Origin: Tepidisphaeraceae bacterium
GTDB taxonomy: Bacteria > Planctomycetota > Phycisphaerae > Tepidisphaerales > Tepidisphaeraceae
Assembly: GCA_965247815.1 (NCBI GenBank)
Contig: CBDFHW010000025.1
Span: 89,058-153,057 of the forward strand
Length of the DNA stretch: 64,000 bases
Direction: 5' to 3'
In this document: positions 1-64,000 of the stretch, piece by piece
Numbering within the stretch: position 1 is the stretch's first letter
Layout: every line of letters begins with the position of its first letter
Translations under genes and position numbers: made by a program
Notes under the pieces: generated by a model
Database searches by the model: none
Told to the model about the DNA's origin: nothing
The model's input: the letters and a program-made list of their open reading frames with translations, nothing else

Positions 1-2
1 TC

Positions 3-362
3 ATGTCCGAGTCACTTCAGCCTTTCGCGCTTTCGACATTCAAAGACATCGCGGTTGTTGAATTTACGAACAACAAGATTCTCGACGAGTCGGTTCTGGA
101 AGACATCCGCAACGCTCTAAGCCGGCTGGTCGAGGCGGCAATCGCCCCCAAGCTGCTGCTCGATTTCAGCAACGTCGACCACATGAGCTCGGCCGCGTTG
201 GGAATGCTGATCAACGTGAATAAATCAATCCGCGACAAGAACGGACAACTTCGGCTGGCGAACATCAAGCCGCAGATTTTCGAAGTCTTTGTCACGACTA
301 AACTGAATAAGGTGTTCAAGGTGCTTGGGGACCGAAACGCGGCGATCGAAAGCTTTATTTAG
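3..362 (+). CDS. STAS-domain anti-sigma factor antagonist (SpoIIAA/RsbV-like)
   Basis: 119 aa, ATG at 3. STAS/SpoIIAA fold signature (conserved Ser region ...DHMSSAALGMLINV...). Followed 89 nt later by an RsbW-like kinase. Confidence 0.8.
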   Translation: MSESLQPFALSTFKDIAVVEFTNNKILDESVLEDIRNALSRLVEAAIAPKLLLDFSNVDHMSSAALGMLINVNKSIRDKNGQLRLANIKPQIFEVFVTTKLNKVFKVLGDRNAAIESFI

Positions 363-450
363 TCGTGAAGCGTTCCATCGACGTGAATGGCATGGCGCGG
401 ACGAACTGACGGTGACAGTCGTGCATGGGTGGTTATAAGATTCGTGAACC

Positions 451-942
451 GTGAGAGTTTCGGAACAGGGACCGTGTGGTAAGTTCGAATCGGCCCAAGG
501 CGAATGGGAAGGCACTGCGGTGGATAAGCCCGTCAAGCTGACGATTACCTCCGAAACCGCGCACGTCCCGGACATTCAGGACCGCATCCTCGCCGAGGTG
601 GCGCGACACGGCTTTACCCAGCAGAGCTATTTCGCGATCAAGCTGGCGCTCGAGGAAGGTCTGGTCAACGCGATCAAGCACGGTAACAAGATGGACAAGA
701 GCAAGTCCGTCCGGGTCGAGTACAAAGTCACGCCGAAGCAGTTTGAAATCACGATAGAAGATCAGGGTCCCGGGTTTCACCGGAACGGCGTGCCGGACCC
801 GACGCTGGAAGAGAACATTGAAAAATGCAGCGGCCGCGGGATTCTTCTGATGGAAGCGTACATGAATAGCGTCCGCTGGAGCCGGGGCGGTCGCCGCGTC
901 CGAATGATCAAGAAAAACGAACCCGACCCGATGCCGCAGTAA
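451..942 (+). CDS. Anti-sigma regulatory factor Ser/Thr kinase (RsbW/SpoIIAB-like, GHKL ATPase)
   Basis: HATPase_c-like motifs (EEGLVNAIKHGN, DQGPGF). Pairs with the upstream STAS gene. The true start may be the in-frame GTG at 520. Confidence 0.7.
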   Translation: MRVSEQGPCGKFESAQGEWEGTAVDKPVKLTITSETAHVPDIQDRILAEVARHGFTQQSYFAIKLALEEGLVNAIKHGNKMDKSKSVRVEYKVTPKQFEITIEDQGPGFHRNGVPDPTLEENIEKCSGRGILLMEAYMNSVRWSRGGRRVRMIKKNEPDPMPQ

Positions 943-1014
943 GGGATGCCGGGCCGGACCCGGAAGCTTGTCCGCGTTATACGTTCTCCCGCCGTGCAAA
1001 CCTGAATCGCTTCA

Positions 1015-2148
1015 ATGTTTCTTCCGATCAGCACCGACACCTCGCTCCGCCGAACGCCTTACGCGAACTGGGCGCTGATCATTTTGAACGTGCTCGCGTA
1101 CGTGGCCCAGCACGCCTTTCACGCGGTCGACACGCACCTGATCCTGAACCCCGAATCCCCGCACTGGTATTCGTTTTTCTCGTACCAGTTCGCGCACGCC
1201 GACGCGCTGCACATCGGCGGAAACATGCTGTTTCTGTACATCTTCGGGAACACCGTCAACGACAAGATGGGGCAGCTCGGCTATCTCGCATTCTACCTGG
1301 CCGGGGGCGTGTTCGCCGGGACCTGCTACGTTTTCACGGAACAAAACGGGCTTCCCATGGAGGGCGCGAGCGGGGCGATCGCGGCCGTCACCGGCGCGTA
1401 TCTGATCCTGTCCCCGCGGTCGAACATCACCGTTTTCTACATGTTCTTCTACATCGGGAAGTTCGAGATCCAGAGCATGTGGGTGATCCTGTTCTACTTC
1501 GTTCAGGACCTGGTCCTCAACGGCGGGCAGGACGGCGTGGCGCATATCGCGCACATCGGCGGGACGCTGTTCGGAATCTCGATCTGCCTGACATTCCTTG
1601 CGACGCATCTTCTTCCGCGCGATCAGTGGGACGTTTTAGCGCTCATGACCCGGTGGAATAAGCGTCGGCAGTACCGCGACTTGGTTTCCAAGGGGTTTAA
1701 CCCGTTCGATTACACCAAGGCCTCGGGCTCGAGCCACCGGCGCGCGAACGACGCCGTCGCCGAGCAGGTGCAGGACATGCGGGAGCGGATCAACGCGGCG
1801 GTCGGTATGCAGCAGATAAACGTCGCGGCCGATCTTTACGTCCAGCTGAAAATGCTGGACGCCGACCAGGTGTTGTCACGGACGTCGCAGCTGGACATCG
1901 CCACGCAACTGCACCACGACGGCCGCCACGCCGACGCCGCCGAGGCGTACGAATCGCTGCTCCGGGCATACCCCAAGCTCGAGCGAATCGAGCAGATTGA
2001 ACTGGCGCTGGGGTTGATTTATGCCCGCGACCTTCACCAGTACGCGCGGGCGCGGCAACTGCTGTCGCGCGTGGTCGACCGCGTCCACGAAGGCCGGGTT
2101 CTTGAGATGGCTCGCGAAGAACTGAGCCTAATGCCCGCCGCCAATTGA
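1015..2148 (+). CDS. Rhomboid-family intramembrane serine protease with C-terminal TPR-like extension
   Basis: Catalytic GASGAI (GxSG) and HIAHIGG His motifs, multiple TM helices. C-terminal roughly 130 aa are helical and TPR-like. ATG at 1015. Confidence 0.8.
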   Translation: MFLPISTDTSLRRTPYANWALIILNVLAYVAQHAFHAVDTHLILNPESPHWYSFFSYQFAHADALHIGGNMLFLYIFGNTVNDKMGQLGYLAFYLAGGVFAGTCYVFTEQNGLPMEGASGAIAAVTGAYLILSPRSNITVFYMFFYIGKFEIQSMWVILFYFVQDLVLNGGQDGVAHIAHIGGTLFGISICLTFLATHLLPRDQWDVLALMTRWNKRRQYRDLVSKGFNPFDYTKASGSSHRRANDAVAEQVQDMRERINAAVGMQQINVAADLYVQLKMLDADQVLSRTSQLDIATQLHHDGRHADAAEAYESLLRAYPKLERIEQIELALGLIYARDLHQYARARQLLSRVVDRVHEGRVLEMAREELSLMPAAN

Positions 2149-2931
2149 TTTGAGCAATCCGCCCACCTGGTCCGGCAGCTTGACGCTGTTCAGCTGCTTC
2201 TTTGCCGTTTCGGTGAGTTTATCTTTCACACCGTCCAGGTTCCCGCTGAGCAACGCCTGCACGTCGACCGGAATGCCCGCCGACTTCGATGCCTGCGACG
2301 CGAGCTGACTTAGTATCGTTGTCGCGACGTCTTTCAACTCGACTCCCTTCTGCTGCCCGTCGGCGTTGCCGAGATCCTTGATGCTCGTCGTCGGGATCGT
2401 GACGTCGAACCGTTTCTTGATGCCGGCGATGTCGGCCTGAAGCAGCACGTGTGCGTTGCTGATCGTTATGGTGTCGATGATCAAGCGGATCGGTTTGCTG
2501 GTGGTCGGCGTCGACGGGGTGGTCGTTTTTTCGGGATTCTTGGGCAGGCCGTCGATCAGTGCCTTGAAGTTGAACTTCTGGCCCTTCTGCTCGACGACCA
2601 TCTGCGTGCCGTCGAGTTCGATTGTCGAGATGTGAATCGGCTCGTTCCGCAGCTTCATCAGACCGCCGGTGTCGACCTTCAGCCCGGCGACCGACAACAT
2701 CTGGGGCGCGGAAAATCCCGGCGGGGATGCGATCGCCAGATTTTTTAGACCGAGCGTCCCGCCGAACAGCCCGAGGTCGACGCTGCCCAGCGTCGTCGCG
2801 ACTTTCAGCTGTTCCGTGGCCTGCGTCTGCACCTGCGACTTCACGATCCCGTTCAGGCTGAAGTACAAGGCGACCAGCGCCCCGATCACGAGAACCACAA
2901 TGCCTGCGACAATTCGGATGGCGATTTTCAT
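2128..2931 (-). CDS. Membrane-anchored hypothetical protein (AsmA/DUF748-like architecture)
   Basis: Internal ATG at 2931 gives an N-terminal TM anchor (MKIAIRIVAGIVVLVIGALVALYF), then a Thr/Pro linker and a soluble domain. The long-ORF start at 3048 is unlikely. Confidence 0.5.
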   Translation of the reverse strand: MKIAIRIVAGIVVLVIGALVALYFSLNGIVKSQVQTQATEQLKVATTLGSVDLGLFGGTLGLKNLAIASPPGFSAPQMLSVAGLKVDTGGLMKLRNEPIHISTIELDGTQMVVEQKGQKFNFKALIDGLPKNPEKTTTPSTPTTSKPIRLIIDTITISNAHVLLQADIAGIKKRFDVTIPTTSIKDLGNADGQQKGVELKDVATTILSQLASQASKSAGIPVDVQALLSGNLDGVKDKLTETAKKQLNSVKLPDQVGGLLKSIGGGH

Positions 2932-3155
2932 GCGAGCGACTCCTGGTAGTAAATCATCTATCGACCGACGCGGGTCATCGATCGGGCCGATTCGACCGTT
3001 TTCACCGGTGACTGTTAAAGTTCGACCGGTCGAATCCCGATTTGACACTAGGCAGGGGCCATGCCACTATGCCACACCCGCCCGTTGCGGGGAAAAATGT
3101 AGCCGGAAAAAGCGGATTCCGGCTTGAGTTCAAACATCTCCGGAGACAGCACATC

Positions 3156-3473
3156 ATGCTCTTGACCAAGCACGAGAACGAAACTTTCCTGAACCAAACC
3201 GTCTATATCAGCGGTCAGGCGTTTGTGCGCTGCAATTTTATTGCATGCACCCTGATCCTGCGTGAGACCGTTTACCACCTCGAAGGATGCACCTTCGAGC
3301 GTTGCAACTGGCACGTCGACTGGGTCCTCATGTGGGGCAGCCCCGAGTCCATCCGCGAGATTAAAGCGCTGGTGAGCCTGATCGAAACCGCTCAGCTTTC
3401 GCAGCTCCCGGCCGACCAGCTGACCCCCGCAGGCGCGACCCCGGTCACCCCCGGCGGTCAGACCGCCCGGTAA
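3156..3473 (+). CDS. Small hypothetical protein
   Basis: ATG at 3156 preceded by GGAGACAGC (SD-like). 105 aa, no recognisable domain. Confidence 0.35.
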   Translation: MLLTKHENETFLNQTVYISGQAFVRCNFIACTLILRETVYHLEGCTFERCNWHVDWVLMWGSPESIREIKALVSLIETAQLSQLPADQLTPAGATPVTPGGQTAR

Positions 3474-3635
3474 GCGACCAGCCCCCATTCATCAACTAAT
3501 TGGACCGAAGACCACAAGCCCGCGTGGTCTTCGGTCTTTTGCGTTGGCCCGCCGGCCGCCTTCGCTGCCGGTCCTTGATCATCCGAAATCAACCGAGCCT
3601 CGATCTTCGCGCGTCGACCCTTTATTCTCCACTCG

Positions 3636-4655
3636 ATGCCGAACTTCCAGCCGATGCTCGATGCCCTGTCCCGGGCCAAGCGTGTATTAGTGACGACGCA
3701 CGTGCGCCCCGACGGGGACGCACTGGGCAGCACCGCCGCGATGGTGATGGGGTTGCGGTCCAAGGGGATCGACGCGCAGGTGCTGTTGCTCAGCCACTTG
3801 CCCGGCAAGTACGCATTCATTTTTCACGACCTCGGCATCGACCACATTGATGTAGAAACCGGCTGGCCGGCCACGTTCGAGATCGCCTCGTTCGACACGC
3901 TGCTGGTAGTCGACACCGGCACCTGGTCGCAACTCCCCGGGATGAAAGAACGCCTCTCGGGATTCAGCGGGCAGAAACTCGTCGTCGATCATCATCTGAC
4001 GCAGGAGGACTGGGCCGACCTGAAGCTCGTCGTCACCGACGCGGCCGCGGCAGGGGAGATCGTCGAAGGACTATTAAACCAATGGCAGGTCGGCCTGACC
4101 AAACCAATCGCCACCGCGCTGTTCGTTGCCGTCGTCTCCGACACCGGCTGGTTTCAATACTCGAACACCACCCCGCACACGTTCCGCATGGCCGCCCGGT
4201 TGATGGAGGCCGGCGTCGACACCGACCGCGTCTACCAGCTGCTGTACCAGAACGAACGCGCCGAACGGCTCGCGATCCAGTCACGCGTGCAGCAATCCCT
4301 TGAAATGCTCTGCGACAATCGGCTCGCGGTGATGCGCGTTCGTAAAACCGATTACACCGCGACCGGCAGCACCTCCGGCGATACAGAAGGGTTGATCAAT
4401 CTTCCTCTGCAGGTACGAACCATTCAGGTGTCGCTGATGTTCACCGAACCGAACGATGCCGGCCCCATCCGCGTGAGCTTGCGCAGCAAGGGGCAGGTCG
4501 ACGTCGCGCGGTTCGCTCAGCAGTTCGGCGGGGGTGGGCACGCCCGCGCGGCGGGGCTGAAACTGACCGGCACCCTCGACCAGGTCCGCGACACCGTCGT
4601 CGCACGGATGACCGAAGCGCTGAACGAGAACGCCGCGACCGCTGTGTCGAAGTAG
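3636..4655 (+). CDS. nrnA: DHH/DHHA1 phosphoesterase, NrnA-like bifunctional oligoribonuclease/pAp phosphatase
   Basis: DHH motif context (TTHVRPDGDALGS ... VVDHH) and C-terminal DHHA1 GGGH motif (FGGGGHARAAG). Confidence 0.85.
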   Translation: MPNFQPMLDALSRAKRVLVTTHVRPDGDALGSTAAMVMGLRSKGIDAQVLLLSHLPGKYAFIFHDLGIDHIDVETGWPATFEIASFDTLLVVDTGTWSQLPGMKERLSGFSGQKLVVDHHLTQEDWADLKLVVTDAAAAGEIVEGLLNQWQVGLTKPIATALFVAVVSDTGWFQYSNTTPHTFRMAARLMEAGVDTDRVYQLLYQNERAERLAIQSRVQQSLEMLCDNRLAVMRVRKTDYTATGSTSGDTEGLINLPLQVRTIQVSLMFTEPNDAGPIRVSLRSKGQVDVARFAQQFGGGGHARAAGLKLTGTLDQVRDTVVARMTEALNENAATAVSK

Positions 4656-4689
4656 CCCTGAACCGACTTGTCGACCGCCGGCATCTGCG

Positions 4690-5217
4690 TCAGATGCCCA
4701 GATCCACGGTCGTAAACAGGCTTTCAAACACGTACCCGGCGGCTTCGATGTTCTGCCGCGCGCCTTCGAGCCGGTCGATCGTGCCGACGATCTTTTTTAC
4801 CTTCAACCCCGCGGCCTCGATCGTCTTTGCCGCTTCCACCACCTGCCCGCCGGTGGTCATGATGTCTTCAATAATGACCACGGTCTCGCCAGGATTGAAG
4901 ATGCCTTCGATCTGCTTGTTCGACCCGTAGTCCTTCTTCTGGTTCCGGATAAAGATCGCCGGCTTGCCCGACGCCATCGCCGTCGCCGCCGCCAGCGGCA
5001 CCGCGCCGAGCTCCGGCCCGGCAATTCGGTCCACGTCCGCGGTGATGTGTGCCGCGAACATCCTCCCGAGCTCCAGCAAGATGTCCGGCTGGGTCTCGAA
5101 CCGGTACTTGTCCAGATAGTAATTACTCTTCCGCCCGCTGCGGAGCGTGAACTCCCCACGCAGCAACGCAACCTCGCCAATCCGTTTCGCTAGTTGTTCC
5201 CGCGTCATCGTTCCCAT
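4690..5217 (-). CDS. pyrE: Orotate phosphoribosyltransferase
   Basis: PRPP-binding motif VVIIEDIMTTGGQ. Full-length similarity to PyrE (175 aa). Confidence 0.9.
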   Translation of the reverse strand: MGTMTREQLAKRIGEVALLRGEFTLRSGRKSNYYLDKYRFETQPDILLELGRMFAAHITADVDRIAGPELGAVPLAAATAMASGKPAIFIRNQKKDYGSNKQIEGIFNPGETVVIIEDIMTTGGQVVEAAKTIEAAGLKVKKIVGTIDRLEGARQNIEAAGYVFESLFTTVDLGI

Positions 5218-5699
5218 GCCCCGTAAATATCACGGCATCGGCATCAGGGTCAAACCATCTCAGGGCCGCTCGACTTGTTGGCACCGCTGGTCGTTGTTTT
5301 GAGTCCGATGAAGTTACCGGAAAATCAGCAATACCGGCCTTCTCGCTAGGTGAAATACCGGTACATTGCAGGATCAAACCCGCCATAATCTAACATAACC
5401 TAACATATTTTTGATCTTTTTATCATTACATTGCTTAAAACTGGCAAGTGGCGTTCGTTCGAGACGGCGGTCGATGTCACGCGCAATTCGCCGCCTGAAT
5501 TACAGAAGCCGTCCCGCCGCCAAAACCCAGCGAGTCTCGGTTGACGAACCAACGGGTGCCGAGATCGTACGCCAGCTCCGCGAACCCGAATCGCGGCAGC
5601 ACCGCCGCCGCCGTGCCGGTCAGGCTGGCTACGTTTCTGTAGCCGCGCGGACGATAATTTGCGCGCGACCCAGATCACTATCCCTTACGCCCAAATAGC

Positions 5700-5879
5700 T
5701 CAAGGGGCGTGCAAACCTCTCTCACCCGTATGCCCCAGCTCCGAGGGATGCAACCATTTCCCGTGCGCCGTCGCACTCAACCGTAGGAACTGCTTGACCC
5801 ACAGTGAATAACATTCCATGGTCGATTCCGCCATGCCCCGCTGCTTCGCCACGACGCTGAGTTTTCCAAGCAATCGCAT
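5700..5879 (-). pseudogene. Remnant of tyrosine recombinase (integron-integrase / phage-integrase N-terminal SAM-like domain), 60 aa then stop
   Basis: Minus-strand ATG at 5879 encodes MRLLGKLSVVAKQRGMAESTMECYSLWVKQFLRLSATAHGKWLHPSELGHTGE... This resembles the IntI/Xer N-terminus (EQAYVHWVRAFIRFHG.RHP..LG..EVE). No catalytic domain follows. Confidence 0.4.
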
Positions 5880-6014
5880 GAACCAAACAAATACCAAACT
5901 TTGCTGCGGTGCGTCAACAATATAATATTTCGTTGACAGGCGTCTCAGCAGAGGGCAATCTGGCATTTGCCGATGCGACGCTATGTTGCACCGTCGGTTA
6001 ATTAATCGATAGTT

Positions 6015-6347
6015 ATGTGCCTCCGCCAACTGCCGATCGAAGCATTTGGACCGTTGTGTGACGCCACCTTGCAATCGGTCGCGTGGGTCGACAGCGGTGC
6101 CGACGTGCCGCCGCCGCTTATGGTCACGTTGAAGCTCTGCGGCGGCAACGTCCTTGCATACACCTTCACGTGGGTATCGCACCTTCGCATTTCTCTCGCC
6201 CAGAAGGAACGCGGGTTTTGTCAGCCGTTCAGTTGGGAGTGCAGCGCCCGCCGGCTGGAGGACGGACGCGTTGACGTCCTGTTCGACTTCGCCGGTAACG
6301 GGGCGATCACATTCCAGTGCCAGGACATCTGCGTACCCGGCACATAA
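6015..6347 (+). CDS. Orphan Cys-rich small protein (110 aa)
   Basis: ATG at 6015 in a lower-GC islet. No homology recognised. Could be island cargo. Confidence 0.25.
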   Translation: MCLRQLPIEAFGPLCDATLQSVAWVDSGADVPPPLMVTLKLCGGNVLAYTFTWVSHLRISLAQKERGFCQPFSWECSARRLEDGRVDVLFDFAGNGAITFQCQDICVPGT

Positions 6348-6454
6348 CCCGCCATGCTGTGGACGGCCCCGCGTCGCGTCGAACGTTTGTCCTTGGTATA
6401 GTGTCCCTTGGCGCGTCGCGTTGGCCGCCACAGATTGTCATCCGTTATCCCGCC

Positions 6455-6865
6455 ATGGCAGCGGCTTTGTATAAATTTCGTCTGGGCGACTACCAATCGA
6501 TCACCCTCACATGCGACTCGTACGTCGGCGGCCTCCGGTGCCGAGCGCGTGGGCGGCTCGGGCGGGTCAGTTGGGCGACGGAGACTCAAGTGGCCGCCTC
6601 CGAAATCGAAGCTTTCGCAACGGCTGTCGAGGCGGTGGTTGCCACACTCGTGGGTACCGCGGTGCTCGACCTTCACGGAGACAACCGGATTTGGATCAGC
6701 GTTTCTGTTAATACGTACGGGAGCGTTCGAACGGACTACGAAGTCTCCGGCAACTCCGGCGGGCTGAGCCGAACGGGTTGGCACGCCGGCGGCGCATACG
6801 ACTGCTGGCATCTCCACTACTTGAAACAGTTCCCGTTCCGCAGTTCGGCGGCGGGATTCGAATAA
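6455..6865 (+). CDS. Orphan hypothetical protein (136 aa)
   Basis: ATG at 6455 (MAAALYKF...) in the islet. No recognisable domain. Confidence 0.25.
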   Translation: MAAALYKFRLGDYQSITLTCDSYVGGLRCRARGRLGRVSWATETQVAASEIEAFATAVEAVVATLVGTAVLDLHGDNRIWISVSVNTYGSVRTDYEVSGNSGGLSRTGWHAGGAYDCWHLHYLKQFPFRSSAAGFE

Positions 6866-6953
6866 GGGGGCATCACTCGAACTGGTCGTTAGATTCTAAG
6901 GCTTTGTTCCTGCGGGCTCGCTTTTCGATTTGGAATTCGGGCGTTTTGATCCT

Positions 6954-7079
6954 GTCGGCTGGCGTTTCAACTTCAAATACCGGCATTTCAAACCTCTCGG
7001 CTGGCATTTCAACTTCGAATACTGGCATTCCGATCGGGTCGGCTGGCATTTTGACTTTAAATGCTGGCGTTTCTCCACC
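6954..7079. repeat. 42-bp tandem repeat x3 (each with an internal 21-bp half-repeat)
   Basis: Units at 6954-6995, 6996-7037 and 7038-7079 (gtcggctggcRtttcaacttcRaatacYggcatt...). Spanned by three overlapping ORFs in different frames. Confidence 0.85.
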
Positions 7080-7425
7080 GCTTTCTTCGTTCATTCGGGG
7101 AACTACTCTTTTAAAGCGGGTTGTATCTGACCCATAAAGAATAAGAAGGGGCCATTCCTAATTTTATTATCTGTCTAGGCCTCGTACGACTGACGTACTC
7201 TTAGCGAAGATCAACGAACGCCGGTTCATAGGAATGCCCGGCTTAAGGACTGCGTTGAACGAGTGCTGTTGACCGCCGCCCAATGCTGCCGAATGACTCA
7301 CTATGATTGATGATCATCGTCTCCGATTCATTCGGATTATCGAAAAGAACCCGGGACGAGTCGACTGCTCTGCTGACGACGGACCTGACTCTGAGATTGA
7401 TGATTAATACGCGGCGCTATTTTTA

Positions 7426-8556
7426 ATGGTAACAGTCAGTCAGCGAATCTCGCTTCGCGGCAGATTGTCATGGCACGCTTGCTTGTCCGGTTCTTACGCT
7501 GCGATTATTCTATTACTCGTGGCCAAACCCTTGAAAATCGGATCGGTGCAGTTGCGGAACAACCTGCTTCTTGCGCCCATTGCCGGGTATTGCGATCTGG
7601 CGTTTCGGCTGGTCGCGCGGGCGTGCGGCGACGTCGGGCTGGCCTGCACGGAACTGCTCTGCCCGCACGGGGTGCTCCGCGAGAATCGCAAGTCGATGGA
7701 ACTGGCCATGACCTGCGAGGCGGACGCTCCGCTGTGCATGCAGCTGTACGGCGGGAATGTCGAACTGCTTTGCGAGGCGGCGCGGTGGGCCGAGGACCGC
7801 GGGGCTCATGTCATCGACATCAACATGGGTTGCCCGGTCGATAAGGTGACCAAGCTGGACGGCGGCAGCAAGCTGCTCTGCAACCCCGATCATACGTTGA
7901 AAATGGTCGAGCGGATCGCGGGGGTGCTGCGCAATGTTCCGCTGACGGCCAAGCTGCGATTGGGCTGGGACGACACGTGTCTGGTGGCCCCGTATCTCGC
8001 GGCCCGGCTCGAAGAGACTGGCGTCAAGCTGGTCACTATTCACGGTCGAACCACCGCGATGAAATTCACTGGTCAGGCCCGGCTCGACGGCATCGCCGAA
8101 GTCGCCGCTGCGGTGAAGAACATCCCGGTCATCGGAAACGGCGACATCCGCACGCCGCAGGACGCGAAACACATGATCGGCACGACCGGCGTTGCCGGCG
8201 TGATGATCGGCCGGGGAGCGTTGTCCACGCCGTGGATCTTCCGCGACACCTGGAGCTACCTCACGACAGGAACCATCCCGCCGCCGCCGACGGTCGAAGA
8301 GATCTGCGACCTGATGCGAATGCATTTTATGGGGATGGTGCAATATCGCTGCGAACGGGCGGCCGTGTGCGAGTTCCGCAAGCGGATCAGCTGGTATGCC
8401 AAAAATCTGAACCCCTGTTCGCACCTGAAGGCCGAGATGCGGACGATCGAATGCGTCGCTGATTTCGAGGCCGCGATCGGCCGGTTCCTCGAGTTCCGTC
8501 GAACCCGGGCCGGAACACCGGTCGAAGAATCCGTCGCCGAGTTGGTCCTCGCCTAG
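7426..8556 (+). CDS. tRNA-dihydrouridine synthase (Dus family, DusB-like)
   Basis: Dus signature (LLLAPIAGYCDLAFR ... DINMGCPV ... KLRLGWDD). The true start is possibly the GTG at 7519, because the region upstream of it is AT-rich. Confidence 0.85.
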   Translation: MVTVSQRISLRGRLSWHACLSGSYAAIILLLVAKPLKIGSVQLRNNLLLAPIAGYCDLAFRLVARACGDVGLACTELLCPHGVLRENRKSMELAMTCEADAPLCMQLYGGNVELLCEAARWAEDRGAHVIDINMGCPVDKVTKLDGGSKLLCNPDHTLKMVERIAGVLRNVPLTAKLRLGWDDTCLVAPYLAARLEETGVKLVTIHGRTTAMKFTGQARLDGIAEVAAAVKNIPVIGNGDIRTPQDAKHMIGTTGVAGVMIGRGALSTPWIFRDTWSYLTTGTIPPPPTVEEICDLMRMHFMGMVQYRCERAAVCEFRKRISWYAKNLNPCSHLKAEMRTIECVADFEAAIGRFLEFRRTRAGTPVEESVAELVLA

Positions 8557-8676
8557 CCGCGCTCGAATGCTGCCGAGTGTTCCGACGGCCTTCGAACTTC
8601 GCCCGACCGTGTGAAGCCCGGCCGTGTGAACGCTTGTACGCCGGCCGCGCCCGGTTTAAAGTCTCTGCCGCCAACC

Positions 8677-9627
8677 ATGAATGTGCCTTCGTTTTTAACG
8701 GCCGTCCCGACCACGCTTCGAGAACTGGGCGCGCTCCCGCTTCCGGACTGGGTCCATCGGGTGTCCGGGCTCGCTTCGCCGGTCGGGATTCGCTGGGGCG
8801 ACGGCATCGGGGTCGGAGCGTGCAACTCGCGCGATTTTGCCCGAGTTTCTGTGAAGATTGCGAACGCCATCGACCTTGGCGGCGATGCGTTACAAAAATC
8901 GGTTCGGCTGGCGTATCGAAAACTTTTTGAACAGCTCGCGGCGACCACCGGTTTCTATCCGGTGCGATTCTGGAACTTTATTCCGGGCATCAACGACTCG
9001 CTCGAACGGCAGCAGACCCGTTACATGATTTTCAACGCGGGGCGGTTCCTGGCATTTAAGGGGCACTACGGGGAGGTTGACCTTTTCGACCGAAATGTTG
9101 CCACGGCATCGGGCGTCGGGCACCGCGGGAACGACCTGTGGATTCACTGTCTCGCGTCGCAGGTTCCGGGCGTCCATCTCGGTAATCCCCGGCAGTTGTC
9201 GCCTCATAATTATTCCGCGCGGTTCGGGCGGATGCCGCCTTGTTTCGCGAGGGCGACCCGGCTCCGCGATCAGATATTTATCGCCGGTACCGCGAGCATC
9301 CGCGGCGAGGAATCGCTGCACGACGAGCTGGGAAATCAGCTGGCGGAAACGCTGACGAATCTCGCCTGTGTCACCGAGGCCGCGTCGGTCGTCGGTCCCG
9401 CGGCGTGCCGATCGCAGGCCAACTGGCTGGCGAAACTGACTGACGTCCGGGTCTACCACCCGCGCCCGGCGGACGCGCCGATCATCAGCCAACGTCTGCG
9501 TGAACGACTCGGTGGACGGCCGCGCCTGGAATTTATCCATGCGGATTTGTGTCGGTCAGAACTACTGGTCGAGATCGAGGCGCTGGCGGACCTGTCCGAG
9601 CGAACCAAGCAAGGAGTTTTGCAGTGA
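8677..9627 (+). CDS. Chorismatase-like protein (FkbO/Hyg5/XanB2 family) with C-terminal RidA/YjgF-like domain
   Basis: C-terminal RidA-like motifs (FIAGTASIRGEE...ETLTNL...LLVEIEALA) plus an N-terminal extension of about 150 aa, as in hydroxybenzoate-forming chorismatases. The stop overlaps the next gene (GTGA). The alternative GTG start at 8611 is also possible. Confidence 0.5.
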   Translation: MNVPSFLTAVPTTLRELGALPLPDWVHRVSGLASPVGIRWGDGIGVGACNSRDFARVSVKIANAIDLGGDALQKSVRLAYRKLFEQLAATTGFYPVRFWNFIPGINDSLERQQTRYMIFNAGRFLAFKGHYGEVDLFDRNVATASGVGHRGNDLWIHCLASQVPGVHLGNPRQLSPHNYSARFGRMPPCFARATRLRDQIFIAGTASIRGEESLHDELGNQLAETLTNLACVTEAASVVGPAACRSQANWLAKLTDVRVYHPRPADAPIISQRLRERLGGRPRLEFIHADLCRSELLVEIEALADLSERTKQGVLQ

Positions 9628-10949
9628 ATACCGGCTCCCCGCAGTTCGACGTGATCGTGATCGGCGGGGGGCCCGCCGGGTCGACCGCGGGGCTGGTGCT
9701 CGCAAGCGCCGGCCTGAAGGCGGTCGTTCTCGAGAAAGCCGTTTTCCCGCGCTTCCATATTGGCGAATCGATTCTGCCGTTTAACTTGCCATTGATTCAA
9801 CAACTGGGACTCGAGCCCGAGCTGAGGAAGCTGCCGCACGTTCCCAAGCTGGGAGCCGAGTTCGTGATGGGCGACGATCCGGAAAGCTCGGTCCGATTCG
9901 GCTTCAACCAGGGCCTGTTGCCCGGTTCACCGACGTTTAACATCGAGCGCGCCGGGTTCGACGACATGTTGCTGAAAGCCGCTGCCAAGGCAGGCGCCGA
10001 CGTCCGACAGGACGCCCCAGTTGAGCGCGTCGTTCGCTTGTCCGACGGAGACGTTGCCGTGATGGCCGGGGGGAAGGAAATCACCGGGCGTTACATCCTC
10101 GACGCCAGCGGGCACGGCACCGTAATCGGCAAGCACCTGGGCACTCGCAAAAATATCTCCGACGAACAGCTGAAAAAGGTCGCCTACTTCGCCCATTTCG
10201 AAAATGTGCAGCGGCTCGCCGGTGATGAGGCCGGGCACCCCGGCATCGTGCTTACCAAGGAAGGCTGGTTCTGGTTGATCGGCGTCACCGATCAAAAGAC
10301 CAGCGTGGGGTTCGTGACCTGGCCCCATTTCGCCAGGACGATCAATGTGCCGCCGAACCGCCTGTTGCAATGGGCGATCGCCCGCTGCCCGGTCGTCCGC
10401 CAGCGCATGCAGAACGCGACCGGTCCGACGACCAACGAAGTGCTCGCGGACTTCAGCTACAAGTGCAAACCGTACGCGGGCCCCGGGTATTTTCTGATCG
10501 GTGACGCGGCCGCATTCCTGGACCCGATCTTTTCCACCGGCGTCACACTGGCGATGACCAGCGCGGTCGAGGCATCGCGAAAGATCGTTGCCGTTCTCAA
10601 GGGACAGCTGTCACCGCACAAGGCACAAAGGCAGTACGCGAAATTCGTTCACGACAGCACCTATGTTTTCTGGCGTTTGATCCGCGGGTCTTACAAGCAT
10701 TCCTTCCGCGAACTGTTCCTGAACGGCTCGGGCCCGCTTCAGATGCACAGCGCGGTGATTTCGATCCTGGCCGGCAATGTGTTCCCGAAACCCATTTTCG
10801 AGCTTCGCTGGCGCATGCGTGTCTTTGAGCTCTGCGTGTTCCTGAATCAATACCTGCCGCTGGTTCCCCGGCGGAAGGAATTCTCGCTCGTCTCCCAGGC
10901 CGACACCGAACCGCTGCCGACCAACACCGCCCAACCCAGCATGGCATGA
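9624..10949 (+). CDS. FAD-dependent oxidoreductase, flavin-dependent halogenase-like
   Basis: GTG at 9624 with an AAGGAG RBS at 9611. Rossmann motif VIVIGGGPAGS plus HIGESILP, and a WFWLI segment reminiscent of the halogenase WxWxIP motif. 4-nt overlaps on both sides. Confidence 0.65.
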   Translation: MNTGSPQFDVIVIGGGPAGSTAGLVLASAGLKAVVLEKAVFPRFHIGESILPFNLPLIQQLGLEPELRKLPHVPKLGAEFVMGDDPESSVRFGFNQGLLPGSPTFNIERAGFDDMLLKAAAKAGADVRQDAPVERVVRLSDGDVAVMAGGKEITGRYILDASGHGTVIGKHLGTRKNISDEQLKKVAYFAHFENVQRLAGDEAGHPGIVLTKEGWFWLIGVTDQKTSVGFVTWPHFARTINVPPNRLLQWAIARCPVVRQRMQNATGPTTNEVLADFSYKCKPYAGPGYFLIGDAAAFLDPIFSTGVTLAMTSAVEASRKIVAVLKGQLSPHKAQRQYAKFVHDSTYVFWRLIRGSYKHSFRELFLNGSGPLQMHSAVISILAGNVFPKPIFELRWRMRVFELCVFLNQYLPLVPRRKEFSLVSQADTEPLPTNTAQPSMA

Positions 10950-12391
10950 CGCATTCGACTCGGTTCCTGGAACGCCTTTCTCGTCACGCGACGGAACGAC
11001 CCGACGTGCCCGCGTTCGTCGATTCCGCCAGCGGGCTCGCCCTCACTTGGAAGTCGCTCGCCACGCAGGTCACCGAGCTCGCCGATCGTCTTCGTCGTTC
11101 ATTTCGGCCCGATTCCGTCGTACTGATCCGGTGCCCCAACGGCATCGATTTTCCAGTCGCGTTTCTGAGCGTTTTAGCCGCTGAGTGTGCCGCGTTCCCG
11201 CTTTCGGTCGACAGCCCGGAAATGGAAATTGAAACTCTCGGCAAACGTGTGAAGGCAGACGCGCTGCTGACCTGCGGCGGGGTAGCGGGCGCCGCGACCG
11301 GTTCGCACATCGATCTCCGCATTCTTGCAACGAGCAATCGTGACACTGCACCGGATGTCTCAGCGAGAACCCGCCTGATGCTGCTCAGTTCGGGTTCTAC
11401 CGGTGATCCGAAAATCGTCTGCCGGTCTGATAATTCGCTCGACGCGGTATGCGATCAGATGTGCCAAAGCATCAAAATCGGTCCCGACGATCGGATTCTG
11501 GCGACCGTCCCGCTCTGCCATTCCTACGGCATCGAACACGGCCTGCTCGCGCCGGTCTGGGCCGGCGCGACAGTTTACCTCTGCCGCGGACTCGACCTGC
11601 CTCTGATCAAGCGAGAGCTCACGCATTGCCGGATCACGCATTTACCGGGTGTGCCGTCCATGTACGAGATGCTGGCCAATCATGCCGAGCGCGGTGAACA
11701 GTATACAGAGCTTCGGGCGGCTTACTCCGCCGGCGCGCCGTTACCGCTCGGCGTTTTTGAAGCGGTGTCGAACCGCTGCGGTATCAAAGTCGGCCAGCTC
11801 TACGGCGCGAGTGAGATCGGGTCGGTGACCTATGCCGACCCGACGCTGCCGAACTTCGACCCGTCGAGCGTGGGCCGGGCCATGCCCGGTGCCCAAGTCA
11901 GAGTCACCGCCGGGACCGACCCAAAGCTCTCGCTAGCCGCGGGCGAAGTCGGCCACGTGTGGGTCTCCGCCGCGTCTCAGTTCAGCGGTTACTTTGACGA
12001 ACATGCTTCGCCGTTCGCCGACGGGTTTTATCCGACCGGTGACCTCGGCCGGCTCGATTCGTCGGGCAACCTGTTCGTCACCGGCCGCGTCAAGCTTCTG
12101 ATCGACGTCGGCGGGTTGAAGGTCAACCCGCTGGAAGTCGAAAACGTACTCATGCAACACCCCAGCGTCGGCGACTGTGTCGTTCTTCCGGTGCGGCAAA
12201 GCGCGACGATTCATCGACTGAAGGCGGTCATTACCGCCCGCGACCTTTATAACCCACCCCACATTGAAGAGCTCCGGCAATTCGCACGCGACCGCCTGGC
12301 GACCTATAAAGTCCCCCGCGTGTTCGAAATTCGCGACAGCCTCCCGCGGTCGGCGACCGGGAAGCTCATTCGACACTTGGTGGAAGCATGA
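10946..12391 (+). CDS. Aryl-acid AMP-ligase / adenylate-forming enzyme (XanA2/ApeH-like)
   Basis: AMP-binding motifs LSSGSTGDPK, YGASEIG, GDLGRLDSSGNLFVTGR and KVPR...SATGKL. ATGA overlap with the upstream gene. Confidence 0.85.
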   Translation: MTHSTRFLERLSRHATERPDVPAFVDSASGLALTWKSLATQVTELADRLRRSFRPDSVVLIRCPNGIDFPVAFLSVLAAECAAFPLSVDSPEMEIETLGKRVKADALLTCGGVAGAATGSHIDLRILATSNRDTAPDVSARTRLMLLSSGSTGDPKIVCRSDNSLDAVCDQMCQSIKIGPDDRILATVPLCHSYGIEHGLLAPVWAGATVYLCRGLDLPLIKRELTHCRITHLPGVPSMYEMLANHAERGEQYTELRAAYSAGAPLPLGVFEAVSNRCGIKVGQLYGASEIGSVTYADPTLPNFDPSSVGRAMPGAQVRVTAGTDPKLSLAAGEVGHVWVSAASQFSGYFDEHASPFADGFYPTGDLGRLDSSGNLFVTGRVKLLIDVGGLKVNPLEVENVLMQHPSVGDCVVLPVRQSATIHRLKAVITARDLYNPPHIEELRQFARDRLATYKVPRVFEIRDSLPRSATGKLIRHLVEA

Positions 12392-13152
12392 AACGCGTGC
12401 GGACGACATTCCATTTTCAGATGAGCAAACTCGTCTGGTCCGCAGGTCTGGCGCTGGCGTGCGGTTGTCACCCGGCCCACCCCGAGCACCTGGCGAAATA
12501 CTCGGCGATGGACGAGTCGTCCGAGGTTCGCACGCTCGCGCGGCGGTCCGCGCTGGTCAAAACCGTCTCGGGAACCGGCACCCTGGAACTCAGCCAGCCG
12601 AACGGCGACGGCGTCGTTCTCGACGTGGCCGTGGTGTTGCAGATGCCGAACCACGCCCGGCTCCGCGCCTGGAAGATGGGGCAGGCCGTGTTCGACTTGA
12701 CCGTTTCTCCCGAGGGGGTTTGGCTCGAGACGGGGCAGCAGGGTTCCAGAAAACAGCAGATCACGTCCGCCGGCGATAATGCCGCGCGGGTGACGCGGGG
12801 GCTGTCGCTGCTGAGCGGAGGTTTCTTCGACGACCCGACGCTGACCGGGTTCGACGAGGGCAATCAATTGATCCTTCGTCAGCAGCACCCCAACGAACCT
12901 GCCATCACGTGCCGGGTCGACCGTGACACGCTGACTCCCCGGCAGTTCCGGATGGTCGATTCGACCGGCGTCGAGCGATTCTCACTCACGCTCGGAGAAT
13001 ATGCCGATTCCGCAGGGCTGCTTTGGCCCCGGAAAGTGACCGCCGTTAGTTCCGTCGGCACGATCGTCGTCGCGCTCGACGACTTGGAATTGAACGGCGA
13101 AACCGCCGAAGGTGCTTTCGTCCCGCCGCCGCGTGCGGAGAAATTGCCGTGA
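12388..13152 (+). CDS. Secreted/lipoprotein of unknown function (LolA-like position upstream of an MMPL exporter)
   Basis: Signal peptide with Cys (LALACGC). ATGA overlap upstream and GTGA overlap downstream. Its position mirrors the LolA-like gene of aryl-polyene clusters. Confidence 0.55.
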   Translation: MKRVRTTFHFQMSKLVWSAGLALACGCHPAHPEHLAKYSAMDESSEVRTLARRSALVKTVSGTGTLELSQPNGDGVVLDVAVVLQMPNHARLRAWKMGQAVFDLTVSPEGVWLETGQQGSRKQQITSAGDNAARVTRGLSLLSGGFFDDPTLTGFDEGNQLILRQQHPNEPAITCRVDRDTLTPRQFRMVDSTGVERFSLTLGEYADSAGLLWPRKVTAVSSVGTIVVALDDLELNGETAEGAFVPPPRAEKLP

Positions 13153-15665
13153 CCGAAGGGGGCGATTTATCACTGCCCGCCCTTCCCGCGCGACGCTGGA
13201 AAACGGTCCTCGGGCTGGTCCTTACCGCAGGGGTGCTGTCGTACGCATTCATCAGCCGGATGTCCGCCGACCCGTCGCTGCAGAATATGTTCCCCAGGGG
13301 TGACGCTTCGGCGGCGGCGATGGTGCACGTGCTCAACAATTTTTCAGCCGCCGATGATCTGCTCGTGCTGGCCACTCTTCCCGACCCTCTGGACAAAGCG
13401 CGGCAACACGACCTGACCGACTTCGCGGCCCGGCTCGAAAAATCCATTCACGATTCACCGGAAGCGTCGCAACTGGTCGAAGCGTTCGCCTACCGACCGG
13501 ACGCCGAGTCCCGCGCGTTCATCGCCGGGAATGTAGTGCCCGCCGGGATCTACTACTTGAGCGACGAAAAATATGCCGCGGCGAAGCAGCGTCTGACCAA
13601 AGACGAAATGCGCCGTCAACTCCGGCAGGACGAGGCGATGCTTTCCGCGCCCGGTCCCGCGGCGGGGGCGCTGGCGTCGGTGTTTCTCAAAGACCCGCTG
13701 CGATTGCATGAATTTCTGGTCGACGAACTGAACGCGAGGAAGCCCGCCGGGTTCGGTGATTCGAGCGACGGTTTCTTCTCTCCCGACGGACGAAGCCTGC
13801 TGATCCGCGTCATCGGGAAACGATCGCTCAGCGATCTGGCCTACGCCCGGCAGTTGACCGACGTGATTACCACCCTGGCCGACCGCGTGAAAGAGTCCGT
13901 GCAGGTCGACATCAGCGGCGGGTACGCGATCGCGTCGACCAGCGAGCGGGCGATCCGCGGCGACATGATCGTCAGCGTCGTCTCGTCGGTCGTTCTGCTC
14001 CAATTGCTTTTCGTGCTCGCGTACCGGCGGCCGATTCGATATTTCATTCTGGCGTTTCTTCCCGTCGCGCTGGGCTTGCTCTACGGGTTCGGGGTCCGCG
14101 GCGCGATCTCGTCGACCATCTCGCCCGCGGCGGCGGTCGTCGGCGCCGTGCTGGCGGGCATGGGCATCGACTACACGGTGCTCTACCTTCCGCATTACCA
14201 CACCGCCCGCGACGCGCGCCTGTCTACCGTGGCAGCCGTGGGCCGGACGACCCGGCAACTCGCGTCCCCGCTTCTCGCGGCGTGCCTGACTTCGGTCATC
14301 GGTTTCCTGGCCGTCGGTTGGTCGAGCGTCCCCGCGTTGAAAGATTTCTCGCTGGTCGGATCGCTCGGTCTGATCGGATCGCTGCTGGCCGCGGTCGTGA
14401 TCCTTCCGGCGCTGTTGGCGTCGAACGACCGAGGCCCGGCCTCCGGCGCGCGGCCGCGGGTCAGACTCGAACCCTTGCTCGGTTGGGTCACCCGCCATCG
14501 CAGGCAGGTGCTCTGGGGATGGGCTGGTTTTCTGACATCGTTGGTCATTGTCGTCGCCGCCGTCCCGGGCCCACTACTGGCGATGGAATCAGACCTCACC
14601 GTCATGCACCCCCGGCCGAACAAGCCGTTGGACGCCGAGGCAAAGATTGCCAAACGCATGGGAACAGACCCGGGCGCGATGGCCGTCTTTTTGAAAGCGG
14701 ACACCGACGATCAGCTGATCCAGTTGGCGTACGACGTCCAGCGCAGGCTCTCGGATGCCGCGGTAAAACAGGCCGGGGTGGTCGACGTTTACGGCCTGTC
14801 GACTTTGTTGCCCGACCCGAGAGTCGTCGCAAATCGCCGTGGTCAAGTGTCGGCCGGCGAGACCGATCGCATCCTCGCCGATTTTCGATCCGCGGTTTCA
14901 GAAACGTCTTTCGACCCGGCCGCCTTTTCGGGGTACGAGACGTTTCTGCGATACACGCTCGACGGGCCCGCGACACCGACGATCGCCGACCTTCACCGCA
15001 GCCCCCGGCTGGCCGAAACGCTGCTGGGGCGAGTCCCCGGCGAAGCAATGACGCAGATTTTCTTCGCCGACCCGCTGGACACCCGGGCCCGGCGCGTCGC
15101 CGCAGTCGAGGCCATTCGACACGCGCTGGCGGGCTTGCCCGGCGTGACCCTGACCGGGCTCGGGGTGATCGGTCTCGACACGGAAACGGCGATCCAGCAC
15201 GACCTCCCGCGACTGCTCGCCGCCGCGGTCGGGTTGAACGTGGTTTATCTATTGATTCACTTCCGCCGGATTTCGTCAGTGCTGCTGTCGTTGATTCCCG
15301 CCGCCGTCAGCCTGCTCTGCCTCACCGCGGTCGTCCGGGTCACGGGCATGAAACTGAACCTGGTGAACTTGGTCGCACTGCCGCTGCTGATCGGCATTGA
15401 TGTGGACTACGGGATTTATCTCGTGAGCCTCGCGCGTCCGCGAGTGCCCATCGCGGGGGCCGAAGCGCGGCGGCGGGTGACGACCAGCGTGTACTCGGTG
15501 ATGATCTCGGCGGCGGCAAACGTGCTCGGCTTCGGCTCGCTGGTCACAACCAGCGTCCCGGCGATCCGGTCGCTCGGCTGGGCCGTCGGCGTCGGTGTGC
15601 TGGCCTGTTTTGCGGCAACGATCTTTCTGCTGGTGCCCCTGTTGATACGCGAGGCCGGCGAATGA
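13149..15665 (+). CDS. MMPL/RND-superfamily exporter (two 6-TM bundles with periplasmic domains)
   Basis: 838 aa with two hydrophobic blocks (about 270-430 and 690-830). Similar to HpnN, the ApeM exporter of aryl-polyene clusters and the xanthomonadin exporter. GTG start overlaps the previous stop. Confidence 0.8.
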   Translation: MTEGGDLSLPALPARRWKTVLGLVLTAGVLSYAFISRMSADPSLQNMFPRGDASAAAMVHVLNNFSAADDLLVLATLPDPLDKARQHDLTDFAARLEKSIHDSPEASQLVEAFAYRPDAESRAFIAGNVVPAGIYYLSDEKYAAAKQRLTKDEMRRQLRQDEAMLSAPGPAAGALASVFLKDPLRLHEFLVDELNARKPAGFGDSSDGFFSPDGRSLLIRVIGKRSLSDLAYARQLTDVITTLADRVKESVQVDISGGYAIASTSERAIRGDMIVSVVSSVVLLQLLFVLAYRRPIRYFILAFLPVALGLLYGFGVRGAISSTISPAAAVVGAVLAGMGIDYTVLYLPHYHTARDARLSTVAAVGRTTRQLASPLLAACLTSVIGFLAVGWSSVPALKDFSLVGSLGLIGSLLAAVVILPALLASNDRGPASGARPRVRLEPLLGWVTRHRRQVLWGWAGFLTSLVIVVAAVPGPLLAMESDLTVMHPRPNKPLDAEAKIAKRMGTDPGAMAVFLKADTDDQLIQLAYDVQRRLSDAAVKQAGVVDVYGLSTLLPDPRVVANRRGQVSAGETDRILADFRSAVSETSFDPAAFSGYETFLRYTLDGPATPTIADLHRSPRLAETLLGRVPGEAMTQIFFADPLDTRARRVAAVEAIRHALAGLPGVTLTGLGVIGLDTETAIQHDLPRLLAAAVGLNVVYLLIHFRRISSVLLSLIPAAVSLLCLTAVVRVTGMKLNLVNLVALPLLIGIDVDYGIYLVSLARPRVPIAGAEARRRVTTSVYSVMISAAANVLGFGSLVTTSVPAIRSLGWAVGVGVLACFAATIFLLVPLLIREAGE

Positions 15666-17203
15666 TCGCTATCGTTGAAAGCCTATTCCGAGCTCGGCAC
15701 CGCTCACGCGAACAGTTTCGCGCGGTAGTGGCCTGTGCAATTTTGTCGCTTGCGTTTACAACGTTCTGCGGGTGCGGCGCACCGACCGCCCGGCTGCGGT
15801 TTCCGATCGGCCCGCTGGAGCAGAACCACAGCGTCGTCTGGTATGCGGCGGGACACGCGGGCCGGCCCGGATTCGGGACGTCGCTCGACGAGACGGGGAC
15901 GCTGGACAAGATTTATTACGCGGACAAGGAGAACGGGAAACCGGACCGCATCTACCGGCTCGACGACTATGCCGACGACGAAGTCCCGCATGTTCTGATT
16001 CTGCTGGACTCGATCCCCTTCGACGCGATTACGGCATTTTATCGCGCGGGACACCTGCGATTTCTCGGCCCGCCGCAGAAGGTGATCGCGCCCTTCCCGT
16101 CATTGACAGAAATCTGTTTCAGCGACGTGCTCCGCGCGCCGCCGTTGCCGGGCATGATCGATCAGAGCTACGACCCGCGGACGAATCAAGTCCGCAGCGC
16201 GTTCTGGGATCGGGTCGAAGGCGACTGTGCGCCGTGGCAATGCCGGCTCGATTATCATGCCGCGTTCTGGGAAGACGGCATGTCGTTTCTCGAGCCCCGG
16301 GCTTGGTACGGGGCCGAGCTGGAACGCGCCCGCGGCGTAAGCGAGAAGAGCGGCTCACACGTTACGATCGTTTACCTGGGCAGCTCGGCGTCGATGGTTT
16401 GCAAGTACGGACGGCGGGGAATTGCCGAAACCTTGGAGCGGGCCGAGCAGCTTTGCCTCGAAATTCTTTACGAGCGCCACGGCGCGGTGAAGCTGTCGCT
16501 CATGGCCGACCACGGGCATAACCTGGTCCATTCGATCAATCTGCCGTTGGCCGACTACCTGAAGCAGGCCGGATTTCATCCGAAGGATTCGATCGACGGC
16601 CCGGACGACGTCGTGCCGGAGATCAACGGCCTCGTAACCTACGCCGGCGTGCAGACGTCGCAACCCGGGCGGGTCGCCGACGCGTTGCTGAATCACCCGC
16701 ACATCCAGTTGGTCATGTATCAGCACGGCGAGCGGATCTTCGTGCGAAGCAGCAAGGCCTCTGCCGAGATCGAATGCCGTGGGACGAAATTTCGGTACGC
16801 CCAAATCGCTGGCGACGTATTTAATTACAAGGCTGTGATCGGCAAGCTCGCGGCCGCGGGGTCCGTCGGCGCCGACGGATTCATTTCGGACCACGACTGG
16901 TTCAGCGCGACCGTGGACCATGAATGGCCCGACGCGGTCCGGCGAGTCTGGGACGCGTTCCACCGCAACGCGGTCTATCCGCCCCGGGTGATGCTCACGG
17001 TCGACGACGGGTATTGCGTGGGTCTTCCGGAATATGAGAAATACATCGACATGGCTTCCACGCACGGTTCGCTGAACCAGTTGAACAGCGCGAGCTTTGT
17101 GATGACGATGAACCGCAGCAAACCAATGGGCGCGATGCGGTCTCGCGAGGTTTTGCAATGGCTCGAACCGGGCTTCGAGCCCCACATCAGGACGAATCAG
17201 TGA
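15662..17203 (+). CDS. Alkaline-phosphatase-superfamily type I phosphodiesterase/nucleotide pyrophosphatase-like lipoprotein
   Basis: Lipobox-like FCGCG. NPP-family motifs VLILLDSIPFDAI (compare LDGFR) and LMADHGHN (compare DHGM). ATGA overlap with the exporter gene. Confidence 0.6.
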   Translation: MIAIVESLFRARHRSREQFRAVVACAILSLAFTTFCGCGAPTARLRFPIGPLEQNHSVVWYAAGHAGRPGFGTSLDETGTLDKIYYADKENGKPDRIYRLDDYADDEVPHVLILLDSIPFDAITAFYRAGHLRFLGPPQKVIAPFPSLTEICFSDVLRAPPLPGMIDQSYDPRTNQVRSAFWDRVEGDCAPWQCRLDYHAAFWEDGMSFLEPRAWYGAELERARGVSEKSGSHVTIVYLGSSASMVCKYGRRGIAETLERAEQLCLEILYERHGAVKLSLMADHGHNLVHSINLPLADYLKQAGFHPKDSIDGPDDVVPEINGLVTYAGVQTSQPGRVADALLNHPHIQLVMYQHGERIFVRSSKASAEIECRGTKFRYAQIAGDVFNYKAVIGKLAAAGSVGADGFISDHDWFSATVDHEWPDAVRRVWDAFHRNAVYPPRVMLTVDDGYCVGLPEYEKYIDMASTHGSLNQLNSASFVMTMNRSKPMGAMRSREVLQWLEPGFEPHIRTNQ

Positions 17204-17234
17204 GTCGATCCGGTTTGACCACGAGGGTTCAGCA

Positions 17235-18044
17235 ATGAACGACATTGCTCTGAGGGCAGGGCCGGCGCTGGGCCTCGCGTTGAACGCCCCGGCAACAGTC
17301 TGGGCGGGGTCGGGGGTCGCAATTGCAACGATGGCCATTGGCGGAGTGATCTGGGCTTCCTGTGACCCGCGGGCCGGGGTGTGGGGGCCGGTCCGATGGC
17401 GGGGGGCTGACCTGAGCCGCAAACGCGTCGCGCTGACTTTCGATGACGGCCCGACGCCGGGCGCGACCGACGCCGTGCTGGAAGCGCTCGCTGATCTGCA
17501 CGTACCGGCCGCTTTTTTTGTGATCGGCGAGAACGGCCGCCGGCACCCGCAACTGTTACAGAAGATTCGCGACCAGGGACACCTGATCGGCAATCATTCT
17601 TTCGACCATTCGCGAACGGGTTATCTCCGAGGCGGCGTGTATTGGGACCGGCAGCTGGCCGACACCGACCGGGCGGTGCTGGAAGCGACAGGTGAACGAC
17701 CGATGTTCTTCCGCGCCCCGATCGGGGTCCGAACCCCTCGGCTGACGGCAGCGGTCCGACGTGCCGGTAAAACGCAGGTGACGTGGTCGCGGCGCGGACT
17801 GGACGGCGTCGAGCGATCCCCGGAATATATTCGGGACCGGCTGGTCTCCGGGACCGAAGCCGGGGATATTCTCGTCCTTCACGACGGGGTCGAACCGGGC
17901 CGGCAACGCGACCCGACGTCGACGATCAAGGCCATCCCGATGCTGGTAGCCGGCCTGCGTGAACGCGGGTTCGAATTCGTCCGGCTCGACCAGCTGCTGG
18001 AACTTTCAGGCAGCGCCCCGGCGGCCGTAAGTCAGACGAGGTAA
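17235..18044 (+). CDS. Polysaccharide deacetylase (NodB homology domain, CE4)
   Basis: ALTFDDGP motif, HSFDHS His motif and LVLHD. N-terminal TM/signal region. Confidence 0.8.
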   Translation: MNDIALRAGPALGLALNAPATVWAGSGVAIATMAIGGVIWASCDPRAGVWGPVRWRGADLSRKRVALTFDDGPTPGATDAVLEALADLHVPAAFFVIGENGRRHPQLLQKIRDQGHLIGNHSFDHSRTGYLRGGVYWDRQLADTDRAVLEATGERPMFFRAPIGVRTPRLTAAVRRAGKTQVTWSRRGLDGVERSPEYIRDRLVSGTEAGDILVLHDGVEPGRQRDPTSTIKAIPMLVAGLRERGFEFVRLDQLLELSGSAPAAVSQTR

Positions 18045-18052
18045 GCAACCCA

Positions 18053-18655
18053 ATGAGACGACCGATCCAGATTTGTATCGCGGCCGTTTTGATCGAACTC
18101 GTTGTCTCCGCAATCTCCGTCGCAGGCACCATCGAGTTTCGGCCGACCACGATGGACGCTCCGAAATATCCGACGACCTTCGTCGACGACCGCCGGTGGG
18201 ACGTCGAAGTGCTCGGCACCGGGCTGGCGGACGTGACCCATCGGCACGTGGCCATGGGCGGTGTAACCGTCGGGGTCGGGTATTACGTTTTGCAAAACCT
18301 GGCGATTCAACTCGACGTCAGCGGGTACGGCTTTAACGAAGGGCACGTGAATGGTCCCGCCGCGGGAGTCACGATCGGGCTTCGGCATCATGTGTTGAGC
18401 GTCGGGAAGTCGTCGATTTTTTTCGACATCTCGTTCGGAGAGATCTGGGCCGACCATGATTTGCCCGTTCACGGAACGCACCGCAACAATACGTTCGAGT
18501 TCGGGGTCGGCGTGTCGTACCCGATCGGCGACAATGTTTACCTGATCGGCGGGCCCCGGTTTTTTCATCTCTCGAACGCCAACGACGGGGGCAGCGATCG
18601 GAATCCGAGCATCAACGCAGTGCAGGGCGTCCTGGGCGTGATGTGGAAGTTCTAG
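18053..18655 (+). CDS. Outer-membrane beta-barrel, PagL-like lipid A 3-O-deacylase / acyloxyacyl hydrolase family
   Basis: 200 aa with signal peptide and alternating beta-strand pattern. C-terminal FHLSNA (His-x-Ser catalytic dyad motif as in PagL). Confidence 0.5.
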   Translation: MRRPIQICIAAVLIELVVSAISVAGTIEFRPTTMDAPKYPTTFVDDRRWDVEVLGTGLADVTHRHVAMGGVTVGVGYYVLQNLAIQLDVSGYGFNEGHVNGPAAGVTIGLRHHVLSVGKSSIFFDISFGEIWADHDLPVHGTHRNNTFEFGVGVSYPIGDNVYLIGGPRFFHLSNANDGGSDRNPSINAVQGVLGVMWKF

Positions 18656-18820
18656 GGTAGACGGATTTCCCTGAGACCCGCCGATTGTTCTCGGTCGCAA
18701 TTTGGTCATGCGGCGTCGGCCCGCGGTGGTCTAAAACAGCGCTACGATCCGAGGGCCGTTTGCGAGCTGAAGCCGAACGGCTGCAATGTTGTCTAGCGTT
18801 CGAGTTGAGGTCGGACCGCA

Positions 18821-19411
18821 TCAGAGTCGGCAAGCCCAGACGAACAGGCCGACGATCGCGGCTTCGGCGCAGACGATGACGAGCAGGTTTCCGAGCCAGC
18901 CCGCCGGGTTGTCTTTGATCTGGCTCGGGGTGACGCGGGCCGGGTCGAGGCGGTGTTGCTCGAGCGCGAGAATGAGGTTGGCACGAAACCGCGGGATGCC
19001 GAGTTGCTGGGCCCGGGACAAAAGCCGGGCGCGATCGGAGAACGTGAATGCGGCGGACTGTAAGCTCGCGGCCGCGTGATCGGCGAACCCCCGTTCCACC
19101 GCCGAGGTTGCCGATCCCGGCTCGGCCGGGAGATATCTTGCTGATGTCGTCGCTGTCGTTGTTGCCAGTGGAGGGACACGCCGCGCGGAAGTTTTAATGG
19201 ATCTGGCGGAAAGAAGAGACGTGGCTCGACCTGTCGACACACCAGCGGAGGCGACGACCGAGCCCGCCGCTGCGTCGCGACGGTGAGCCAGACCGGTGAG
19301 CGCGTGGTGCCTGAGCAGCGGGTCGCGGGCGAAGCTCGCGCGAATTCTCCGTGCCTGCCGACGGTACTCGTCGCTCGACACGGGCCGGGATGAAACAAGA
19401 ATTGCGGACAC
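18821..19411 (-). CDS. Hypothetical tail-anchored membrane protein
   Basis: ORF downstream of egtD on the same strand. Single C-terminal TM (GWLGNLLVIVCAEAAIVGLFVWA). Low complexity, weakly supported. Confidence 0.3.
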   Translation of the reverse strand: MSAILVSSRPVSSDEYRRQARRIRASFARDPLLRHHALTGLAHRRDAAAGSVVASAGVSTGRATSLLSARSIKTSARRVPPLATTTATTSARYLPAEPGSATSAVERGFADHAAASLQSAAFTFSDRARLLSRAQQLGIPRFRANLILALEQHRLDPARVTPSQIKDNPAGWLGNLLVIVCAEAAIVGLFVWACRL

Positions 19412-19470
19412 CGCCGGTAATATACCACCCGGGCGGAAACGCCGGATTAGATTCGTTCACCCGCGCCAGG

Positions 19471-20481
19471 TCATTGACAAGTCTGTGCGGTAAGCAGTTG
19501 CAGCGAGAACAGCTTTTGTTCGTCGGTCCAGACGTTTCGGACGCGGTACCCCGCCGATGCCGCGAGCGTTTCGAACTGCGGGAGCGTGTATTTGCAGCAG
19601 CTTTCGGAGTGGATGCTTTCCCCGACTTCGAAGCTGAAACTGCGGCCCGCAATGCTTACCGACTGCTCGGCGAGGCTGACCAGGTGCATTTCCATTCGGC
19701 CGGTCGACGGAAAGAACGGGGCGTAGTGCGCGAAAGCGTCTGTCTGAAAGTTTCCACCGAGTTCGCGATTGATTCGATGCAGCAGGTTTAAGTTGAACTC
19801 GGCCGTGACTCCTTTCGAATCGTTGTAAGCAGTGTGCAGTCGGACGGGGTCTTTTTTCAGATCCACGCCGATGAGCAGGCCGCTCCCCGCCCCGCACGAT
19901 TCTCGAATGCTCCGTAGGAAGTTGGCGGCATCCGCCGGTTCAAAATTCCCGATCGTCGATCCGGGAAAGTAAGCGACGACATTGGACCGGTTGGTCTTGG
20001 AAACCGGCAGCTCGAACGCGGTGGTGTAATCAGCACAGACCGGCGAGATCTGAATCTGCGGGTATCGGACCGCGAGCGAACGGGCGGACGTCATCAGGTG
20101 TTCACGCGAAATGTCGATCGGCACGTAGCCGGCCATCGTTTGCAAATGGTCCAGCAACACGCGGGTCTTCAGACTGCTTCCGCTGCCGTACTCGACCAGC
20201 AGACAATCAGGCCCGATCCGCCTGGCGATCGATTTTGCGTTCACCGACGTGATGCGGAGTTCGGTCCGTGTCGGGTAGTACTCGTCAAGCTCACAGATGC
20301 GGTCGAACAGCTGCGAACCCCGTTGGTCGTAAAAAAATTTACACGGCAAACGCTTGCGCGGCTGTGAAAGTCCTTGAAGCACTTCAGCGCGGAAGTCAGA
20401 CACCGCGGGCTCGTAATCGGTCAGCAACGGTTCCGGGTAGACGGCGCGGCTGTCGGCGATGGCGGGTGAAGAAAAGATCAT
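19471..20481 (-). CDS. egtD: L-histidine N-alpha-methyltransferase (ergothioneine biosynthesis)
   Basis: Methyltransf_33 / EgtD-like (FYDQRGSQLFDRICELDEYYPTRTE ... LVEYGSGSS). ATG at 20481 (MIFSSPAI) with GGAG upstream. Adjacent to egtB. Confidence 0.85.
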   Translation of the reverse strand: MIFSSPAIADSRAVYPEPLLTDYEPAVSDFRAEVLQGLSQPRKRLPCKFFYDQRGSQLFDRICELDEYYPTRTELRITSVNAKSIARRIGPDCLLVEYGSGSSLKTRVLLDHLQTMAGYVPIDISREHLMTSARSLAVRYPQIQISPVCADYTTAFELPVSKTNRSNVVAYFPGSTIGNFEPADAANFLRSIRESCGAGSGLLIGVDLKKDPVRLHTAYNDSKGVTAEFNLNLLHRINRELGGNFQTDAFAHYAPFFPSTGRMEMHLVSLAEQSVSIAGRSFSFEVGESIHSESCCKYTLPQFETLAASAGYRVRNVWTDEQKLFSLQLLTAQTCQ

Positions 20482-20589
20482 GAAACTGACTCCAAAAGAA
20501 TCCGCCTGACACGCTCCGCGCGTCTGGACGCAAAAACAAATGACCGGCCGCTTCATGCTCCTGGACGTGTTACCGCAGCGACTCGAGTG

Positions 20590-21900
<1,311 letters not shown>

Positions 21901-22105
21901 CGGATCTCCTTGTCTGCGGGCCCATTCTTCTGCAGGATCGGACCGGCGCTAACCCTTGAAACATTGATTGTCGGCTCTGCCATAGGACGGTCGCATTTTG
22001 TCAAAATTCGGTTCGAGATTTGGCGCTCCCTCGGCCGTAATGTCGTGCGATAGTATGCACGGTCCGGTTGAGACGTCGGACAGAACATAATTTTATGAGG
22101 TAGAC

Positions 22106-22705
22106 ATGTCGGCAGTAGAACAATTCAATCGGATCGAGACCCGGATCGAAGAAACATGGGACACGATCGCCAAGACTTCGGTCCGAACGCTTCGGGGAAC
22201 CGTAGCCGGGTTTATCGGCGGCGCGATCGCGTCCTGGGTGATGAACCAGTATTCAGAAATCGAGAGCAAGCCGGCGAAGGTCCGGCGTGAAGAGCGGAGC
22301 AAGCCGGTAGCTCAGCAGGCGCAGGGTGATCAGAAGTCGGGTCCTGATCAGGACGATGCGACGGTCAAAACCGCTCAGGCGATTTCGACCCGGGTTCTGG
22401 ACCACGATCTGTCGGACGGCGAGAAGAAGGTTGCCGGTCCCGCGGTTCACTATGGCTATGGTGCAATGGTCGGGGCGTTATATGGCGGCTTGTCGGAACT
22501 GGTACCGACCGTCGGCATTGGTCTGGGTATCCCGTACGCCACCATTTTGTTCCTTGCCGGGGACGAAATTGCAGTGCCCGCACTGGGTCTGTCGAAACCG
22601 CCGAGTAAAACTCCTGCAGAAGATCATGCGTCCGCTCTGGCTACTCATTTCGTTTACGGCGTCACGTTGGACATCTCACGCAGAATCCTCCGACGGCTGA
22701 TCTAA
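22106..22705 (+). CDS. Membrane protein, DUF1440-like
   Basis: 199 aa with two hydrophobic segments and a charged linker. ATG at 22106 with upstream GAGGTAG. Confidence 0.45.
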   Translation: MSAVEQFNRIETRIEETWDTIAKTSVRTLRGTVAGFIGGAIASWVMNQYSEIESKPAKVRREERSKPVAQQAQGDQKSGPDQDDATVKTAQAISTRVLDHDLSDGEKKVAGPAVHYGYGAMVGALYGGLSELVPTVGIGLGIPYATILFLAGDEIAVPALGLSKPPSKTPAEDHASALATHFVYGVTLDISRRILRRLI

Positions 22706-22912
22706 TTTTTGCTCGGGGAATTACCCGGCTTCTTTCCAATGAAAGCCAGCGGCTCGACGAAATTCGTCGAGCCGCTGGCTTTTTATTGGACGCTATTCGA
22801 CTCCAACGTCTGCCAATAGCCCTCGTCTTGGTTCTGTTAACTATTTCTTGACGCAGGCTCCGATAAGCAAATTCGGAGAAACGAAGTGTTAAAGTCAAAC
22901 GGAGCATGGTCC

Positions 22913-23929
22913 ATGAAGAAAATGATTCGAATCGTCGCAGCGGCCGCTTTAGCTGTCGGGGCGGTCTCCACCGCACGGGCCGACGAAGTATTTACCAACG
23001 TGGGTGACCAGCTGAGCGGAACGATAAAGAGCGTCGACGGCGGTAAAATGACGTTCCATTCCGACACGGTCGGCGACGTCGAAATCCCGATGGCAAAAGT
23101 CCGGACGTTTTCGACCTCGGGTCCGATCGAGATCCATCTTGCGGACGGGACCGTCATTCAACGGCAGGTAAAGTCGGCCGGGCCGGGTGAAGTCGCACTC
23201 GCCGCCGGCGGCATCGTGCCGGCCCAGACCGTCCCGCTGACGGCGGTCGACCAGATCAACCCGGCAGTTTTCTTCGGGACGCTTCGGCTGGGGGGCACAC
23301 TGACGCGGGGCAATACCAACACCGAGACGCTCGCCGCCGGTTTTAACCTCGGGGTCAACGTCAACCGCCATGATCGCATCGACTTCGCAGGCGAATACGA
23401 CTACGGCCGGCAGAAGACCAAAGGGGTCGCCACCACGACCGTGGACCATTGGACGCTGGACGCCAAATACGACCACTTTTTCTCACAGAAATTTTACGGT
23501 TACATCGAAGCCGAAGTCGCCAAGGACCGAATCGCGTCTCTCGATCTCAGGTTTACGCCGTCGGCCGGCGTCGGATATCAGTGGTACGACACCTCGCCGT
23601 TTAAATTCGCGACCGAGGGAGGCATCGCGTGGCTGTACGAAAGGTACACCAATGGCACTCCGACCGTCGAGGACGTGGCCTTGAAGCTGTCCTACCACTT
23701 GACGTACGACTTCAACGAGAAAGTCAGTCTGTTCAACAACGTGACCTATATTCCGAGCTTGCAGAATGGGAACCGGTTCCTCCTGCTCACCGACCTGGGT
23801 CTGCATGCCAAGCTGAACGACAAGCTGTTTATGGAATTGAAGGCCGAGTGGGATCACAACAACGCACCTGCGAATGGGGCGCAGCAGAATGACACTCGGT
23901 TGATCGCCAGTGTCGGTTACACGTTGTAG
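22913..23929 (+). CDS. Outer-membrane beta-barrel protein, DUF481 (YdiY-like)
   Basis: Signal peptide MKKMIRIVAAAALAVGAVSTARA. Repeated GNTNT-type motifs and alternating beta-strands. Ends in an aromatic residue. Confidence 0.65.
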   Translation: MKKMIRIVAAAALAVGAVSTARADEVFTNVGDQLSGTIKSVDGGKMTFHSDTVGDVEIPMAKVRTFSTSGPIEIHLADGTVIQRQVKSAGPGEVALAAGGIVPAQTVPLTAVDQINPAVFFGTLRLGGTLTRGNTNTETLAAGFNLGVNVNRHDRIDFAGEYDYGRQKTKGVATTTVDHWTLDAKYDHFFSQKFYGYIEAEVAKDRIASLDLRFTPSAGVGYQWYDTSPFKFATEGGIAWLYERYTNGTPTVEDVALKLSYHLTYDFNEKVSLFNNVTYIPSLQNGNRFLLLTDLGLHAKLNDKLFMELKAEWDHNNAPANGAQQNDTRLIASVGYTL

Positions 23930-24010
23930 TAAGTTAAGCCGAGTCGAACGCGGCTTCGTGAGTGCCACAACCCATTTACGAAGCCGCGCTATTCGGCCGG
24001 CCCCCGCATA

Positions 24011-24811
24011 TCAGCCTGCCGCGACCCGCTTGCCCGGCGGGAGAAACCCGACCCCGAGACAGACTGCCATCAGCCCCCAGAACGCCCAGAAAGCCGCGGC
24101 GGACGGGCTTTCGAAATCGAGTCGGTCGTGATTCGGCGGCGCGTTAAAGATCCAGTCGAGGCAAAGCTTCAACCCGACGACGCAGACCATCAGGTAACCG
24201 GACAGTTCGAACCGGGGAAACTTTTCGATCAGCTTGATCACACCGATCGCGGCGAAACGCATCATCATCACCCCGATGATGCCGCCGACGAAAATCACCC
24301 ATAGCTTGGGGTGCCAGCGCAGCTTCGGGTCGCCCGGGCCAACCAATGCGATTCCCGCCAGGATGCTGTCGATTGCGAAAGCAACATCGGTCAACTCGAT
24401 CGAGCCGACGACCATCCAGAATGCGAGCGTGCCGGGCGACTCGGCCGCGACTTCGACGCCGGTGCCGGCGGTGTTCTCGTTCGCATCCGACCCGTGCGGG
24501 TCGAGATGTTTCTTGCCTTTCGTGTGCTTCTCGAAGAACAGATGCTTGATGGCAATGTACACCAGGTAAAGCCCGCCGAGCAGCTTGACGATCCGCCATT
24601 CCAACAGCCACGCCGCCGCTACGACCGCGCCCAGCCGGAAAACGAAAGCCCCGATCAATCCGTAGCTGAGCGCCCGTGATCGCAGTTTAGGCGGCAACTT
24701 GCGGGCGAGCAGTCCGAGCACCAGCGCGTTGTCCAGCGAAAGCAGCGCTTCGAGGACAACCAGTATCAGAACCACGACGAGGTCGCGGGATTGAAAAGTT
24801 TGATTGAGCAT
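24011..24811 (-). CDS. TerC-family integral membrane protein
   Basis: TerC signature LSLDNALVLGL. Multiple TM helices. ATG at 24811, 19 nt downstream of the upp stop, with a GGGAG RBS. Confidence 0.8.
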   Translation of the reverse strand: MLNQTFQSRDLVVVLILVVLEALLSLDNALVLGLLARKLPPKLRSRALSYGLIGAFVFRLGAVVAAAWLLEWRIVKLLGGLYLVYIAIKHLFFEKHTKGKKHLDPHGSDANENTAGTGVEVAAESPGTLAFWMVVGSIELTDVAFAIDSILAGIALVGPGDPKLRWHPKLWVIFVGGIIGVMMMRFAAIGVIKLIEKFPRFELSGYLMVCVVGLKLCLDWIFNAPPNHDRLDFESPSAAAFWAFWGLMAVCLGVGFLPPGKRVAAG

Positions 24812-24830
24812 GAACTCCCGGGTGGTCGAT

Positions 24831-25454
24831 TCAGGTTCCAAAGATACGGTCACCCGCGTCGCCGAGGCCGGGTAGGATGTAGCCTTTTTCGTTTAATTGT
24901 CTGTCGATGGCAGCGCAGTAAATCTGCACCTCGGGGTGTGCCTGATGAAACGTCTGGAGCCCTTCCGGGGCGGCGACCAGGCAGACGAATTTCATATTTT
25001 CGACGCCGGCTTTTTTCAGGAACGACACCGCTGCCGCTCCGCTCCCGCCGGTTGCCAGCATCGGGTCGATCAGCAGCACTTCGGTGTCGGCAATGTCCGG
25101 TGGGAGCTTCTGGTAGTAGCTGACTGGCTCGAGTGTTTTCTCGTCGCGATAGACGCCGAGGTGCCCCATGCGGGCATCGGGCAGAAGGCGAAGAACGCCC
25201 TCTGCCATGCCGAGTCCCGCGCGAAGAATTGGCACCAACGTCACCCGCCGGGCGAGGACACGACCGGTCATTCGTTCGAGTGGGGTCTGGATCGGCCGCG
25301 CCGTCGTCGGCCAGTCGCGGGTCACTTCGTAGACCATCAACGACGCGATTTCTGTCAGCAGGCTGCGGAACTTCCAATGCTCGGTCGCGTAGTCCCGGAG
25401 CTCGGTGAGCTTGGTCTGAATCACCGGATGATCGATAACAATTAGATTGCTCAT
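24831..25454 (-). CDS. upp: Uracil phosphoribosyltransferase
   Basis: Start MSNLIVIDHPVIQTKLTELRD. PRPP-binding motif VLLIDPMLATGGS. 208 aa. Confidence 0.9.
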   Translation of the reverse strand: MSNLIVIDHPVIQTKLTELRDYATEHWKFRSLLTEIASLMVYEVTRDWPTTARPIQTPLERMTGRVLARRVTLVPILRAGLGMAEGVLRLLPDARMGHLGVYRDEKTLEPVSYYQKLPPDIADTEVLLIDPMLATGGSGAAAVSFLKKAGVENMKFVCLVAAPEGLQTFHQAHPEVQIYCAAIDRQLNEKGYILPGLGDAGDRIFGT

Positions 25455-25730
25455 AAGCAGGGGCGGAGCGTAAGCGCAAAACTGCGGCGCGTAAATCCCG
25501 GAGGCCTTGCCGTTCAGGATTCTTTCCGCGGGGTCGTTGCGTTGCGGTCCGACCGGGCGCGTGCTGCGGGACGTGCATTCGCACGGACTTTTCCCCCACC
25601 GAGACCGGGTATTTGCGATGCGCGAACCCTGCCTGTACATTTCCGCCTCACTATGGACGGCCGGTTTACGGCTGGAAACAGACGCCACGCCAACCTTTAA
25701 CATCCATCCCTACCGGGAGGAGCGCTCTTC

Positions 25731-26954
25731 ATGTCACCAGAATTTCGCCGCAGCACGCATCTTTTCACCAGTGAGTCCGTCACGATGGGTCACCCCGATA
25801 AGGTCGCCGACCAGATCAGCGACGCCATTCTCGACGCCATTCTGACTCAGGACCCCAAGGCCCGCGTCGCCTGCGAAACACTGGTCACGACGGGTCAGGT
25901 CATTCTCGCCGGTGAAGTGACCACCACCGCCTGGGTCGACCACGCCCAGATCGCCCGCGACACTATCAAAGAGATCGGTTACGTCCATGCCGACATCGGT
26001 TTCGACTACGACAGCTGCGGCGTGCTTTCCGCGATTCACAGCCAGTCGCCGGACATCGCCCGCGGCGTCGACAAAGCAGACGACGACGACAAGGAACAAG
26101 GTGCCGGCGACCAGGGCCTGATGTTCGGTTATGCAAGCAACGAAACCGACGTGCTGATGCCGCTGCCGATTTATCTCGCGCACCGCATCGTCGAGAAGCT
26201 CGCCGAGGTTCGCCAGAAGGGCAAACTGAAATGGCTCCGTCCCGACGGCAAAAGCCAGGTGACGATCGCTTACGAAGACGAACGCCCGGTCGGCGTTCAC
26301 ACCATCGTCGTCTCAACCCAGCACGATGAATCGGTCCTGGACCGCAAGCGCGACGTCATCACCGAACGGGCCAAGCAGGAGATCATCGACCTGGTGATCA
26401 AGCCGGTCATCCCCCGCAAGCTGTGGAACAACGAGATCATTTTCCACATCAACCCGACCGGCAAATTCGTCGTCGGCGGTCCGCACGGTGACACCGGCCT
26501 GACCGGTCGCAAGATCATCGTCGACAGCTACGGCGGTCGCGGCGCCCACGGCGGTGGCGCGTTCAGCGGCAAGGACCCGAGCAAGGTCGATCGCAGTGCC
26601 TGCTACATGGGTCGGTATATTGCCAAGAACATCGTCGCCGCGGGTCTGGCGACCAGCGCCGAGGTGCAGCTGGCGTACGCGATAGGCGTCGCCCAGCCGG
26701 TGTCGGTCACCGTGTCGACCGAGAATACCGCCGTCCTCCCCGAAGATCAGATCGCCGAACTGGTGAAAGCCACCTTCCCGCTGACCCCGCGCGGGATCAT
26801 CAAGCACCTGAATCTGCTCCGCCCGATCTACAAGACCACCGCCCGGCACGGGCATTTCGGCCGCATCCCCGGCGCCGACGGCAGCTTCAGCTGGGAAAAA
26901 ACCGACAAGGCCGCCGCCCTCGCCAAGGCCGCTGGGATTCCGATTAAGAAATAG
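25731..26954 (+). CDS. metK: S-adenosylmethionine synthetase
   Basis: Full-length MetK ([16 protein letters not shown] ... [16 protein letters not shown]). GGGAGGAG RBS upstream. Confidence 0.95.
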
Positions 26955-26983
26955 GAATCGGGCACCACTGTCGATAATATAAC

Positions 26984-27016
26984 GCGCCCGGGACGAAAAC
27001 GTCCCGGGCGTTCTTA
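26984..27016 (+). terminator. Rho-independent terminator after metK
   Basis: gcgcccgggacg-aaaa-cgtcccgggcg stem-loop (12-bp GC stem) followed by a ttctt run. Confidence 0.7.
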
Positions 27017-27126
27017 TGTCGGTATATAGCCGTCGGCTCTACGCGATTCAGTCACACAAACCGGTCGACGGATAATATAGTCCGGCGGTCTTGCCGGATC
27101 TGACGCTTAACGGAAATGAGTCCAGC

Positions 27127-28182
27127 GTGTTAGTCATTCGCCCGATCGCGATGGAAGATTTGACCGCGCTGGAAGCGTTGAGTCATTCGACCGGGTTCGG
27201 GCTTACGTCGCTGCCACGAGATTCAACGCTGTTGAAGCGGCGGATCCGGGCCAGCGTCCGCGGGTTCAAAAATCTCAGCGACGAAGACCCGCCGCGGGGC
27301 GAAACGTACCTGTTCGTTCTCGAGGACACCGCCACTGGGAAGATTGCCGGCACGAGCGCGATTGTTTCCAAGGTCGGCGGGTTCGACCCGTTCTATGGAT
27401 ACCGGCTCGAAACATCGGTTCATGCCTCGGCGCAGCTGAACGTCCGCAAGGAGATTCGCGTTCTTCATTTGGTCGAGGAACACGACGGGCCGTGCGAAAT
27501 CGGCAGCCTGTTTCTGTCCCCGGAATATCGTGGCGGGGGCAACGGCCGGCTGCTGTCGCTGTGCCGATTTTCATTCATGGCCGACCACCTCGATTACTTC
27601 GACCCGGTGGTGATCTCCGAGCTCCGCGGTGTGGTTGATGCGACGGGCGGGTCGCCGTTCTGGGACGCCGTCGGACACCATTTCTTCGACATCGATTTCC
27701 CGAGCGCTGATTACCTCAGCATGGTGGATAAGAAGTTCATCGCGGACTTAATGCCCGAGCACCCGATTTACATCCCTCTGCTGCCGTACAGCGCCCAGGC
27801 TGTGATCGGGAAGGTTCAACCCGATACCGAACCGGCGCTTGCGATGTTGACCGGGGAGGGATTCGAATCGAATCAGATGGTTGATATTTTCGACGCCGGC
27901 CCGGTGGTGCGGTGCCCCCTTCGGCGGATCCGCGCGATTCGCGAATCGTCGACGGCCGTCGTGCGCGAGATTGGTGAATGCTCCGGTGCGGACATGATTC
28001 TGACTAATACCCGCCACGAGTTTCGCGCCTGCCTGGGGGCCGTGGAACTCATTACCGACGGCGTCAGACTAAACGCAGAAACCGTCACGGCGTTAAAAAT
28101 AAAAGTCGGCGACTCGGTCCGTTTCGTCGCCCCGAAGCCACCCTTGTCGAAAGCGGGACACGATGCCCCCGATTCAATCTGA
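27127..28182 (+). CDS. astA: Arginine N-succinyltransferase
   Basis: GTG start giving VLVIRPIAMEDL... (compare E. coli MMVIRPVERSD...). Conserved LTSLP, HAS, EIGSLFL and IFDAGP blocks. Overlaps astD by 20 nt. Confidence 0.8.
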   Translation: MLVIRPIAMEDLTALEALSHSTGFGLTSLPRDSTLLKRRIRASVRGFKNLSDEDPPRGETYLFVLEDTATGKIAGTSAIVSKVGGFDPFYGYRLETSVHASAQLNVRKEIRVLHLVEEHDGPCEIGSLFLSPEYRGGGNGRLLSLCRFSFMADHLDYFDPVVISELRGVVDATGGSPFWDAVGHHFFDIDFPSADYLSMVDKKFIADLMPEHPIYIPLLPYSAQAVIGKVQPDTEPALAMLTGEGFESNQMVDIFDAGPVVRCPLRRIRAIRESSTAVVREIGECSGADMILTNTRHEFRACLGAVELITDGVRLNAETVTALKIKVGDSVRFVAPKPPLSKAGHDAPDSI

Positions 28183-29614
28183 TCGAGTGTTTCAATCGAT
28201 CAATCCCGCCACGGGTGAGATGCTCTGGCGGGGGGCCGAGGCGTCACCGGCCCTCATCGAGACAGCAGTCGCAACGGCGCGAAACGCGGCCGGGGACTGG
28301 GCCGCTCTGCCGGTCGAACAGCGCATTGAAGTGTTCAATCAGTTTGCCGCCCGCCTGAAAGGCAATCGAGCCGGCCTTGCGGAAATGATTTCAAAGGAAG
28401 TCGGCAAGCCGAGATGGGAAGCGCTGACCGAAGTCGACGCGATGATCAACAAAATTCCGCTGTCGATCCAGGCGTTCGGTGAACGCCGAAGGCCGACCGT
28501 GACCGAGTCGGCCGGGGTGCGGGCGGCGACGCGGTTCAAGCCCCACGGGGTTGTGGCCGTGCTCGGTCCGTTCAACTTCCCGGGGCACCTTCCGAACGGT
28601 CATATCGTGCCGGCGTTGCTGGCCGGGAACGCGGTCATCTTCAAGCCCAGCGAGCTCGCGCCGGGCGTGGCCGAAGCCACGATCACCTGCTGGCGCGAAA
28701 CCTCGATCCCGGACGGCGTCATCCAATGTCTGCAGGGTGGCCGCACGGTAGGAGAAGCGCTGGTTACCCACCGTGAGATCAACGGGATCTTCTTCACCGG
28801 CAGCTCCCACGTCGGGAAAGCGATGCGGCAGACGCTGGCGGATCGTCCGGAAAAGATCCTCGCGATCGAGATGGGCGGTAATAACCCGCTCATTGTTCAC
28901 GAAGCGTCGAACGTATCGGCGGCCGTTTACCATACGATCCAGTCTGCATTCATCACGGCAGGACAACGTTGCACCTGTGCACGGCGGTTGATCGTGCCTG
29001 CCGGTTCCGCGGGCGACACGTTTATCGCCGCGCTCACCGTCGCAGCGCGCGCCATTCGAGTCGGACCGCCGTCGCTCGATCCCGAGCCGTTCATGGGACC
29101 GGTGATCAACGACGGTGCCGCGTACAAACTTTTGGCTTCGCAAGCTGAACTTCAACGCGTCGGCGGGCTTAGTTTGTTGGAAATGAAAACCGTCGGAGAT
29201 CGCCCGGCGTTGTTATCGCCCGGGTTGATTGACGTGACGGCAATCGCTGATCGAAGCGATTGCGAGATTTTCGGACCGCTTCTGCAGGTCATCCGAGTCG
29301 CCGACTTTGATGCCGCGATGATCGAGGCGAATCGCACGGCGTACGGACTGGCCGCCGGATTACTCAGCGATAAACAGGAACTGTTCGACCTGTTTTTTCA
29401 GAAGATTAGAGCCGGGGTCGTCAGCTGGAACCGGCCAACTACCGGCGCGAGCGGGAGCCTGCCGTTCGGCGGTATCGGCGCAAGCGGGAACCACCGGCCC
29501 AGCGGATATTACGCCGCGGACCATTGTTCTTATGCCGTCGGCAGTCTCGAGTCGGAGAGACTTGAACTGCCCGCAACCCTCACGCCCGGCTTGGCGCTCA
29601 CCGCCCCGTCTTGA
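28163..29614 (+). CDS. astD: Aldehyde dehydrogenase, succinylglutamate-semialdehyde dehydrogenase-like
   Basis: ALDH family (catalytic Cys in ITAGQRCTCARR, Glu in EMGGNNP). The AstD assignment comes from coupling to astA. Confidence 0.7.
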   Translation: MPPIQSDRVFQSINPATGEMLWRGAEASPALIETAVATARNAAGDWAALPVEQRIEVFNQFAARLKGNRAGLAEMISKEVGKPRWEALTEVDAMINKIPLSIQAFGERRRPTVTESAGVRAATRFKPHGVVAVLGPFNFPGHLPNGHIVPALLAGNAVIFKPSELAPGVAEATITCWRETSIPDGVIQCLQGGRTVGEALVTHREINGIFFTGSSHVGKAMRQTLADRPEKILAIEMGGNNPLIVHEASNVSAAVYHTIQSAFITAGQRCTCARRLIVPAGSAGDTFIAALTVAARAIRVGPPSLDPEPFMGPVINDGAAYKLLASQAELQRVGGLSLLEMKTVGDRPALLSPGLIDVTAIADRSDCEIFGPLLQVIRVADFDAAMIEANRTAYGLAAGLLSDKQELFDLFFQKIRAGVVSWNRPTTGASGSLPFGGIGASGNHRPSGYYAADHCSYAVGSLESERLELPATLTPGLALTAPS

Positions 29615-30692
29615 GTGCCGCCGCTGCGGCGGCAACGGCAGGGTCCTTGTCCAACTGTGTTTCGATCTGGTGCAGCTTCGACGAAGCGGCCAACTCTTTC
29701 GTGTGTGAGTCGATTAGTTCCTGGCTGGACGGGCTGAAGTCGATCTTCGCCTTTTCATAGTCGGCCATCGCGGCGGTCTCGGCTAACTTTGCAGCGAAGT
29801 AATCAACGCCCAATCGCGTTGCCGCCGCAGAACGCGCCGCTTCGAGATTGGCGATCGCCGTTGCCCGGTCGATCGATGGAACCTGCGGCGTGACCACCGG
29901 TGAAGGCGATGGTGCGACGGACTTCTCGGGCGATTTGATATCGTCGGGCTTCTGCCAACCGCCCGAGCCGTCCCCGAAAATGCTGTGGTCGGCCGAACGG
30001 TGCGGAGCCGGCGTGGGGGTTGGGCCGACACCGACCGGGTTCGCGACCGACGGGACGGCCGGTGACGCCGAACGATTCAGGGTCCCGGGCGTCTGCGGGG
30101 TGGTCTTCGAAAGGTCGACCGCCGGCAACCGGTCGCCCGACTGTTTGCGAATCTGATCGTACTGCGACTGCAACTGCCCGGTGCGGCTGAGCCAGATTGG
30201 AAACGCAATCAGCGACGCCATGATGCCCAAAGCCGGCATTCCGCGCCCGACCCGGTGAAAAAGAGTCGCGAGCAGGAAGCCGAACGCGCCCAGCCCCAGC
30301 CCGGTCAACGCCGTCGGTTTCACGTAATCGACAAACTGCTGGACGTACGCCATCCCGCAGGCGATCAGACCGACGACGACCGCCAGCGATCCAAAGAAGC
30401 TGGTTCCTTTCTCGGACCGTCTGCGTTTAAGCGGCTCGTAATTGTTGGTCGTATGATAATGTACTTCCTGCGGCGGGGTCGTCGGCGGTGTCGCGGCCGG
30501 CTGGCCCTGCGGCGCGACGACGTAAACGATATTTTGCGTCGTGCCCGGTTGCGCCTGCGGCACCACCGGAACGGCCTGGCCCCCGGGAACCTGAATGACA
30601 ATCTGATCCGGCGGGTTCGTCGCGCTCAGATCTTGCGCTGCGCGGCGCGCCTGCACTGGTATGTTTTGGTTCCGCCGAGAGAGATCGCCCAT
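29598..30692 (-). CDS. Pro/Thr-rich membrane protein, hypothetical
   Basis: ATG at 30692 (MGDLSRRN). Pro-rich N-region, two TM helices, and Pro/Thr/Ser-rich low-complexity segments. Confidence 0.45.
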   Translation of the reverse strand: MGDLSRRNQNIPVQARRAAQDLSATNPPDQIVIQVPGGQAVPVVPQAQPGTTQNIVYVVAPQGQPAATPPTTPPQEVHYHTTNNYEPLKRRRSEKGTSFFGSLAVVVGLIACGMAYVQQFVDYVKPTALTGLGLGAFGFLLATLFHRVGRGMPALGIMASLIAFPIWLSRTGQLQSQYDQIRKQSGDRLPAVDLSKTTPQTPGTLNRSASPAVPSVANPVGVGPTPTPAPHRSADHSIFGDGSGGWQKPDDIKSPEKSVAPSPSPVVTPQVPSIDRATAIANLEAARSAAATRLGVDYFAAKLAETAAMADYEKAKIDFSPSSQELIDSHTKELAASSKLHQIETQLDKDPAVAAAAAALKTGR

Positions 30693-30911
30693 CGTGACCG
30701 CCTTTCGTGTGACAACTGCTCCGACGATTCTATCACGGCTGAGTGATCCTCTCGCGGATTGCCGCATTTCGACACTGGCAATCGATTATTTGGCCGCTTT
30801 TTCGCCCGTTTCGCAATCGCTCATCGGCTATACGTTTTGACGTATTTATAATCGCGAGCCGTCGACTCAGTGATACGCTGATTCTTTCAGACCCATAGAA
30901 GGAGTCACGTC

Positions 30912-33089
30912 ATGCTGCTCGGATTGCTCGCGTCGGTGTCCCCGTGGACGGTCGTGCTGGGGATGTTTTTGTTTGTGATCTTCGGAACCCTTTACACGAT
31001 CGGCGTTCGGTACATTCCCAACAACCGCGTCGGTGTGGTGGAAAAGCTCTGGTCCATACGCGGCTCCGTGCCGGCTGGGGGCATCCTCGCTTTGCACGGT
31101 GAAGCGGGATACCAGGTCCATCTGCTCCGCGGCGGCCTGCACTTCGGGTATTGGCGTTGGCAATACCGGATTCACCCGATCACCCTGGTGACCGTCCCGC
31201 AGGGGAAACTGGCCTACGTCTATGCCCGGGACGGCGAACCGCTCACGGCAAGCCAGACGCTGGGCAGGGACGTGCTATGTAACAACTTTCAGGACGCGGC
31301 CGCGTTTCTTGCAGGCACCGCGACGGGCGTCGGTCAGCGGGGCCGCCAGCGTGCGATCCTTCGCGAAGGTGTCTATGCCATCAACCTCGCGCTGTTCGTT
31401 GTCATCACTGAAGACATGGTCTATCAACTCGAGGTGCAGGGCCGGCGCGAAAGCGAAAGCCTAAGCGACTGGCAAAAGGAGTTGGCCGAGGTGGAGGGCT
31501 TTGATCCTGTCGTGGTCGGCGCGCCGATGGAAACGGTCGACCCATTGAAGCCGGAGACGACGCTGCTTGTCGACTCGATCGGCATCCTGACGATCCACGA
31601 CGGGCCGAGCCTCGCGCCGGGCGAGATTATCGCGCCCAGCGTTGGCAATGATTCCAGCGACGCGAACTTTCACAACAACTACCAGGACCCCGACGCGTTC
31701 CTCCGCGCCGGCGGCCGACGGGGCCGGCAGTACGTGCCGCTGACCGATGGCACGTATTTCATTAACCGCTGGTTCGCGTCGGTGCAGATGATGCCCAAGA
31801 CGGTCGTGCCGATCGGGTACGTCGGTGTCGTCGTCAGTTATTACGGCCCGATCGGGAACGACATTTCCGGCGACAGCTTCCGCCACGGCGAACGGGTCGC
31901 CCGCGGTGAACGCGGCGTTTGGGAGAAACCGTTCGGTCCTGGCAAATATCCGTTCAACACGTATGCCGGGCAGATCGTTTTCGTGCCCACGACCAACTTC
32001 GTGCTGCATTGGATCAGCGGCCGGACCGAGTCGCACCGGTACGACGAGAATCTGAACTCGATCGAACTGGTCACCAAGGACGCGTACGAAAGCCGGCTGC
32101 CGCTGAGCGTCGTCGTGCACATCGACTACCAGAAGGCGTCGGCCGTCATCCAACGGTTCGGTGACGTCAAACGGCTGATTACACAAACGCTGGACCCGAT
32201 GCTCAGCGCGTTCTTCCGAGACGTGGCGCACCGCAAGACCATGCTCGAGCTGCTGCACGATCGCGACCAGATTCAGCACGAGGCCAAGGTCGAACTGCAA
32301 CGGCGGTTCGCCGAGTTCGACATTCAATGCGTCGATGTGTTGATCGGCAAGCCCGACACGGCCGAGGCGGGCGGGAAGATCGAGCAGCTGCTCGAACAGT
32401 TACGAACCCGGCAGCTGAGCATCGAGCAGTTGGAAACGTATGAACGGCAGCGTGCCGCGGCCGAGCGACTGCGGACGCTCAAAGAAGCCGAGGCGATCGC
32501 CGCCAAGCAGCCGGAACTGACCGCGTCACACGTGCAGATTCAGATCGCGCAGAACCAGGCCGACGCCGAGCTGGCCAAAGCAAGGAAGCAGGCGGAACAG
32601 GCGATTGTTATGGCGGACGCGGAGCTGGAAAAGAGTCGAAGAAACGCCGAGCAGATGGTGGTGACCGCCCAAGCCGAAAGCGAGCAGCGGGTGCTGGCCG
32701 GTAAAGGCGAAAGCACGCGGACTATGCAGGTTGGCTTGTCCGAAGCGGCAGTGCTGACTCGCAAGATCACCAGCTTCGGCGACCCGCGGTTGTACGCGCT
32801 GTCGCTTGTCGCCGAACACCTAAGCCGCAGCACGCAACCGCTGGTGCCCGAACGGATGTTCGTCACCGGCGGGTCAAGTACCAGCGACAACAACCCGGCC
32901 AACAGCGGATTGTTCGGCACGCTGATTGGCTTATTGGTTGCGGAGAAGTCAGGGTTCGAACCTGCGGGGACAACCGAGTCGGCCGAGATGAAAGAGTTCG
33001 GCGACCGGATGAGCAGGCAAATTATGGATTCGATGCGGGAGACCCAACCGCCACCCGCGGTCACCAACGGTCAGTCGGTCGCGAGGTAG
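30912..33089 (+). CDS. Flotillin-like SPFH/Band-7 domain protein with long C-terminal coiled coil
   Basis: N-terminal TM, SPFH start (IPNNRVGVVEKLW) and EA-rich coiled coil (about residues 480-620). AGGAG RBS. Confidence 0.7.
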   Translation: MLLGLLASVSPWTVVLGMFLFVIFGTLYTIGVRYIPNNRVGVVEKLWSIRGSVPAGGILALHGEAGYQVHLLRGGLHFGYWRWQYRIHPITLVTVPQGKLAYVYARDGEPLTASQTLGRDVLCNNFQDAAAFLAGTATGVGQRGRQRAILREGVYAINLALFVVITEDMVYQLEVQGRRESESLSDWQKELAEVEGFDPVVVGAPMETVDPLKPETTLLVDSIGILTIHDGPSLAPGEIIAPSVGNDSSDANFHNNYQDPDAFLRAGGRRGRQYVPLTDGTYFINRWFASVQMMPKTVVPIGYVGVVVSYYGPIGNDISGDSFRHGERVARGERGVWEKPFGPGKYPFNTYAGQIVFVPTTNFVLHWISGRTESHRYDENLNSIELVTKDAYESRLPLSVVVHIDYQKASAVIQRFGDVKRLITQTLDPMLSAFFRDVAHRKTMLELLHDRDQIQHEAKVELQRRFAEFDIQCVDVLIGKPDTAEAGGKIEQLLEQLRTRQLSIEQLETYERQRAAAERLRTLKEAEAIAAKQPELTASHVQIQIAQNQADAELAKARKQAEQAIVMADAELEKSRRNAEQMVVTAQAESEQRVLAGKGESTRTMQVGLSEAAVLTRKITSFGDPRLYALSLVAEHLSRSTQPLVPERMFVTGGSSTSDNNPANSGLFGTLIGLLVAEKSGFEPAGTTESAEMKEFGDRMSRQIMDSMRETQPPPAVTNGQSVAR

Positions 33090-33175
33090 TCGCACGTCGA
33101 CACCCAGCGCCGGTCGGACGTGGCCGGTGCTGGTCTCGCCGAAGAGGTTGCGGCTTACTCCCGTGTCGGCGCAAA

Positions 33176-35854
33176 ATGTCGACCATGCCGAACAGGATTT
33201 TTTTCTCCGCCGGGTGCGTCTGCAAAGTGATCTTCCTGTCCTCGGTCGCCGTCGCCGCGGCGACCCGTCCGACGTCCCAACCGACCGACTCGGACTTGCC
33301 TCCGATGGCCGTCCGCCGGCTCGGTGACGTCCGCTACGCGTGTGAGGGAAAGACGGCCAGCTTCTCGGCCGACAATCACCGCCTCGCGGTGTCGGGAAAA
33401 ATGCTCCACGTCATGGACGTCAAGACCGGTTCGGAGCTAACCAGCTTCAGTCGGCCGGACTACGTACCGGTGGGCGCCGCCTACATCGGGGAGCACCGGC
33501 TCATGGTCGCGTGGACCGGAATGAACCTTCCGACGCTGATCGACGTGCTCGACGATCGCACCGGAGACGCGGTTCGCAGCTTGACCGCTCGAACCACCGG
33601 CCTGCTTACCGACTTCGCGGTCGCACCGGATGGTTCGGCGTTCGCCATCTCGGCGGATCAGAATTTGTTGTGTGACGGACGCACGGGCGAGGTTCGCAAA
33701 GATTTCGGCCTCGGCGAGTTACCGCACGCAATGTGGTACGACGGCCCAAGGTTTGGTTTTTCAGCCGACGGAACTGTGCTGGCCGTCGTCGGATTTGATT
33801 CTCAGGCAATGATCGTGGACGCGAAAACGGGAGCCGAGAAGCTCCAGAAGCATTTCGAAGCCACCGGCGGGGCGGTCCTCTCTGCCAGTGGATGGCTGCT
33901 CGCGACGGTGCACGCCGACCGCCAGTTACGGCTATACGACCTTAAGACCGGTGAAGAGCTGGCAGTGCCCGAAGCGGAGATCAAGCCGGGTGACCCGGGG
34001 TACCCCGCGCGTGACCATGGCGCGGTCTCGAGCTTCGCCTTCTCGGGCGCCGGTGAGGACCTTGTCGTTTCAAAGACTCCGCTCCGCTGGATCACGATTC
34101 AGGACACAAGTCAGCGGCCGCTCGCGCCGCCGAAGCGGATTCTCGACCTCAAGCCTGAAATCGTTGATCGAATGACGTGGTCGCGAGACGGGTCGCTCAT
34201 CGCCGTTGCCGAGGCAGAGGGCCACCGCGTGATCGTCGACGCACGTGCCGGGAAGGTGCAGTCGACCCGGTCTATCGCGATGGCCGCGATCAGCGCCATG
34301 TCCGTGTCGCCGTCCGGCAACGAACTGTTGGCGGGCACCGAAACTGGCGAGGTGTACCGCTGGGACCTGGAACATGGGGCTCTGTTGGCGCGCCGCGACC
34401 ACGACACGGTTACCGACCTTCAGTTCGGGGAAGTTGCTTCGCTGGCGCATTCAGAAGACGGTCGCGTGGTACACGTGTCCGGTCCGGCTGACGTTCGCGT
34501 GTGTGATTCGGTCACCCTGCAAAACGTTTACTCGCCACCGCCAAAGGCGGTGATCGGCCTCGCGCGAAGGCTCGCGTTCGTGACGCCGGACGGGCGGTTC
34601 TGTCTCAGCGCGGCCGACGTGGATCTCACGATGACCGAAATTGCCACCGGGCAATCCAGCGTTTTGATTCACATGGATCGAAATGACCCGAGTTTCAAAC
34701 AGTGGAGATTGCCGCAGCCGGCCGCGTGCTCGCCCGACGGGAAGCTCCTCGCGGTGGTGTCGAGAGAGGGATTGCGGTTTGTGGACACCGAGGCCAGGCG
34801 CCTAGGTCCGCTCGCGCGGACGCACCCGGTCGGCACGACGCCGGAGACGGAATCGACCGAGTCGGTCTTCTCGTCCGACGGCAAATGGGCGATGGTCCTA
34901 TCGTGGAATCAGGCGGGGTTGTTCGAGTCCCGGCAGTTGGTCGATCCCGCCGCCAGCGATGCCGCCGCGGCGGCGGAAAAAGCGTTGCGTCCGACGGCTC
35001 AGGTGATCATTCTGCCCAACCGGCTGACCGATCCGCTGCCGCACGTCGAACCGGCCTGGACCCTGCCTGTGCATTTGCAGAGTGCCAAGGCCGGCTTCAG
35101 CCACTGCGGGGAGCTTGTCGCCGTCGTAAGCCGGGACGTTGATGCGTCGGTGACGGTTCTGGAAACACGGTCCGGGAGTGTGCTGACAACCATTACCGAA
35201 CCGACAGGCCACGCGGACATTCCCACGTTCGTGCCCGGAAAGCCGTTGCTGGCGACGTCCCTGACGGACGGCACGATCCTGCTTTGGGATCTGCTGAGTG
35301 CGATTCGGTCGGGCAAGGGTCAGAGCGTTACGAAAGACAGAACGAACGCACAGCTTTGGTCGAACCTGTCAGCCGACGACGCATCGGTCGCTTACTGTTC
35401 CGGGCTGGAACTCTATCACCGGGGGCACCTGCTCGACCACGCCGCCGGCGTTTCCGCATTTCCGTCCGTCGCAGCGGACAGCGGTAACGTTGCACGCAAA
35501 TGGGTCTCAGATCTCTCCTCGCAAAAGCCGGCCGATCGGGAGAAAGCCCATAAGGCGCTCGAAGCGATGGGTGCCGCGGCCGGATCCGAGGTTCGCGCCG
35601 CGCTCGACAAACATCCGGGCGGCGAGATCGAGGCCCGGCTTGCAAGTATTGCCGAGGTGATCGGGGCGAAAGAGGATAAGGTAGACGCTTCAGAAAAGCC
35701 GATTAAAGTGCCAGACCGCGAAGCCGACCGAAGAGAAATGCTTACTTCGCGATTCGTGCAGCTATTGGAATGGTCGACTGACCCCCGGTCGAAGGCCGAA
35801 TACGAGCGACTCACGGCAATCGCTACACCCACGCCGCCGACCACCCGGCGATGA
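33176..35854 (+). CDS. Secreted WD40/beta-propeller repeat protein
   Basis: Signal peptide, many repeat units of roughly 40 aa containing DG/SxDG/LWD-like motifs, and a C-terminal helical region. Confidence 0.55.
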   Translation: MSTMPNRIFFSAGCVCKVIFLSSVAVAAATRPTSQPTDSDLPPMAVRRLGDVRYACEGKTASFSADNHRLAVSGKMLHVMDVKTGSELTSFSRPDYVPVGAAYIGEHRLMVAWTGMNLPTLIDVLDDRTGDAVRSLTARTTGLLTDFAVAPDGSAFAISADQNLLCDGRTGEVRKDFGLGELPHAMWYDGPRFGFSADGTVLAVVGFDSQAMIVDAKTGAEKLQKHFEATGGAVLSASGWLLATVHADRQLRLYDLKTGEELAVPEAEIKPGDPGYPARDHGAVSSFAFSGAGEDLVVSKTPLRWITIQDTSQRPLAPPKRILDLKPEIVDRMTWSRDGSLIAVAEAEGHRVIVDARAGKVQSTRSIAMAAISAMSVSPSGNELLAGTETGEVYRWDLEHGALLARRDHDTVTDLQFGEVASLAHSEDGRVVHVSGPADVRVCDSVTLQNVYSPPPKAVIGLARRLAFVTPDGRFCLSAADVDLTMTEIATGQSSVLIHMDRNDPSFKQWRLPQPAACSPDGKLLAVVSREGLRFVDTEARRLGPLARTHPVGTTPETESTESVFSSDGKWAMVLSWNQAGLFESRQLVDPAASDAAAAAEKALRPTAQVIILPNRLTDPLPHVEPAWTLPVHLQSAKAGFSHCGELVAVVSRDVDASVTVLETRSGSVLTTITEPTGHADIPTFVPGKPLLATSLTDGTILLWDLLSAIRSGKGQSVTKDRTNAQLWSNLSADDASVAYCSGLELYHRGHLLDHAAGVSAFPSVAADSGNVARKWVSDLSSQKPADREKAHKALEAMGAAAGSEVRAALDKHPGGEIEARLASIAEVIGAKEDKVDASEKPIKVPDREADRREMLTSRFVQLLEWSTDPRSKAEYERLTAIATPTPPTTRR

Positions 35855-35892
35855 GAACAGCGGCGTCGTATACTGTCGGTGACGCGCCGGAA

Positions 35893-36486
35893 TCATTTTC
35901 CGTCGTCACCGGGCAGCGCGTTTTCCGAAAGTTCGCGCCAGTTCGCCTTGCCGTTGTCGAAGGTGATTTGCCATACTCGGTCAAACACGGCCGGATCCCA
36001 CCGCCCGGGGGCGTCATGAGCGCCCAAGGCGTGAGCCAATTCCGGAAGCTTTCCGTGATGCCAGGCAATCATCACGGTTTTGCCGGAATATTTCGGGTCG
36101 GTCAGCACCTCGTGCGCGAGTTCGGCGAAATCGCCGTCCTTGTAGGTCGCGTCGATGCCGAGTTGTAGAGACTTGGCGAGCGGTTCGAGCGTTTCGACCG
36201 GCCGGTTACTGTGAGCCGACCGCTTGGTGGCGATCAGAAAATCGGGGCGCGCGAAACGCGTGGGAAATAGAGTCGGTAACGCGGCCGCCCGTTCGAACCC
36301 GCGCGGGGACAGGTCGGGGCTTTTTTCCGTGCCGGTGTTGTCAGGTTTTTCGGCGTGTCGAATCAGAAGCACGACCCGCGGGCCAGCGACAGGGCGGGTC
36401 GTAGGCACGCCCGGGGTTTCGCCGTGGCTAGACAATGTCTGAAATAAGACCAGCAACAGCGTGTAGAGCTCGACCCGCCTTCGCAT
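35893..36486 (-). CDS. Secreted histidine-phosphatase-superfamily protein (phosphoglycerate-mutase-like)
   Basis: Signal peptide. LLIRHAEK (an RHG-type motif variant) near the mature N-terminus and a second His (MIAWHHGK). Confidence 0.65.
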   Translation of the reverse strand: MRRRVELYTLLLVLFQTLSSHGETPGVPTTRPVAGPRVVLLIRHAEKPDNTGTEKSPDLSPRGFERAAALPTLFPTRFARPDFLIATKRSAHSNRPVETLEPLAKSLQLGIDATYKDGDFAELAHEVLTDPKYSGKTVMIAWHHGKLPELAHALGAHDAPGRWDPAVFDRVWQITFDNGKANWRELSENALPGDDGK

Positions 36487-36686
36487 TATCCAATCTCCGC
36501 TCGTAAAACCTTCCGAAGCGTTCACCGCCATTGATGCATGCGAGCGTACTGCGAGTCGGCGCCGCGGCGAAGTGCTTCACACAACTTTCACAATCACCCC
36601 TTTTATCGCGGGCGTCGTTCCGTATGATCCGATCTCAGCCGGTGACCAACGACCGGCCAGCAGCTTGCGGTCAATCAGGTGACAAG

Positions 36687-38180
36687 ATGATTCGAACTAA
36701 AATTGTGGCGACGATGGGTCCGGCGTGTGGTGACGTGGAAACGTTGCTGAGACTTTTCGAAGCCGGGGTCGACGTCTGCCGGCTGAATTTCTCACACGGC
36801 ACGCTCGACGGACACCTGCTGACCCTGCGAAACATTCACGAAGCGGCGAGCCGATACCACGAACCCATTGCCGTGCTCGGCGATCTGTGCGGGCCGAAGA
36901 TTCGGCTCGGTTCGATCAAAGACGTCGACGGGCTCGGCGGGATGCCGATCAGCGTCGGCGACACGCTGGTTATTCAGCGTGACCCGACCGTCGGTGAAAA
37001 AGGCCGGGTGTCGTCGATCTATAAAGAATTTGTCGACGAGGTTTGTGTCGGGCAGCGGGTGTTGGTCGAAGACGGGCTGTTGCGATTCGTCTGCACGGAG
37101 AAAAAGCCGAACGAAATTATCTGTAACTGCACCGCCGGCGGGGTGCTGAAAAGCTCCAAGGGGATCAACCTCCCGGACACGGCGATCAATACGCCGTCGA
37201 TGACCGACCGCGACTGGGAATGCGTCGACTGGGCGGTCGACCAGCGGCTCGATTACCTGGCATTGTCGTTTGTCCGCAAGGCGGAAGACCTCACCGAATT
37301 GCGGTCGTATCTGCAGGACAAGGTCAGCGATATTCACTTGATTGCGAAGATCGAAAAGGCCGAGGCGATCGACCAGATCGACGGGATCATCGACGCGAGC
37401 GACGGCCTGATGGTCGCCCGCGGCGACCTTGGTGTGGAACTTGACGTCGCGATGGTGCCGATCATCCAGAAGGATTTGATCCGCCGGTGTCAGGCGGCGG
37501 GCAAGCCGGTCATCGTGGCGACGCAGATGCTGCAGAGCATGATCGAGCAGAGCTCGCCGACCCGCGCCGAGGTCAGCGACGTTGCTAACGCGATCTTCGA
37601 CGGGACTGATGCCGTCATGCTCAGCGGTGAAACCAGCGTCGGGAAGTTCCCGGTGATCACGGTGCACACGATGTCGCACATCGCCGACGTGACCGAAGAA
37701 TATCTGACCCGGGCCGACACGGCCTCGACGCCGCCGCCGATGGTGAAAACGTCGCTGCACGCCGGGGCGCTCGCCCGGGGCGCGCTGCGGATCGTGCAGG
37801 ACCTCAAAGCCAAGCTGGTTATCATCTGGACCCAGACCGGCACCACCGCGCGGGTGTTCAGCAAGCATCACTTCCCGGTGCCGATCATCGCGTTGTCACC
37901 GGACCACCGGACGTTGCGGCGGATGGCGTTGCACTACGGCGTGATCCCGCAGGAAATGGCCGGTGCACCTGACATGACATTGTTGATCGCGAAGGTCGAC
38001 GAGTTCGTGGCCCAGCAGAAATACGCCGAACGGGGCGACCGCATTCTCATCGTCGCCGGATGGTCACCGGGCACCCCGGGCACGATGAACGGCCTGGTCA
38101 TCCACACCGTCGGCGACACCTGGACCCCGGTCCCCACCGCACAAATGATGCGGCAGATGGTGAAGTCTGAACGAGATTGA
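36687..38180 (+). CDS. pyk: Pyruvate kinase
   Basis: MIRTKIVATMGPA... start and the pyruvate kinase signature region (MVARGDLGVE). 497 aa from the ATG at 36687. Confidence 0.9.
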   Translation: MIRTKIVATMGPACGDVETLLRLFEAGVDVCRLNFSHGTLDGHLLTLRNIHEAASRYHEPIAVLGDLCGPKIRLGSIKDVDGLGGMPISVGDTLVIQRDPTVGEKGRVSSIYKEFVDEVCVGQRVLVEDGLLRFVCTEKKPNEIICNCTAGGVLKSSKGINLPDTAINTPSMTDRDWECVDWAVDQRLDYLALSFVRKAEDLTELRSYLQDKVSDIHLIAKIEKAEAIDQIDGIIDASDGLMVARGDLGVELDVAMVPIIQKDLIRRCQAAGKPVIVATQMLQSMIEQSSPTRAEVSDVANAIFDGTDAVMLSGETSVGKFPVITVHTMSHIADVTEEYLTRADTASTPPPMVKTSLHAGALARGALRIVQDLKAKLVIIWTQTGTTARVFSKHHFPVPIIALSPDHRTLRRMALHYGVIPQEMAGAPDMTLLIAKVDEFVAQQKYAERGDRILIVAGWSPGTPGTMNGLVIHTVGDTWTPVPTAQMMRQMVKSERD

Positions 38181-38197
38181 GGGGGGGGGAAGTGGGG

Positions 38198-38322
38198 AAA
38201 GGATGAATGATGAACGATGAATGATGAACGAAGAAAGACAGGCGGACAATTCATCGTTGGGGTAGACAAGGCTAAGAATTCTTTGTCTTCATTCATCATT
38301 CATCATTCATCATTCATCGTTC
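38198..38322. repeat. Inverted arrays of heptanucleotide tandem repeats (GATGAAY)x4 ... (ATTCATC)x3 with a 17-bp perfect inverted core
   Basis: Left array 38202-38229 and right array 38290-38315. The perfect 17-mer gaacgatgaatgatgaa (38212-38228) matches its reverse complement at 38299-38315. The whole structure lies directly after the pyk stop. Confidence 0.85.
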
Positions 38323-38912
38323 TCTTCCTCCTCGCCGGGTGCATTACTGGCAAAGCCAATCCCGCGGCGACGCAGCCAGTGACGTATGTTCCGCAGAAGC
38401 AGGCGACGCCGGAGTATTGGTGGAACCAGCCGGGGGTGGTGCGCGTTCCGAATGCCGACTTTCAGAAGCTGTGGGACGCGTGCGAAGGGGAGTTATACGT
38501 CCGGCTGTTTCCGGTGGACCGCCGGCAATACCGAACCGGGTTGTTGACCAGCGAGCCGGTGGTGTCCAAACAATTTTTTGAACCCTGGCGGACCGATGCC
38601 GTTTCGTTTCACGACGTCGGTGAGTCGTCGCTGGCAACCATTCGGCGCACCATTCATTTCGAAGTGACCCGCCAGCCCGACGGCAGCTACGATGCCGTCC
38701 CAAAAGTGCTGGTCGAACGCCACGCCGCTACGGAGCGCCGGCTGACATCGATCGTGCAGTTTCGCCAGGCGTTCAACGGCACGCGTACTGATGCGACGCC
38801 GGATCAGTCCAACACACCGGCACCCGAAGACGAATACTGGTACGCGCTGCGGCGAGACACGGACCTGGAAAAAGATATGGCCGTTTCGATCCGGCATCGT
38901 CTCGCCGACTAA
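38217..38912 (+). CDS. Lipoprotein, hypothetical
   Basis: Lipobox LLAGC. The start is uncertain because the N-terminal codons lie inside the heptamer repeat. No domain recognised. Confidence 0.45.
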   Translation: MNDERRKTGGQFIVGVDKAKNSLSSFIIHHSSFIVLFLLAGCITGKANPAATQPVTYVPQKQATPEYWWNQPGVVRVPNADFQKLWDACEGELYVRLFPVDRRQYRTGLLTSEPVVSKQFFEPWRTDAVSFHDVGESSLATIRRTIHFEVTRQPDGSYDAVPKVLVERHAATERRLTSIVQFRQAFNGTRTDATPDQSNTPAPEDEYWYALRRDTDLEKDMAVSIRHRLAD

Positions 38913-38941
38913 GGCCAAGTTGGCGCCGAATGGGTGAATTT

Positions 38942-39424
38942 TTACTGTTTCCGTGACAAGGCATCGTATTTGGTCGCCAGATCGTTGAAACTTTTTATAG
39001 CCTGATCTCGCTCGGCTTCGACTCGTGAGATCACATCGTGTTGCTTGTTCAGCGCAACGGACTGTGCCTCGACTATCTTGTCCCGGGCCGATATCCCCTC
39101 GACGAACTTGCTCGTTAGCTCGTTCAACTTCTGATTGCGTGAACTCAACCTTTGGTTCTCAGTACGGACCGAGGTCAGCAGATTCTGCACCTTTTTAAGC
39201 TGATCTTCAGCCATCGCGAGACGGGTCCCGCGGTCGGCGCTTTCGGCTTCACTATCTTTAATTGTCGCCTCCTGAGTCGCGATCAACCTGGACTGCGAGG
39301 CATCCTTTTCGCGCGCCGCGACGATCGCACGGTCTAGATCACCATTGGTTTTCGATTGGACGAGGCACACCGCTGACAACGCCAGCAGGCCCGTTAGATT
39401 TAGATATTGGACGAGCTTGTTCAT
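38942..39424 (-). CDS. Periplasmic coiled-coil protein, hypothetical
   Basis: Signal peptide followed by Q/E/K-rich heptad repeats. Last gene of the exb/tonB strand block. Confidence 0.45.
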   Translation of the reverse strand: MNKLVQYLNLTGLLALSAVCLVQSKTNGDLDRAIVAAREKDASQSRLIATQEATIKDSEAESADRGTRLAMAEDQLKKVQNLLTSVRTENQRLSSRNQKLNELTSKFVEGISARDKIVEAQSVALNKQHDVISRVEAERDQAIKSFNDLATKYDALSRKQ

Positions 39425-39858
39425 CGACCGACCCGCTCGGCGGGGGGCCGGACGTCGAACCCGACTTTGTCGATTCCCGCTCCTCGGATCAGATCGAGAA
39501 CGCGTATAACGTCGCCGTTGCGTGCGTCGCGGTCGCCGTCGATGACCACACGCACGGCGGGGTTGCGTTCCCGGCTGGCTGCCAATTGTTGTCGAAGTTC
39601 GAGGTCGGTCACGCGCTTTCTGTTGAAGTACGTTAGCCCCGATTTGTCGACGGCAACGGTGACGACGTTTTTCATATCATCGCTTCGGGCCGTCCCCGCG
39701 ACGGGAAGATTTACCTTTAACGTCAGCGCGTGAACCATGCTCAGGCTCACGAGCATGAAAGACGCCAGCAAGAAAAACATGATGTCGATCAGCGGGACAA
39801 TTTCGATCCGCGCTTCGGCCGACTCGGTCAGCGACCGGGTGCTCAGCTTAATGGGCAT
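39421..39858 (-). CDS. exbD: Biopolymer transport protein ExbD/TolR
   Basis: ExbD signature ([19 protein letters not shown]) and periplasmic domain. ATG at 39858. Confidence 0.8.
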
Positions 39859-40561
39859 GTGCTGCCTCCCCGGTCGGCCGAGTCGCCCGCAGTCGGGCAA
39901 ACTGTTCGAGGTCGTGCCCGTGATGTTTCGCAGACTCTGCCAGCAGTTCAAAGTGGTTGATCGTGGTTTCGAGGCGCGACCGAAAGACGGACACCCGGCG
40001 GTTAAAATAGTTGTAGGGAATCAAACAAAAGATCGCGATGCCCAATCCGCACGCGGTCGCAATGAGCGCCTCTGCGATCCCGCCGCTGACTTTAGCCGCC
40101 GCGAGTTGCTCGTCACCGACGAAGCTAAATGATCGCATGATACCGGTGACGGTGCCGAGCAATCCCAGCAGTGGCGCTAGCGTGATGAGCGTGCCGAGCA
40201 CCCATTGAAGGCGTTCACCGCCTTCCAATTCCTTCGTGGCTTTCAACTGCATCGCGCCCAGAAACGAACTGTGTTCGTGCAGCAGGCCGGTTTTAACCGT
40301 GGCGACGAACGGGTCGTCGGACCGGTTCGAGAGTTCTAATGCCGCTGCGAAATCTCCCGTTGCGGCGGCTTCCAGGACCCGGTCGAGCAGACCCGGGTCC
40401 GAACGAATCCGCAGCGCCAACCACCAGAGGGATCGTTCGACGATTGCCGTTACGGCGAACAGCAAGGCGACTGCGATCGGCCACATTACCGGCCCGCCTT
40501 TTTGGAAGGTGTCCAGAATTATATTCGCGAGCGGGAGTGTCATCGGCTGGTCCAAGGTCAT
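39848..40561 (-). CDS. exbB: MotA/TolQ/ExbB proton-channel protein
   Basis: Three TM helices with conserved [17 protein letters not shown] at 40561. Confidence 0.8.
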
Positions 40562-41208
40562 CGGTGTCTTTGTTGATAGGTAATTGAGATTTCGTAATGG
40601 CGTTCCGGGCCGGGGGGGTACGTCCAGTTCTCCTTGATGCTTCGCTCCGCCGCCTGATCGAGCAGCGGCCACTGACATTTCCTGGAGACTTCGGCCGAAG
40701 TGACGGCGCCGTCTTCGCGAACGACGAACCGGACGACGACGGTTCCCTCCTGCCCCGCGAGTTGCGACTCGATCGGGTAGTCCGGCCGAGGCTGCTTACC
40801 GGCACCTGATCCGTAGGCGATCTTCCGGTAAGACGTCGTCGGGCCGGACGTCGCAGGCCGAGGCGGAGCGCGAGACGCGAAGTCGATCTGTTTCAGTGAG
40901 GCAGACAGACGCACTGGCACGACCGCCGGGAAGAAATCCGACACGAGCGGCAATGGTGGCACTGTCGGAAGCGGCACGTCATAGCCGGATGCCCGCGTTT
41001 CTGCGACCGACGCGGGCGAGACCCGCGCGTTGATCAATGAGACGTCAACGAATCGCACGTCTGTCCGAGCTTCGAACGGAACAGGTCGCGATGTCGGAGC
41101 AACAGACCGCCAGTAACCGGCGAGTCCGACGGTCAGGCAAGCGAGCCAGAGCACGAATGTCAGGACCGGTAGCAAGTCGATTCGGTGGGGTTCCGCATCA
41201 GAACGCAT
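40558..41208 (-). CDS. TonB-family energy transducer (C-terminal TonB domain)
   Basis: N-terminal TM anchor, Pro-rich spacer and a C-terminal block ([23 protein letters not shown]) typical of TonB_C. The start may alternatively be the GTG at 41262. Confidence 0.6.
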
Positions 41209-43339
41209 AGGCCAGACCCCCGAAGATAGCGCGGTGCGGTCCGTACTGGGCGGCGGCGACACCGACGCCCGAGCCGTCCCGGATCTGATAGTGTTCGTCG
41301 AACATGTTCAGTTCGTCGACCCGCAGCGTGACGTAATTGCGTTTCGAACCGTCGACGTGGAACCGCTGTTGAAAACCGACATTGACCGGGAAGTACTGCG
41401 GTTCTTTCTGCGAATTCGCGAACCCGCGGCGGAGCCCCGACCCGTAGAGCGCGTCGATGTAAACCAGCGTGTCCTTCCACGCGTACGACACGCCGAGAGA
41501 GGCGGTGTACTCCCCCTCATGGTCAAGTTTGATGTAGTGATTGTGGATGTACGCGAGCTCGTCATTTTCGAACAGGTACTGTTGAGAGATGATGTCTTTG
41601 CCCAGCGTGTTGACGTAAGAGAAATTACCGAACGCCGAGATCGGGCCCAGGGTGTATGTGCTGCTCAGTTCCGCGCCGAAGACTTGACCGAGCCGATAAT
41701 TGAACGGCGTGATGATGACTGCGTCGCCGAAGTGCCCGTTGTCCACGAGGTCGTGTGCGTCCTTGTAAAATCCGTCCACGCTGACCTTCCAAGCCTTGGT
41801 GACGTCACGGGAAATGCCGAGGTCGTAATAATTCGACCGCTCGACTTTCAACTGGCTGGAAATACGATTCTGCGACGCATTGGTCGTATTCTGGAAGCGG
41901 TCGACGGTCCCGATTCCGACGTACTGTAGGGGCGGCGGTACGAAATACCGGGAATAGCCTGCGTGCAAGGTCGTGGCTTCGTCGAGTTTGTAGACGAGAT
42001 TCACGCGGGGGCTCAGTTGTCCGCTGTCGGCGAAGTTCGTGTCGAAACGGTCGTAACGCAGGCCATAATTCAACGTCAATTTTTTGGTGAGCCGCCATTC
42101 GTCCTGAAGGTAAACACCTGCGGAAACGCCGTGATTCCCCGAGTCGTCGGCGAGATTAAGAGGCGTTGTTGATTGCTGTTGCCCTGCGACCGGGTCGACG
42201 GGAAAAACACCGGTGTTGGTCCGAAGCCGCTCGTTCGTAAAATCGGCCAGCACGCCTGCACGAATTGTGTGCTGATCGTTCAGGATGTATGAGCTGTCGA
42301 TCTGAAGGCCGTTGGTAAAGAAATCATTGCGGACTTCTCCCGCGACGCCTTGAAAGATCAGGTCGTTGGTCGAATCGGGCGTGAAATGAACCTGGCCGTA
42401 GCGTGTGAATGCGGCCGCTTGTACCGAAAAAGAGCCGGACGTCTTCTGGTAGGCGAGCACTGAGTAGTACTGCTGTTCGTTCTGATTTTCGTCGATCGAG
42501 ATCGAGTCGACCAACACCGCCTTGGGGCGCCCCGCGAGTGCGAACGCCGGCGGAAGCCCGGGCGTGTTCGGAATTTGAAAATCGGCATTCGAGGCGTTCA
42601 CCAACAGGCTGACCCGGCTGGTATCGTCGATGTGATAAGAGAGATACGTGAAAATCTTTTGCTGATTCGTTCTGTCGTGAAGCGCCTGGTAACCGGGTGT
42701 CGGGTTGTCGATTCCCAGGTCGTTGTGCAGTAGTGAACCGGTGACGAAATAGTCCAGTTTCCCGACAGTGCCGCCGGTCTCGAACGACGGCTCGTACGTC
42801 TGGTTGCTCCCGCCGTACAGAGAAATCTCTGTTTGATCGAGGGACTCCCCCGACTTGGTCTGTACGTCGACGATGCCGGCCGTGCGGAACCCGAACTGCG
42901 CGGGGAGGCTTCCGTCGATCAGCGTGATGGATCGGATCAGGTGCGAATCGAGTTCCTGGCCGAACCCGTTTAGGCCTTCGGGAAGAGTGACCCCATTTAA
43001 CCGATAAGTTAGATTCGCGTGTTCGCCGCGGACGTGCTCCTGCCCGTAGGAATCCTGCACGACCCCGGGCGCGCGGAGCAGAACCTGCTGTCCGGTGGCG
43101 TTCGCGCCGCCCGGCGTTGCAGCGATCTGCTGAGCGCCGATGGTGTAAGTCTGCGCGCCGAGCGGGGGCGCGATGTTGCTCCGAGCCGCGTCGAGGTCCG
43201 AGTCGACGATCACGCTTCCCTGGTCGGTTCCTCCGGGAACGGCGTCGGGGATCGAGGGTCGGGTGTCACCAATGCCCGCGCTGCTGGCTGGCGAGACTTC
43301 TGTCGACGCCTGGGCGATGGCGGGCATCGTGGAATGCAT
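41198..43339 (-). CDS. TonB-dependent outer-membrane receptor (plug + 22-strand barrel). Signal peptide lies upstream of an in-frame TGA.
   Basis: Plug-domain motifs and C-terminal ...FGGLAYAF. In the same frame, 43561-43460 encodes MLMHTHGNRWVLAVAGLCTPALGQTLPTSQPFGT followed by TGA (43459-43457). Confidence 0.8.
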   Translation of the reverse strand: MHSTMPAIAQASTEVSPASSAGIGDTRPSIPDAVPGGTDQGSVIVDSDLDAARSNIAPPLGAQTYTIGAQQIAATPGGANATGQQVLLRAPGVVQDSYGQEHVRGEHANLTYRLNGVTLPEGLNGFGQELDSHLIRSITLIDGSLPAQFGFRTAGIVDVQTKSGESLDQTEISLYGGSNQTYEPSFETGGTVGKLDYFVTGSLLHNDLGIDNPTPGYQALHDRTNQQKIFTYLSYHIDDTSRVSLLVNASNADFQIPNTPGLPPAFALAGRPKAVLVDSISIDENQNEQQYYSVLAYQKTSGSFSVQAAAFTRYGQVHFTPDSTNDLIFQGVAGEVRNDFFTNGLQIDSSYILNDQHTIRAGVLADFTNERLRTNTGVFPVDPVAGQQQSTTPLNLADDSGNHGVSAGVYLQDEWRLTKKLTLNYGLRYDRFDTNFADSGQLSPRVNLVYKLDEATTLHAGYSRYFVPPPLQYVGIGTVDRFQNTTNASQNRISSQLKVERSNYYDLGISRDVTKAWKVSVDGFYKDAHDLVDNGHFGDAVIITPFNYRLGQVFGAELSSTYTLGPISAFGNFSYVNTLGKDIISQQYLFENDELAYIHNHYIKLDHEGEYTASLGVSYAWKDTLVYIDALYGSGLRRGFANSQKEPQYFPVNVGFQQRFHVDGSKRNYVTLRVDELNMFDEHYQIRDGSGVGVAAAQYGPHRAIFGGLAYAF

Positions 43340-43671
43340 CGTCTGCGAGGTCGCGGGAAGTCGAGCCGACCTCGCGACTTGTTCTTTTGCCGCTTGAACT
43401 TCCGAATTACTCCGGTCGAGAAAGTCTTCGTATTGCCGGAGTGAGGAGTCGGGTTGTCATGTTCCGAATGGTTGCGAGGTGGGCAGAGTCTGGCCGAGTG
43501 CCGGCGTGCATAGGCCGGCGACAGCCAACACCCAGCGATTGCCGTGTGTGTGCATGAGCATTCTCCAAATTCAGAGGTTAATCGGCTGTGAAAGGTGCAG
43601 ACGCCGAGTACTCGCGCGTTACCGTGGGCGCTAATTGCGTATAGGTTTCGCTGAGGAATCGGCGTCAGATA

Positions 43672-44013
43672 TCAGGCGGGAATGATCACAGGCGGACCCC
43701 GGCAGTCGACGCGAAGCGTTGACAGTCGAGGAACCGGAGTTGTGGCAAACTGGGTTAAGAACGCGATGAGTAATCCGAGACTGATAAGGATCGGAATCCA
43801 GCCGATGACCGCAAATGGCAGGTGCAGCTGGGCATGGATAGCGCAGTTGGAATCGTCATGGTGGAGGGGGTGAGTGGGCTCACCGGTCACAGAAGCTGCC
43901 GCGTCTTCGCGCCTGTCGTCAGCGGTGTGCTGCAGATTGTGTACGTACTCAGCAGCCCCCGAACCCAAGGCGAGGAAAACGATCACCAGAAAAGAGGCTA
44001 CACTGCGATTCAT
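43672..44013 (-). CDS. Small membrane protein with His-rich motif (HPLHHDD), first gene of the TBDR operon
   Basis: ATG at 44013. Signal/TM segment, conserved Cys and His, and a second TM. Resembles small DUF2946-type proteins found upstream of some TonB-dependent receptors (low confidence). Confidence 0.4.
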   Translation of the reverse strand: MNRSVASFLVIVFLALGSGAAEYVHNLQHTADDRREDAAASVTGEPTHPLHHDDSNCAIHAQLHLPFAVIGWIPILISLGLLIAFLTQFATTPVPRLSTLRVDCRGPPVIIPA

Positions 44014-44135
44014 CGAGACGGCTTCTCCAATCAGCACAACCAATTTCGAACCTGACTTATTTCAGCCTACAAATTTTTTCTCGACTTGCGGCATTTCGAC
44101 TGACGCCCGAGAAGGGTGTCATGCGAGGCGTCTGC

Positions 44136-45077
44136 TCAAGTTCCGGCGTCGACGAAACGCTTGGTGATGTCGCCGTAGGCGTCGATTCTGCGGTCACGCA
44201 GGAACGGCCAGTGGGTTCGGCTGAACTCGACCTTCTCCAGGTCGCAGGGGACGATCATCACTTCTTCTTTGTCGACCGACGCCTTCTGGGCGATCTGTCC
44301 ATTGGGCGCGCTGACAAAGGACTGGCCCCAGAATTCGATGCCGTCGGCGCTCACCGGTTTGCCGGTCGCGTCGAGGATGTGCTCGACGCCGATGCGGTTG
44401 GGCGAGCAGGTGTAGCACCCGTTGGCGACGGCGTGGCTGCGCTGGATCAGTTCCCAGCTGTCGTGCTGGGCATGGCCGTACTCCTGCTTTTCCGACGGAT
44501 GCCAGCCGATGGCGGTGGGGTAAAAAAGGATTTCCGCGCCCTGCAACGCGGTGAGCCGTGCGCCTTCGGGATACCACTGGTCCCAGCAGATCAGCACGCC
44601 GATCTTGGCGTACGTCGTGTCCCATGCTTTGAACCCTGTGTCACCCGGGGTGAAATAAAACTTTTCGTAATAAAGCGGGTCGTCGGGAATGTGCATCTTG
44701 CGGTAGATGCCTTTGATTGATCCGTCCGTCTCAATAATCGCGGCCGTGTTGTGGTAGAGCCCAGCGGCCCGCTTCTCGAACAGGCTGGCGATGATCACGC
44801 ACTTATATTTCTTAGCGATCTTTCCCAACGCATCGGTGCTCGGCCCGGGGATGGTCTCGGCGAGTTTGAAAAATCGGTGGTCTTCCACCTGGCAGAAATA
44901 CTGCGACGCGAACATCTCCTGTGTGCAGATGATTTGCGCCCCTTCGCGGGCCGCCTTTTCGACAAGCCGAATTTGATTGCGGCGGTTCACGGCCGGGTCG
45001 GCGACGCAGGCCATCTGCGTCAGCCCTACCTGCACCACACGGTCCGATTTTTCAGCGACAGCGCGACGTTGTTTCAT
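44136..45077 (-). CDS. aguB: Carbon-nitrogen hydrolase, N-carbamoylputrescine amidase-like
   Basis: Nitrilase-superfamily catalytic triad context (E in CTQEMF, K in IYRKMHIP, C in VLICWDQWYPE). ATG at 45077. Confidence 0.75.
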   Translation of the reverse strand: MKQRRAVAEKSDRVVQVGLTQMACVADPAVNRRNQIRLVEKAAREGAQIICTQEMFASQYFCQVEDHRFFKLAETIPGPSTDALGKIAKKYKCVIIASLFEKRAAGLYHNTAAIIETDGSIKGIYRKMHIPDDPLYYEKFYFTPGDTGFKAWDTTYAKIGVLICWDQWYPEGARLTALQGAEILFYPTAIGWHPSEKQEYGHAQHDSWELIQRSHAVANGCYTCSPNRIGVEHILDATGKPVSADGIEFWGQSFVSAPNGQIAQKASVDKEEVMIVPCDLEKVEFSRTHWPFLRDRRIDAYGDITKRFVDAGT

Positions 45078-45303
45078 GGGCAAGTCGGTATAGCCGGACC
45101 GATTGAACAGGGCAACCGGCCGGGCGTTTATTGTCCACTTGAAACTGTCGCCCGGAAACGCACCCGCTTCACTTCTTAAAGTGGCGAAACTTTTTGATCG
45201 GGTCTGCGTCTCACAAAACATCGTCCAACAGAACATCGCATCCCGCACGAGCGAAGAGTGAAGGAGATCAGATCGGGAAGTAATCCTTTTCGGAGCCGAC
45301 TCG

Positions 45304-45816
45304 ATGGCGAATCAAATTCCTCTCGAAGTGTTGCAAATCCCCACCCCGTGCCCGGCTGATTGGGACGCGATGGCGGGGGACCAGCAGGTGAGGTTCTGCA
45401 CGCATTGCTCGCTGCAGGTGTTCAACCTGTCGGCCATGGACCGGCGGTCGGCCGAGCGTTTGATGGCCGAACAGGCGGGTGAATTATGCGTTCGGCTTTT
45501 GAAGGAATCAGACGGGACCGTTGTCACGGCCGACCCCGGCGGGTGGCGGAGTTCGATCAAGAAGTTGCGGGTCCGGGGCGGCGCGATCGCGGCGGCGATG
45601 GTCGCCGTCGTTGCGGGATTGATAGGGGTCGACAAACAAGCCGTCGCGGAACCCGCAGCGACCACTCCGACGTTTCGTGAGTCGTTGATGGGGGGTCCTC
45701 GTTACCCTGGGCCGACCACCGCCCCGGTGACGCAGCCGACGGTCGCGCCGCTCATGGGGGCGATCCGTCCTCCGAGCACGCAGCCGACGACACCACCGGC
45801 GGATGGCACTAACTGA
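45304..45816 (+). CDS. Membrane-anchored protein with N-terminal Cys motif (C-x14-C-x2-C) and Pro/Thr-rich periplasmic tail
   Basis: CPADWDAM...RFCTHCS motif, one TM (AIAAAMVAVVAGLIGV) and a PT-rich C-terminus. The topology is anti-sigma-factor-like. Confidence 0.45.
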   Translation: MANQIPLEVLQIPTPCPADWDAMAGDQQVRFCTHCSLQVFNLSAMDRRSAERLMAEQAGELCVRLLKESDGTVVTADPGGWRSSIKKLRVRGGAIAAAMVAVVAGLIGVDKQAVAEPAATTPTFRESLMGGPRYPGPTTAPVTQPTVAPLMGAIRPPSTQPTTPPADGTN

Positions 45817-45868
45817 CGCTGACAAACCAAGCCAGCGTGTTCACGTCGCGGCACCGACCCAGCGAGCG

Positions 45869-46675
45869 TCAAAGCTCTGGGGCGGTAAAGGCGATGTACT
45901 CGCCGATTTTCTCAAAGCCGAGCGATGACAGTGTCGATTTGACGGGGCAGTCTGCGGGGACGGCGATCATCACCGAGCGCAGCGTGGCCCGACCGCAAAG
46001 GTCGATTGTCTGCTCGAGCATCGACCGCCCGATCCCCCGCCGACGCTGCGGTTCGGCAACGTACCATTGTCGAACAGTCCCGATTTCCCCGGAAGTCAGT
46101 AACCCGATCGTCGCGACGGCCTTGCCGTCCTGAAGCGCGAGCGACGCTTCGAAATGGGAATCATCAAGATGCAACATCGCGGCTTCGACCGCCTGCCGGT
46201 CGCCGGGGAACGCGAGCGTCATCAGTTTTTCATACTGCTGGAACGCCGCGCGTGCGGGAATGACGGTGAGCCCCACAGGTTTGAACCGCCTCGTTTGGTA
46301 CCGACGGAGCAAAAGGATGTCCTGCAACTGCGTTTGCCAACCGCGGCGGGCCAGCGCGTCTGCTAGCGATTGATCCTGCTCGGAAGACAGCGCGGGGCTC
46401 AGCGTCAACAGCCGTACGGCCGATCCCAATTCGCGCGCGATTGAATCCGCGTCATTCAGAAGTTGCTCCGGAAGAGTCCCCGGCAGGATCCTCGCTTCCA
46501 GAAAACAGTTGGCGTCCGGAACATCCGGCCGGTCTTTCGAGTGGATGAACGTCCCGGCATCGTGAACGAACTCGGTGCCGACGTGCCGGCACCATTCGAG
46601 TTGCGACTGATGAAACAACCGGACAAGGCTCTGAGGAGTAGCGGAAGTCGCGTGTGGCAAAACGGGCAAGGGCAT
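45869..46675 (-). CDS. GNAT-family N-acetyltransferase (two-lobed)
   Basis: Acetyl-CoA motif A in the C-terminal half (VAEPQRRRGIGRSMLE). Confidence 0.7.
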   Translation of the reverse strand: MPLPVLPHATSATPQSLVRLFHQSQLEWCRHVGTEFVHDAGTFIHSKDRPDVPDANCFLEARILPGTLPEQLLNDADSIARELGSAVRLLTLSPALSSEQDQSLADALARRGWQTQLQDILLLRRYQTRRFKPVGLTVIPARAAFQQYEKLMTLAFPGDRQAVEAAMLHLDDSHFEASLALQDGKAVATIGLLTSGEIGTVRQWYVAEPQRRRGIGRSMLEQTIDLCGRATLRSVMIAVPADCPVKSTLSSLGFEKIGEYIAFTAPEL

Positions 46676-47036
46676 TGCCGCATCTTATTCGACTGACGCG
46701 GGCTTGGCATTTCGATTGCTCGGAATCGTTCTCAGCATGAATAGCTTTTTACCTGAACAGGTGGACATCATGGCTATCAAAAGTGTGTTCGACCGCGGCG
46801 GGGATGGCATGACGACAGGCGGGCTGGACCGGTTTTTAGCCCCGCCAGCTCAAGATCATTCGAACCTTCCGGACCGAATCACCGAGCCGGTCGCGAAAGA
46901 CGAGGGTGCGTCGGTCGTGAACTGCGGGGGAGCGGACAAGGATCAGTCTGTCTGCCAGCTGGCCGAGGCAGAGCGGGCGAAAGGAGTCGCTAATTCTGGG
47001 GAGAAGCCGGGCTGATGCCTGCCGGGTTTTGCCGAA

Positions 47037-47426
47037 TCAGCCGGCCGATCCGAGCGCCTTCATTTCCCGTTCGATAAGCTCCCGCAATAACGATCGGTGG
47101 CACCTTGCCTCGCGTTCGCATTGTGACGAACAGAGCAGCACAATTGTTTCGCCAGCCAATACGCGACGGGCAAGCTCTGCAATCCATCCGGCCTGCTGTC
47201 TCATCTCTGATAGATACCTGACTCGATAGGTGGCCCAGTCGATCCCGGTGCCAATCTTTCCGTAGACCAAAGCATGCAGTTCCTTGCTGGGGCCGAGTTC
47301 AGGCATCCAGACGTCCCAGGTCTCATTGGTCTTCGAAACACCCCGCGGGCGGTATCGGGTAATCAAAAGATGTGTTGCGCCAATATTTTTTGGCGAATCG
47401 TCCCAACGTCTGGTAATAATGGGCAT
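47037..47426 (-). CDS. DUF488 family protein (YeaO-like)
   Basis: HLLITRYRPRGVSK ... WMPELGPSKEL ... LLCSSQCE pattern of DUF488. Confidence 0.65.
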   Translation of the reverse strand: MPIITRRWDDSPKNIGATHLLITRYRPRGVSKTNETWDVWMPELGPSKELHALVYGKIGTGIDWATYRVRYLSEMRQQAGWIAELARRVLAGETIVLLCSSQCEREARCHRSLLRELIEREMKALGSAG

Positions 47427-47631
47427 CGGTCGTAACGGTTAACTGTTATCGGACGGGTCGCCGGCGAAACTGAAGACTGAAGTTCGCGTCGGCTGTTTTT
47501 AATCTTCCCATCCCGCATAGCCGAAAAAATCAGTACAGGTTCCGCTCGACCGCTGTCGGCAACTGAAGGTCTCGTCCTTCGGCGATGGTGTTAGTGTTTG
47601 GAATTCGTCTAGCCGTTCACCGGAGCATTCC

Positions 47632-48120
47632 ATGTCGCAGGAAATGTCGTTCGCCCAGGCCCTGACTGAAGCCCGCCAGATCATTGTGCAGCAGTCGAAC
47701 CGAATCAAGGGCGACTTGGATCGGATCAAGACGATGCAGGAAACGATCGCCGCGCAAACGTCCACCATTAGTGACGGCGACCGCAACCTGCGCCAGAAGT
47801 CCGCCGAACTCGACGCGATGAACGAGCAGGTGAAGACGCTGACGGCAAAGCTCGACGAGACGCGGATCGCCAAGGAGCAGGCCGAGGCAGTCATGGACCG
47901 GCAGGGACAGCGCCTGACTCAGATGCAGGAGTCGATTGCCGGCCTCGAAAAACAGGTCAACGATTTGGGTATACAGTTGAGCGGTGCCTTGGCGAGCGCG
48001 CCAACGCAGGAAGACGCCGAGGCACTCGCCGCGTTATCGCAACTGCTGGCGGCCAAGAAGGGTGGCAGTAAGTCGGCGTCCAACCCCGGTGAAGAATCGG
48101 CCGCCGCTGCCGCGGCTTGA
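47632..48120 (+). CDS. Coiled-coil protein, hypothetical
   Basis: ATG with a GGAG RBS. Heptad-rich, Q/E/A composition and an Ala-rich tail. Confidence 0.45.
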   Translation: MSQEMSFAQALTEARQIIVQQSNRIKGDLDRIKTMQETIAAQTSTISDGDRNLRQKSAELDAMNEQVKTLTAKLDETRIAKEQAEAVMDRQGQRLTQMQESIAGLEKQVNDLGIQLSGALASAPTQEDAEALAALSQLLAAKKGGSKSASNPGEESAAAAAA

Positions 48121-48388
48121 TAACACGGCTTGTTTGTTGCGAACTTCACCGGATTCCGCTCCGTCGCGATCGACGCTGGCGAAACCCGATGCGTTGTCCC
48201 GGATGCAGCCGCCACCATTAGCCACGTCGCGTCATCCCGTCCTCTTTCGACCCCCGCAAAGTTGAAATCGACCGTTTTCGAAAAGCCCGGCGATTCACGG
48301 CGTCCCTCTTACCGGCTAGCATAGGCGTTCGGCTGGACCCCCGGGCGCACGCCCCACGGACAGCCGGACGCTAAAACCCGAGGACTAG

Positions 48389-49096
48389 ATGTCATTGTCG
48401 GCTATTGAATCGCTCGAATCCCGCCGTTTGTTTTCTGGTATCGCCATTCAGGGACACACGCTTCGAATCGTGGGGGCCGCGGGCTCTTCTAATCTCATCA
48501 CCTACGGCTTGAGCAGTGACGGTCAAGGCGTCGACGCCACTTTGTCGTTTCCCACGAAAGCGGGACTGCAGTCGGTCACCCGCACGTTTCCACTTTCCAA
48601 AGGGCTGCATCTGGTGAGTGTCAGCGGTGGTAACAAAGGCGACTCGATCACCTGCGACGAAAGCCGGGGCGTGTTCCTCGTCAACGCCGTCATTAACGGA
48701 AACGGCGGCGACGACACGATCATTTCCGGTTCGGGTGACGACAAAATCTACGGCGGGGCCGGGGCCGATTCCATCAACGGCGGTGCCGGCAGCGACCGGA
48801 TTTTCGGCGACCCGGGCAAGGATACTCTCCTCGGTGGGGACGGCGACGACTACCTCAAGGGCGGTCAGGACCGCGATTCTCTTGAAGGCAATGCCGGTGA
48901 CGACACGCTGATCAACGCGTTCGGTGACGACACAATGGTAGGCGGCACCGGCAGCGATCTGTTCATCCGCAGCGTTACAGCCAGGAAGGCCTCTGACTTT
49001 GTTCAAGGCGTTGATCGGATCAAAATCGTCACTCCTTCGACCAACAATTCTTCGTCGCTCTTGAACACGATCTTCCCCATCACCTCACTGTTTTAA
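48389..49096 (+). CDS. RTX-type calcium-binding repeat protein
   Basis: Tandem nonapeptide repeats GGxGxDxUx (GGAGADSINGGAGSDRIFGDPGKDTLLGGDGDDYLKGG...). Confidence 0.65.
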   Translation: MSLSAIESLESRRLFSGIAIQGHTLRIVGAAGSSNLITYGLSSDGQGVDATLSFPTKAGLQSVTRTFPLSKGLHLVSVSGGNKGDSITCDESRGVFLVNAVINGNGGDDTIISGSGDDKIYGGAGADSINGGAGSDRIFGDPGKDTLLGGDGDDYLKGGQDRDSLEGNAGDDTLINAFGDDTMVGGTGSDLFIRSVTARKASDFVQGVDRIKIVTPSTNNSSSLLNTIFPITSLF

Positions 49097-49246
49097 TCCG
49101 ACCGACAAGCGGAAGACGTCTGATTTAATCCGGAACTTGTCATCCCATGGCACGCGGCTTGTATGGTTGCACGGCGAGCCGAGCAACTGCGACATCGCAG
49201 CTCTTGGTCCTGTTCTTACCCAACTAAAAGTTGGAAGGAGTCTACC

Positions 49247-49840
49247 GTGAAAGCCGCCAAATTATGCCTCGCCCTTTTGTTCGTTCCCGCTACCGCAGGC
49301 CTCATGACTATGACCGGCTGCGCGACCGCCCCGGCGACTGAGTCAGAAAAAGCCGACCTTGCCGTTCAGGGTAAAACGGATCTCACTGTGATCGAGCACG
49401 ACGACCCGTCCATCAAAAGCCTGATCGATCAGTCGTACGGATATGCAATATTCCCAGACATCGGTAAGGGCGGGATCGGTATCACCGGCGGTGGTGGTGC
49501 GGGCTCTGTCTATGAACGCGGCCAATACTACGGAACCTCGCAGTTGACCCTCGGAGGCGGCGGTCTAGCCGTGGGTGGCGAGACCTATACCGAATTGCTT
49601 GTCTTCAAGGACAAAGCGGCGTTCGACAACTTCACCAACTCCGGGCTAAAGTTTGACGCGAAAGCCTCGGCAGTGGCCATCCACGCGAACGCTGCCGCGA
49701 CGCCTAGCTTCGCGAATGGCATCGCCGTCTTCACATACAACACCAAGGGCTTGATGCTCGACGCCTCGATTGGTGGTCAGCAGTTCACCGTCAAACCCGC
49801 CAAGACGATGACGACTGATGCGCCAACGATTCAACAGTAA
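49247..49840 (+). CDS. SYLF (Ysc84-like, DUF500) domain lipoprotein
   Basis: GTG at 49247 preceded by GGAAGGAG. Signal with Cys (MTMTGC). SYLF-like motif GYAIFPDIGKGGIGITGGGGAGSVYERG. Confidence 0.6.
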   Translation: MKAAKLCLALLFVPATAGLMTMTGCATAPATESEKADLAVQGKTDLTVIEHDDPSIKSLIDQSYGYAIFPDIGKGGIGITGGGGAGSVYERGQYYGTSQLTLGGGGLAVGGETYTELLVFKDKAAFDNFTNSGLKFDAKASAVAIHANAAATPSFANGIAVFTYNTKGLMLDASIGGQQFTVKPAKTMTTDAPTIQQ

Positions 49841-49862
49841 TCCGGCGTTCCAAAAAAAGTTC

Positions 49863-49898
49863 AAGGGATCGGCATTTTGTTCTTGCCGGTCCCTTTTT
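49863..49898 (+). terminator. Rho-independent terminator after the SYLF gene
   Basis: aagggatcggc ... gccggtccctt stem (one mismatch) followed by ttt. Confidence 0.55.
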
Positions 49899-50116
49899 CC
49901 ATGCGCGTGTGGTTCAAAGCTGATTCCGATCCAAACGGTTCAGCCGAACGATTAGTATCCATCAGGGTGAAGAATTGCTTGCAGGGTCCGCCGAGTTGTC
50001 GCGACCGCCCTTCCAAAATGACGGTTTTTTAAACTGTAAAAAGTCAAACCTGCGTTTCGATTTCAGATGAGTTGGCTACACTTCGGTCGTTCTAAACCGT
50101 GCGTGCCGACTGAAAA

Positions 50117-51454
50117 ATGAAACTAGTTCATCGATACTTCATTCTGTTGATCACATCGGCCGGGCTGACCGGTTGTGGCAATCCGCCGAAGCCGTCGCAG
50201 TCAGTCGACGAACTGGTTGTCCATCGAGTAGGGCTCCAAGTTCAACATGCCGGGGAGCAGCCGCAAAGCGTCCGGGATGTGATTGCCCAGCTGATCGCGC
50301 GTCCTCTGTCGGCCGAGTCGGCCAGCCGGATAGCGCTGCTGAACAACCGCGAGCTTGCCGTCCAACTCGAAGAAGTCGGGATCGCCGAAGCCGACTATAT
50401 CGCCGCGGGGCAGATCAAAAACCCCGCGATCTACGCCGACTTTCGCCCGCCCGATCGCCGTCCCCCCAGTGGCGTCGACATTGAAGCTTCGATCACAGAA
50501 GACGTTCTCGACATCCTGCTGCTTCCGCTGCGGAAGCGAATCGCTCAGCAGCAGCTCGACCGCGTGGCAGTCCTTTCCGCTGATGTCGCGTTGCAGCTGG
50601 TTCTCGATGTTCGAGTCGCATTCTACGGTATGGTGACGCACGGCCAGGATTTGAAACTGCAACAGCAGCTAAACGCGGCCGCCGAGGCGTCGGCGGACTT
50701 CGCCCGCCGCCAGCACGACGCGGGAAACATCAACGACCTGGACTGGGCCAACCAGCAGGCCAATTATTCGGAAACTCAAATCCAGACGATCCACGCCGAA
50801 GCGATCCTGTCAGCCGACCGCGAAAAGTTAAATCGGCTTTTAGGTTTGACCGGCGACCAGACCCATTGGACGGCCGTCGACTCGCTCGACGCGATTCCCG
50901 ATCAGGACCCGGCAGAGCAGATTGATTTCGAGACCGCCGCGGCCCAGCGGCTCGACATCGCCGCCGCCTCCGGACAAGTGTTGCTCGCCGAGCAGGCATT
51001 GACCTACACGCAGAAGGGGCTGCTGACCGAGGTGCGGGTCGGTGCGAGTCTGGAGCACCAGACCGATCATCAGACCGTTGTCGGGCCTTCACTGTCGCTC
51101 GAGTTGCCGATCTTTAATCAGCACCAGGGACAGATCGCCCGCGCGGAGGCGGAGATCCGCCAGGCGAAGCGAAAGCGGGACGCGAGCCGGGTGCAGATGG
51201 AAGCCGAACTGCGTCTCGCCGCCGCACAAGTTCGCCAGGCAAGGTCCGCCGCGACGCTCGCCGAAAAAAGTTTGCTCCCGCAACGGAAAGCCGTGACCGC
51301 CGCCGCCCAGCTGCAATACAATGGAATGCTGATCGGGATTTATGCTCTGCTGGCTGCGAAGCAAAACGAATTGTTGTCGGCCCGCGAAGCGCTCGAATCC
51401 CGCCAGGACTACTGGGTCGCCAGGGCGCAACTTGACCGTGCCTCGGGAAAATAA
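50117..51454 (+). CDS. TolC-family outer membrane efflux lipoprotein (outer membrane factor, CusC-like)
   Basis: Lipobox LTGC. Two OEP repeat halves and coiled-coil helices. Directly precedes the multicopper oxidase gene. Confidence 0.75.
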   Translation: MKLVHRYFILLITSAGLTGCGNPPKPSQSVDELVVHRVGLQVQHAGEQPQSVRDVIAQLIARPLSAESASRIALLNNRELAVQLEEVGIAEADYIAAGQIKNPAIYADFRPPDRRPPSGVDIEASITEDVLDILLLPLRKRIAQQQLDRVAVLSADVALQLVLDVRVAFYGMVTHGQDLKLQQQLNAAAEASADFARRQHDAGNINDLDWANQQANYSETQIQTIHAEAILSADREKLNRLLGLTGDQTHWTAVDSLDAIPDQDPAEQIDFETAAAQRLDIAAASGQVLLAEQALTYTQKGLLTEVRVGASLEHQTDHQTVVGPSLSLELPIFNQHQGQIARAEAEIRQAKRKRDASRVQMEAELRLAAAQVRQARSAATLAEKSLLPQRKAVTAAAQLQYNGMLIGIYALLAAKQNELLSAREALESRQDYWVARAQLDRASGK

Positions 51455-51502
51455 GTCACCGCCGGAGACTACCGTACGCCGGGGCTGTCTGGAGGGATCA
51501 CC

Positions 51503-52801
51503 ATGATGACTCGCAGAGACCTGATGACCGCTGCCGCGCTTGCGGGCGGTACCGCGTTGTTGCCCGGCGTGTCCACCGCATTCGCCGGTGACCCCTCCAC
51601 GCCACTGACGACGCAACCGACGACTCGGCCGTCTGATCCGAAGCTCCAGTACACGCCGGTGCACACTCCCAACGGCGTCACGCTGCCGTTCAAACTCGTC
51701 GACGGCGTGAAAGTGTTTCATCTGGTCTGCGAAGAGATTGAACACGAATTTATGCCCGGCCTGAAATCGCATTGCTGGGGATACAACGGCCGCACCAGCG
51801 GGCCGACGATCGAGGCCGTCGAAGGCGATCGCGTCCGCATCTACGTCACCAATCGCCTGCCCGAAGCCACCACCACGCACTGGCACGGCCTGCGAATTCC
51901 CAACGGAATGGACGGTGTCAACGGCATGACCCAACCCGCCATTCAGCCCGGGGAAACCTTCAGATACGAGTTCACGTTGCCCGACCCCGGCACGTTCATG
52001 TACCACCCGCACCTGGACGAAATGACCCAGCAGGCGATGGGCATGATGGGCATGTTTGTCGTACATCCGAAGGTGACGACGGCAGAAAACCGGGTCGACC
52101 GTGACTACGCGATCATGTTGTCCGAATGGCGCATCGTGCCCGGCACCGCCCGGCCGGTGACGACCGAAATGCTCGACTTCAATGTCCTGACCATGAACAG
52201 CAAGTCCTACCCGGCAACTGCGCCGCTGGTCGCCCGTACCGGTGAGCTAGTCCGCATCCGGTTCGGGAATCTTTCGGCCATGGACCACCACCCGATCCAC
52301 CTGCACGGCTTTCAAACCGTGCTCACCGAAACCGACGGCGGGCTGGTCCCCAAGTCTGCCCGGTATTCTGCCAACACGACACTGGTCCCCGTCGGCGCGA
52401 CCCGGGTGATCGAATTCGTCGCCGACAACCCCGGCGACTGGGCCATGCACTGTCACATGACTCACCACGTGATGAACCAGATGGGCCACGACGTGCCCAA
52501 CGTCATCGGTATGAACAACAAGGGCCTGACCTCCAAAGTGCGTCCGCTGCTGCCGGGTTTCATGAGCATGGGTGAGAGCGGCATGGGCGACATGATGCAG
52601 ATGGAAACTCCGGCAAACAGCGTCCCGATGATGGGCGGCAAAGGCCAGTTCGGGCTCATCGACATGGGCGGGATGTTCACCGTCGTAAAAGTCCGCGACC
52701 AAATTACCGGCTACGAAGATCCCGGTGATTACCAGCACCCCGAGGGCACGGTCGCCTCGCTGGCCAGTACCGACGAACTGCGTCGCGACGGCATTCTGTG
52801 A
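51503..52801 (+). CDS. Multicopper oxidase (CopA/CueO-like) with Tat signal and Met-rich segment
   Basis: Twin-arginine signal TRRDLMTAAALAG. Copper ligand motifs HWHG, HPH, HPIHLHG and HCHMTHH. The Met-rich loop is MSMGESGMGDMMQM...MMGG. Confidence 0.9.
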   Translation: MMTRRDLMTAAALAGGTALLPGVSTAFAGDPSTPLTTQPTTRPSDPKLQYTPVHTPNGVTLPFKLVDGVKVFHLVCEEIEHEFMPGLKSHCWGYNGRTSGPTIEAVEGDRVRIYVTNRLPEATTTHWHGLRIPNGMDGVNGMTQPAIQPGETFRYEFTLPDPGTFMYHPHLDEMTQQAMGMMGMFVVHPKVTTAENRVDRDYAIMLSEWRIVPGTARPVTTEMLDFNVLTMNSKSYPATAPLVARTGELVRIRFGNLSAMDHHPIHLHGFQTVLTETDGGLVPKSARYSANTTLVPVGATRVIEFVADNPGDWAMHCHMTHHVMNQMGHDVPNVIGMNNKGLTSKVRPLLPGFMSMGESGMGDMMQMETPANSVPMMGGKGQFGLIDMGGMFTVVKVRDQITGYEDPGDYQHPEGTVASLASTDELRRDGIL

Positions 52802-52826
52802 TTGATCTTTTGTGCTGTTGTGTGCC

Positions 52827-53378
52827 ATGAACGAAACCAAGAAACCGATCAGCGATTGCAACGACCTCGCGACTCCCGTCGTCGAAGCCGACCACCAGCT
52901 CGGCCCGGCCGACGCGCCGGTCACGCTGGTGGAGTACGGCGATTACGAATGCCCGGACTGCCTGAACAGCGAGCCGATCGTAAAGCAGCTTCGCGATCAA
53001 CTCGAAGACCGGTTGCGGGTGGTGTTCAGGCATTTTCCCAGAAACTCCATCCACCCACGCGCCAGCGCCGCTGCCGAAGCGGCCGAAGCCGCCGCGGCAC
53101 AAGGCCGGTTCTGGGACATGCACGAAGCCCTGTTCAAGCACCAGCAAGAGCTGGTCGACGTGGACCTGACACACTTGGCGTTGCTGCTCGGCCTGGACGT
53201 TTACAAGTTCCAACAGGATCTCGATTCGCCGACGTCTCGTCGCCGGGTGCGTGACAACTACGACGACGCCGTCCGCAGCGGCGTCACCCGCACGCCGACG
53301 TTCTTTATCAACGGCTGCAGGCACGACGGGCCGAACGATTTCGACACGCTGCTCGCTGCGATCAACAGGTACGTCTGA
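52827..53378 (+). CDS. DsbA-family thioredoxin-fold oxidoreductase
   Basis: CPDC active-site motif in a thioredoxin-like context. ATG at 52827. Confidence 0.7.
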   Translation: MNETKKPISDCNDLATPVVEADHQLGPADAPVTLVEYGDYECPDCLNSEPIVKQLRDQLEDRLRVVFRHFPRNSIHPRASAAAEAAEAAAAQGRFWDMHEALFKHQQELVDVDLTHLALLLGLDVYKFQQDLDSPTSRRRVRDNYDDAVRSGVTRTPTFFINGCRHDGPNDFDTLLAAINRYV

Positions 53379-53415
53379 CGTAATTTGTTAGAACCACGAT
53401 TTTTCTCACCGCGGA

Positions 53416-53558
53416 GACGCGGAGGCGCAGAGAAACACCATCTGCGTGCCATTTTTTTCCAAGTAATCCATTCGTTCTTCTGACTGATAGGCGAAATTGG
53501 AACGCGACTGCGGTGCTCTTGGCTGATTCTCTTCTCGGCGACTCTGCGCCTCCGCGGT
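53416..53558. repeat. Long inverted repeat (15-17 bp arms, about 110-nt spacer) between convergent genes
   Basis: Left arm acgcggaggcgcagag (53417-53432) and right arm ctctgcgcctccgcg (53542-53556). The right arm is followed by taaaaaat. Confidence 0.7.
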
Positions 53559-53589
53559 AAAAAATCCGTCAGCATTGTCGCCCGGGCTC

Positions 53590-56500
53590 TCAATGAAAAT
53601 CGCGCGACCCCACACCGCCGTCCGAAATCAGATGGCTCAGGTCCGTCATCCGCATCACCATCACGTGAACGACCTTGTCCTGTCGTTCGACGTACCCCTC
53701 GGCCTGCACGAGCGTCGAATGTCTCGCGGCCTTTCGGTACCGATCGAACACCACCGGGCGGATGATCAGGTTCGCGATCCCCGATTCGTCTTCCAACGTC
53801 TCGAACACGATGCCGGACGCCGTCCCGGGCCGCTGACGGATCAGCACCAGCCCGGCGACACGGACCCATTTGCCGTGGGTCATGGTTGATAAATCCGCCG
53901 CCGGTGTGACGCGCATCTGCTTTAACTGCTGGCGGATCAACGCGACCGGGTGCCGCTTCAGCGACAGCCCCGCCGTGCGGTAATCGATCGTGACCTCCTG
54001 TGACATCGGCATCGTCGGCAGCGATACCCCGACCTCGGGCGCGGTGTCCTCGGTCAACCAGTCGAACAAAGGCATCGGTTCGCTGTGACATTTCATCACG
54101 TCCCACAACGCCTGCCTGCGGGACAACCCGAGCGAGCCGAAACCGTCGGCCTCGGCCAACGTCCGCAGCGCGTGTGGTGGCAAACCCGTCCGTCGGGCGA
54201 ACTGGTCGACGGACGTAAACGGGCCTCGTGTTCTAACTTCGATAACGCGGTCGGCGTGCGCCCGCCGTAGCCCCCGCACGCGGTTGAAACCGAGCTGCAC
54301 GACCGGCCCGCCGTGCCCCCAGTCCCAGGTGCGGCCGAAATCCGCGACGATCTCCGAATCACCGTGTGAATCATTTTCCGAAGATTCGGCTGTGACCAAA
54401 TCATTCTCGTCCAGTTCATAGCTGTGACCCCGAACACCAAGTGCATGCAGCGTGCATTCCCAACTGCTCTGATTCACGTCGACCGCCAGCACGATCACGC
54501 CGTGCGCCTGCGCGTCGCGGACGATCTGCGCCGGCGCGTAGAACCCCATCGGCTGGCTGTTCAGCAAACCGCAGCAGAAGACCGCCGGGTGGTGCCGTTT
54601 GATCCAGCAGGAGACATAAACCAGCAGCGCGAAACTGGCGGAATGACTTTCGGGGAAGCCGTATTCGCCGAACCCTTTGAGCATGTTGAAACATTGGTCC
54701 GCATATTCCGGCGTGTACCGCTTGGCGAGCATGCCGGCCAGGATCTTCTTGCGGAATTCCTCGACCGCGCCCCCGCGCTTCCACGCCGCCATCGCGCGCC
54801 GGAACCGGTCCGCCTCGTCCCCGGAAAACCCCGCCCCCTTCATCGCGATCTGCATCGCCTGTTCCTGAAACAACGGCACGCCCAGCGTCCGCTTCAGCAC
54901 CTCTTCCAGTTCCGCGCTCGGGTACACGACCGGTTCCAGCCCCCGCCGGCGGCGCAAATACGGGTGCACCATGTCCCCCTGGATCGGGCCCGGGCGCACG
55001 ATCGCGACTTCAATTACAAGGTCGTAAAACGTCCGGGGTCGCAGCCGGGGCAGCATCGTCATCTGCGCCCGCGATTCGATCTGGAACACCCCGACCGTGT
55101 CGGCGTCACAGATCATGTCGTAAACCAACTGGTCTTCCTGCGGGATCGTGTGCATCGCCAGCGGCGGGGTGCTCGGGTAAACCTGGTTGATCATCGTCAC
55201 GCACTTGGCGATGCACGTCAGCATCCCCAGCGCGAGCAGGTCGACTTTGAGAATTTTTAAATCGTCGATGTCCTGCTTGTCCCATTCGATGACGGTGCGG
55301 TCGGCCATCACGGCGTTTTCCACCGGCACCATCTCGCACAGCAGCCCGCTGGTCATGACCATCCCGCCGACGTGTTGACCCAGGTGCCGTGGGAACCCCA
55401 GCAACTGTTCGGACAAGTCGACGATCGTCCGCACCGTGCGGTCGTCGGGGTCGAGCCCGACCTCGGTCAACTTCTCCGGTGTCAGCGTGCCGCGGTCCCA
55501 CCAGTCGAGCCGCTTGGCCATCTGCTCGATCGTGTCCAGGCCGAGCCCCATCACTTTCCCCACGTCGCGCACGGCCGAGCGCCCGCGATACGTAATCACC
55601 TCGGCCGTCATCCCCGCCCGGTCCCGGCCGTATTTTTCGTACACATACTGAATCACTTCTTCGCGGCGTTCGTGCTCGAAATCGACGTCAATGTCCGGCG
55701 GTTCGTTCCGGGCCGCACTGACGAACCGTTCGAACAGGACGTTGATCTGGTCCGGGTTTACCGACGTGACGCCGATGCAATAACAGACCGCGCTATTGGC
55801 GGCCGACCCCCGGCCCTGGCACAAAATGTCGCGCGACCGCGCGAACCGGACGATGTCCTGCACGGTCAAAAAATACGCCTCGATCTGCAACTCGCCGATC
55901 AGTTTCAATTCCCGCTCGATCAGCGTTTTGACTTTCGGCGGAATTCCCTGCGGGTATCGCCCGGCCGCCCCTTCCCAGGCGAGCTCGGTCAGGTATTGCA
56001 GCTGCGTCTTCCCCGGTGAAGTCAGCTCGTGCGGGTATTCGTATTTCAGCTGGTCGAGATTGAATTGACATTGCTCGGCGATATCGAGCCCGCGCTGGAT
56101 GGCTGGCAAATAATCATCGAACAGCACGTGCATCTGCAGCGGCAATTTGAGATACCGTTCGCCATTTTGGAACAATCGGTATCCCGCCTCGTGGATCGTG
56201 CAGCCGTGCCGGACGCACGTCAGCACGTCCTGCAACCGCCGGCGGTCGGGGTGGTGAAAGTGCACGTCATTAGTCGCCAGCATCGGCACGCCGAACGCCC
56301 GGCTCAGCCAGTTAAGGTTCGACAACCGGGTCTGGTTGTCACTTTCATATACACACGACGCCGCGATCGACAACGATTTTCCGAACACGTCTTTCAACTG
56401 CCCCAGGTCCCGGGCGAACGTTTCCGGCACCGGGTCGGGCGGGACCACCGCAACGAGCAGGCCTTTGCCGTGATCGAACAGGTCGTGGATAGATAGATCG

Positions 56501-56883
56501 CATTCACCTTTGATCGTCCGCCGTTTGCCCAGCGTGAGCAGCTGGCACAGTCGCGCGTACGCCGCCCGGTCGGTCGGCCAGACCAATACATCAGGGTGAT
56601 TCGCCAGCACGAGCCGGGCGCCGACCACCAGTTTCAGCCCGACCTCTTTCGCCTTCACGTGCATGCGGACGATGCCGGCTACTGAATTGATATCGGTGAT
56701 GCCGATCGCGCGGTAACCCAGGTGGGCCGCCTGGATCACCAGTTCGTCCGGGTGCGACGCGCCACGCAGGAACGAAAAATTGGTCGTCACCGCCAGCTCG
56801 GCGTACTCGTACGGGCAGGCCCGCACCGTGATGTTCGACGGGGCCGCGGCGTCACGAAGTTTTGGATTAGGATGTTCGGGCAT
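53590..56883 (-). CDS. dnaE2: Error-prone DNA polymerase III alpha-like, DnaE2 (ImuC)
   Basis: 1097 aa. N-terminal PHP domain (AELAVTTNFSFLRGASHPDEL) and Pol III alpha core. Located downstream of imuA-imuB. Confidence 0.9.
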   Translation of the reverse strand: MPEHPNPKLRDAAAPSNITVRACPYEYAELAVTTNFSFLRGASHPDELVIQAAHLGYRAIGITDINSVAGIVRMHVKAKEVGLKLVVGARLVLANHPDVLVWPTDRAAYARLCQLLTLGKRRTIKGECDLSIHDLFDHGKGLLVAVVPPDPVPETFARDLGQLKDVFGKSLSIAASCVYESDNQTRLSNLNWLSRAFGVPMLATNDVHFHHPDRRRLQDVLTCVRHGCTIHEAGYRLFQNGERYLKLPLQMHVLFDDYLPAIQRGLDIAEQCQFNLDQLKYEYPHELTSPGKTQLQYLTELAWEGAAGRYPQGIPPKVKTLIERELKLIGELQIEAYFLTVQDIVRFARSRDILCQGRGSAANSAVCYCIGVTSVNPDQINVLFERFVSAARNEPPDIDVDFEHERREEVIQYVYEKYGRDRAGMTAEVITYRGRSAVRDVGKVMGLGLDTIEQMAKRLDWWDRGTLTPEKLTEVGLDPDDRTVRTIVDLSEQLLGFPRHLGQHVGGMVMTSGLLCEMVPVENAVMADRTVIEWDKQDIDDLKILKVDLLALGMLTCIAKCVTMINQVYPSTPPLAMHTIPQEDQLVYDMICDADTVGVFQIESRAQMTMLPRLRPRTFYDLVIEVAIVRPGPIQGDMVHPYLRRRRGLEPVVYPSAELEEVLKRTLGVPLFQEQAMQIAMKGAGFSGDEADRFRRAMAAWKRGGAVEEFRKKILAGMLAKRYTPEYADQCFNMLKGFGEYGFPESHSASFALLVYVSCWIKRHHPAVFCCGLLNSQPMGFYAPAQIVRDAQAHGVIVLAVDVNQSSWECTLHALGVRGHSYELDENDLVTAESSENDSHGDSEIVADFGRTWDWGHGGPVVQLGFNRVRGLRRAHADRVIEVRTRGPFTSVDQFARRTGLPPHALRTLAEADGFGSLGLSRRQALWDVMKCHSEPMPLFDWLTEDTAPEVGVSLPTMPMSQEVTIDYRTAGLSLKRHPVALIRQQLKQMRVTPAADLSTMTHGKWVRVAGLVLIRQRPGTASGIVFETLEDESGIANLIIRPVVFDRYRKAARHSTLVQAEGYVERQDKVVHVMVMRMTDLSHLISDGGVGSRDFH

Positions 56884-56934
56884 AGCGCACGGGTCGGTGT
56901 CTCACGGTGTGACGATGTCACGGTGTCGCGCGGG

Positions 56935-58635
56935 TCAACATTTTCCGTGCAGGTACCACTTCCGCGTCTCGTCCACCTGGAACAGCCAGAACCGCTGCCC
57001 CGACTGGTCTTCGACGTCGAAATAGTCCCGCGTTTTATTCCGGCCCTCCCACCACGACCCGGTGATCCGTTCCGGCCCGTTGCGGTGAACCAGGTTGAAC
57101 GCCTCGCCGGCGTGGGTGAACGAAATCGGCAGGTCTTCGCCCAGTTCGTTGGACATCATCGCGCACCCGATTTCGATCGGCTCGGGCAACAGGTGCAGCG
57201 GCCGCGATTTGATCTCCCTGTGGGTTGATTCGACCGGCGTCGGGGGGACCAATTTGAATGCCGGGTTGGACACCGGCAATAGCGAGCTGGTTTGCGCCGT
57301 CGCCTGCCGTGGTTTTTTCTTCTGTACTGCCGGCCGTTTGTGCGTCGCGAAGCTGACCGCCTTTTCCGGCAGATGCGATTCCACCGGGGTCGGGAACGCC
57401 ACCGCCGCTTCCCCGAGCCGCACCCGAAGCCGTTCGATCAGGTAATCGATTTCCCCCTCGGCCAGCTGCGCTTCGCGGTCCAGCAGGTGCAGTTGCTCGA
57501 GCGTCAGCCGTTCGAACACCGGCACCGAAAGCCGAAGACCGGCAAACCCGTCGTTGCCGCATTTCACCGTCTCGGTCGCACACCGCAGCAGGTTCCAAAG
57601 GCCCGTCAGGTCGACGGTGGGGCGCGACAGCTGAATCGTTTTCGTCACCGGCGGCAGACCATTCAGAAGAAACTCGGCCACCAGCGTCCGGGCCCCGCAC
57701 CCCCGCTGATGAAGCTCGTGCAGAACGTCTTTCAGCAGATGTTTGCACGCCTGCCAGAGATCGGTCAGCGAATCGACACCCCCTTCGAATTCCATCCCGG
57801 CAACGACCGGTTGAAAATGCGCGATCGGCAACAACGGTTCGGGCGTCCGCCCCAGCGCCTGGTCCAATCGTTTCAACACCGTCGTGCCGAACCGCGCGGG
57901 CAGCGTTTCGCGGGGCAATCGCACCAGTTGCCCGATGGTTTCAATGCCCAGTGAATGAAAAGTCCGCACGAGATCGTTACCCAACCGCAGAAAAGAAACC
58001 GGCAACGGCGCGAGCGCGGCGGGAAGCTGATCAAGATCGAAAATACGCGCGCCCCGAGATCCCGAAGAACTCTCCGAGCGATGTTGCGCCCGGCTCTTTC
58101 CCGGATCAGAAGGTCGTGACGCCAGCGCCCACGCCGCACCGGGCGTCGGCGCGATCGCGATGCCGTGACGCAGTTTCAACCGGCTGAGCGATTCGGTCGC
58201 CAGCCCCAGCAACCGGTCCATGCCCGAAAAAAGCCGTTCGCTGCCGGTCACGTCCAGGAACAAAGCATCCGGCGGTTCGACCGCAACCACCGGGCTGAAT
58301 CGCACCATCCACCGCGCCAACGCCTGCAGCGCCTGCAGATCTTTATCGGGCCGATGATCCAGATGCGCGAGCCCCGTACACAACGCCCGAGCCTCGGCCA
58401 GCGACATGCCCGGGACCACCCCCGCGGCCGTCGCGTTCGCACAAGCAAACGTCACCAATTGCCGCGCCGCCACCGTCCGAATCAACACCAAGGACGGACC
58501 CGATATCGAACCAACAGACCCCGAGGTCTTCAGACTTCTTTCGGATTTCGGATTTCGGATTTCGGATTTACAACTAGCCTGTCGCTGTTTTCGGTTGACC
58601 CGGTCGATGGGCCATTGGTTCAACCGCACGCACAT
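56935..58635 (-). CDS. imuB: ImuB, Y-family polymerase-like mutasome component
   Basis: ImuB-type N-terminus (MCVRLNQWPIDRV ... VPGMSLAEARALC). Sits between imuA and dnaE2. The start overlaps the imuA 3' end. Confidence 0.75.
   Translation of the reverse strand: MCVRLNQWPIDRVNRKQRQASCKSEIRNPKSERSLKTSGSVGSISGPSLVLIRTVAARQLVTFACANATAAGVVPGMSLAEARALCTGLAHLDHRPDKDLQALQALARWMVRFSPVVAVEPPDALFLDVTGSERLFSGMDRLLGLATESLSRLKLRHGIAIAPTPGAAWALASRPSDPGKSRAQHRSESSSGSRGARIFDLDQLPAALAPLPVSFLRLGNDLVRTFHSLGIETIGQLVRLPRETLPARFGTTVLKRLDQALGRTPEPLLPIAHFQPVVAGMEFEGGVDSLTDLWQACKHLLKDVLHELHQRGCGARTLVAEFLLNGLPPVTKTIQLSRPTVDLTGLWNLLRCATETVKCGNDGFAGLRLSVPVFERLTLEQLHLLDREAQLAEGEIDYLIERLRVRLGEAAVAFPTPVESHLPEKAVSFATHKRPAVQKKKPRQATAQTSSLLPVSNPAFKLVPPTPVESTHREIKSRPLHLLPEPIEIGCAMMSNELGEDLPISFTHAGEAFNLVHRNGPERITGSWWEGRNKTRDYFDVEDQSGQRFWLFQVDETRKWYLHGKC
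58541..58568. repeat. Heptanucleotide microsatellite (TCGGATT)x4 in the imuA/imuB junction
   Basis: Four perfect tandem copies at 58541-58568, 5 nt from the imuA stop (58574-58576) and inside the 5' coding region of imuB (encodes KSEIRNPKSE). Confidence 0.9.
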
Positions 58636-59314
58636 GATTTGTCTCACGGCAGACCTCCAGAAGAACGTTTTTCCCCACACGTCCTCCGTGACCGTGAATC
58701 AATTCCACCGACACCCGCTGGAGCATCCGCTCCCCGCGGGCCGGGGTTACTTTCCATCGCGTGGCGGCGGCGTAGGGCCACGCGACGGCCTCCGCCGGGC
58801 GCAGCAACACACCGATCCCGCCCCCGCGCTCGGCCGCCAACTGCAACCGCCTCGCCTGCACCCGCGTCAACCGGCCCGCCGGGGTAATGCACGCGGCCAC
58901 GCCCCGGCACCGAAGACACTCGGTCACCGCCCAGAGCCCTTCCGCCATCGTCGCCGGCCGCAACACCAGCAGGCGTTCCATCGGGATGCCCAGCGCCAAT
59001 AACGCCGGCGGATACAGGTCCCGGTCGAAATCGCACCAGACGATCATGCCAACCCGCGACTCCGACTGAATCGCCGATCGCGCCAGCAAGGCAGGCAACA
59101 AGAACGGCATCCGCGCCGCCTGCGATTTCACACCGCCTACGCCGTTGAGCACCTCGTGCACGGCCCCGCGGACGAACGCCCCCTCGGGCAACATCTCGTC
59201 CAAAGCCGACAACCCGGTAACCAGCTTCCGCGACCCGCCACCCGCGCGACCGGGCAAATGCCCGAGCCCGGGCAGCGTCCGCAACAACCCACCGACAGAC
59301 GTAATGACATGCAC
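58574..59314 (-). CDS. imuA: ImuA (SulA/RecA-like) mutasome component
   Basis: RecA-fold-like P-loop region. First gene of the imuA-imuB-dnaE2 cassette. GTG start at 59314. Confidence 0.7.
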   Translation of the reverse strand: MHVITSVGGLLRTLPGLGHLPGRAGGGSRKLVTGLSALDEMLPEGAFVRGAVHEVLNGVGGVKSQAARMPFLLPALLARSAIQSESRVGMIVWCDFDRDLYPPALLALGIPMERLLVLRPATMAEGLWAVTECLRCRGVAACITPAGRLTRVQARRLQLAAERGGGIGVLLRPAEAVAWPYAAATRWKVTPARGERMLQRVSVELIHGHGGRVGKNVLLEVCRETNHVRAVEPMAHRPGQPKTATG

Positions 59315-59683
59315 GCACCTTCCCTTGTTTGTACTTTGTTAGGGTACCTGACAAGGCCGCGTCCGGTCAATCCTGTTTTAATTTGGCGACAGGAAGGGAC
59401 GTCCTGACTTTAATGGACCCGTTGGCGGGATAACGATCTATTGGAACCTCTGCACTGCGGCCGAGGTGAAAAATTGTACTCGACCCCAAAACCCACGCGG
59501 TTGCTAAACACACCCACAAAAGGTTGTGGTTTTATGAATTGGGTTATTATCAGCGAATTAGTTACTGGGAGGGAGCGGATAAAGGGTCGAGCGGATAAAG
59601 GGTCGGGAGTCGTTGATTAGACTCCCGACCCTTTAGAATTTCCCGGCGAAGATCAGTCGCGGTCCTCTACCAAAGGAGATTGC

Positions 59684-60768
59684 ATGAGCTATCAGACAAT
59701 TGTGGCTATCGATCTGGGCAAGTTCAAGTCTGTTTTGTGCGTGATGGACGTCGCCACCCGGACGCATCGGTTTACCACCATCGAGTCTTCGCCGACCGCG
59801 ATCCGCGATGCGATTGCTCAGCAGGTCTCGACCGATCCGGCTTTGACCCTGGTGGTCTTTGAGACCTGCGACACCTGCGGCTGGGTGCATGATCAACTCG
59901 CGCCCCTGGGCGTGAAGATCACCATCGTCAACGCCAACGATGAACGCTGGCGCTGGCAGCGGGTGAAGCGAAAGACCGATCAGGATGATGCACTGAAAAT
60001 GGCCAGGCTGGCGCTATTGGATCAATTGCCCACGGTACATCTGCCCGATCCACAGCAGCGGCAGAGACGGCGGTTGATGATTCACCGGCGATCAATCGTG
60101 AGCCGGCGAACGCAGTGCCGCAACGCCATTCGCTCCATTTTCAGCCATCCTTCGACTTCGCTCAGGAGGGTATCGCGCTGGCCAGAGGACAAAAGCAGTG
60201 GACACGCGCCGGCCTAGAGCAACTGCAAAGCCATGCCGCCCCGATCGAGAACTGCGACGTGGACGATCTGTGGAAGGGAAGGCTCAACAGCGAACTGCTG
60301 CTGATGGCGTCGATCAACCAGCAGCTCAAAGCGCTCGATGCCAAGCTGGACGAACTGGCCGACCCGCGCATGAAACTATTGCAGAGCCTGAAGGGCGTTG
60401 GCCCGCGCACCGCAGAGACAGTGGTGCTGTACATCGATGATCCCAAACGATTCAAAACCGGCGAAGAACTGGCCAGCTACGCCGGTCTGGTGCCCAAGCA
60501 ACTGCAAAGCGGTGAAATGAACCGCATGGGCCACATCACCCATCGCGGGCCGGGTCTCTTGCGTGCGATGCTGGTCGAGTCGGCCTGGACAATCTATCGC
60601 CACAACCCCTGGGCACAGGCGTTTGTGAACAAGATCAGCCACGGATCAAAGGCCAGGCGAAAGCTGGCGATCGTCGCGCTGGCCAAAAAGGTGCTGATCA
60701 TTTTGTGGGGCATGCTCAAGAGCAATACGCCGTTCCGACAACCGTCGTCTGTCGCGCTGGTGAGTTGA
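59684..60768 (+). mobile_element. IS110-family transposase gene, disrupted by a frameshift (frames 59684..60217 and 60115..60768)
   Basis: N-terminal DEDD/RuvC-like part (IVAIDLGKFKS ... VFETCDTCGW) in one frame. C-terminal part (GVGPRTAETVVLYIDDPKRF ... YAGLVPKQLQSGE) in another. The shift is near a TTTT run around 60140-60150. Confidence 0.8.
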
Positions 60769-61135
60769 GAGAGAGGAACTGAAAAACAAGCCAGACCTGT
60801 TGCTTTGAAGAAGGATGTTGTGCGACACGCCGGTGACCTTGGCTAACCAGCTGCATGCCGTTGACATGTGGAGCATCGAATAAGGCCCAGTGTTTGTTTT
60901 GGGTGAATGAGGCTCTCGTAAAAAAACCAAACGGCAACGAGATGACCATCGAATAGTCGGCTGAAGCGCACGGCTCTTTGCATCAGCAGCAGATTTGCTT
61001 CGCGACCGGGGCTCCGCCCCAGGCCCCGCCTCCTAAACCTCTTCCGCCTGCGTGGGCCGAATGAGAAAATCGAGCGATCAGACATTCCGCGCAAAAGATT
61101 GTGCTTGACGGCGAAAGGGATTCATAGTTGGCTGG

Positions 61136-61417
61136 TTATCCGGCACTTCCGGGTAGCGAAGCAAAGAAAGTTCGAAAGTGCATCAAGACCTTGGCCACAT
61201 CTTCTTCGCCAATGAACTCCTCCTCGCCAACGAACATGTGCGCGGTCACCAATCGGTAGCATAGGTGACGCGCTTCCTCGATCCGCTGGTAAGGCAACGC
61301 TTCGAGCGCCTCCATGTGGAATGAGATTGAGCGTTCCACGTCATCCGGCCGAATGCGGCCAGCCTCATAGTCGTCGAGGATAGCACCCATTCGAACAATG
61401 ATGTCGCGGTTCGCCAT
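61136..61417 (-). CDS. Small hypothetical protein, possibly truncated by the IS3 insertion
   Basis: The long ORF frame runs to 61549, across the IS3 left end. The first ATG is at 61417. Confidence 0.3.
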   Translation of the reverse strand: MANRDIIVRMGAILDDYEAGRIRPDDVERSISFHMEALEALPYQRIEEARHLCYRLVTAHMFVGEEEFIGEEDVAKVLMHFRTFFASLPGSAG

Positions 61418-61600
61418 GTGCCGGATAACTACTATTCTGCTGCGCACCGCCATAAAAGCCGCGTTTGGCGGTGATCGGTGCTCGTTCCCTAAACTACTTT
61501 CACAGCAACCGGGGGGAAGATTAAGGGGACGTAGTTTGGGCTTCCCCACTAAGCACGGGCGCGGCAGAGGGCAGAGTAGAATCTGTCTGAAGGAGTGTCC

Positions 61601-61882
61601 ATGGCACGAAGAAAGTACACGCGGGAGTTCAAGATTTCAGCAGTCAAGCTGGTCAATCAACAGGGGTATTCAGTGGTTGACGCGGCCAAGAGCCTGGGCG
61701 TCGATCCCAACAGCGTTCGGGGGTGGGTCGGCAAGTTTGGAGCCGAGGCCGGCTTGGCGCCGACTGGCGACGGAGCGATGGCGGCAGAGCTGCGGCGGCT
61801 GCGCAAGGAGAACGCCCGGCTTTTGATGGAGCGCGAGATTTTAAAAAAAGCAGCTCAGTTCTTCGCAAAGGAGCAGCTGTGA
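61601..61882 (+). CDS. IS3 OrfA (helix-turn-helix transposase N-terminal part)
   Basis: MARRKYTREFKISAVKLV... ending at the AAAAAAAG slippery run (61844-61851), where a -1 frameshift would fuse it to orfB. Confidence 0.85.
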   Translation: MARRKYTREFKISAVKLVNQQGYSVVDAAKSLGVDPNSVRGWVGKFGAEAGLAPTGDGAMAAELRRLRKENARLLMEREILKKAAQFFAKEQL

Positions 61883-62739
61883 AGTTTGCCTTCATCGAAG
61901 AACACCTCCGTGACTTTCCGGTTGAGGTTTCGTGCCAGGTGCTGGATGTCAGCCGCTCGGGTTACTACGACTGGATCAACCGGCCTGCGAGCGAGCGGTA
62001 CAAACGCCGGGAGGAACTGACGGCCAAGGTCAGAACCGCCGCCGTGGAAGGGCGCGGCGTCTACGGCAGCCCGCGGATCTATAAAGCCCTGGTGGCCCGG
62101 GGCGAAAGCGTGTGTGAAAACACGGTGGCAAAAGTGATGAAAGCGGCCGGAATCCGGGCGAAACAAAAGAAAAAATTCGTGCCGACCACCACCGACAGCG
62201 ACCACCCCAACCCGGTGGCCGGCAACGTGCTGGACCGGCAGTTCGCCGCCGAACTCCCGAACCAGAAATGGGCGGTGGACATCACTTACATTCCGACCGA
62301 CCAGGGATGGATGTACCTGGCGGGGGTGATTGATTTGTGCAGCCGGATGATCGTCGGCTGGTCGATGGCGGATCACATGCAAACCGATCTGGTGAGTGAT
62401 GCGCTGCAGATGGCGATCGCGCGAAGAAGCCCCGAGAAAGGCCTGCTGCACCACAGCGACCGCGGCGTTCAATACGCGAGTGATAATTACCAGCAGCTGC
62501 TGGAATCGCATGAAATGAACCAGAGCATGAGCGGCAAGGGAGACTGCTGGGACAACGCCGTAATGGAAAGCTTCTGGTCCACGCTCAAGACCGAGTTGGT
62601 GCATCACCAGAAGTTCGCCACACATGACCAGGCCCGGGCGTCGATCTTTGAGTACATCGAGGTGTTTTATAATCGCAGACGTCTGCACAGTTCGTTAGGC
62701 TATGTCAGCCCCGAGATGTTCGAGGCAAGCCTGAATTAG
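61879..62739 (+). CDS. IS3 OrfB (DDE integrase-core / rve domain)
   Basis: -1 frame relative to orfA. DDE motifs (WAVDITYI ... HHSDRGVQY ... ESFWSTLKTE). The frame is open from 61723. Confidence 0.85.
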   Translation: MKFAFIEEHLRDFPVEVSCQVLDVSRSGYYDWINRPASERYKRREELTAKVRTAAVEGRGVYGSPRIYKALVARGESVCENTVAKVMKAAGIRAKQKKKFVPTTTDSDHPNPVAGNVLDRQFAAELPNQKWAVDITYIPTDQGWMYLAGVIDLCSRMIVGWSMADHMQTDLVSDALQMAIARRSPEKGLLHHSDRGVQYASDNYQQLLESHEMNQSMSGKGDCWDNAVMESFWSTLKTELVHHQKFATHDQARASIFEYIEVFYNRRRLHSSLGYVSPEMFEASLN

Positions 62740-63391
62740 CCCTCTGCAGCGCCCGTGCTTAGTGGGGAAGCCCAGAAGGCCGGGTGACACTTCTATTTCG
62801 GCTAAGAGGGTGACATTTCTACTTCTGTACAACAACGGCCCAATATACGTTTAGGAAACACGAACTGCGGCAGATTGGCCTCGGGCGTTTCTCTCACCAG
62901 ACGCCGCGTTGATCGGAGTTTAGAACATCGCGAGCAGACGCTTAACTAGTTCAAATCCAGTGCGTAACTCAATCCGAGTGACCTGTCGTTGGCAGATTCG
63001 GACCGAAGTCTCTTTGACACCAAATGTTAAACGAGCTTGTCGGTTATCCGCTGACCTTGGCTCCGGATCCGGAGAGTTCTGCGGCAGGTGAGTTTCAATT
63101 CACAATATCAAATTTTTCACCGGTCTACGTCAGGAGCTACGTGCTTTGACTTCGGAGAATTACGTCGATTCGTGCAGGTGGTGTACCACCGCGGCCGGCA
63201 CCACGAGATGTGGGAAAACCATCAGAATTGGCAAGTTAAAGTAAGCAGATTGGCGACCCAATTTCGACCTCGTTGCGGCCTTTCGGCGGTTCCATATGCA
63301 ACATCCAAACCGATTGTAAAAGTGATGTAAATAACTATTATATATGTGCTTATGTGCATTCGATTATTTGGACTCAAGATCAAAGCTACGA

Positions 63392-63420
63392 TTGACACGT
63401 TTTCTATATCCAGTTATAGT
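63392..63420 (+). promoter_or_regulatory. Near-consensus sigma70-type promoter TTGACA-17nt-TATAGT
   Basis: TTGACA at 63392-63397, a 17-nt spacer, and TATAGT at 63415-63420. Located in AT-rich sequence. Confidence 0.55.
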
Positions 63421-63426
63421 TCGAGA

Positions 63427-63553
63427 CGTCGCAGAGAGGCTTAAAATCGATCACCGAGGAGTCTCTGCGAGCTCTCAGGACAAGTTAAGCGGCTTTCGAG
63501 CCGTGGCGCACTTCCGGAGGTGGTAGGAGCCACCCCTCCGGAAGTTCTTTTTT
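63427..63553 (+). ncRNA. Candidate small RNA or 5' leader (about 125 nt) with two internal hairpins and an intrinsic terminator
   Basis: No ATG in the transcript. Hairpins cgcagaga...tctctgcg (63430-63468) and cggct-ttcg-agccg (63490-63503). Terminator cttccggagg...cctccggaag (63511-63544) followed by TTCTTTTTT. Confidence 0.45.
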
Positions 63554-63661
63554 GCGCTTCACCTTATTTTCCCTTGCCCACATTTGGGGCGCAGTTTCAC
63601 TGACCAATCTGTCTACAACTATTGTCTTGACCGCATTACAGTCGGGACTGATAATTAGGCG

Positions 63662-64000
63662 ATGGCGAAATTCAGGCTCGACGTCATCGCCGATCTCGCA
63701 CGCCAGCTAACATTCACCCCGCTTTCAACCCGATTCGGTCAGACTACCGCCGCCGAAAAGCTGCTCCACGATCTTGATCCGCACACCGCCTATCCGCTGG
63801 ACTACATCATCTACCGCATTACCGGCTACCAGCCGAAGGTCACCGCGGAGCAAGATCTTCTGACCGGGCTGGCACTTCAACACGACCTCGGGCTGCTGAT
63901 CGAACTCGTGAGCGACACGCTCAAGCTCGAGGCGGCTGCCATGAGCGAGCCGATTCTGTCGATCGGCGACGTAACCCTGCGTTTCGAGGTCACGAGTAAA
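63662..64000 (+). CDS. Hypothetical protein, 5' partial (continues beyond the window end)
   Basis: ATG at 63662, open to the window end (113 codons). Not in the ORF track because no stop lies inside the window. Confidence 0.4.
   Translation, partial: MAKFRLDVIADLARQLTFTPLSTRFGQTTAAEKLLHDLDPHTAYPLDYIIYRITGYQPKVTAEQDLLTGLALQHDLGLLIELVSDTLKLEAAAMSEPILSIGDVTLRFEVTSK

What the first reader, a model, noticed from the sequence alone, without database searches (positions are those of the whole stretch)
5700..7420. Lower-GC islet opening with a tyrosine-recombinase N-terminal remnant: possible degraded integron-like or integrative element
On the minus strand, 5879..5700 encodes 60 aa with the integron-integrase / phage-integrase SAM-like N-terminus (YSLWVKQFLRL...HGKWLHPSELGHTGE) and then stops, with no catalytic domain. 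Directly upstream is an AT-rich region with a perfect palindrome GTCAAC-N14-GTTGAC (5913-5937) that embeds TTGACA and TATAAT hexamers in opposing orientations. Beyond it lie roughly 1.5 kb of lower-GC DNA with orphan ORFs (6015..6347, 6455..6865), a 42-bp tandem repeat and further AT-rich sequence before the Dus gene. The layout of recombinase, promoter-like site and short cassette-like ORFs in the opposite orientation is integron-like, but I could not identify attC sites.
Basis: partly seen in the sequence, partly recalled or inferred. Interest (0 to 1): 0.55.

Follow-up and report, generated by a model that had tools for sequence, protein, structure and literature searches.

The report
Decayed chromosomal integron, two cassettes
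This stretch is the worn-down remains of a chromosomal integron (a bacterial gene-capture platform) in a planctomycete-type genome: the recombinase gene is broken, but the insertion site, one recombination hairpin and two captured genes survive, which makes it an ordinary example of a known kind of element.

Summary
The 59-aa ORF (5879..5700, minus) is the true N-terminus of an integron integrase. It is 90% identical to residues 1-49 of an intact IntI in metagenome contig L032 (TIGR02249 344 bits, cutoff 265). A 272-nt internal deletion, a 13-nt insertion and loss of the C-terminal half killed the gene. Upstream lie a promoter and palindrome block and an attI site, both conserved across integron platforms of related Phycisphaerae (Tepidisphaeraceae/Phycisphaerales) MAGs. 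Similarity stops exactly at GTTAT (G6012|TT). Cassette 1 (6013-6444) holds ORF1 and a 107-nt attC (6342-6450). That attC belongs to a family of at least 74 copies forming same-strand arrays next to intact intI genes, with strong covariation. Cassette 2 (6445-6857) holds ORF2. In contig L030 the same gene is the first cassette and has a full attC; here the attC was lost at a breakpoint inside R''. The ORFs have host-like GC; only the non-coding parts are AT-rich. Region 6858-7518, with its 21/42-bp repeats, remains unexplained. The locus is a new member of a known kind and of modest interest.

The parts
5531..5879 (-). intI pseudogene (relic of an integron integrase). Residues 1-49 lie at 5879-5733, ending in the 59-aa ORF that stops at 5700. 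Residues 141-149 lie at 5734-5708 in another frame. Residues 150-167 lie at 5694-5641 in a third frame. Weak colinear traces follow at 5642-5583 and 5560-5531. The C-terminal catalytic half is absent.
   Evidence: tblastn with the intact IntI of L032: residues 1-49 at 90% identity, E=3.5e-24; residues 150-167 at 83%, E=0.002 against the whole window; residues 141-149 at 78%. DNA: window 5733-6017 matches L032 1021-737 (83%), and window 5642-5735 matches L032 1374-1294 (79%, with 13 extra nt). This implies a 272-nt deletion of codons 50-140.
5880..5912 (-). Candidate Pint -10 and very short leader of intI. On the minus strand: TTGACG (5917-5912), 18 nt, TATTTG (5893-5888), 8 nt, ATG. Includes the conserved block GTTTGGTAnnTGTTTGG.
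   Evidence: Block conserved in 6 platforms of the same sub-lineage while the neighbouring 12 nt vary. The promoter assignment is inference only; the generic promoter scan is not above chance.
5913..5937 (.). Palindrome GTCAAC-N13-GTTGAC. Either back-to-back -35 boxes of divergent promoters or an operator.
   Evidence: Present as GTCAAY-N13/14-KTTGAC(A), 30-33 nt from the intI ATG, in 9 platforms (window, L001, L002, L003, L007, L011, L016, L018, L023), and also in L032, L034 and L036 (L033 has ATCAAG in the left arm). Unique in the window.
5933..5961 (+). Candidate cassette promoter Pc: TTGACA (5933-5938), 17 nt, CAATCT (5956-5961).
   Evidence: Both hexamers and the 17-nt spacing are kept in the sub-lineage while the spacer sequence varies. 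Function not tested.
5979..6016 (+). attI site: GCTATGTTGC...CGGTTAAT...TAGTTAT. Crossover between G6012 and T6013.
   Evidence: Similarity to L001, L032 and all other platforms ends at TAGTTAT. Platforms with near-identical intI (L007/L011, L002/L023) diverge completely right after GTTA(T).
6013..6444 (+). Cassette 1 (432 nt): ORF1 6015-6347 (110 aa) plus its attC.
6342..6450 (+). attC site. R'' is ACATAAC (6342-6348, containing the ORF1 stop TAA at 6345-6347). R' is GTTATCC (6444-6450). Imperfect hairpin with an unpaired central spacer, two extrahelical bases and a variable centre.
   Evidence: Covariance model R1 gives 125.5 bits, E=2.6e-40, and this is the only significant hit in 64 kb. 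The family alignment of 74 copies is 95.8% paired, with 13 of 26 pairs showing compensatory changes and 0 of 500 shuffles reaching the observed value. It is 95% identical to the attC of L032.
6445..6857 (+). Cassette 2, truncated: ORF2 6455-6865 (136 aa). Its attC was removed at a breakpoint inside R'' (GGGAT|AAC).
   Evidence: Homologues P0126 (81%), P0127 (69%) and P0128 (68%). In L030 the homologue is the first cassette after attI and is followed by a full attC (122.8 bits). In L031 it is followed by an attC cut by the contig end. The window/L030 alignment starts at GTTATCCCGCCATGG and ends at GGCGGCGGGAT. dN/dS is 0.13-0.24.
6858..7518 (.). Unassigned AT-rich non-coding DNA (49% GC) between cassette 2 and dus. 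Includes YGGCRTTTCAA repeated every 21 nt (6939-7075; TRF period 42).
   Evidence: No coding signature (GC3 0.48-0.58). No homologue in any fetched locus. No Rfam match. Repeats shown. Homology with the closest dus relative begins at 7502.

Best explanation
The locus is a decayed sedentary chromosomal integron of a family specific to Phycisphaerae (Tepidisphaeraceae/Phycisphaerales; Planctomycetota).

Ancestral working state (established integron mechanism, inferred here): IntI, transcribed leftward, recombined the folded bottom strand of a cassette's attC hairpin with double-stranded attI at G|TT. This placed promoterless cassettes downstream of a rightward promoter, Pc.

Order of capture: the ORF2 cassette came first. 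The ORF1 cassette was inserted later at attI, because new cassettes enter at attI.

Decay of intI: a 272-nt frameshifting internal deletion, a 13-nt insertion and loss of the C-terminal catalytic half destroyed the gene. The platform can no longer recombine by itself.

Decay of the array: a rearrangement with one end inside R'' removed the attC of cassette 2, and whatever lay beyond it. That fixed ORF2 in place.

What remains: a frozen two-gene operon, probably still transcribed from Pc. ORF1 encodes an all-beta protein with the fold of a polymorphic-toxin immunity protein. ORF2 encodes a conserved protein of unknown function. Cassette 1 keeps an intact attI and attC pair, so an IntI encoded elsewhere in the genome could in principle still excise it.

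Shown: orthology of the stub and its relics, the attI and attC boundaries, the attC structure and covariation, cassette mobility between contexts, and purifying selection on ORF2.

Inferred: promoter assignments, expression, order of events and mobilisability in trans.
For: intI:
- The stub aligns from the initiator Met with intact IntI proteins. It is 45% identical to L011 IntI and 90% identical to L032 IntI.
- L011/L007 and L032/L035 IntI pass the TIGR02249 cutoff of 265 bits, scoring 373/370 and 344/336 over the full-length profile.
- DNA alignment to L032 shows the deletion junction and a second relic, box I 'LGVRDSDLGRAQIIVRAA'.

attC:
- The exact 19-mer from the conserved block hit 23 genome loci. 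21 of them are in Tepidisphaeraceae, Phycisphaerales, Phycisphaerae or Tepidisphaerales MAGs, often with several hits per genome.
- The covariance model finds 74 copies in same-strand arrays of 5-10, spaced 300-900 bp.
- In 32 of 33 inter-repeat intervals the longest ORF lies on the attC strand and fills the interval.
- The arrays are divergent from intact intI in L007 and L011.
- The hairpin has R''/R' (ATAAC/GTTAT), an unpaired spacer of 4 versus 6 nt, two invariant bulged bases 7 nt apart on the R''-L'' arm, and a variable centre.
- 13 of 26 pairs show compensatory changes, with 0 of 500 shuffles reaching the observed value; slid controls are far lower.
- These are the features listed for attC sites in PMC2727003.

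attI:
- Similarity among platforms ends at TAGTTAT.

Cassettes:
- ORF1 is replaced by an unrelated ORF in L001 between conserved flanks.
- The ORF2 cassette occupies position 1 in L030, with identical 5' boundary TTATCCCGCCATGG and its own attC.

Literature:
- Integrons are already documented in Planctomycetes (PMC4889954, PMC8352920).
Against: - Only one attC is present in the window, so the standard definitions are not literally met (complete integron = intI plus attC; CALIN = at least 2 attC).
- IntegronFinder's generic attC model could not be run. The attC call rests on a model built here from the same family.
- The first extrahelical base is C on the bottom strand rather than the canonical G.
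- The promoter hexamers are weak (CAATCT as -10), and the generic promoter scan is at chance level.
- Nothing is known about expression, or about an intact intI elsewhere in this genome.
- The 660 bp after cassette 2 are unexplained.
Confidence: 0.92

Rival explanations
1. The array is still an active satellite. Although its own intI is dead, an intact IntI elsewhere in the same genome uses this attI and attC, so cassette 1 is still exchanged. This refines the best explanation rather than replacing it.
For: attI, the promoter block and attC are well preserved (83% and 95% identity to L032, which has an intact intI). Related genomes carry intact and decayed platforms plus integrase-less arrays side by side. 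For example, OY969903.1 has L011 (intact) together with L003, L012, L013, L019 and L020. Trans use of integrase-less arrays is discussed in PMC4889954.
Against: No other integrase is present in the 64-kb window, and the rest of the genome is not available. The window attC has a 1-nt deletion in the L'' box.
Confidence: 0.3
2. The 59-aa N-terminal stub is kept as a functional mini-protein, for example a SAM-like DNA-binding domain that regulates or occupies attI or attC. It would then be more than a decaying pseudogene.
For: Short ORFs of 59-133 aa that keep the first 45-90 residues recur in several lineages: window, L001 (P0002), P0001 and L036/L037. dN/dS of the first 45-49 codons is 0.08-0.22 between the window and its relatives.
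Against: The truncation points and downstream sequences differ in every lineage. Intact full-length members of the same lineage exist (L032, L033, L035), so the low dN/dS is explained by a long functional history followed by recent independent decay. dN/dS of window against intact copies (0.08-0.14) is higher than intact against intact (0.02-0.05). Frame-shifted relics of the catalytic domain follow the stub.
Confidence: 0.04
3. The stub is a remnant of a prophage or integrative-conjugative element integrase, and the region is a degraded integrative island.
For: Tyrosine-recombinase SAM-like N-termini are shared by phage integrases and Xer proteins (Pfam PF13495). IS elements occur elsewhere in the window.
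Against: The best family match is TIGR02249, integron integrase. The stub is orthologous to proteins that pass the integron-integrase cutoff. There is no tRNA or att duplication. No phage or conjugation genes are present. The ORFs have host-like GC3.
Confidence: 0.01
4. The 114-nt repeat is a REP- or MITE-type intergenic palindrome unrelated to integron recombination, and its position next to the stub is coincidental.
For: It is a highly conserved palindromic repeat found many times per genome.
Against: The copies show strict same-strand polarity in arrays. One ORF fills each interval in 32 of 33 cases. The arrays are divergent from intact intI. Terminal AAC/GTT boxes are shared with the attI boundary. 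The same cassette is found behind attI in one genome and behind an attC in another.
Confidence: 0.02

Closest known systems
Sedentary chromosomal integrons, such as the Vibrio cholerae superintegron with its VCR attC repeats
   Same: Chromosomal location. intI is divergent from an array of short promoterless ORFs. The attC sites are highly homogeneous within a lineage (here about 90% identical across several MAG species). The attC hairpin has R boxes, an unpaired spacer, extrahelical bases and a variable terminal structure.
   Different: In this window the array is reduced to two cassettes and the integrase is dead. The first extrahelical base is C rather than G on the bottom strand. The host is a member of Phycisphaerae (Planctomycetota), and the LexA box typical of Vibrio integrons is absent.
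Chromosomal integrons with inactivated intI, such as Xanthomonas (own knowledge of Gillings et al. 2005), and the intI pseudogenes found next to integrase-less arrays in PMC4889954
   Same: Decay of intI by deletion or frameshift while cassettes and attC sites persist. Decay is frequent and independent among relatives (window, L001, L002, L003, L016, L018, L023, L030, L036/37).
   Different: Different phylum and attC family. No conserved chromosomal anchor gene was found; the flanks pyrE and dus are not syntenic in relatives.
IntegronFinder categories: complete integron, In0 and CALIN (PMC4889954)
   Same: The locus contains the same building blocks.
   Different: It fits none of the categories strictly. 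There is no intact intI (so it is neither complete nor In0) and only one attC (a CALIN needs at least 2). Default pipelines would probably report nothing here.
Planctomycetes integrons and the taxon-specific attC model (PMC4889954; PMC8352920)
   Same: Same phylum. The literature already reports integrons and a Planctomycetes-specific attC covariance model.
   Different: I could not test whether that published model covers this Tepidisphaeraceae attC family. No paper in the library links integrons with Phycisphaerae specifically.

Membership tests
Integron (platform plus cassettes) | An intI gene encoding an integron-type tyrosine recombinase (TIGR02249 / IntI-specific domain) | tested here: not met
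   Only a pseudogene remains. It keeps residues 1-49, 141-167 and faint traces; the catalytic C-terminal half is absent. Its intact orthologues pass TIGR02249 (344 and 336 bits against a cutoff of 265), so ancestry is shown and present function is excluded.
Integron (platform plus cassettes) | An attI site next to intI with a GTT crossover, where cassette sequence begins | tested here: met
   Similarity among at least 10 platforms ends at TAGTTAT (window G6012|TT). Near-identical platforms carry different DNA immediately after it. Recombination itself was not assayed.
Integron (platform plus cassettes) | attC sites with an R'' (RYYYAAC) and R' (GTTRRRY) imperfect palindrome, unpaired central spacer, extrahelical bases on the R''-L'' arm, variable terminal structure and length of 57-142 nt | tested here: met
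   Window 6342-6450 scores 125.5 bits with model R1. R''/R' match the consensus at 6 of 7 positions each. The spacer is 4 versus 6 nt. Two bulged bases lie 7 nt apart on the R''-L'' arm in 72 of 74 copies. 13 of 26 pairs covary, and the criteria come from PMC2727003. Deviation: the first extrahelical base is C, not G, on the bottom strand. IntegronFinder's own model was not run.
Integron (platform plus cassettes) | Cassettes are discrete mobile units (one ORF plus attC) found in different arrays or positions | tested here: met
   The ORF2 cassette is second in the window, first in L030 with identical 5' boundary, and is also followed by attC in L031. The position after attI is occupied by an unrelated ORF in L001. 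32 of 33 array intervals hold one same-strand ORF.
Integron (platform plus cassettes) | A promoter Pc that drives the promoterless cassettes | tested here: inconclusive
   TTGACA-N17-CAATCT is conserved with a variable spacer in the sub-lineage. The -10 is weak and the generic scan is at chance level. No transcription data are available.
CALIN (cluster of attC sites lacking an integrase) | [quoted passage not shown] | tested here: not met
   There is only one significant attC in the 64 kb, searched with filters off.
Prophage or ICE integrase remnant | A phage- or ICE-type integrase with att duplication (often at a tRNA) and element genes | tested here: not met
   There is no tRNA in the window. 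The orthologues are integron integrases. The cargo is two small host-like ORFs.
Polymorphic-toxin immunity proteins (ORF1 cargo) | Fold and sequence family of a known immunity protein, plus a cognate toxin | tested here: inconclusive

The most novel reading that the evidence does not exclude
The palindrome TGTCAAY-N13/14-RTTGACA sits at a fixed 30-33 nt from the intI start in at least 9 integron platforms of this clade. It may be the operator of a still-unknown regulator that co-controls integrase and cassette transcription, and not merely two back-to-back -35 boxes. The regulator could be the non-canonical planctomycete LexA or another stress sensor. In this sub-lineage the AT-rich spacer is also conserved and nearly symmetric: GTCAACAAAATA-A-TATTTTGTTGAC in L032. 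Separately, this attC family uses C instead of G as the first bottom-strand extrahelical base. That could indicate a variant strand-selection rule.
Probability: 0.2. Interest if true: 0.45.

Novelty: new member of a known kind. Interest (0 to 1): 0.25.

Why it matters
The locus shows how a chromosomal integron decays:
- the integrase gene is deleted piecemeal;
- one cassette is locked in place by loss of its attC at a breakpoint inside R'';
- attI, the promoter block and one attC remain almost intact.

Default integron finders would probably miss it, because it has no intact intI and only one attC.

The side product may be more useful than the locus itself. It is a well-defined attC family, with its IntI lineage, for Tepidisphaeraceae/Phycisphaerales. 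The arrays are tight, there are many loci per genome, and integrase decay is frequent. This could serve to annotate cassettes in soil and peat Planctomycetota.

For a specialist nothing here is surprising. Integrons in Planctomycetes and decayed intI genes are already documented.

Tried and rejected
(1) Synteny of the pyrE-dus interval. The closest Dus relatives (92%, 84% and 80% identity; L025, L026-28, L029) have unrelated upstream genes. DNA homology with L025 starts only at window 7502. No empty-site comparison is possible, and no related integron locus carries pyrE or dus.

(2) I first took a tblastn hit of an extended ORF2 to L005 as a cassette homologue. It was driven by translation of the attC. 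The ORFs themselves are not significantly similar (E=0.023), so I withdrew the claim.

(3) I looked for a second attC after ORF2, or anywhere else in the window. None was found with the filter-free covariance-model search. The 16-nt similarity at 7456-7471 (D13) is at chance level.

(4) Other copies of the stub or of the 5200-7450 region in the window: none.

(5) Rfam families in 5100-7700: none. tRNAs: none.

(6) The palindrome as an SOS box. It is not present upstream of the imuA-imuB-dnaE2 operon in the window, which has a different palindrome.

(7) The 73-aa repeat ORF (6873-7094, minus) and the plus-strand repeat ORFs. They have no coding signature (GC3 0.48-0.58) and no Pfam, NCBIfam or PADLOC hits.

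(8) The ORF2 structure model is too poor to use (pLDDT 52). The afdb50 fold library was unavailable.

(9) P0001 (the 74-aa stub from a 637,748-bp NCBI contig) and the window's own contig could not be retrieved by exact look-up.
Full report
OBSERVATION

The minus strand from 5879 to 5700 encodes MRLLGKLSVVAKQRGMAESTMECYSLWVKQFLRLSATAHGKWLHPSELGHTGERGLHAP followed by a stop. That is 59 residues, not 60.

Taken alone, the match to recombinases is weak:
- Pfam Phage_int_SAM_4: E=6.4e-5, 23.7 bits, below the gathering score of 27.
- TIGR02249 integron integrase: positions 3-45 of 315, E=1.3e-3.

The palindrome is GTCAAC-N13-GTTGAC at 5913-5937, so the spacer is 13 nt and not 14. TTGACA lies at 5933-5938 and TATAAT at 5921-5926. 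The 42-bp tandem repeat is real: 6951-7073, 2.9 copies.

The 'lower-GC islet' is only partly real. The two ORFs are 61-62% GC with GC3 of 0.71-0.77, like pyrE and dus (GC3 0.81-0.82). Only the non-coding stretches are AT-rich: 5880-6012 at 46% and 6866-7518 at 49%.

FIRST LEAD

A search of 5.8 billion proteins found only two relatives of the stub. Both are short: P0001 (74 aa) and P0002 (59 aa). Each is truncated at a different point.

The contig of P0002 (L001) aligns with the window in two blocks:
- the stub plus the whole upstream intergenic region, up to AGTTATG;
- a block of about 115 nt running from CATAAC to CCGTTAT.

The ORF between these two blocks is completely different in the two sequences. 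Conserved platform, variable gene, conserved imperfect palindrome with AAC/GTT ends: this is the signature of an integron cassette.

THE REPEAT FAMILY IS AN attC FAMILY

I scanned one genome per species for an exact 19-mer from the 3' end of the block. It hit 23 loci. All but two chance hits were MAGs labelled Tepidisphaeraceae, Phycisphaerales, Phycisphaerae, Tepidisphaerales or (for one) Planctomycetota. Several genomes had more than one locus.

The copies have sharp boundaries, (G)CATAAC...GTTAT(G), and unrelated flanks. I built a covariance model from 25 copies. It finds 74 copies in these loci, in same-strand arrays of 5-10 spaced 300-900 bp. In 32 of 33 inter-repeat intervals the longest ORF lies on the repeat's strand and fills the interval.

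The consensus hairpin has these parts:
- an R box (ATAAC/GTTAT);
- an unpaired spacer of 4 versus 6 nt;
- an L box;
- two bulged bases (G and A on the top strand, each in 72 of 74 copies), 7 nt apart and both on the R''-L'' arm;
- a variable centre.

Across the 74 copies, 95.8% of cells are paired and 13 of 26 pairs carry compensatory changes. None of 500 shuffles reached the observed values, and structures slid by 1-3 columns fall to 27-45% paired. One caveat applies: the alignment is fitted to the model.

These features are the ones that define attC sites (PMC2727003): R''/R' boxes, an unpaired central spacer, extrahelical bases on the R''-L'' arm, a G after AAC on the bottom strand, a variable terminal structure and a length of 57-142 nt. 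One feature differs. The first extrahelical base is C, not G, on the bottom strand. The second is the canonical T.

THE ARRAYS SIT NEXT TO REAL INTEGRON INTEGRASES

In L011 and L007 a 372-codon ORF lies divergent from the array. It matches TIGR02249 over the whole profile at 373 and 370 bits, against a cutoff of 265. Its likely start, at M42, aligns with the first residue of the window's stub.

A metagenome scan with the three stubs then recovered the stub's own lineage. L032, L033 and L035 carry intact IntI genes of about 330 codons. L032 scores 344 bits and L035 336 bits on TIGR02249. L036 and L037 are truncated.

The window's stub is 90% identical to L032 IntI residues 1-49 (E=3.5e-24). A second relic, LGVRDSDLGRAQIIVRAA at 5694-5641 in another frame, is 83% identical to residues 150-167 (E=0.002 against the whole window). 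It is preceded by GIRVREVCT at 5734-5708, matching residues 141-149.

At the DNA level:
- window 5733-6017 matches L032 1021-737 at 83%;
- window 5642-5735 matches L032 1374-1294 at 79%, with 13 extra nt.

So the gene lost 272 nt (codons 50-140, a frameshifting deletion), gained 13 nt, and lost nearly everything after codon 167. No catalytic tyrosine region is left.

THE PLATFORM

In nine loci (the window and eight related loci that carry intI or a remnant) the geometry is the same:
- intI ATG;
- 30-33 nt;
- GTCAAY-N13/14-KTTGACA;
- 74-85 nt;
- TAGTTAT.

L030 has the same TAGTTAT attI, with a longer spacer between its GTCAAT and CTTGAC arms. Similarity stops at TAGTTAT, even between platforms whose intI genes are about 97% identical (L007 and L011).

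Within the window's sub-lineage several elements are conserved:
- the block before the intI ATG;
- the palindrome;
- TTGACA-N17-CAATCT, where the spacer sequence varies;
- an attI block, GCTATGTTGC...CGGTTAAT...TAGTTAT.

I read these as Pint, Pc and attI. The promoter calls are inference only, because the generic promoter scan is at chance level.

In the window the attI crossover lies between G6012 and T6013.

THE CASSETTES

Cassette 1 runs from T6013 to G6444.
- ORF1 spans 6015-6347, and its stop codon lies inside R'' (ACATAAC, 6342-6348).
- R' is GTTATCC at 6444-6450.
- The attC scores 125.5 bits (E=2.6e-40) and is the only significant hit in the 64 kb.
- ORF1 belongs to a family of proteins of about 105 residues, with 63 representatives and no Pfam match.

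Cassette 2 starts at T6445.
- ORF2 spans 6455-6865 and has homologues at 68-81% identity.
- It is under purifying selection, with dN/dS of 0.13-0.24.
- In L030 the homologue is the first cassette, directly after an attI (…AGTAGTTATCCCGCCATGG…). It is followed by a full attC scoring 122.8 bits.
- In L031 the homologue is also followed by an attC.
- The window/L030 alignment begins exactly at GTTATCCCGCCATGG and ends at GGCGGCGGGAT, window 6857.
- In the window the attC of this cassette is therefore missing from within its R'' box (GGGAT|AAC) onwards.

No attC, and no homology of any kind, follows. The region 6858-7518 is AT-rich and non-coding. It carries YGGCRTTTCAA every 21 nt. I cannot explain this region.

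INTERPRETATION

The locus is a decayed sedentary chromosomal integron. The integrase is dead. attI and the promoter block are intact. One cassette is complete. A second cassette is fixed in place by loss of its attC.

By the established integron mechanism, ORF2 was captured first and ORF1 later at attI. Both genes are probably still expressed from Pc. A trans-acting IntI could still excise cassette 1, but whether one exists in this genome is unknown.

Decay of intI is common in this clade. It is seen in L001, L002, L003, L016, L018, L023, L030, L036 and L037. Intact and decayed platforms, together with integrase-less arrays, coexist in single genomes.

The low dN/dS of the stub (0.08-0.22) is explained by a long functional history followed by recent, independent truncations. 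Selection on a mini-protein is not needed to explain it.

COMPARISON AND NOVELTY

Integrons, In0 elements and CALINs are known in Planctomycetes, and a Planctomycetes attC model has been published (PMC4889954, PMC8352920). The library holds no paper that links integrons with Phycisphaerae specifically.

This locus fits none of the IntegronFinder categories strictly, because it has no intact intI and only one attC. Mechanistically it is still an ordinary integron relic. I class it as a new member of a known kind, of modest interest.

Three points stand out slightly:
- the unusual first extrahelical base;
- the breakpoint inside R''.

Noticed in passing
window 53590-59314 (minus strand): An imuA-imuB-dnaE2 mutagenesis cassette. 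The parts are an error-prone DNA polymerase (NF004225, 1398 bits), a Y-family-like ImuB and ImuA (NF033429). A different palindrome, CCTTGTTTGTAC-N9-GTACCTGACAAGG, lies just upstream of imuA at about 59323-59358.
   Followed up: partly
window 59550-60768; also L030 about 60-200: An IS110-family transposase gene. Only its N-terminal 149 of 343 profile positions lie in ORF 59684-60217, so it is probably frameshifted. It is preceded by direct repeats GGATAAAGGGTCG and a hairpin GGGTCGGGAGTC...GACTCCCGACCC (about 59570-59640). A very similar GGGTCGGGAGTCGTTGA...TCGACTCCCGACCC motif interrupts the decayed intI of L030.
   Followed up: no
window 61723-62739 (plus strand): An IS3-family transposase ORF (NF033516, 381 bits).
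   Followed up: no
window 7426-7518: The long dus ORF (ATG 7426, 376 aa) is probably over-extended. Homologues are 333-350 aa. Protein similarity starts at residue 29-35, and DNA similarity with the closest relative starts at 7502. GTG 7519 is the likely start.
   Followed up: partly
window 6939-7075: Five to seven copies of YGGCRTTTCAA at exactly 21-nt spacing, with two alternating spacer types (hence the 42-bp period). The array looks iteron-like. It has no coding signature on either strand and no homologue in any fetched locus.
   Followed up: partly
window 6857/6858: The rearrangement that removed the attC of cassette 2 has its breakpoint inside the R'' box (GGGAT|AAC), 2 nt from the AAC triplet. 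It may be an aberrant integrase-mediated event or a coincidence.
   Followed up: partly
L005 4695-4790 (minus strand): Two attC 3' ends (…ATTGCCATCCGTTAT and …ATTGTCATCCGTTAT) lie only about 70 nt apart. This is either a mini-cassette without an ORF or a nested or partial attC.
   Followed up: no
L009 7132-6973 and 5105-4946 (minus strand): Two attC copies share identical sequence, including about 25 nt of upstream cassette sequence. This indicates a duplicated cassette within one array.
   Followed up: no
L003, L011, L012, L013, L019, L020 (all from OY969903.1): One 4.9-Mb Phycisphaerales MAG chromosome carries at least six separate loci with this attC family. One has an intact integron (L011), one has a decayed intI (L003), and the rest are integrase-less clusters. 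Multiple integron loci per genome appear typical of the clade.
   Followed up: partly
window 6015-6347 (ORF1) and its family (P0131-P0192): A family of about 105-aa all-beta proteins with conserved D16, W24, W53, F92 and G96. It has no Pfam model. The predicted fold resembles the polymorphic-toxin immunity protein PIM7 (8owu_E) and the uncharacterised Neisseria protein 5v77_B.
   Followed up: partly

Follow-up and report, generated by a model that had tools for sequence, protein, structure and literature searches.

A diverged 42-bp tandem repeat with open frames on both strands beside a planctomycetal integron remnant

The question raised by this locus is whether a short tandem repeat that can be read as peptide repeats on both DNA strands encodes a protein, serves as a set of binding sites, or does neither. 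An initial annotation of the window (the whole stretch of DNA analysed here, 64,000 nucleotides long) had described three 42-bp units, each composed of two 21-bp half-units, had translated them as an aromatic repeat on the plus strand and an acidic repeat on the minus strand, and had also raised the possibility that they are iterons within an acquired islet.

Analysis with Tandem Repeats Finder and a self-BLAST of the window confirmed the 42-bp units and their 21-bp half-units and demonstrated that the array is larger than first described, with four units instead of three. Tandem Repeats Finder placed the repeat at 6951..7073 with a period of 42, 2.9 copies, 79% matches, 0% indels and a score of 148, and reported a 21-bp period nested inside it. 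The fourth unit, which is more degenerate, was recovered by a repeat search and by the self-BLAST (75-77% identity over 75 nt, E 1.3e-7). A core of 12 nt, C(T)GGC(R)TTT(C)(R)A, recurs in each 21-bp half-unit of the array; five of its columns are invariant, three are conserved in seven of the eight half-units, and conservation is 85-100% across all eight. After the core comes a 9-nt spacer, by turns GC-rich (CCTSTCGG) and AT-rich (TTCRAATA), and the two types share nothing. The phased pattern YGGCRTTTY-N12-YGGCRTTTY occurs three times in the array and never in 100 shuffles. Where the three good units align well, all eight variable columns (8/8) are transitions. The lower GC content noted around the repeat was borne out (0.455-0.52 locally against 0.604 for the window), and a modestly AT-rich stretch with a GC content of 0.455 adjoins the array at 7100-7200. 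Isolated matches to the core (YGGCRTTTYRAY) were also detected at 44089-44100 and 46705-46716 on the plus strand, both intergenic and beside minus-strand genes; two such matches outside the array are not significant in 64 kb, where 0.63 are expected in total.

The three ORFs originally listed across the repeat (6930..7130 and 6778..7137 on the plus strand, 6873..7094 on the minus strand) were all found in the ORF listing, together with a fourth that had been overlooked (Table 1), such that start-to-stop ORFs cross the repeat in four of the six frames. The 73-aa minus-strand ORF is laid out as MNEESGGE, seven heptads of the form [MT]P[VAE][FDE]x[VIF][EKG], and a terminal KRARRNKALESNDQFE; in single-letter code its heptads read TPAFKVK MPADPIG MPVFEVE MPAERFE MPVFEVE TPADRIK TPEFQIE KRARRNK. 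The 66-aa ORF is its exact antisense in the same codon register. Plus frame 0 (VGWHFNFEYWH...) and minus frame 0 (MPVFEVEMPAER...) run antiparallel, a synonymous change in one being a position 1 change in the other, and the substitution counts are symmetric. A choice of strand from the substitution pattern was attempted and proved impossible, because the changes in these two frames mirror each other. To place the open frames in context, 20,000 arrays of the same composition and divergence were simulated; 40% of these could be read without a stop on both strands, and four or more frames were open in 5%. Since such frames appear in 40% of the simulated arrays, readability on both strands is weak evidence for a product. 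The peptide repeats of the original description are literally correct as translations, but no frame shows coding selection, a homologue or a public gene call.

Table 1 Coordinates of the repeat array, the open frames that cross it and the neighbouring integron-related features (positions in the window)
Feature	Position	Strand	Description
intI N-terminal fragment (integron-type tyrosine recombinase)	5703..5879	-	divergent from the cassettes; out of frame to ~5400, then lost
Integron cassette 1	6015..6347	+	110-aa orphan ORF, coding-like (GC3 0.77), publicly called (P0054)
attC of cassette 1	6337..6457	+	GGATAAC-type R''/R' boxes, unpaired spacer, L box with extrahelical base
Integron cassette 2	6455..6865	+	conserved gene (136 aa, function unknown) that runs convergently with the 73-aa ORF
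Open frame	6778..7137	+	119 aa, TTG start, overlaps 3' end of cassette gene 6455..6865
Breakpoint	6851..6866	+	three metagenome contigs with this cassette are homologous up to GGCGGGAT
Candidate ORF	6873..7094	-	73 aa, ATG start, ...MPVFEVEMPAERFEMPVFEVETPADR..., acidic, no signal peptide
Open frame, missing from the initial annotation	6896..7078	-	60 aa, GTG start
Tandem array	6909..7076	.	4 x 42 bp = 8 x 21-bp half-units, 168 bp, no indels
Array units	6909-6950 (degenerate), 6951-6992, 6993-7034, 7035-7076
Candidate ORF	6930..7130	+	66 aa, TTG start, aromatic W/F/H repeat, ...VGWRFNFKYRHFKPLGWHFNFEYWH...
Lower-GC spacer without ORFs	7095..7518	.	between the repeat and dus

The array adjoins an intI fragment and two cassettes, and the region 5703-6865, located between pyrE and dus, is a defunct chromosomal integron composed of an intI pseudogene, two cassettes and one attC. 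This remnant is previously unreported, and chromosomal integrons in Planctomycetes are already known as a class (PMC4889954, PMC2426708). The intI fragment matched the first 40 positions of Phage_int_SAM_4 (PF13495, E 6e-5), gave a weak match to positions 4-45 of the integron integrase model TIGR02249, and aligned with the recombinase N-terminus of the JGI metagenome contig L081 (E 2e-8). In that contig a homologue of cassette 2 is situated between the divergent tyrosine recombinase N-terminus and an element of ~110 bp, which recurs at 6337-6457 of the window, upstream of 6455..6865, and which flanks the gene on both sides in contig L083. The three copies of this attC align at 84% identity. 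A covariance model of the local attC family detected a single site in the 64-kb window, with 123.5 bits against 18 for the next best. The bottom strand of the aligned copies folds into the classical attC hairpin, in which ATAAC/GTTAT form the R boxes, the spacer is unpaired and the L box carries one extrahelical base (z -2.5). The cassette 2 product has homologues of 68-81% identity in metagenome cassettes and a 99% identical 91-aa version (P0052); the same cassette is present in L081, L082 and L083, and its 5' junction, at which G is followed by TTATCCCGCCATGG, is common to different arrays.

Beyond the breakpoint the metagenome contigs run on as AACCAGCC..., which is the R'' box of attC, and the window runs on as TCGAATAAGG. 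Because the homology stops before the R'' box, cassette 2 is without its attC, the loss lying at position 6858, which is also where the repeat region begins. The covariance model detected no attC in 6859-7518, and no RYYYAAC...GTTRRRY pairs were found. An interpretation of the repeat as an integron gene cassette was consequently rejected, as no attC bounds the array.

Several side observations were made on this integron material. The attC family appears lineage-specific, with GGATAAC/GTTATCC R boxes that deviate from the textbook RYYYAAC/GTTRRRY, and its copies lie at 6337-6457 of the window, at 855-977 of L081, at 62-177 and 575-604 of L083, and at 1-75 and 473-557 of L082. The stop codon (TAA) of the cassette gene is located within the attC R'' box, and the gene itself, 134-136 aa in length, occurs at 68-81% identity in metagenome arrays of moss or soil type. 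The integrase N-terminal region of L081, which looks disrupted after ~35 residues, contains a 19-bp x 1.9 tandem repeat at 160-196 (CGACCCATTTGATATCCCG), and the intI of that contig likewise seems to be decaying. A 10-bp x 2.4 tandem repeat (CATAACCTAA) occupies 5384-5407 of the window, within the AT-rich sequence that joins pyrE to the integrase remnant, and its minus-strand reading, GTTAGGT/GTTAGAT, consists of heptamers like the canonical attC/attI core. Comparison of the two cassette ORFs found no paralogy between them.

The initial annotation had suggested a search for the repeat unit elsewhere, and the searches performed revealed no other copy in the window, in related loci, or in plasmid, phage, viral or metagenome collections. 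A degenerate DNA pattern that fits the three good units had 0 matches in metagenome and viral contigs, blastn of 6859-7425 against plasmids and phages returned no match, and the phased core pattern was found in 0 of 87 related loci. The dus loci of 80 Tepidisphaeraceae/Phycisphaerae (GTDB species) shared nothing with 5200-7430 of the window, and the closest Dus relatives (P0055 at 91% and P0056 at 84% identity) have a different upstream neighbourhood with no repeat. At the protein level, a word-index search returned no homologue of the 73-aa ORF, the query itself included; Pfam, NCBIfam, PHROGs and PDB searches of the repeat ORFs gave no match, and looking for the peptide pattern in GTDB genomes, JGI metagenomes and IMG/VR was equally negative. 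Choline-binding-type aromatic repeats were considered for the plus frame and rejected, as there was no Pfam match. An exhaustive phmmer search of the 73-aa product against 1.84 billion representative proteins yielded 48 matches. These were rejected as homologues on inspection, since they share period and composition only and consist of AHNAK-like animal repeats (GKFEMPKIDVSLPKLK...) or of simple heptads such as TPAAQVD, KLPGFEV and MKVPAYE.

Taken with the setting, these results lead us to favour, tentatively, the view that the array is leftover repeat DNA without function, a minisatellite whose copies have diverged in a non-coding setting. The copies are head-to-tail, imperfect, placed in non-coding DNA and diverged to about 75-79% identity, as in a minisatellite. 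Slippage or unequal recombination would have expanded a 42-bp unit, itself containing the 12-nt motif twice, into four head-to-tail copies, and the four copies would since have drifted to their present identity within lower-GC scrap between the broken distal end of the decayed integron and dus. The open frames on both strands would then follow from the repetition of a stop-free unit, with no product required. We infer both the slippage origin and the absence of function from a combination of features, namely that no signal of coding, RNA or homology was detected, that the sequence is unique and without gene calls, and that its setting is decaying, the last of which is indicated by the intI pseudogene, the lost attC and the low GC content.

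Some features of the array count against pure drift. One to a few indels are expected under pure drift over 168 bp at ~25% divergence, by a rough estimate, and the array has none, its unit lengths being multiples of 3 and 21. In addition, conserved cores beside unlike spacers are hard to obtain by 21-bp duplication followed by neutral drift, which hints at constraint on the core. The lack of indels and the conservation of cores beside differing spacers keep two other explanations, a minus-strand protein and a protein-binding array, in contention. The minisatellite interpretation is also opposed by four properties of the 73-aa ORF: its ATG start, a GC1 above its GC2, a codon score equal to that of its neighbour, and a structure prediction of higher confidence than that of its antisense.

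The stronger of these two explanations is that 6873..7094 on the minus strand encodes a real orphan protein of 73 aa, acidic, cytoplasmic and largely extended, which we consider possible yet doubtful. The product would be built, on an equally tentative reading, of seven proline-punctuated heptads in which xPxFxVx alternates with xPAxRxx, followed by a basic C-terminal helix. Its proposed history carries the same degree of doubt: the protein might have arisen by tandem duplication in acquired DNA, might be transcribed from its own promoter in 7095-7518, and might act as a small binding or decoy protein of the kind found on mobile elements. The architecture of the ORF is in agreement with such a gene in several respects. 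The ATG is at the first possible codon, the stop is well defined and lies 7 bp from the convergent cassette gene 6455..6865, the units are free of indels and divisible by 3 in length, and the heptad pattern is one used by real proteins, AHNAK-like repeats being the top phmmer matches. The missing Shine-Dalgarno sequence is no objection. Only about 1/3 of the sure genes of the window have one, the motif being sporadic in the genome, and its lack before the 73-aa ORF is uninformative because most sure genes are without it.

The codon-usage scoring of the frames that the initial annotation had proposed was carried out with a codon log-likelihood model trained on 31 long genes of the window, and it came out neutral for every frame, a result that counts towards non-coding DNA without deciding the matter. 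In bits per codon, the 73-aa ORF scored +0.08 (0.076), at the boundary, and the other frames ranged from -0.02 to -0.35, with -0.02 (-0.015) for the 66-aa ORF, -0.09 for the 60-aa frame and -0.35 (-0.345) for the 119-aa frame. True-gene windows scored 0.35 +/- 0.16 and off-frame windows -0.48, which places the 73-aa ORF at the 5th percentile of the former and the 95th percentile of the latter. Its score is no worse than that of the conserved and undoubtedly genuine cassette gene 6455..6865 (ORF136, 0.090). The 73-aa ORF also has the most gene-like GC1/GC2/GC3 of the four frames (0.58/0.37/0.52), the GC1 of the 66-aa ORF being 0.44. Against its being a gene, its codons oppose the GC3 bias of the genome, with GAA, AAA and CCA used almost exclusively. 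The 66-aa ORF 6930..7130 is unlikely to be a gene, and the 119-aa frame 6778..7137 and the 60-aa frame 6896..7078 are not coding-like.

Substitutions among the units also speak against the minus-strand protein. No purifying selection confined to one frame was detected among four short units, a comparison of low power, with Nei-Gojobori pN/pS values of 0.4-1.0 in the six frames. The favoured frames gave 0.66-0.80 (minus frame 0) and 0.67-0.70 (plus frame 0), no lower than the non-coding frames, and the lowest value among the four units fell in a frame that contains stops. Within the core, the degenerate third positions are invariant (GAA, AAA and GGA end in A; ATG, ACG and AAG end in G) and positions 1 and 2 of the same codons vary, so that synonymous sites are fixed and non-synonymous sites change. 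An invariant third position beside varying first and second positions looks like conservation at the DNA level rather than the peptide level.

Single-sequence AF2 modelling of the 73-aa product returned a pLDDT of 76 with two short strands and a confident C-terminal helix, compared with a pLDDT of 46 for the 66-aa plus-strand product. This difference in predicted confidence weakly favours the minus strand, and the pTM of the 73-aa model, 0.30, counts on the other side. Public gene calls place no ORF over the repeat, and a collection of 15 billion proteins that holds the flanking ORFs P0052 and P0054 contains neither the 73-aa protein nor a homologue. Its regulatory signals are likewise scant, comprising a single weak sigma-70-like site at 7364-7336 (-) and no terminator except a hairpin within the neighbouring gene. 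Neither this promoter-like site nor a weak terminator-like hairpin at 7083-7102 (+) rises above shuffle expectation. Considering both sides, we regard it as rather unlikely that the 73-aa ORF is expressed as a protein confined to its lineage, one that emerged when a 14-residue unit was duplicated in tandem in the decaying end of a planctomycetal integron.

The iteron proposal of the initial annotation held in part. The array does adjoin a decayed integron, as expected of an acquired islet, and it does show 21-bp phasing with a 12-nt core; rep and par genes, DnaA boxes, a second copy and an attC boundary are all missing. In its general form, this explanation holds that a protein binds the array at eight sites in phase, one 12-nt site per two helical turns, as in iterons, centromeres or operators, and we judge it improbable. 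Its suggested origins, either as what is left of a replicon that had integrated or as operators for divergent promoters between the array and dus, are no more probable. The contiguous core is conserved irrespective of codon position and its 9-nt spacers vary, the 21-bp spacing is exact and free of indels, an AT-rich stretch adjoins the array, and the surrounding DNA is acquired; all of these would suit bound sites. Plasmid iterons are 17-22 bp long and occur in 3-8 copies, a range into which eight 21-bp units fit. Against these points, no rep, par or DNA-binding gene is found in or beside the islet, where the neighbours are the intI fragment, the two unknown cassette genes, pyrE and dus. DnaA-box matches occur at chance frequency with none near the array, no GC-skew switch is seen, and the units are without dyad symmetry. 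The matches to the core outside the array do not exceed chance, and the lack of the phased pattern from the related loci and from plasmid, phage, viral and metagenome collections weighs on the same side. Three other DNA-level candidates were rejected: a chromosomal oriC, as there is no GC-skew switch and no DnaA-box cluster; a sigma-54 promoter array suggested by the TGGCA motif, as the -12 element is missing by inspection; and a parS-like half-site (GTTTCAC), as no palindrome was apparent by inspection.

Function on the plus strand, whether through the 66-aa peptide, the 119-aa frame, or a structured 3' UTR or small RNA made by read-through from the cassettes, is very improbable: the plus orientation of cassettes 1 and 2 makes read-through into the repeat plausible, the terminator-like hairpin lies on this strand and plus frame 0 has the same substitution symmetry as minus frame 0, but these ORFs have TTG starts only, are missing from the protein collection, and fall behind the minus-strand ORF in GC1, codon score and pLDDT, and the RNA has neither a fold better than shuffles nor an Rfam match. 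In particular, Rfam returned nothing at the gathering score or at E <= 1, folding was no better than that of shuffles on either strand (z -0.89 for plus and +0.47 for minus), and a tRNA search found none. A riboswitch, sRNA or structured UTR was rejected on the basis of the Rfam and folding results.

A few observations concern the neighbouring genes. The longest dus ORF begins at ATG 7426, and comparison of its N-terminus with that of a 91% identical relative (L084) suggests GTG 7519 (MAKPLKIGS...) as the start, which would make the non-coding gap upstream ~90 bp longer. The dus product groups the organism with Tepidisphaeraceae/Phycisphaerae. Directly after dus, gene 8611-9627 is hit by the FkbO/Hyg5 chorismatase model TIGR04444 at E 1.6e-33, short of the curated cut-off, and the co-oriented genes that follow it to ~18 kb possibly form a cluster of secondary-metabolite or menaquinone type. 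Elsewhere in the window, inverted 7-mer arrays at 38202-38235 (GATGAAT x ~4) and 38289-38322 (TCATTCA x ~5) form a long AT-rich palindrome, which begins ~20 bp past the end of gene 36531..38180, after a G-run, and would make a large hairpin, possibly a terminator.

If the array is leftover DNA, it matters little in itself, being one more orphan minisatellite, and its lesson is that tandem repeats commonly yield open frames on both strands. Its context is of greater use, since it documents that a Tepidisphaerales-like planctomycete carries a defunct chromosomal integron, whose attC family (GGATAAC/GTTATCC boxes) is recognisable and lineage-specific and one of whose cassettes is common to soil and moss metagenome arrays; together, the attC family and the cassette could seed attC models for a poorly sampled phylum. 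Expression of the minus-strand ORF, for which the peptide FEMPVFEVETPADR provides a sequence that can be targeted, would make the locus a clear example of a gene born from an expanding repeat, caught in the act in integron scrap DNA, and its product would have independently reached the proline-punctuated amphipathic heptad design of animal AHNAK repeats. A protein that binds the array would instead point to a relic replicon or to a new operator architecture.

Comparison with known systems helps to place both the locus and its surroundings. The integron at 5703-6865 resembles sedentary chromosomal integrons, as categorised by IntegronFinder, in its divergent intI N-terminus, its cassettes and its attC with R and L boxes and an extrahelical base; it differs in being defunct, with a truncated intI and a single attC, and the repeat lies outside any attC-bounded cassette. 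The heptads of AHNAK proteins (P0001 and P0004, the top phmmer matches) share with the array a 7-residue period, a proline at a set position and an alternation of hydrophobic with charged residues, and the common strings FEMP and xPxFxVx give an E of 8e-37 by the summing of 34 repeat matches. AHNAK proteins differ in being giant and eukaryotic, with no match beyond the repeat and no bacterial relatives among the matches, and the resemblance is one of periodicity and composition only, not homology.

Plasmid iterons (R6K, RK2, P1, F, pPS10) and the 43-bp sopC centromere repeats of F resemble the array in that their direct repeats are spaced ~21 or 42-43 bp apart and number 4-8, the core is conserved, the spacer varies, and an AT-rich stretch adjoins. 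Unlike those systems, the array is chromosomal, beside the integron remnant, and is without an initiator or partition gene, DnaA boxes or a second cluster; the sopC unit furthermore contains an inverted repeat, which the array unit does not. Bacterial minisatellites and VNTRs, the class to which we tentatively assign the array and whose usual hallmark is copy-number polymorphism, are likewise built of a few head-to-tail units of tens of bp, with imperfect identity, an intergenic location and no homology outside the lineage. Relative to these, the array is unusually diverged (75-79%) yet free of indels, and it is set apart by a 21-bp sub-period with a 12-nt core.

What the first reader, a model, noticed from the sequence alone, without database searches (positions are those of the whole stretch)
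8611..18655. Xanthomonadin / aryl-polyene-like starter-unit and export module with no polyketide synthase genes in sight
Six genes run as one tight operon with five consecutive 4-nt start/stop overlaps (GTGA, ATGA, ATGA, GTGA, ATGA). In order they are a chorismatase-like FkbO/Hyg5/XanB2-family protein with a RidA domain, a flavin-dependent halogenase-like enzyme, an aryl-AMP ligase, a lipoprotein, an MMPL exporter and an AP-superfamily phosphodiesterase lipoprotein. A polysaccharide deacetylase and a PagL-like lipid A deacylase follow immediately. The hydroxybenzoate-making chorismatase, halogenase, aryl-AMP ligase, LolA-like protein and MMPL exporter are the accessory half of xanthomonadin, flexirubin and APE clusters. 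No ACP, KS, KR, DH, thioesterase or acyltransferase gene appears within 10 kb here. Either the PKS part is elsewhere in the genome, or this is an undescribed system that attaches a (halo)hydroxybenzoate to a lipid or cell-envelope acceptor and exports it.
Basis: partly seen in the sequence, partly recalled or inferred. Interest (0 to 1): 0.8.

Follow-up and report, generated by a model that had tools for sequence, protein, structure and literature searches.

The report
Split-off half of aryl-polyene pigment cluster
This eight-gene operon from a Phycisphaerae planctomycete encodes the starter-unit, halogenation, loading, export and tailoring half of a xanthomonadin-like membrane-pigment pathway; its polyketide genes, adjacent in most relatives, are missing from this locus, which makes it a known kind of cluster in a split layout rather than a new system.

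Summary
Eight co-directional genes (8677-18655) have five exact 4-nt start/stop overlaps. They encode a Hyg5/XanB2-type chorismatase, a CndH/PltA-type flavin halogenase, an ANL ligase, a LolB/LolA-fold lipoprotein, an MMPL/RND exporter, a divergent NPP-type (alkaline-phosphatase superfamily) enzyme, a CE4 deacetylase and a PagL-like outer-membrane barrel. No KS, ACP, DH or acyltransferase was found in the 64 kb.

The operon is not a stand-alone novelty. In 34 of 43 informative Phycisphaerae genomes the same genes follow ACP-DH, LolA, an LpxL-type acyltransferase and a KS-CLF fusion. PlsC acyltransferases and an ApeJ-like GT2-DUF2062 are nearby. That is an aryl-polyene/xanthomonadin-type cluster.

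Split layouts recur: five loci carry the KS half alone, and several carry the starter/export half alone. One of the three closest relatives shares the window's left-flank synteny and has its PKS half 13.5 kb upstream. In the window that slot holds unrelated genes.

The most likely reading is a split cluster with the PKS and anchor genes elsewhere in the genome, as in Azoarcus arcuflavin. I could not reach the rest of the genome, so loss of the PKS half or autonomous function remain minority possibilities. It is a new member of a known kind, of modest interest.

The parts
8677..9627 (+). FkbO/Hyg5/XanB2-family chorismatase, predicted to make 3-hydroxybenzoate (316 aa; an alternative GTG start is at 8611)
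   Evidence: PF21168 scores 52 bits and TIGR04444 gives 1.6e-33, which is below its equivalog cut-off. The best PDB hit is Hyg5 5AG3 at 3e-27. Query C292 aligns to Hyg5 C327 and query E299 to the catalytic E334, and the FARAT and GTAS motifs are conserved (the role of E334 is from PMC7170507). The sequence is identical to database protein P0001.
9624..10949 (+). Flavin-dependent halogenase of the type that acts on carrier-protein-bound substrates (CndH/PltA/Bmp2/CmlS-like)
   Evidence: PF04820 scores 89.7 bits and the CmlS model 177 bits. PDB hits are CndH 1.7e-51, PltA 2.6e-43 and Bmp2 2.9e-43, against 5.6e-12 for GG-reductase. The motifs are GGGPAG at residue 14, a Lys aligned to CndH K76, WFWLIG at 215 (WxWxIP with P to G) and GDAAAFLDPIFSTG at 293.
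10946..12391 (+). ANL-superfamily adenylating ligase, the positional equivalent of XanA2/ArcT/ApeH aryl:ACP ligases
   Evidence: AMP-binding scores 181 bits and AMP-binding_C 52.6 bits. PDB relatives are generic, such as oxalyl-, benzoate- and malonyl-CoA ligases. The gene is conserved in this position in all related clusters. Its substrate and acceptor were not tested.
12388..13152 (+). LolB/LolA-fold (DUF4292-like) lipoprotein, equivalent in role to ApeN
   Evidence: The window protein has no hit itself. Among 24 orthologs, 12 hit DUF4292, 6 hit LolA_like and 1 hits LolB. The sequence has an N-terminal hydrophobic segment followed by Cys. The single-sequence AF2 model was unusable at pLDDT 37.
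13149..15665 (+). MMPL/RND (HAE3/HpnN-like) inner-membrane lipid exporter, equivalent in role to ApeM
   Evidence: PF03176 scores 114.9 bits in two stretches. TIGR00921 gives 1.1e-42 and the HpnN model 4.7e-36.
15662..17203 (+). Divergent NPP-type alkaline-phosphatase-superfamily enzyme with an N-terminal signal/anchor; it has no Pfam family
   Evidence: There is no HMM or PDB sequence hit. The AF2 model has pLDDT 95 and pTM 0.91. The top Foldseek PDB hits are ENPP7, Xac NPP, ENPP1, ENPP6 and phosphonoacetate hydrolase, at probability 1.0 and target-normalised TM up to 0.55. D116-S117, D283-H284-G285 and H468 are invariant and H286 is at least 90% conserved in 80 sequences. The position after P146-S147 is T in at least 90% of them (S in some of the 12 orthologs). 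About 165 relatives were found and every one that carries a source name is called 'hypothetical protein'. The gene is present in 10 of 30 contiguous clusters.
17235..18044 (+). CE4 polysaccharide/amino-sugar de-N-acetylase with an N-terminal membrane helix
   Evidence: PF01522 scores 96 bits, and the NodB and PdaB models give about 1e-32. The CE4 motifs TFDDGP and HSFDH are present. A PS-deacetylase (arcN) is part of the Azoarcus arcuflavin locus (PMC3949708).
18053..18655 (+). PagL-like small outer-membrane beta-barrel, a putative lipid esterase
   Evidence: PF09411 scores 23.2 bits against a cut-off of 23, and OMP_b-brl scores 23 bits. The gene is conserved after PDA in L002, L004, L023 and L079, with an invariant H172-x-S174-N175 motif; the C-terminal residue is Phe in four of the five aligned orthologs, including the window.
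3..2148 (+). Syntenic anchor: STAS anti-sigma antagonist, HATPase anti-sigma kinase and a rhomboid protease
   Evidence: These genes are 65%, 61% and 58% identical to the genes that lie just beyond the PKS half on relative contig Ga0683294_0000181 (L078), in the same order and relative orientation.
2128..8556 (.). Interval occupying the slot that holds the PKS half in the syntenic relative. It contains DUF748, a 146-aa ORF, a DHH phosphoesterase, a phosphoribosyltransferase, 2.2 kb without credible ORFs (5217-7426) and DusB
   Evidence: Pfam assignments are. No homolog or pseudogene remnant of KS-CLF, ACP-DH, LolA, LpxL-type acyltransferase, BrkB, LptD or RecQ was found, even at E = 5. The 5217-7426 stretch has 55.6% GC and a 42-bp tandem repeat.

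Best explanation
The operon is one sub-operon of a Phycisphaerae-type halogenated aryl-polyene-lipid pathway, related to xanthomonadin, arcuflavin and the APE lipids.

What is shown:
- The eight gene products belong to the families listed under parts.
- Their orthologs are normally co-linear with an ACP-DH fusion, LolA, an LpxL-type acyltransferase and a KS-CLF fusion upstream. Two PlsC acyltransferases and an ApeJ-like GT2-DUF2062 lie downstream.

The inferred mechanism runs as follows:
1. The chorismatase turns chorismate into 3-hydroxybenzoate.
2. The ligase adenylates it and loads it on the ACP of the ACP-DH protein, as XanA2 and ApeH do.
3. The CndH/PltA-type halogenase halogenates the ACP-bound aryl unit.
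4. KS-CLF, DH and a ketoreductase supplied in trans extend it to a polyene.
5. Acyl- and glycosyltransferases esterify it to a glyco-phospholipid anchor.
6. The deacetylase, the NPP-like phosphodiesterase/transferase and the PagL-like esterase tailor the amino-sugar-phosphate head group and the acyl chains. This step is the most speculative.
7. The MMPL pump with the LolB-like lipoprotein (plus LolA) moves the lipid to the outer membrane.

In this genome the PKS block and the anchor-transferase block are not at this locus. The most likely reason is that they sit at another locus, so that this is a split cluster.
For: Family membership of each gene is supported.

Co-linearity with the PKS block:
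- It is seen in JGI/ENA loci L001, L004, L007, L010-12 and L079.
- It is seen in 34 of 43 informative KS-anchored loci from GTDB species representatives.

Split arrangements recur:
- The KS half stands alone in L021, L022, L029, L067 and L068.
- FkbO stays with the KS half in L016 and L019.
- The starter/export half stands alone in L002, L005, L006 and L083.

Direct proof that both halves coexist when split comes from contig Ga0683294_0000181. It carries the FkbO-to-PagL operon and, 13.5 kb upstream and divergent, ACP-DH, an LpxL-type acyltransferase and KS-CLF (P0129). That contig shares STAS-HATPase-rhomboid synteny with the window.

The window genes look functional:
- Every ORF is intact and translationally coupled.
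- Catalytic residues are kept.
- The proteins are no more diverged from outgroup orthologs than those of relatives that keep the PKS nearby.

Literature:
- Two unlinked arc loci are both essential in Azoarcus. Their inventory includes XanB2, a halogenase, an AMP-ligase, a PS-deacetylase, an exporter, LolA and an OMP (PMC3949708).
- APE lipids have a GalNAc-phosphate-glycerol head group. ApeJ and ApeD attach it, and ApeL, ApeM and ApeN transport the lipid (bioRxiv 10.1101/2020.12.19.423268; PMC8253772).
- antiSMASH already calls 'arylpolyene' clusters in Phycisphaerae isolates (PMC13514998, PMC8882080).
Against: - The rest of the source genome could not be read, so a KS-CLF / ACP-DH locus in it is not demonstrated. 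The window comes from a 511,555-bp contig.
- The KS-CLF scan of GTDB representatives returned no contig of that length.
- The only lead is P0147, a KS-CLF on a 514,425-bp NCBI/ENA contig. It is compatible with the window's phylogenetic position but not distinguishable from a dozen other candidates.
- At the syntenic position the PKS block is absent and has left no remnants. The downstream acyltransferase and GT2 genes are missing as well. Two independent losses would also produce this picture.
- No ketoreductase is encoded in the core of the related clusters.
- The biochemical steps are inferred from family membership only.
Confidence: 0.65

Rival explanations
1. Orphaned remnant. The lineage deleted the PKS block and the anchor-transferase block, and the remaining operon is a recently stranded, functionless relic.
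For: Both flanking blocks present in the syntenic relative are missing here. The slot contains 2.2 kb of low-GC sequence without ORFs and a weak integrase-like fragment, which suggests rearrangement. No KS-CLF could be tied to this genome.
Against: All eight ORFs are intact, with five preserved 4-nt overlaps. Every catalytic or invariant residue checked is retained. There is no rate acceleration relative to L023, L002 and L079. Half-clusters of both kinds are common in relatives, which points to relocation rather than loss.
Confidence: 0.15
2. Autonomous PKS-less system. The operon alone makes a (halo)hydroxybenzoate, activates it and delivers it to an envelope lipid or exports it, with no polyene chain.
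For: No PKS genes lie within 64 kb. Related loci L005, L083 and L084 show that sub-modules can exist apart from KS genes. XanB2-type products such as 3-HBA also act as diffusible factors in Xanthomonas (PMC6859482).
Against: The operon has no carrier protein, although its halogenase belongs to the carrier-dependent CndH/PltA/Bmp2 group. It has no acyl- or glycosyltransferase to attach the aryl acid. Every gene has an ortholog embedded in full KS-containing clusters at 45-68% identity, so there is no sign of a distinct subfamily.
Confidence: 0.1
3. Ordinary cluster with the PKS block just beyond the left edge of the window, less than about 15 kb away as in contig Ga0683294_0000181.
For: Only 8.6 kb lie upstream of the operon in the window. 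A close relative has the PKS block 13.5 kb upstream.
Against: In that relative the PKS block lies between the rhomboid gene and the operon. The window contains the orthologous STAS-HATPase-rhomboid genes at 3-2148, and the space between them and the operon holds no PKS genes. In the relative the next genes beyond STAS are DAHP synthase, TIM, SecG and YicC.
Confidence: 0.07

Closest known systems
Xanthomonadin (Xanthomonas pig/xan cluster) and arcuflavin (Azoarcus sp. BH72 arc loci) biosynthesis
   Same: Both have a XanB2-type chorismatase, a halogenase, an aryl-AMP/ACP ligase (XanA2/ArcT), a polysaccharide deacetylase, an RND-type exporter, a LolA-family protein and an outer-membrane protein. 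They are coupled to a type II KS/CLF, DH, ACP, an acyltransferase and a glycosyltransferase. In Azoarcus the genes lie at two unlinked loci and both are essential (PMC3949708, PMC6859482).
   Different: This cluster is from Planctomycetota (Phycisphaerae), not Proteobacteria. In the related full clusters KS and CLF are fused, ACP and DH are fused, and no cluster ketoreductase (XanH/FabG3) is present. An NPP-like enzyme and a PagL-like barrel are added. The split here separates different gene sets than the split in Azoarcus.
Aryl polyene (APE) clusters of E. coli CFT073 and Xenorhabdus doucetiae (apeA-R)
   Same: Roles match gene for gene. ApeH corresponds to the ligase, ApeM to the MMPL pump and ApeN (LolB-like) to the DUF4292-like lipoprotein. 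In relatives, ApeL corresponds to LolA, ApeO/C to KS-CLF, ApeE/I to ACP-DH and ApeJ to GT2-DUF2062(-acyltransferase). The product there is an outer-membrane APE-GalNAc-phosphate-glycerol lipid (10.1101/2020.12.19.423268; PMC8253772).
   Different: APE clusters take 4-HBA from UbiC and have no chorismatase or halogenase. They do encode KR (ApeQ), a second KS (ApeR), a thioesterase (ApeK) and ApeG. None of these is in the window or in the core of the related clusters.
Hyg5/FkbO chorismatases (PDB 5AG3, 4BPS)
   Same: The domain pair is the same. The catalytic Glu (Hyg5 E334) and the Cys (C327) are conserved, as are the chorismate-binding FARAT and GTAS motifs.
   Different: The alignable region shows only modest similarity to Hyg5 (99 bits over residues 74-303). 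The score is below the TIGR04444 cut-off (116 against 325 bits). The N-terminal 70 residues do not align. The product is untested.
Carrier-protein-dependent flavin halogenases CndH, PltA, Bmp2 and CmlS
   Same: They are the best structural-sequence relatives. The FAD motif and the Lys aligned to CndH K76 are present, along with a near-complete WxWxIP motif.
   Different: The motif reads WFWLIG, with Gly in place of Pro. The protein lacks the C-terminal extension of CmlS and CndH (441 aa against 512-591). The substrate and the halide are unknown.
NPP/ENPP lipid phosphodiesterases (ENPP7 alkaline sphingomyelinase, ENPP6, autotaxin, Xanthomonas NPP)
   Same: The predicted core fold is the same. 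The conserved metal-ligand and nucleophile pattern (D-S ... S/T ... D-H-G-H ... H) is present, and the protein is located outside the cytoplasm.
   Different: There is no detectable sequence similarity: identity is 10-14% and no Pfam model matches. TM-scores are only 0.36-0.55. The protein has an extra N-terminal beta domain and a beta insert. The family is seen so far almost only in these clusters.

Membership tests
Aryl-polyene / xanthomonadin-type biosynthetic gene cluster | APE-type ketosynthase plus chain-length factor in the cluster | tested here: not met
   There is none in the 64-kb window (Pfam; tblastn). It is present immediately upstream of the orthologous operon in 34 of 43 informative related genomes.
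Aryl-polyene / xanthomonadin-type biosynthetic gene cluster | Dedicated acyl carrier protein and FabA/ApeI-type dehydratase | tested here: not met
   ACP and DH profile HMMs were built from 38 orthologous ACP-DH fusions and run against all six frames of the window. The best ACP hit had E = 3.2, and the only DH hit (4.7e-4) lies inside the ImuB-like gene. Both features are present in related clusters.
Aryl-polyene / xanthomonadin-type biosynthetic gene cluster | Aryl-acid adenylating (acyl-ACP) ligase | tested here: inconclusive
   An ANL enzyme is present in the conserved position. Its specificity for hydroxybenzoate and for an ACP acceptor cannot be read from the sequence.
Aryl-polyene / xanthomonadin-type biosynthetic gene cluster | RND/MMPL exporter with Lol-like partners | tested here: met
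   MMPL scores 114.9 bits. The adjacent lipoprotein's orthologs hit DUF4292, LolA_like and LolB. The LolA-like partner itself is encoded only in the PKS half of relatives.
Aryl-polyene / xanthomonadin-type biosynthetic gene cluster | Anchor-attaching acyltransferase and glycosyltransferase (ApeD/ApeJ-like) | tested here: not met
   There are no PF01553, PF03279 or GT2-DUF2062 homologs in the window. They are present next to the orthologous operon in L002, L004, L010 and L079.
Aryl-polyene / xanthomonadin-type biosynthetic gene cluster | Orthology of the window genes to genes embedded in complete clusters | tested here: met
   All eight genes have co-linear orthologs at 38-72% identity inside KS-containing clusters.
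FkbO/Hyg5/XanB2 chorismatase | N-terminal FkbO_Hyg5-like domain plus a C-terminal YjgF-like domain with the catalytic Glu | tested here: met
   PF21168 is above its cut-off. The alignment to Hyg5 covers residues 74-303 with E299 aligned to E334 and C292 to C327. The NCBIfam TIGR04444 score is below its curated cut-off.
FkbO/Hyg5/XanB2 chorismatase | Conversion of chorismate to 3-HBA, 4-HBA or DCDC | not testable with these tools
   This needs an enzyme assay.
Flavin-dependent halogenase | GxGxxG FAD motif, catalytic Lys and WxWxIP motif | tested here: met
   GGGPAG is present and a Lys aligns to CndH K76. The third motif reads WFWLIG, so its last position is Gly rather than Pro. PF04820 scores 89.7 bits against a cut-off of 21.
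Flavin-dependent halogenase | Closer to halogenases than to geranylgeranyl reductases or monooxygenases | tested here: met
   CndH scores 179 bits and the CmlS model 177 bits. The comparison values are 110 bits for GG-red-SF, 49 bits for DGGGPL reductase and 119 bits for QhpG.
Alkaline-phosphatase superfamily, NPP type (ORF 15662-17203) | Core alpha/beta fold with conserved metal-binding Asp/His and a Ser/Thr nucleophile | tested here: met
   The AF2 model has pLDDT 95. Foldseek puts ENPP7, NPP, ENPP1 and ENPP6 at the top with probability 1.0. D116, D283, H284 and H468 are invariant, H286 is at least 90% conserved, and a conserved Thr (Ser in some orthologs) follows P146-S147.
Alkaline-phosphatase superfamily, NPP type (ORF 15662-17203) | Match to Pfam PF01663 (Phosphodiest) | tested here: not met
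   The window protein has no hit, even at E = 10. Only 1 of 12 orthologs hits, at E = 0.0036.
PagL lipid A 3-O-deacylase | PagL domain with the His-x-Ser catalytic pair in an 8-stranded outer-membrane barrel | tested here: inconclusive
   PF09411 scores 23.2 bits against a cut-off of 23. An H-x-S-N motif is invariant in 5 orthologs, and the C-terminal residue is Phe in four of the five. Its equivalence to the PagL catalytic pair rests on my recollection of the PagL literature. There is no PDB sequence hit and the fold was not modelled.

The most novel reading that the evidence does not exclude
The organism truly has no KS-CLF, ACP-DH or ApeJ-like genes. The intact eight-gene operon then works on its own or with housekeeping lipid enzymes. 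It would make a halogenated hydroxybenzoate, and the MMPL/LolB-like/NPP-like/deacetylase/PagL-like set would attach it to an envelope glycolipid and display it. That would be a polyene-free aryl-lipid system derived from an aryl-polyene cluster.
Probability: 0.1. Interest if true: 0.7.

Novelty: new member of a known kind. Interest (0 to 1): 0.3.

Why it matters
The finding shows that the 'accessory' half of aryl-polyene/xanthomonadin clusters can be an independent transcription unit. KS-based genome mining tools such as antiSMASH's arylpolyene rule will miss such a unit. When they find the KS half alone, they will call the cluster too short.

The finding also maps a Phycisphaerae version of these clusters that is conserved across dozens of uncultured lineages. 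This version has a fused KS-CLF, a fused ACP-DH, a chorismatase and a halogenase. It also has a previously unannotated NPP-like enzyme family and a PagL-like barrel. Those genes point to halogenated aryl-polyene glyco-phospholipids in planctomycete outer membranes, a chemistry nobody has isolated. None of this overturns current understanding.

Tried and rejected
- Locating the source contig by exact-protein look-up failed for the ligase, P0001 and P0147. All returned 'not on record'.
- Cluster-member look-up gave no accession or organism name, only the contig length of 511,555 bp.
The source genome is therefore either not a species representative or lacks a matching KS-CLF.
- I tried to tie P0147 (a KS-CLF on a 514,425-bp NCBI/ENA contig) to the window with a mirror-tree test of identity vectors. 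It ranked 13th of 120 with an RMSD inside the noise, so the test does not discriminate.
- A search for PKS pseudogene remnants in 2100-8700 at E = 5 returned only noise.
- I first considered the minus-strand ORF 18793-19428 as a divergent PlsC acyltransferase, by position. It has no Pfam hit, no similarity to the relatives' acyltransferases and a non-protein-like translation.
- Single-sequence AF2 of the 254-aa lipoprotein gave pLDDT 37 and was unusable.
- The AFDB Foldseek library was unavailable.
- Rfam and tRNA scans of the window were empty.
- The promoter and terminator scan was at background level.

Full report
**1. Observation**

The region 8611-18655 contains eight co-directional ORFs. 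The deacetylase gene follows after 31 nt and the last gene after 8 nt.

ORF1 most probably starts at ATG 8677. That gives 316 aa, identical to a database protein (P0001) seen on one 511,555-bp NCBI/ENA contig.

**2. Gene identities**

- **ORF1** matches the FkbO/Hyg5 N-domain (52 bits, cut-off 27) and TIGR04444 (1.6e-33, below its equivalog cut-off). Against solved structures it aligns best to Hyg5 (5AG3, 3e-27). Query E299 falls on the catalytic Glu-334 and C292 on Cys-327, and the FARAT and GTAS motifs are kept. The role of Glu-334 is documented in PMC7170507. PDB entry 5A3K is the same protein with Ser at residue 327. The protein is a real chorismatase, probably a 3-hydroxybenzoate synthase, and not merely a RidA deaminase.
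- **ORF2** is halogenase-like. PF04820 scores 89.7 bits and the CmlS model 177 bits. PDB hits are CndH 1.7e-51, then PltA, Bmp2 and CmlS. Geranylgeranyl-type reductases score only 49-110 bits. It has GGGPAG, a Lys aligned to CndH K76, WFWLIG (WxWxIP with a final Gly) and the GDAAxFxDP motif. Its closest solved relatives act on carrier-protein-tethered substrates; that point is my own knowledge of those enzymes.
- **ORF3** is a generic ANL ligase.
- **ORF4** has no hit itself. Of 24 orthologs, 12 match DUF4292, 6 match LolA_like and 1 matches LolB.
- **ORF5** is an MMPL/HAE3-type RND pump.
- **ORF6** has no Pfam, NCBIfam or PDB sequence hit. With an 80-sequence alignment AlphaFold gives pLDDT 95. 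Foldseek places ENPP7, Xanthomonas NPP, ENPP1, ENPP6 and phosphonoacetate hydrolase on top at probability 1.0 and TM 0.36-0.55. The D-S, D-H-G-H and S-x-H residues are invariant or nearly so, which fits the metal and nucleophile set of that superfamily. The family has no curated model and only about 165 detectable members; every one that carries a source name is called 'hypothetical protein'.
- **ORF7** is a CE4 deacetylase with the TFDDGP and HSFDH motifs and an N-terminal membrane helix.
- **ORF8** is borderline for PagL (23.2 bits against a cut-off of 23). It is conserved with the operon in relatives and has an invariant H-x-S-N motif; its C-terminal residue is Phe in four of the five aligned orthologs.

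**3. Absence of PKS genes**

- Pfam scans of the likely genes among the ORFs of at least 150 aa across the 64 kb found none. What they found instead:
  - Housekeeping and other functions: DusB, EgtD/EgtB, MetK, AstA/AstD, pyruvate kinase, a TonB receptor and DnaE2/ImuB.
  - Transposases.
- tblastn with the KS-CLF, ACP-DH, LolA, LpxL-type and PlsC-type acyltransferases, GT2-DUF2062 and PPTase of related clusters found nothing in the window.
- ACP and DH profile HMMs run over all six frames also found nothing.

**4. Related sequences**

The organism is a Phycisphaerae planctomycete. Named hits are Tepidisphaeraceae, Humisphaera and Phycisphaerales.

Neighbourhoods of chorismatase homologs show a canonical cluster:

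- On the plus strand: ACP-DH (PP-binding plus FabA/ApeI-like), LolA, LpxL-type acyltransferase, KS-CLF fusion (about 780 aa), chorismatase, halogenase, ligase, DUF4292-like lipoprotein, MMPL, optionally the NPP-like gene, deacetylase, and optionally the PagL-like gene.
- On the opposite strand: one or two PlsC acyltransferases and GT2-DUF2062. In L079 these are fused like ApeJ.
- In the KS-CLF fusion the first domain keeps the active-site Cys. The second domain has no obvious counterpart of that Cys motif, as read from the alignment consensus rather than from a site-by-site alignment.

A KS-CLF-anchored scan of GTDB species representatives gave 64 loci, of which 43 were informative:

| Layout | Loci |
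|---|---|
| Contiguous with the starter/export operon | 34 |
| PKS half alone (10 kb downstream lacks the operon) | 5 |
| Only the chorismatase follows the KS half | 3 |
| Rearranged | 1 |

Conversely, chorismatase- or halogenase-anchored loci L002, L005, L006, L083 and L084 lack KS genes nearby. The cluster is therefore usually contiguous but breaks up repeatedly.

**5. The decisive comparison**

The three closest relatives of the window operon by Hal, Lig and FkbO scores are L005, L023 and L002, and L002 is on JGI contig Ga0683294_0000181.

- Contig Ga0683294_0000181 also encodes KS-CLF (P0129), preceded by ACP-DH, a 332-aa protein and the LpxL-type acyltransferase. This block lies 13.5 kb upstream of the chorismatase and is divergently oriented. 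GFO, Rieske, LptD, RecQ, MFS and an SdrD-like gene separate the two.
- Beyond the PKS block come a 616-aa protein, BrkB, rhomboid, an anti-sigma HATPase and STAS.
- The window starts with the orthologs of STAS, HATPase and rhomboid (65%, 61% and 58% identity) in the same order and orientation relative to the operon.
- The 6.5 kb between rhomboid and the operon holds DUF748, a small ORF, a DHH protein, a phosphoribosyltransferase, 2.2 kb of low-GC sequence without ORFs but with a 42-bp tandem repeat, and DusB. There is no trace of PKS genes, even as remnants.
- The downstream acyltransferase and GT2 genes are likewise replaced, here by a convergent ergothioneine operon.

The locus has therefore been remodelled on both sides of an intact operon.

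**6. Is the operon alive?**

- All ORFs are intact and coupled.
- Catalytic and invariant residues are retained.
- The window proteins are as similar to outgroup orthologs as those of L023, L002 and L079, which keep the PKS half nearby. Differences are at most about 5 points.

This argues against a long-dead relic. Indirectly it argues that the partner genes still exist somewhere.

I could not prove that. The exact-protein contig look-up does not hold this assembly, and the GTDB scan returned no 511,555-bp contig. The one suggestive KS-CLF is P0147, on a 514,425-bp NCBI/ENA contig that is likewise missing from the look-up index. It is phylogenetically compatible, but so are a dozen others.

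**7. Comparison with known systems**

- **Xanthomonadin and arcuflavin.** These clusters contain a XanB2 chorismatase, a halogenase, an aryl-AMP ligase, a PS-deacetylase, an exporter, LolA and an OMP, next to KS, CLF-like, DH, KR, ACP, acyltransferase and glycosyltransferase genes. In Azoarcus BH72 the genes lie at two unlinked loci and both are essential (PMC3949708). XanA2 is a 3-HBA:ACP ligase (cited in PMC6859482).
- **APE clusters.** They supply the transport logic, with ApeM as the RND pump, ApeL as LolA-like and ApeN as LolB-like. They also supply the product logic: the polyene is esterified to a GalNAc-phosphate-glycerol lipid by ApeJ and ApeD (10.1101/2020.12.19.423268; PMC8253772). 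A deacetylase, an NPP-type phosphodiesterase/transferase and an outer-membrane esterase fit tailoring of such a head group, but that step is my inference.
- **Phycisphaerae.** antiSMASH already labels 'arylpolyene' regions in Phycisphaerae isolates (PMC13514998, PMC8882080). No product has been characterised.

**8. Verdict**

Recent orphaning is about 0.15, autonomous PKS-less function about 0.1, and a PKS just left of the window about 0.07 or less.

The finding is a new member of a known kind. The Phycisphaerae architecture has three variant features worth a note: the fused KS-CLF and ACP-DH, the absence of a cluster ketoreductase, and the uncurated NPP-like family. Interest is modest.

Noticed in passing
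window 5217-7426: This 2.2-kb stretch has no credible ORF; its translations are rich in Arg, Ser and Pro. Its GC is 55.6% against about 61% nearby, and it has a 42-bp tandem repeat (2.9 copies) at 6951-7073. It lies in the slot where the syntenic relative carries the PKS half. It may be a rearrangement scar or an unrecognised non-coding element.
   Followed up: partly
window 5700-6431 (-): This ORF has a very weak Phage_int_SAM_4 match (E about 9e-4, below the cut-off). It may be an integrase remnant next to the remodelled interval, but the translation does not look protein-like.
   Followed up: no
window 19471-21900 (-): EgtD (histidine methyltransferase) and EgtB (FGE-sulfatase/DinB) form an ergothioneine biosynthesis pair. 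The pair converges on the end of the operon. It is a second antioxidant pathway next to a putative antioxidant pigment module.
   Followed up: no
window 53590-62739: A DnaE2-type error-prone polymerase and an ImuB-like Y-family gene (minus strand) are followed by an IS110 transposase split into two ORFs, probably by a frameshift, and an IS3/rve transposase. GC falls to 0.545-0.575 at 60-64 kb.
   Followed up: no
window 2128-3048 (-) and L079 14764-17109: A DUF748 (YhdP/AsmA-like lipid-transport family) gene lies near the operon in the window, and a 781-aa DUF748 gene lies near the cluster in L079. A DusB fragment also abuts the cluster in L082, as DusB does in the window. These could be loose neighbourhood conservation or coincidence.
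   Followed up: partly
L087-L091 (JGI metagenome contigs): A different lineage carries a related but reordered cluster: deacetylase, halogenase, LpxL-type acyltransferase, ACP-DH, KS. Identity to the window and panel proteins is 27-37%. The taxon was not identified.
   Followed up: no
L084 (272-kb contig) and L083: In L084 a halogenase homolog (54% identity) stands alone, with no other cluster gene within 10 kb on either side. L083 has halogenase through deacetylase, but no chorismatase or KS within 10 kb upstream.
   Followed up: partly
L072 and P0348: A KS-CLF fusion at 55% identity sits on a contig binned as Burkholderiales. A homolog of the NPP-like protein is labelled Desulfobacteraceae. 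These are probably mis-binned contigs or horizontal transfer.
   Followed up: no
L023 9977-12308 (chromosome OY969903.1): The KS-CLF gene of this complete MAG chromosome is split into a 672-aa and a 173-aa ORF. This is probably a long-read frameshift error rather than a pseudogene.
   Followed up: no
related clusters L001, L004, L007, L023: No ketoreductase is encoded in the core of the Phycisphaerae clusters, unlike XanH/FabG3 or ApeQ. L079 has an SDR about 5 kb downstream. The reduction step may use the housekeeping FabG.
   Followed up: no

Follow-up and report, generated by a model that had tools for sequence, protein, structure and literature searches.

The 64-kb stretch of DNA analysed here (the window) contains a flavin-dependent halogenase (FDH)-like gene that lies, as the initial annotation had it, between genes for a chorismatase and an AMP-forming ligase (Table 1). 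The upstream neighbour of the chorismatase gene is dusB. The genes of the operon are tightly packed: five successive junctions, at 9624, 10946, 12388, 13149 and 15662, are 4-nt overlaps of the type GTGA or ATGA. At the first of them the GTG start codon of the halogenase-like gene (9624-9626) shares bases with the TGA stop codon of the chorismatase gene (9625-9627), and at the second its stop codon overlaps the ligase start codon. The AAGGAG ribosome-binding site described earlier is present, but the spacer is 7 nt and not 8 nt. An in-frame GTG at 9549 would give a longer open reading frame. However, the FDH homologues, 434-454 aa in length, can be aligned from residue 1 of the 441-aa protein, and the ribosome-binding site precedes 9624; thus the latter is the likelier start. 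A scan for promoters and terminators near the operon yielded no signals above background, and no RNA families were found by the Rfam search of the window.

Table 1. Genes of the operon and sequence motifs of the halogenase-like protein (positions in the window)
Feature	Position	Strand	Evidence and remarks
FkbO/Hyg5/XanB2-family chorismatase	8611..9627	+	PF21168, 52 bits; start may be ATG 8677, not GTG 8611
Ribosome-binding site AAGGAG	9611..9616	+	Direct sequence reading; 7-nt spacer before GTG
FDH-like gene	9624..10949	+	441 aa; GTG start; TGA stop 10947-10949
GxGxxG dinucleotide-binding motif, G14-G-G-P-A-G19	9663..9680	+	Translation
HIGESILP, H45-P52	9756..9779	+	Counterpart of GESLLP in CndH and CmlS
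Codon of K75, predicted catalytic lysine	9846..9848	+	Alignment with FDH lysines
W215-F-W-L-I-G220, variant of WxWxIP (Pro to Gly)	10266..10283	+	Alignment
GDAAAFLDPIFSTG, second FAD-binding motif	10500..10541	+	Alignment with FDHs
Stand-alone AMP-forming (aryl) ligase	10946..12391	+	PF00501, 181 bits; PF13193, 53 bits
Conserved putative lipoprotein, 254 aa, unknown fold	12388..13152	+	Signal-peptide/lipobox-like N-terminus
MMPL/RND-type exporter	13149..15665	+	PF03176, 115 bits; HAE3 TIGR00921, 146 bits
Hypothetical protein, 513 aa, lipoprotein-like N-terminus	15662..17203	+	Not conserved in most related clusters
Polysaccharide deacetylase-family protein	17235..18044	+	PF01522, 96 bits
Small outer-membrane beta-barrel, PagL/OMP_b-brl-like	18053..18655	+	Weak Pfam matches, 23 bits each

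The chorismatase scores 116 bits against TIGR04444, under the cut-off of 325. Its best PDB match is Hyg5 (5ag3, 3e-27), with FkbO weaker (1.8e-19), and the cysteine of the CRS motif is kept. Of these two, Hyg5, a 3-hydroxybenzoate synthase, is thus the nearer in sequence. The XanB2-type chorismatase and the AMP ligase form a hydroxybenzoate-supply pair of the type seen in xanthomonadin and aryl-polyene (APE) pathways. In Phycisphaerae and Isosphaeraceae loci, too, the halogenase gene is followed by this ligase gene.

The 254-aa lipoprotein is invariably encoded between the ligase and the MMPL genes, with homologues at the same place in 10 loci. It has no match in Pfam (even at E<=5), in NCBIfam or among PDB sequences, and its single-sequence AlphaFold model (pLDDT 36.7) is unusable. 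A LolA-like identity was considered, but the hhalign probability against the LolA_3 of Luteimonas is 0.1%, and given also the missing Pfam and PDB matches this label was dropped. The 513-aa protein has no match in Pfam and PDB searches, and a homologue was found in only one of the 82 loci, L022. The position of the deacetylase gene is the same in L001, L003, L006 and L022, and homologues of the beta-barrel protein are encoded in L001, L002, L011 and L022.

The assignment of the 441-aa protein to the halogenases, and not to the FAD-dependent monooxygenases or the GGR family, agrees with all profile searches. The top Pfam family is Trp_halogenase (90.1 bits, vs 72.1 for FAD_binding_3). The top NCBIfam model is the CmlS halogenase (177 bits, vs 119 for QhpG, 111 for LodB and 110 for the GGR superfamily TIGR02032), although the protein reaches no equivalog cut-off (900 for CmlS, 158.8 for TIGR02032). 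In a single-sequence search of PDB the best matches are CndH (1.7e-51), FasV (8zop, 3.3e-49), PltA (2.6e-43), CmlS (5.4e-43) and Bmp2 (1.2e-42). Named halogenases account for 13 of the 14 best matches, the remaining one being the unannotated entry 3nix, whereas the GGR protein 3oz2 is far weaker (5.6e-12). The gap widens in the search with the family profile, where halogenases have E-values of 1e-68 to 1e-53, with FasV as the best match, and GGR 5e-19.

The predicted structure points in the same direction. The AlphaFold model (pLDDT 86.7, pTM 0.87) has an FDH fold, and the 40 best Foldseek matches in PDB are FDH entries and 3nix, with a TM-score of 0.82-0.84 for PltA. The best whole-length structural matches are the pyrrolyl-S-carrier-protein halogenases PltA, Mpy16 and Bmp2 (5dbj, 5buk, 5bva; TM 0.76-0.84). 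The window protein is similar to them in length (about 410-455 aa), in the helical C-terminal region and in the combination of the lysine, GxGxxG and GDAAxFxDPxFSxG. However, the identity is about 26-32%, they have the canonical WxWxIP, and their substrates are carrier-protein pyrroles of NRPS-type pathways, whereas no carrier protein is encoded in the window. The top sequence matches are CndH (chondrochloren; 3e1t), FasV (fasamycin; 8zop) and CmlS (chloramphenicol; 3i3l), with E-values of 1e-43 to 1e-51 for the single sequence and 1e-61 to 1e-68 for the family profile. The motif GES(L/I)LP is common to the window protein, CndH and CmlS; FasV has GESLIT, and all three have the aligned lysine. 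On the other hand, they are only 28-35% identical to the window protein, CndH and CmlS have additional C-terminal domains which it lacks, and they belong to different pathways, in which the unit concerned is tyrosyl-derived (CndH), a free aromatic polyketide (FasV) or dichloroacetyl (CmlS). The uncharacterised Cytophaga hutchinsonii flavoprotein 3nix, from structural genomics, is the only solved structure aligned through the C-terminal LAG-x-V(F/W), to residue 389 (TM 0.77-0.82 normalised by the query, 0.85-0.89 by the target). It differs from the window protein in reading VWIWVIP and in having GNATEF where the latter has GDAAAF; the identity is about 30%. Carrier-dependent FDHs (PltA, Bmp2, Mpy16) and FDHs acting on free substrates (FasV, RadH) are equally near in sequence, and thus the form of the substrate is not readable from similarity. 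In structure PltA is the nearest, but FDHs with free substrates reach similar scores.

The motifs quoted in the initial annotation are all found: GGGPAGS at residues 14-20, HIGESILP at 45-52 and WFWLI at 215-219, followed by G220. In 27 close homologues G14, G16, P17 and G19 are invariant, G15 is nearly so, and F44-H-I-G-E-S49 shows no variation. PrnA, proposed as a reference for the catalytic residues, is a poor comparator, as only its N-terminal Rossmann segment can be aligned (residues 8-58, about the first 50 residues). This is too short for a direct check of K79 and E346, and the comparison set consisted instead of CndH, PltA, CmlS and FasV. In the HMMER alignments K75 coincides with the lysine of CndH (FPIKRGG), FasV (QRKYGG), PltA (PKKFGA) and CmlS (VKKPSA), in a site of the form K-x-G/S. 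We take this lysine, in CndH, PltA and CmlS as well, to be the equivalent of the FDH catalytic lysine known as K79 in PrnA and RebH and K87 in PltM. Its essential role in FDHs is documented (PMC6424973). K75 shows no exception among the 27 close homologues or the 82 locus homologues listed. An assignment to GGR or to hydroxylases was rejected on the scores and on the conservation of this lysine.

The second FAD-binding motif, G293-DAAAFLDPIFSTG306, is nearly identical to that of CndH, PltA, FasV and CmlS and conforms to the FDH pattern GD(A/S)AxFxDPxxSxG, including S-T-G, presumably the halide-site backbone. The active-site glutamate that had been expected is missing: the position which we take to be that of E346 in PrnA is occupied by Phe303. 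Since CndH, PltA and CmlS likewise have phenylalanine here (FasV has leucine), this is a trait of the class and does not refute the assignment. By alignment, Phe303 sets the protein apart from the tryptophan halogenases, but not from the phenol/pyrrole FDHs. Taken together, sequence hallmarks and predicted fold support an FDH of the phenol/pyrrole type.

It is extremely improbable that the protein is an FAD-dependent reductase, GGR-like or other, or a remnant without activity. The TIGR02032 and 3oz2 matches would fit such a relationship, but the former is under its cut-off and far under the halogenase scores. Moreover, this is an intact gene with translational coupling, and there are more than 100 clusters of homologues at 58-85% identity in which the catalytic residues are invariant.

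The segment W-F-W-L-I had been likened to the WxWxIP signature, and in part this holds: both tryptophans and I219 are retained, whereas the proline is replaced by G220 (WFWLIG). The 27 close homologues all have W215 and W217, and of the 82 locus homologues only five deviate from this pair. Glycine or alanine at the end of the motif is confined to the Phycisphaerae/Isosphaeraceae subclade of the window protein and one Thermoanaerobaculia MAG (L014); elsewhere, including relatives with the same gene context, the residue is proline. One could therefore think of a flavin monooxygenase of halogenase descent, with the WxWxIP "gate" loosened by the replacement of Pro220 by Gly, that hydroxylates the aryl ring. 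The replacement extends throughout the subclade, and the hydroxylases QhpG and LodB are detectable relatives. In Azoarcus sp. BH72 arcA is listed as a halogenase beside the chorismatase gene arcB, in a cluster that also includes the polysaccharide deacetylase gene arcN, and the paper makes no mention of halogenation of the pigment arcuflavin (PMC3949708). We nevertheless consider a hydroxylase quite unlikely, as Lys75 is invariant and the tryptophan pair almost always kept, the sister proteins of L006, L007, L012 and L013 (50-56% identity) have the full WxWxIP in the same context, and halogenases score well above monooxygenases in every HMM, sequence and fold comparison.

Halogenases had been assumed to be rare in these genomes, which proved wrong. 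There are more than 120 protein clusters 58-85% identical to the window protein, those with a named source being from Phycisphaerales or Tepidisphaeraceae MAGs, and at least 600 matching stretches among species-representative genomes. The family is common in the Phycisphaerae-type lineage. Members of the clade come from Phycisphaerae, Acidobacteriota, Verrucomicrobiota and Proteobacteria, and none of the structurally characterised FDHs falls within it. A rough NJ tree places the proteobacterial homologues from similarly arranged loci with the window protein and not with those FDHs. In the searchable literature there is no assay of any member of the clade, no paper on the biochemical characterisation of a xanthomonadin/APE halogenase and no paper citing 8ZOP.

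The genes around the homologues suggest the pathway. In L001-L003, L011-L013 and L022 the order is ACP-FabA/ApeI dehydratase, LolA-like or hypothetical protein, Lip_A acyltransferase, KS-CLF, the trio of chorismatase, FDH and ligase (in that order), lipoprotein and MMPL exporter. The ACP-dehydratase fusion is 5-6 kb upstream of the FDH gene, and the LolA gene (PF03548) is located in the PKS half. In L006 the genes from KS-CLF through MMPL and the deacetylase follow in the same order, with the ACP-dehydratase match elsewhere in the locus, and in L085 the PKS core is separate from the FDH half. The proteobacterial homologues also adjoin a chorismatase gene, and in Luteimonas (L075) genes for KR, MMPL and LolA_3 are nearby.

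Halogenase genes beside XanB2-type chorismatases have already been reported from Xanthomonas and Azoarcus clusters. The xanthomonadin clusters of Xanthomonas have a halogenase gene, and their products are brominated (PMC3691225). As described, the Xanthomonas pig and Azoarcus clusters share with the window an FDH-like gene adjoining an FkbO/Hyg5/XanB2-type chorismatase gene; genes for an AMP-ligase, an exporter of the MMPL type and a polysaccharide deacetylase are further common elements. The differences are the following. Firstly, the identity to xanthomonadin-type halogenases is only about 35-38%, with Gly for Pro in WxWxIP in the window protein. Secondly, the chorismatase gene precedes the FDH gene in the window but follows it in Proteobacteria. 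Finally, the host is a Phycisphaerae-type planctomycete, and the window is without the PKS half.

Genes for KS, ACP, dehydratase, KR and acyltransferase are absent from the window, no PP-binding gene was found in it, and tblastn with the KS-CLF, ACP-dehydratase, acyltransferase and LolA-like proteins of L001 produced no match. As the PKS core is contiguous with the trio in relatives, the window holds at most half of a xanthomonadin/APE cluster. Gene order thus supports the assignment of the operon to a cluster of this type, as its tailoring and export half; the PKS half presumably lies elsewhere in the same genome. The halogenase-like gene is what one would predict for a pathway of this known kind, and it does not represent a new system.

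The initial annotation had predicted a halogenated aromatic starter as in xanthomonadin. The xanthomonadin-like link agrees with the synteny of the relatives, whereas halogenation of the starter is one of several possible timings. An unlikely variant is that the enzyme acts on free hydroxybenzoate before ligation, or that the trio makes a small halogenated product derived from benzoate, with no polyene involved. The order of the three translationally coupled genes would suit it, as would the lack of PKS and export genes beside the trio in L083 and L084 and of PKS genes in the window. In vitro, chlorination of a free polyketide has been shown for FasV, the top match in the profile search (PMC11420778). 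There is also a planctomycete precedent, BaaA/BaaB of strain 10988, with a proposed route to 3,5-dibromo-p-anisic acid (bioRxiv 10.1101/723874). By description this locus likewise combines an enzyme converting chorismate to hydroxybenzoate with a flavin-dependent halogenase, the brominase BaaB; however, BaaA is a UbiC-like lyase and not an FkbO/Hyg5-type chorismatase, and the two genes are described as a pair, with neither ligase nor exporter mentioned. Further, most related genomes have a complete set of aryl-polyene PKS genes immediately adjoining the trio, and in the window the trio shares its transcript with genes for an MMPL exporter and for envelope proteins as usually found in lipid-pigment export. 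The structure most similar over the whole length is that of PltA, a carrier-dependent enzyme.

In L083 and L084, which are the closest of the relatives with readable context (72-73% identity), the trio of chorismatase, FDH and ligase genes stands alone, whereas in the window the trio is accompanied by export genes and not by PKS genes. It is conceivable, if rather improbable, that the trio is an autonomous mobile module and that the WxWxIG-type enzyme makes a halogenated hydroxybenzoyl unit for a non-classical product, such as an MMPL-exported halogenated benzoyl-lipid or an envelope-anchored conjugate.

In our opinion, the gene probably encodes a two-component FDH of the phenol/pyrrole type ("variant B") acting in a xanthomonadin-like aryl-polyene pathway. 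The chorismatase would convert chorismate to 3- or 4-hydroxybenzoate, and the AMP-ligase would activate the acid for a type II PKS building a xanthomonadin-like aryl polyene. By analogy with the family, a separate reductase would supply FADH2, and its reaction with O2 and a halide (chloride or bromide) would yield hypohalous acid; the latter would pass to Lys75, for transfer to an electron-rich aromatic carbon. The halogenating activity and the choice of halide are likewise assigned by analogy. Among the operon genes no flavin reductase was noted. As substrate, the hydroxyphenyl head group that originates from 3- or 4-hydroxybenzoate is the most likely, and we slightly favour the ACP-tethered hydroxybenzoyl form over the free acid or the finished polyene. 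The lipoprotein, the MMPL exporter, the deacetylase and the outer-membrane barrel may then move the lipid pigment to the outer membrane and anchor it there.

The annotation of the halogenase-like gene is sound and describes an expected tailoring gene, which is no surprise. If the activity is confirmed, abundant soil planctomycetes make halogenated aryl-polyene lipids, the three genes would be a compact route from chorismate to an activated halo-hydroxybenzoate, usable for pathway engineering, and the subclade would be a natural test of the importance of the proline in WxWxIP. If the trio is instead an autonomous module with a halogenated lipid product, soil Phycisphaerae would be a widespread and unrecognised source of organohalogen lipids.

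The GTG start codon of the flavin-dependent halogenase (FDH)-like gene (9624-9626) overlaps the stop codon of the upstream chorismatase gene (TGA 9625-9627), which contains its last two bases. The overlap and the ribosome-binding site AAGGAG (9611-9616) are as described in the initial annotation, but the spacer is 7 nt, not 8 nt. The frame is open as far as TGA 10947-10949 and encodes 441 amino acids. A mechanical ORF list gives a longer alternative starting at GTG 9549. However, homologues of 434-454 aa can be aligned from the first residues, and a Shine-Dalgarno box lies ahead of 9624, which makes 9624 the likelier start on sequence grounds. Five 4-nt overlaps (GTGA or ATGA) follow one another at 9624, 10946, 12388, 13149 and 15662. 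Thus the gene is a part of a tightly coupled operon, and the previously noted position between a chorismatase and an AMP-ligase is correct.

Genes of the FDH operon and other genes of the window
Feature	Coordinates	Strand	Remarks
Chorismatase	8611..9627	+	
FDH-like gene	9624..10949	+	
AMP-ligase	10946..12391	+	
254-aa lipoprotein-like protein	12388..13152	+	
MMPL transporter	13149..15665	+	
513-aa hypothetical protein	15662..17203	+	
Polysaccharide deacetylase	17235..18044	+	
Small outer-membrane barrel	18053..18655	+	
Histidine-specific methyltransferase, EgtD-like	19471-20556	-	PF10017, 370 bits
FGE-sulfatase/DinB_2 protein, EgtB-like	20590-21900	-	
Arginine N-succinyltransferase (AstA), then aldehyde dehydrogenase	27091-29614	+	413 bits; 377 bits

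The chorismatase, preceded in the window by dusB, is a member of the FkbO/Hyg5 family. The 3-hydroxybenzoate synthase Hyg5 is a better match (3e-27) than FkbO (1.8e-19), and the 'CRS' cysteine, which is Ser in the 5a3k sequence variant, is retained. The start of the chorismatase gene is ambiguous (8611-8704): the ORF opens with GTG 8611 and similarity to relatives begins near 8704. A start at ATG 8677 would drop a non-conserved N-terminus of 22 residues; no clear ribosome-binding site is seen at either codon. The gene of the 513-aa protein is translationally coupled to that of the MMPL transporter. Its product begins like a lipoprotein and contains a stretch MADHGH reminiscent of metal sites of the alkaline phosphatase superfamily. 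Pfam and PDB searches with it gave no match. Among 82 related loci only one (L022) has its homologue, and elsewhere this position is occupied by a gene of 71-197 aa. Directly after the operon comes an ergothioneine-type gene pair (19471-21900), encoded on the other strand. The AstA and aldehyde dehydrogenase genes are part of the arginine succinyltransferase pathway, unrelated to the FDH operon.

The top Pfam family of the FDH-like protein is Trp_halogenase (90.1 bits vs 72.1 for FAD_binding_3), and in NCBIfam the CmlS halogenase model (177 bits) precedes QhpG (119), LodB (111) and the geranylgeranyl-reductase superfamily (110), with no equivalog cut-off reached. In the PDB sequence search 13 of the 14 best matches are named halogenases, led by CndH (1.7e-51), FasV/8zop (3.3e-49) and PltA (2.6e-43) and including Bmp2, CmlS, ChlB4, RadH, Mpy16, PltM and CtcP; the fourteenth is the unannotated 3nix. 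The first non-halogenase is a GGR (5.6e-12). A profile of 27 homologues widened the gap (1e-68 to 1e-53 for halogenases vs 5e-19). The AlphaFold2 model built on the same 27-homologue alignment is confident (pLDDT 86.7, pTM 0.87), and the 40 PDB structures that Foldseek ranks closest to it are FDH entries and 3nix, with PltA leading (TM 0.82-0.84). PrnA can be aligned with the protein only across the N-terminal Rossmann segment. By sequence, it is an FDH of the phenol/pyrrole and not of the tryptophan type, and all testable features but one of the sequence and predicted fold agree with this assignment. In a rough neighbour-joining tree without support values, with taxa selected by two peptide patterns and L022 omitted, all 81 locus homologues separate from CndH, CmlS, FasV, PltA and 3nix.

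The motifs listed in the initial annotation are all present: GGGPAGS (residues 14-20), HIGESILP (45-52) and WFWLI (215-219). The predicted catalytic lysine, a residue essential in FDHs, e.g. K87 of PltM (PMC6424973), was also identified. K75 (codon 9846-9848) is aligned by HMMER with the lysine of CndH FPIKRGG, FasV QRKYGG, PltA PKKFGA and CmlS VKKPSA, and is invariant in 27/27 close homologues and in 82/82 homologues from species-representative genomes. The second FAD motif, GDAAAFLDPIFSTG, is near-identical to that of characterised enzymes. The active-site glutamate that had been expected along with the lysine is absent. Its place, presumably that of E346 in PrnA, is occupied by Phe303; Phe is also found here in CndH, PltA and CmlS, and Leu in FasV. 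Judging from these alignments, the absence of the PrnA-type glutamate is a trait of the phenol/pyrrole branch and no sign against halogenation. In the homologue from L022, a long-contig Phycisphaerales MAG (10001-12072), the frame is broken across the second FAD motif ('GGGRRLFSGPDFFDRC...'), and the ligase match begins unusually far downstream. Both features probably reflect an indel in the assembly or a pseudogene.

The WxWxIP signature had been read correctly as far as W-F-W-L-I, but the final proline is replaced by glycine (WFWLIG). Gly or Ala in this position is characteristic of the Phycisphaerae/Isosphaeraceae subclade of the window protein and occurs elsewhere only in a Thermoanaerobaculia MAG (L014). 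The proline is retained in the Phycisphaerae loci L006, L007, L012 and L013, which share the gene context of the window, and in all Verrucomicrobiota, Proteobacteria and other relatives. One possibility, deserving some weight, is that the protein is a hydroxylase. This would be consistent with the Pro-to-Gly change and with the fact that the paper on a related Azoarcus pigment locus does not mention pigment halogenation (PMC3949708). However, the lysine and both tryptophans are conserved, and all score rankings point the other way. Sequence and model together support the original interpretation of the protein as a halogenase.

In seven related loci (L001, L002, L003, L011-L013, L022), two of them (L001, L002) of complete-genome scale, the block chorismatase-FDH-ligase-lipoprotein-MMPL is directly preceded by genes for an ACP-FabA/ApeI dehydratase fusion, a LolA-like or hypothetical protein, a Lip_A-type acyltransferase and a fused KS-CLF. 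Xanthomonadin/aryl-polyene clusters have this set of genes. L006 retains the order from KS-CLF to MMPL, with the ACP-dehydratase match elsewhere in the locus. The proteobacterial homologues (35-38% identity) adjoin a chorismatase, mirroring the pair arcA (halogenase) and arcB (XanB2-type chorismatase) of Azoarcus sp. BH72 (PMC3949708); the Luteimonas locus (L075) additionally has ketoreductase, MMPL and LolA_3 genes in the vicinity. These loci fit the halogenase gene reported in xanthomonadin clusters of Xanthomonas, whose pigments carry 0-2 bromines (PMC3691225). Many homologues from Verrucomicrobiota, Polyangiaceae and others (L015-L082), 34-41% identical, lack a chorismatase gene within 10 kb. 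In several of these loci (e.g. L029, L061, L064, L068, L069, L078), MMPL, Lip_A acyltransferase and ACP-dehydratase genes lie 2-6 kb downstream, which suggests aryl-polyene or flexirubin-like clusters with another starter supply.

The KS-CLF, ACP-dehydratase, acyltransferase and LolA-like proteins of L001 gave no tblastn match within the 64-kb window. The cluster architecture is evidently fluid. The trio of chorismatase, FDH and ligase genes stands alone in L083 (8965-12705) and L084 (1971-5642), which are 72-73% identical and the closest relatives whose context could be read: MMPL, deacetylase and PKS genes are absent, and a membrane protein of ~585 aa, similar to ArnT/PMT-type glycosyltransferases, follows. 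The trio seems to move as a unit. Locus L085 (7589-13293 and 17356-20071) contains the ACP-dehydratase, LolA (PF03548), acyltransferase and KS-CLF genes and a short chorismatase (255 aa), and lacks FDH, ligase and MMPL. Next to these PKS genes are two genes for transposases (DDE_5, DDE_Tnp_1), located after them and suggesting that the cluster was split by rearrangement. Two unlinked loci cooperate in Azoarcus (PMC3949708), and two antiSMASH 'arylpolyene' regions were reported in a Tepidisphaeraceae isolate (PMC13514998). We infer that the PKS genes are located elsewhere in the source genome.

If the enzyme works as FDHs are known to do, a separate reductase would supply FADH2, whose reaction with O2 and halide would yield HOX, and Lys75 would direct this HOX onto an activated aromatic carbon. 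The gene context suggests as the target a hydroxyphenyl unit that the chorismatase supplies and the ligase activates. We lean towards an ACP-tethered substrate, since PltA is the best structural match and an ACP is encoded in the relatives. On the other hand, FasV, a free-substrate halogenase (PMC11420778), is as close to the protein as PltA, and a planctomycete chorismate-lyase/brominase pair was proposed to act on free 4-hydroxybenzoate (bioRxiv 10.1101/723874).

Contrary to the initial annotation, halogenases of this type are not rare in these genomes. More than 120 protein clusters are 58-85% identical to the protein, those with a source name coming from Phycisphaerales or Tepidisphaeraceae MAGs, and species-representative genomes of Planctomycetota, Acidobacteriota, Verrucomicrobiota, Myxococcota and Proteobacteria yield at least 600 matches. 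Genome papers on Phycisphaerae have already recorded aryl-polyene clusters (e.g. PMC13514998). Functionally, the protein's nearest counterpart is the halogenase of xanthomonadin-type clusters, itself uncharacterised, and no assayed enzyme of the clade was found in the searchable literature. What retains value is an apparently unassayed clade, a trio of genes that seems to behave as a portable module, and a subclade with a natural WxWxIG variant of the halogenase signature.
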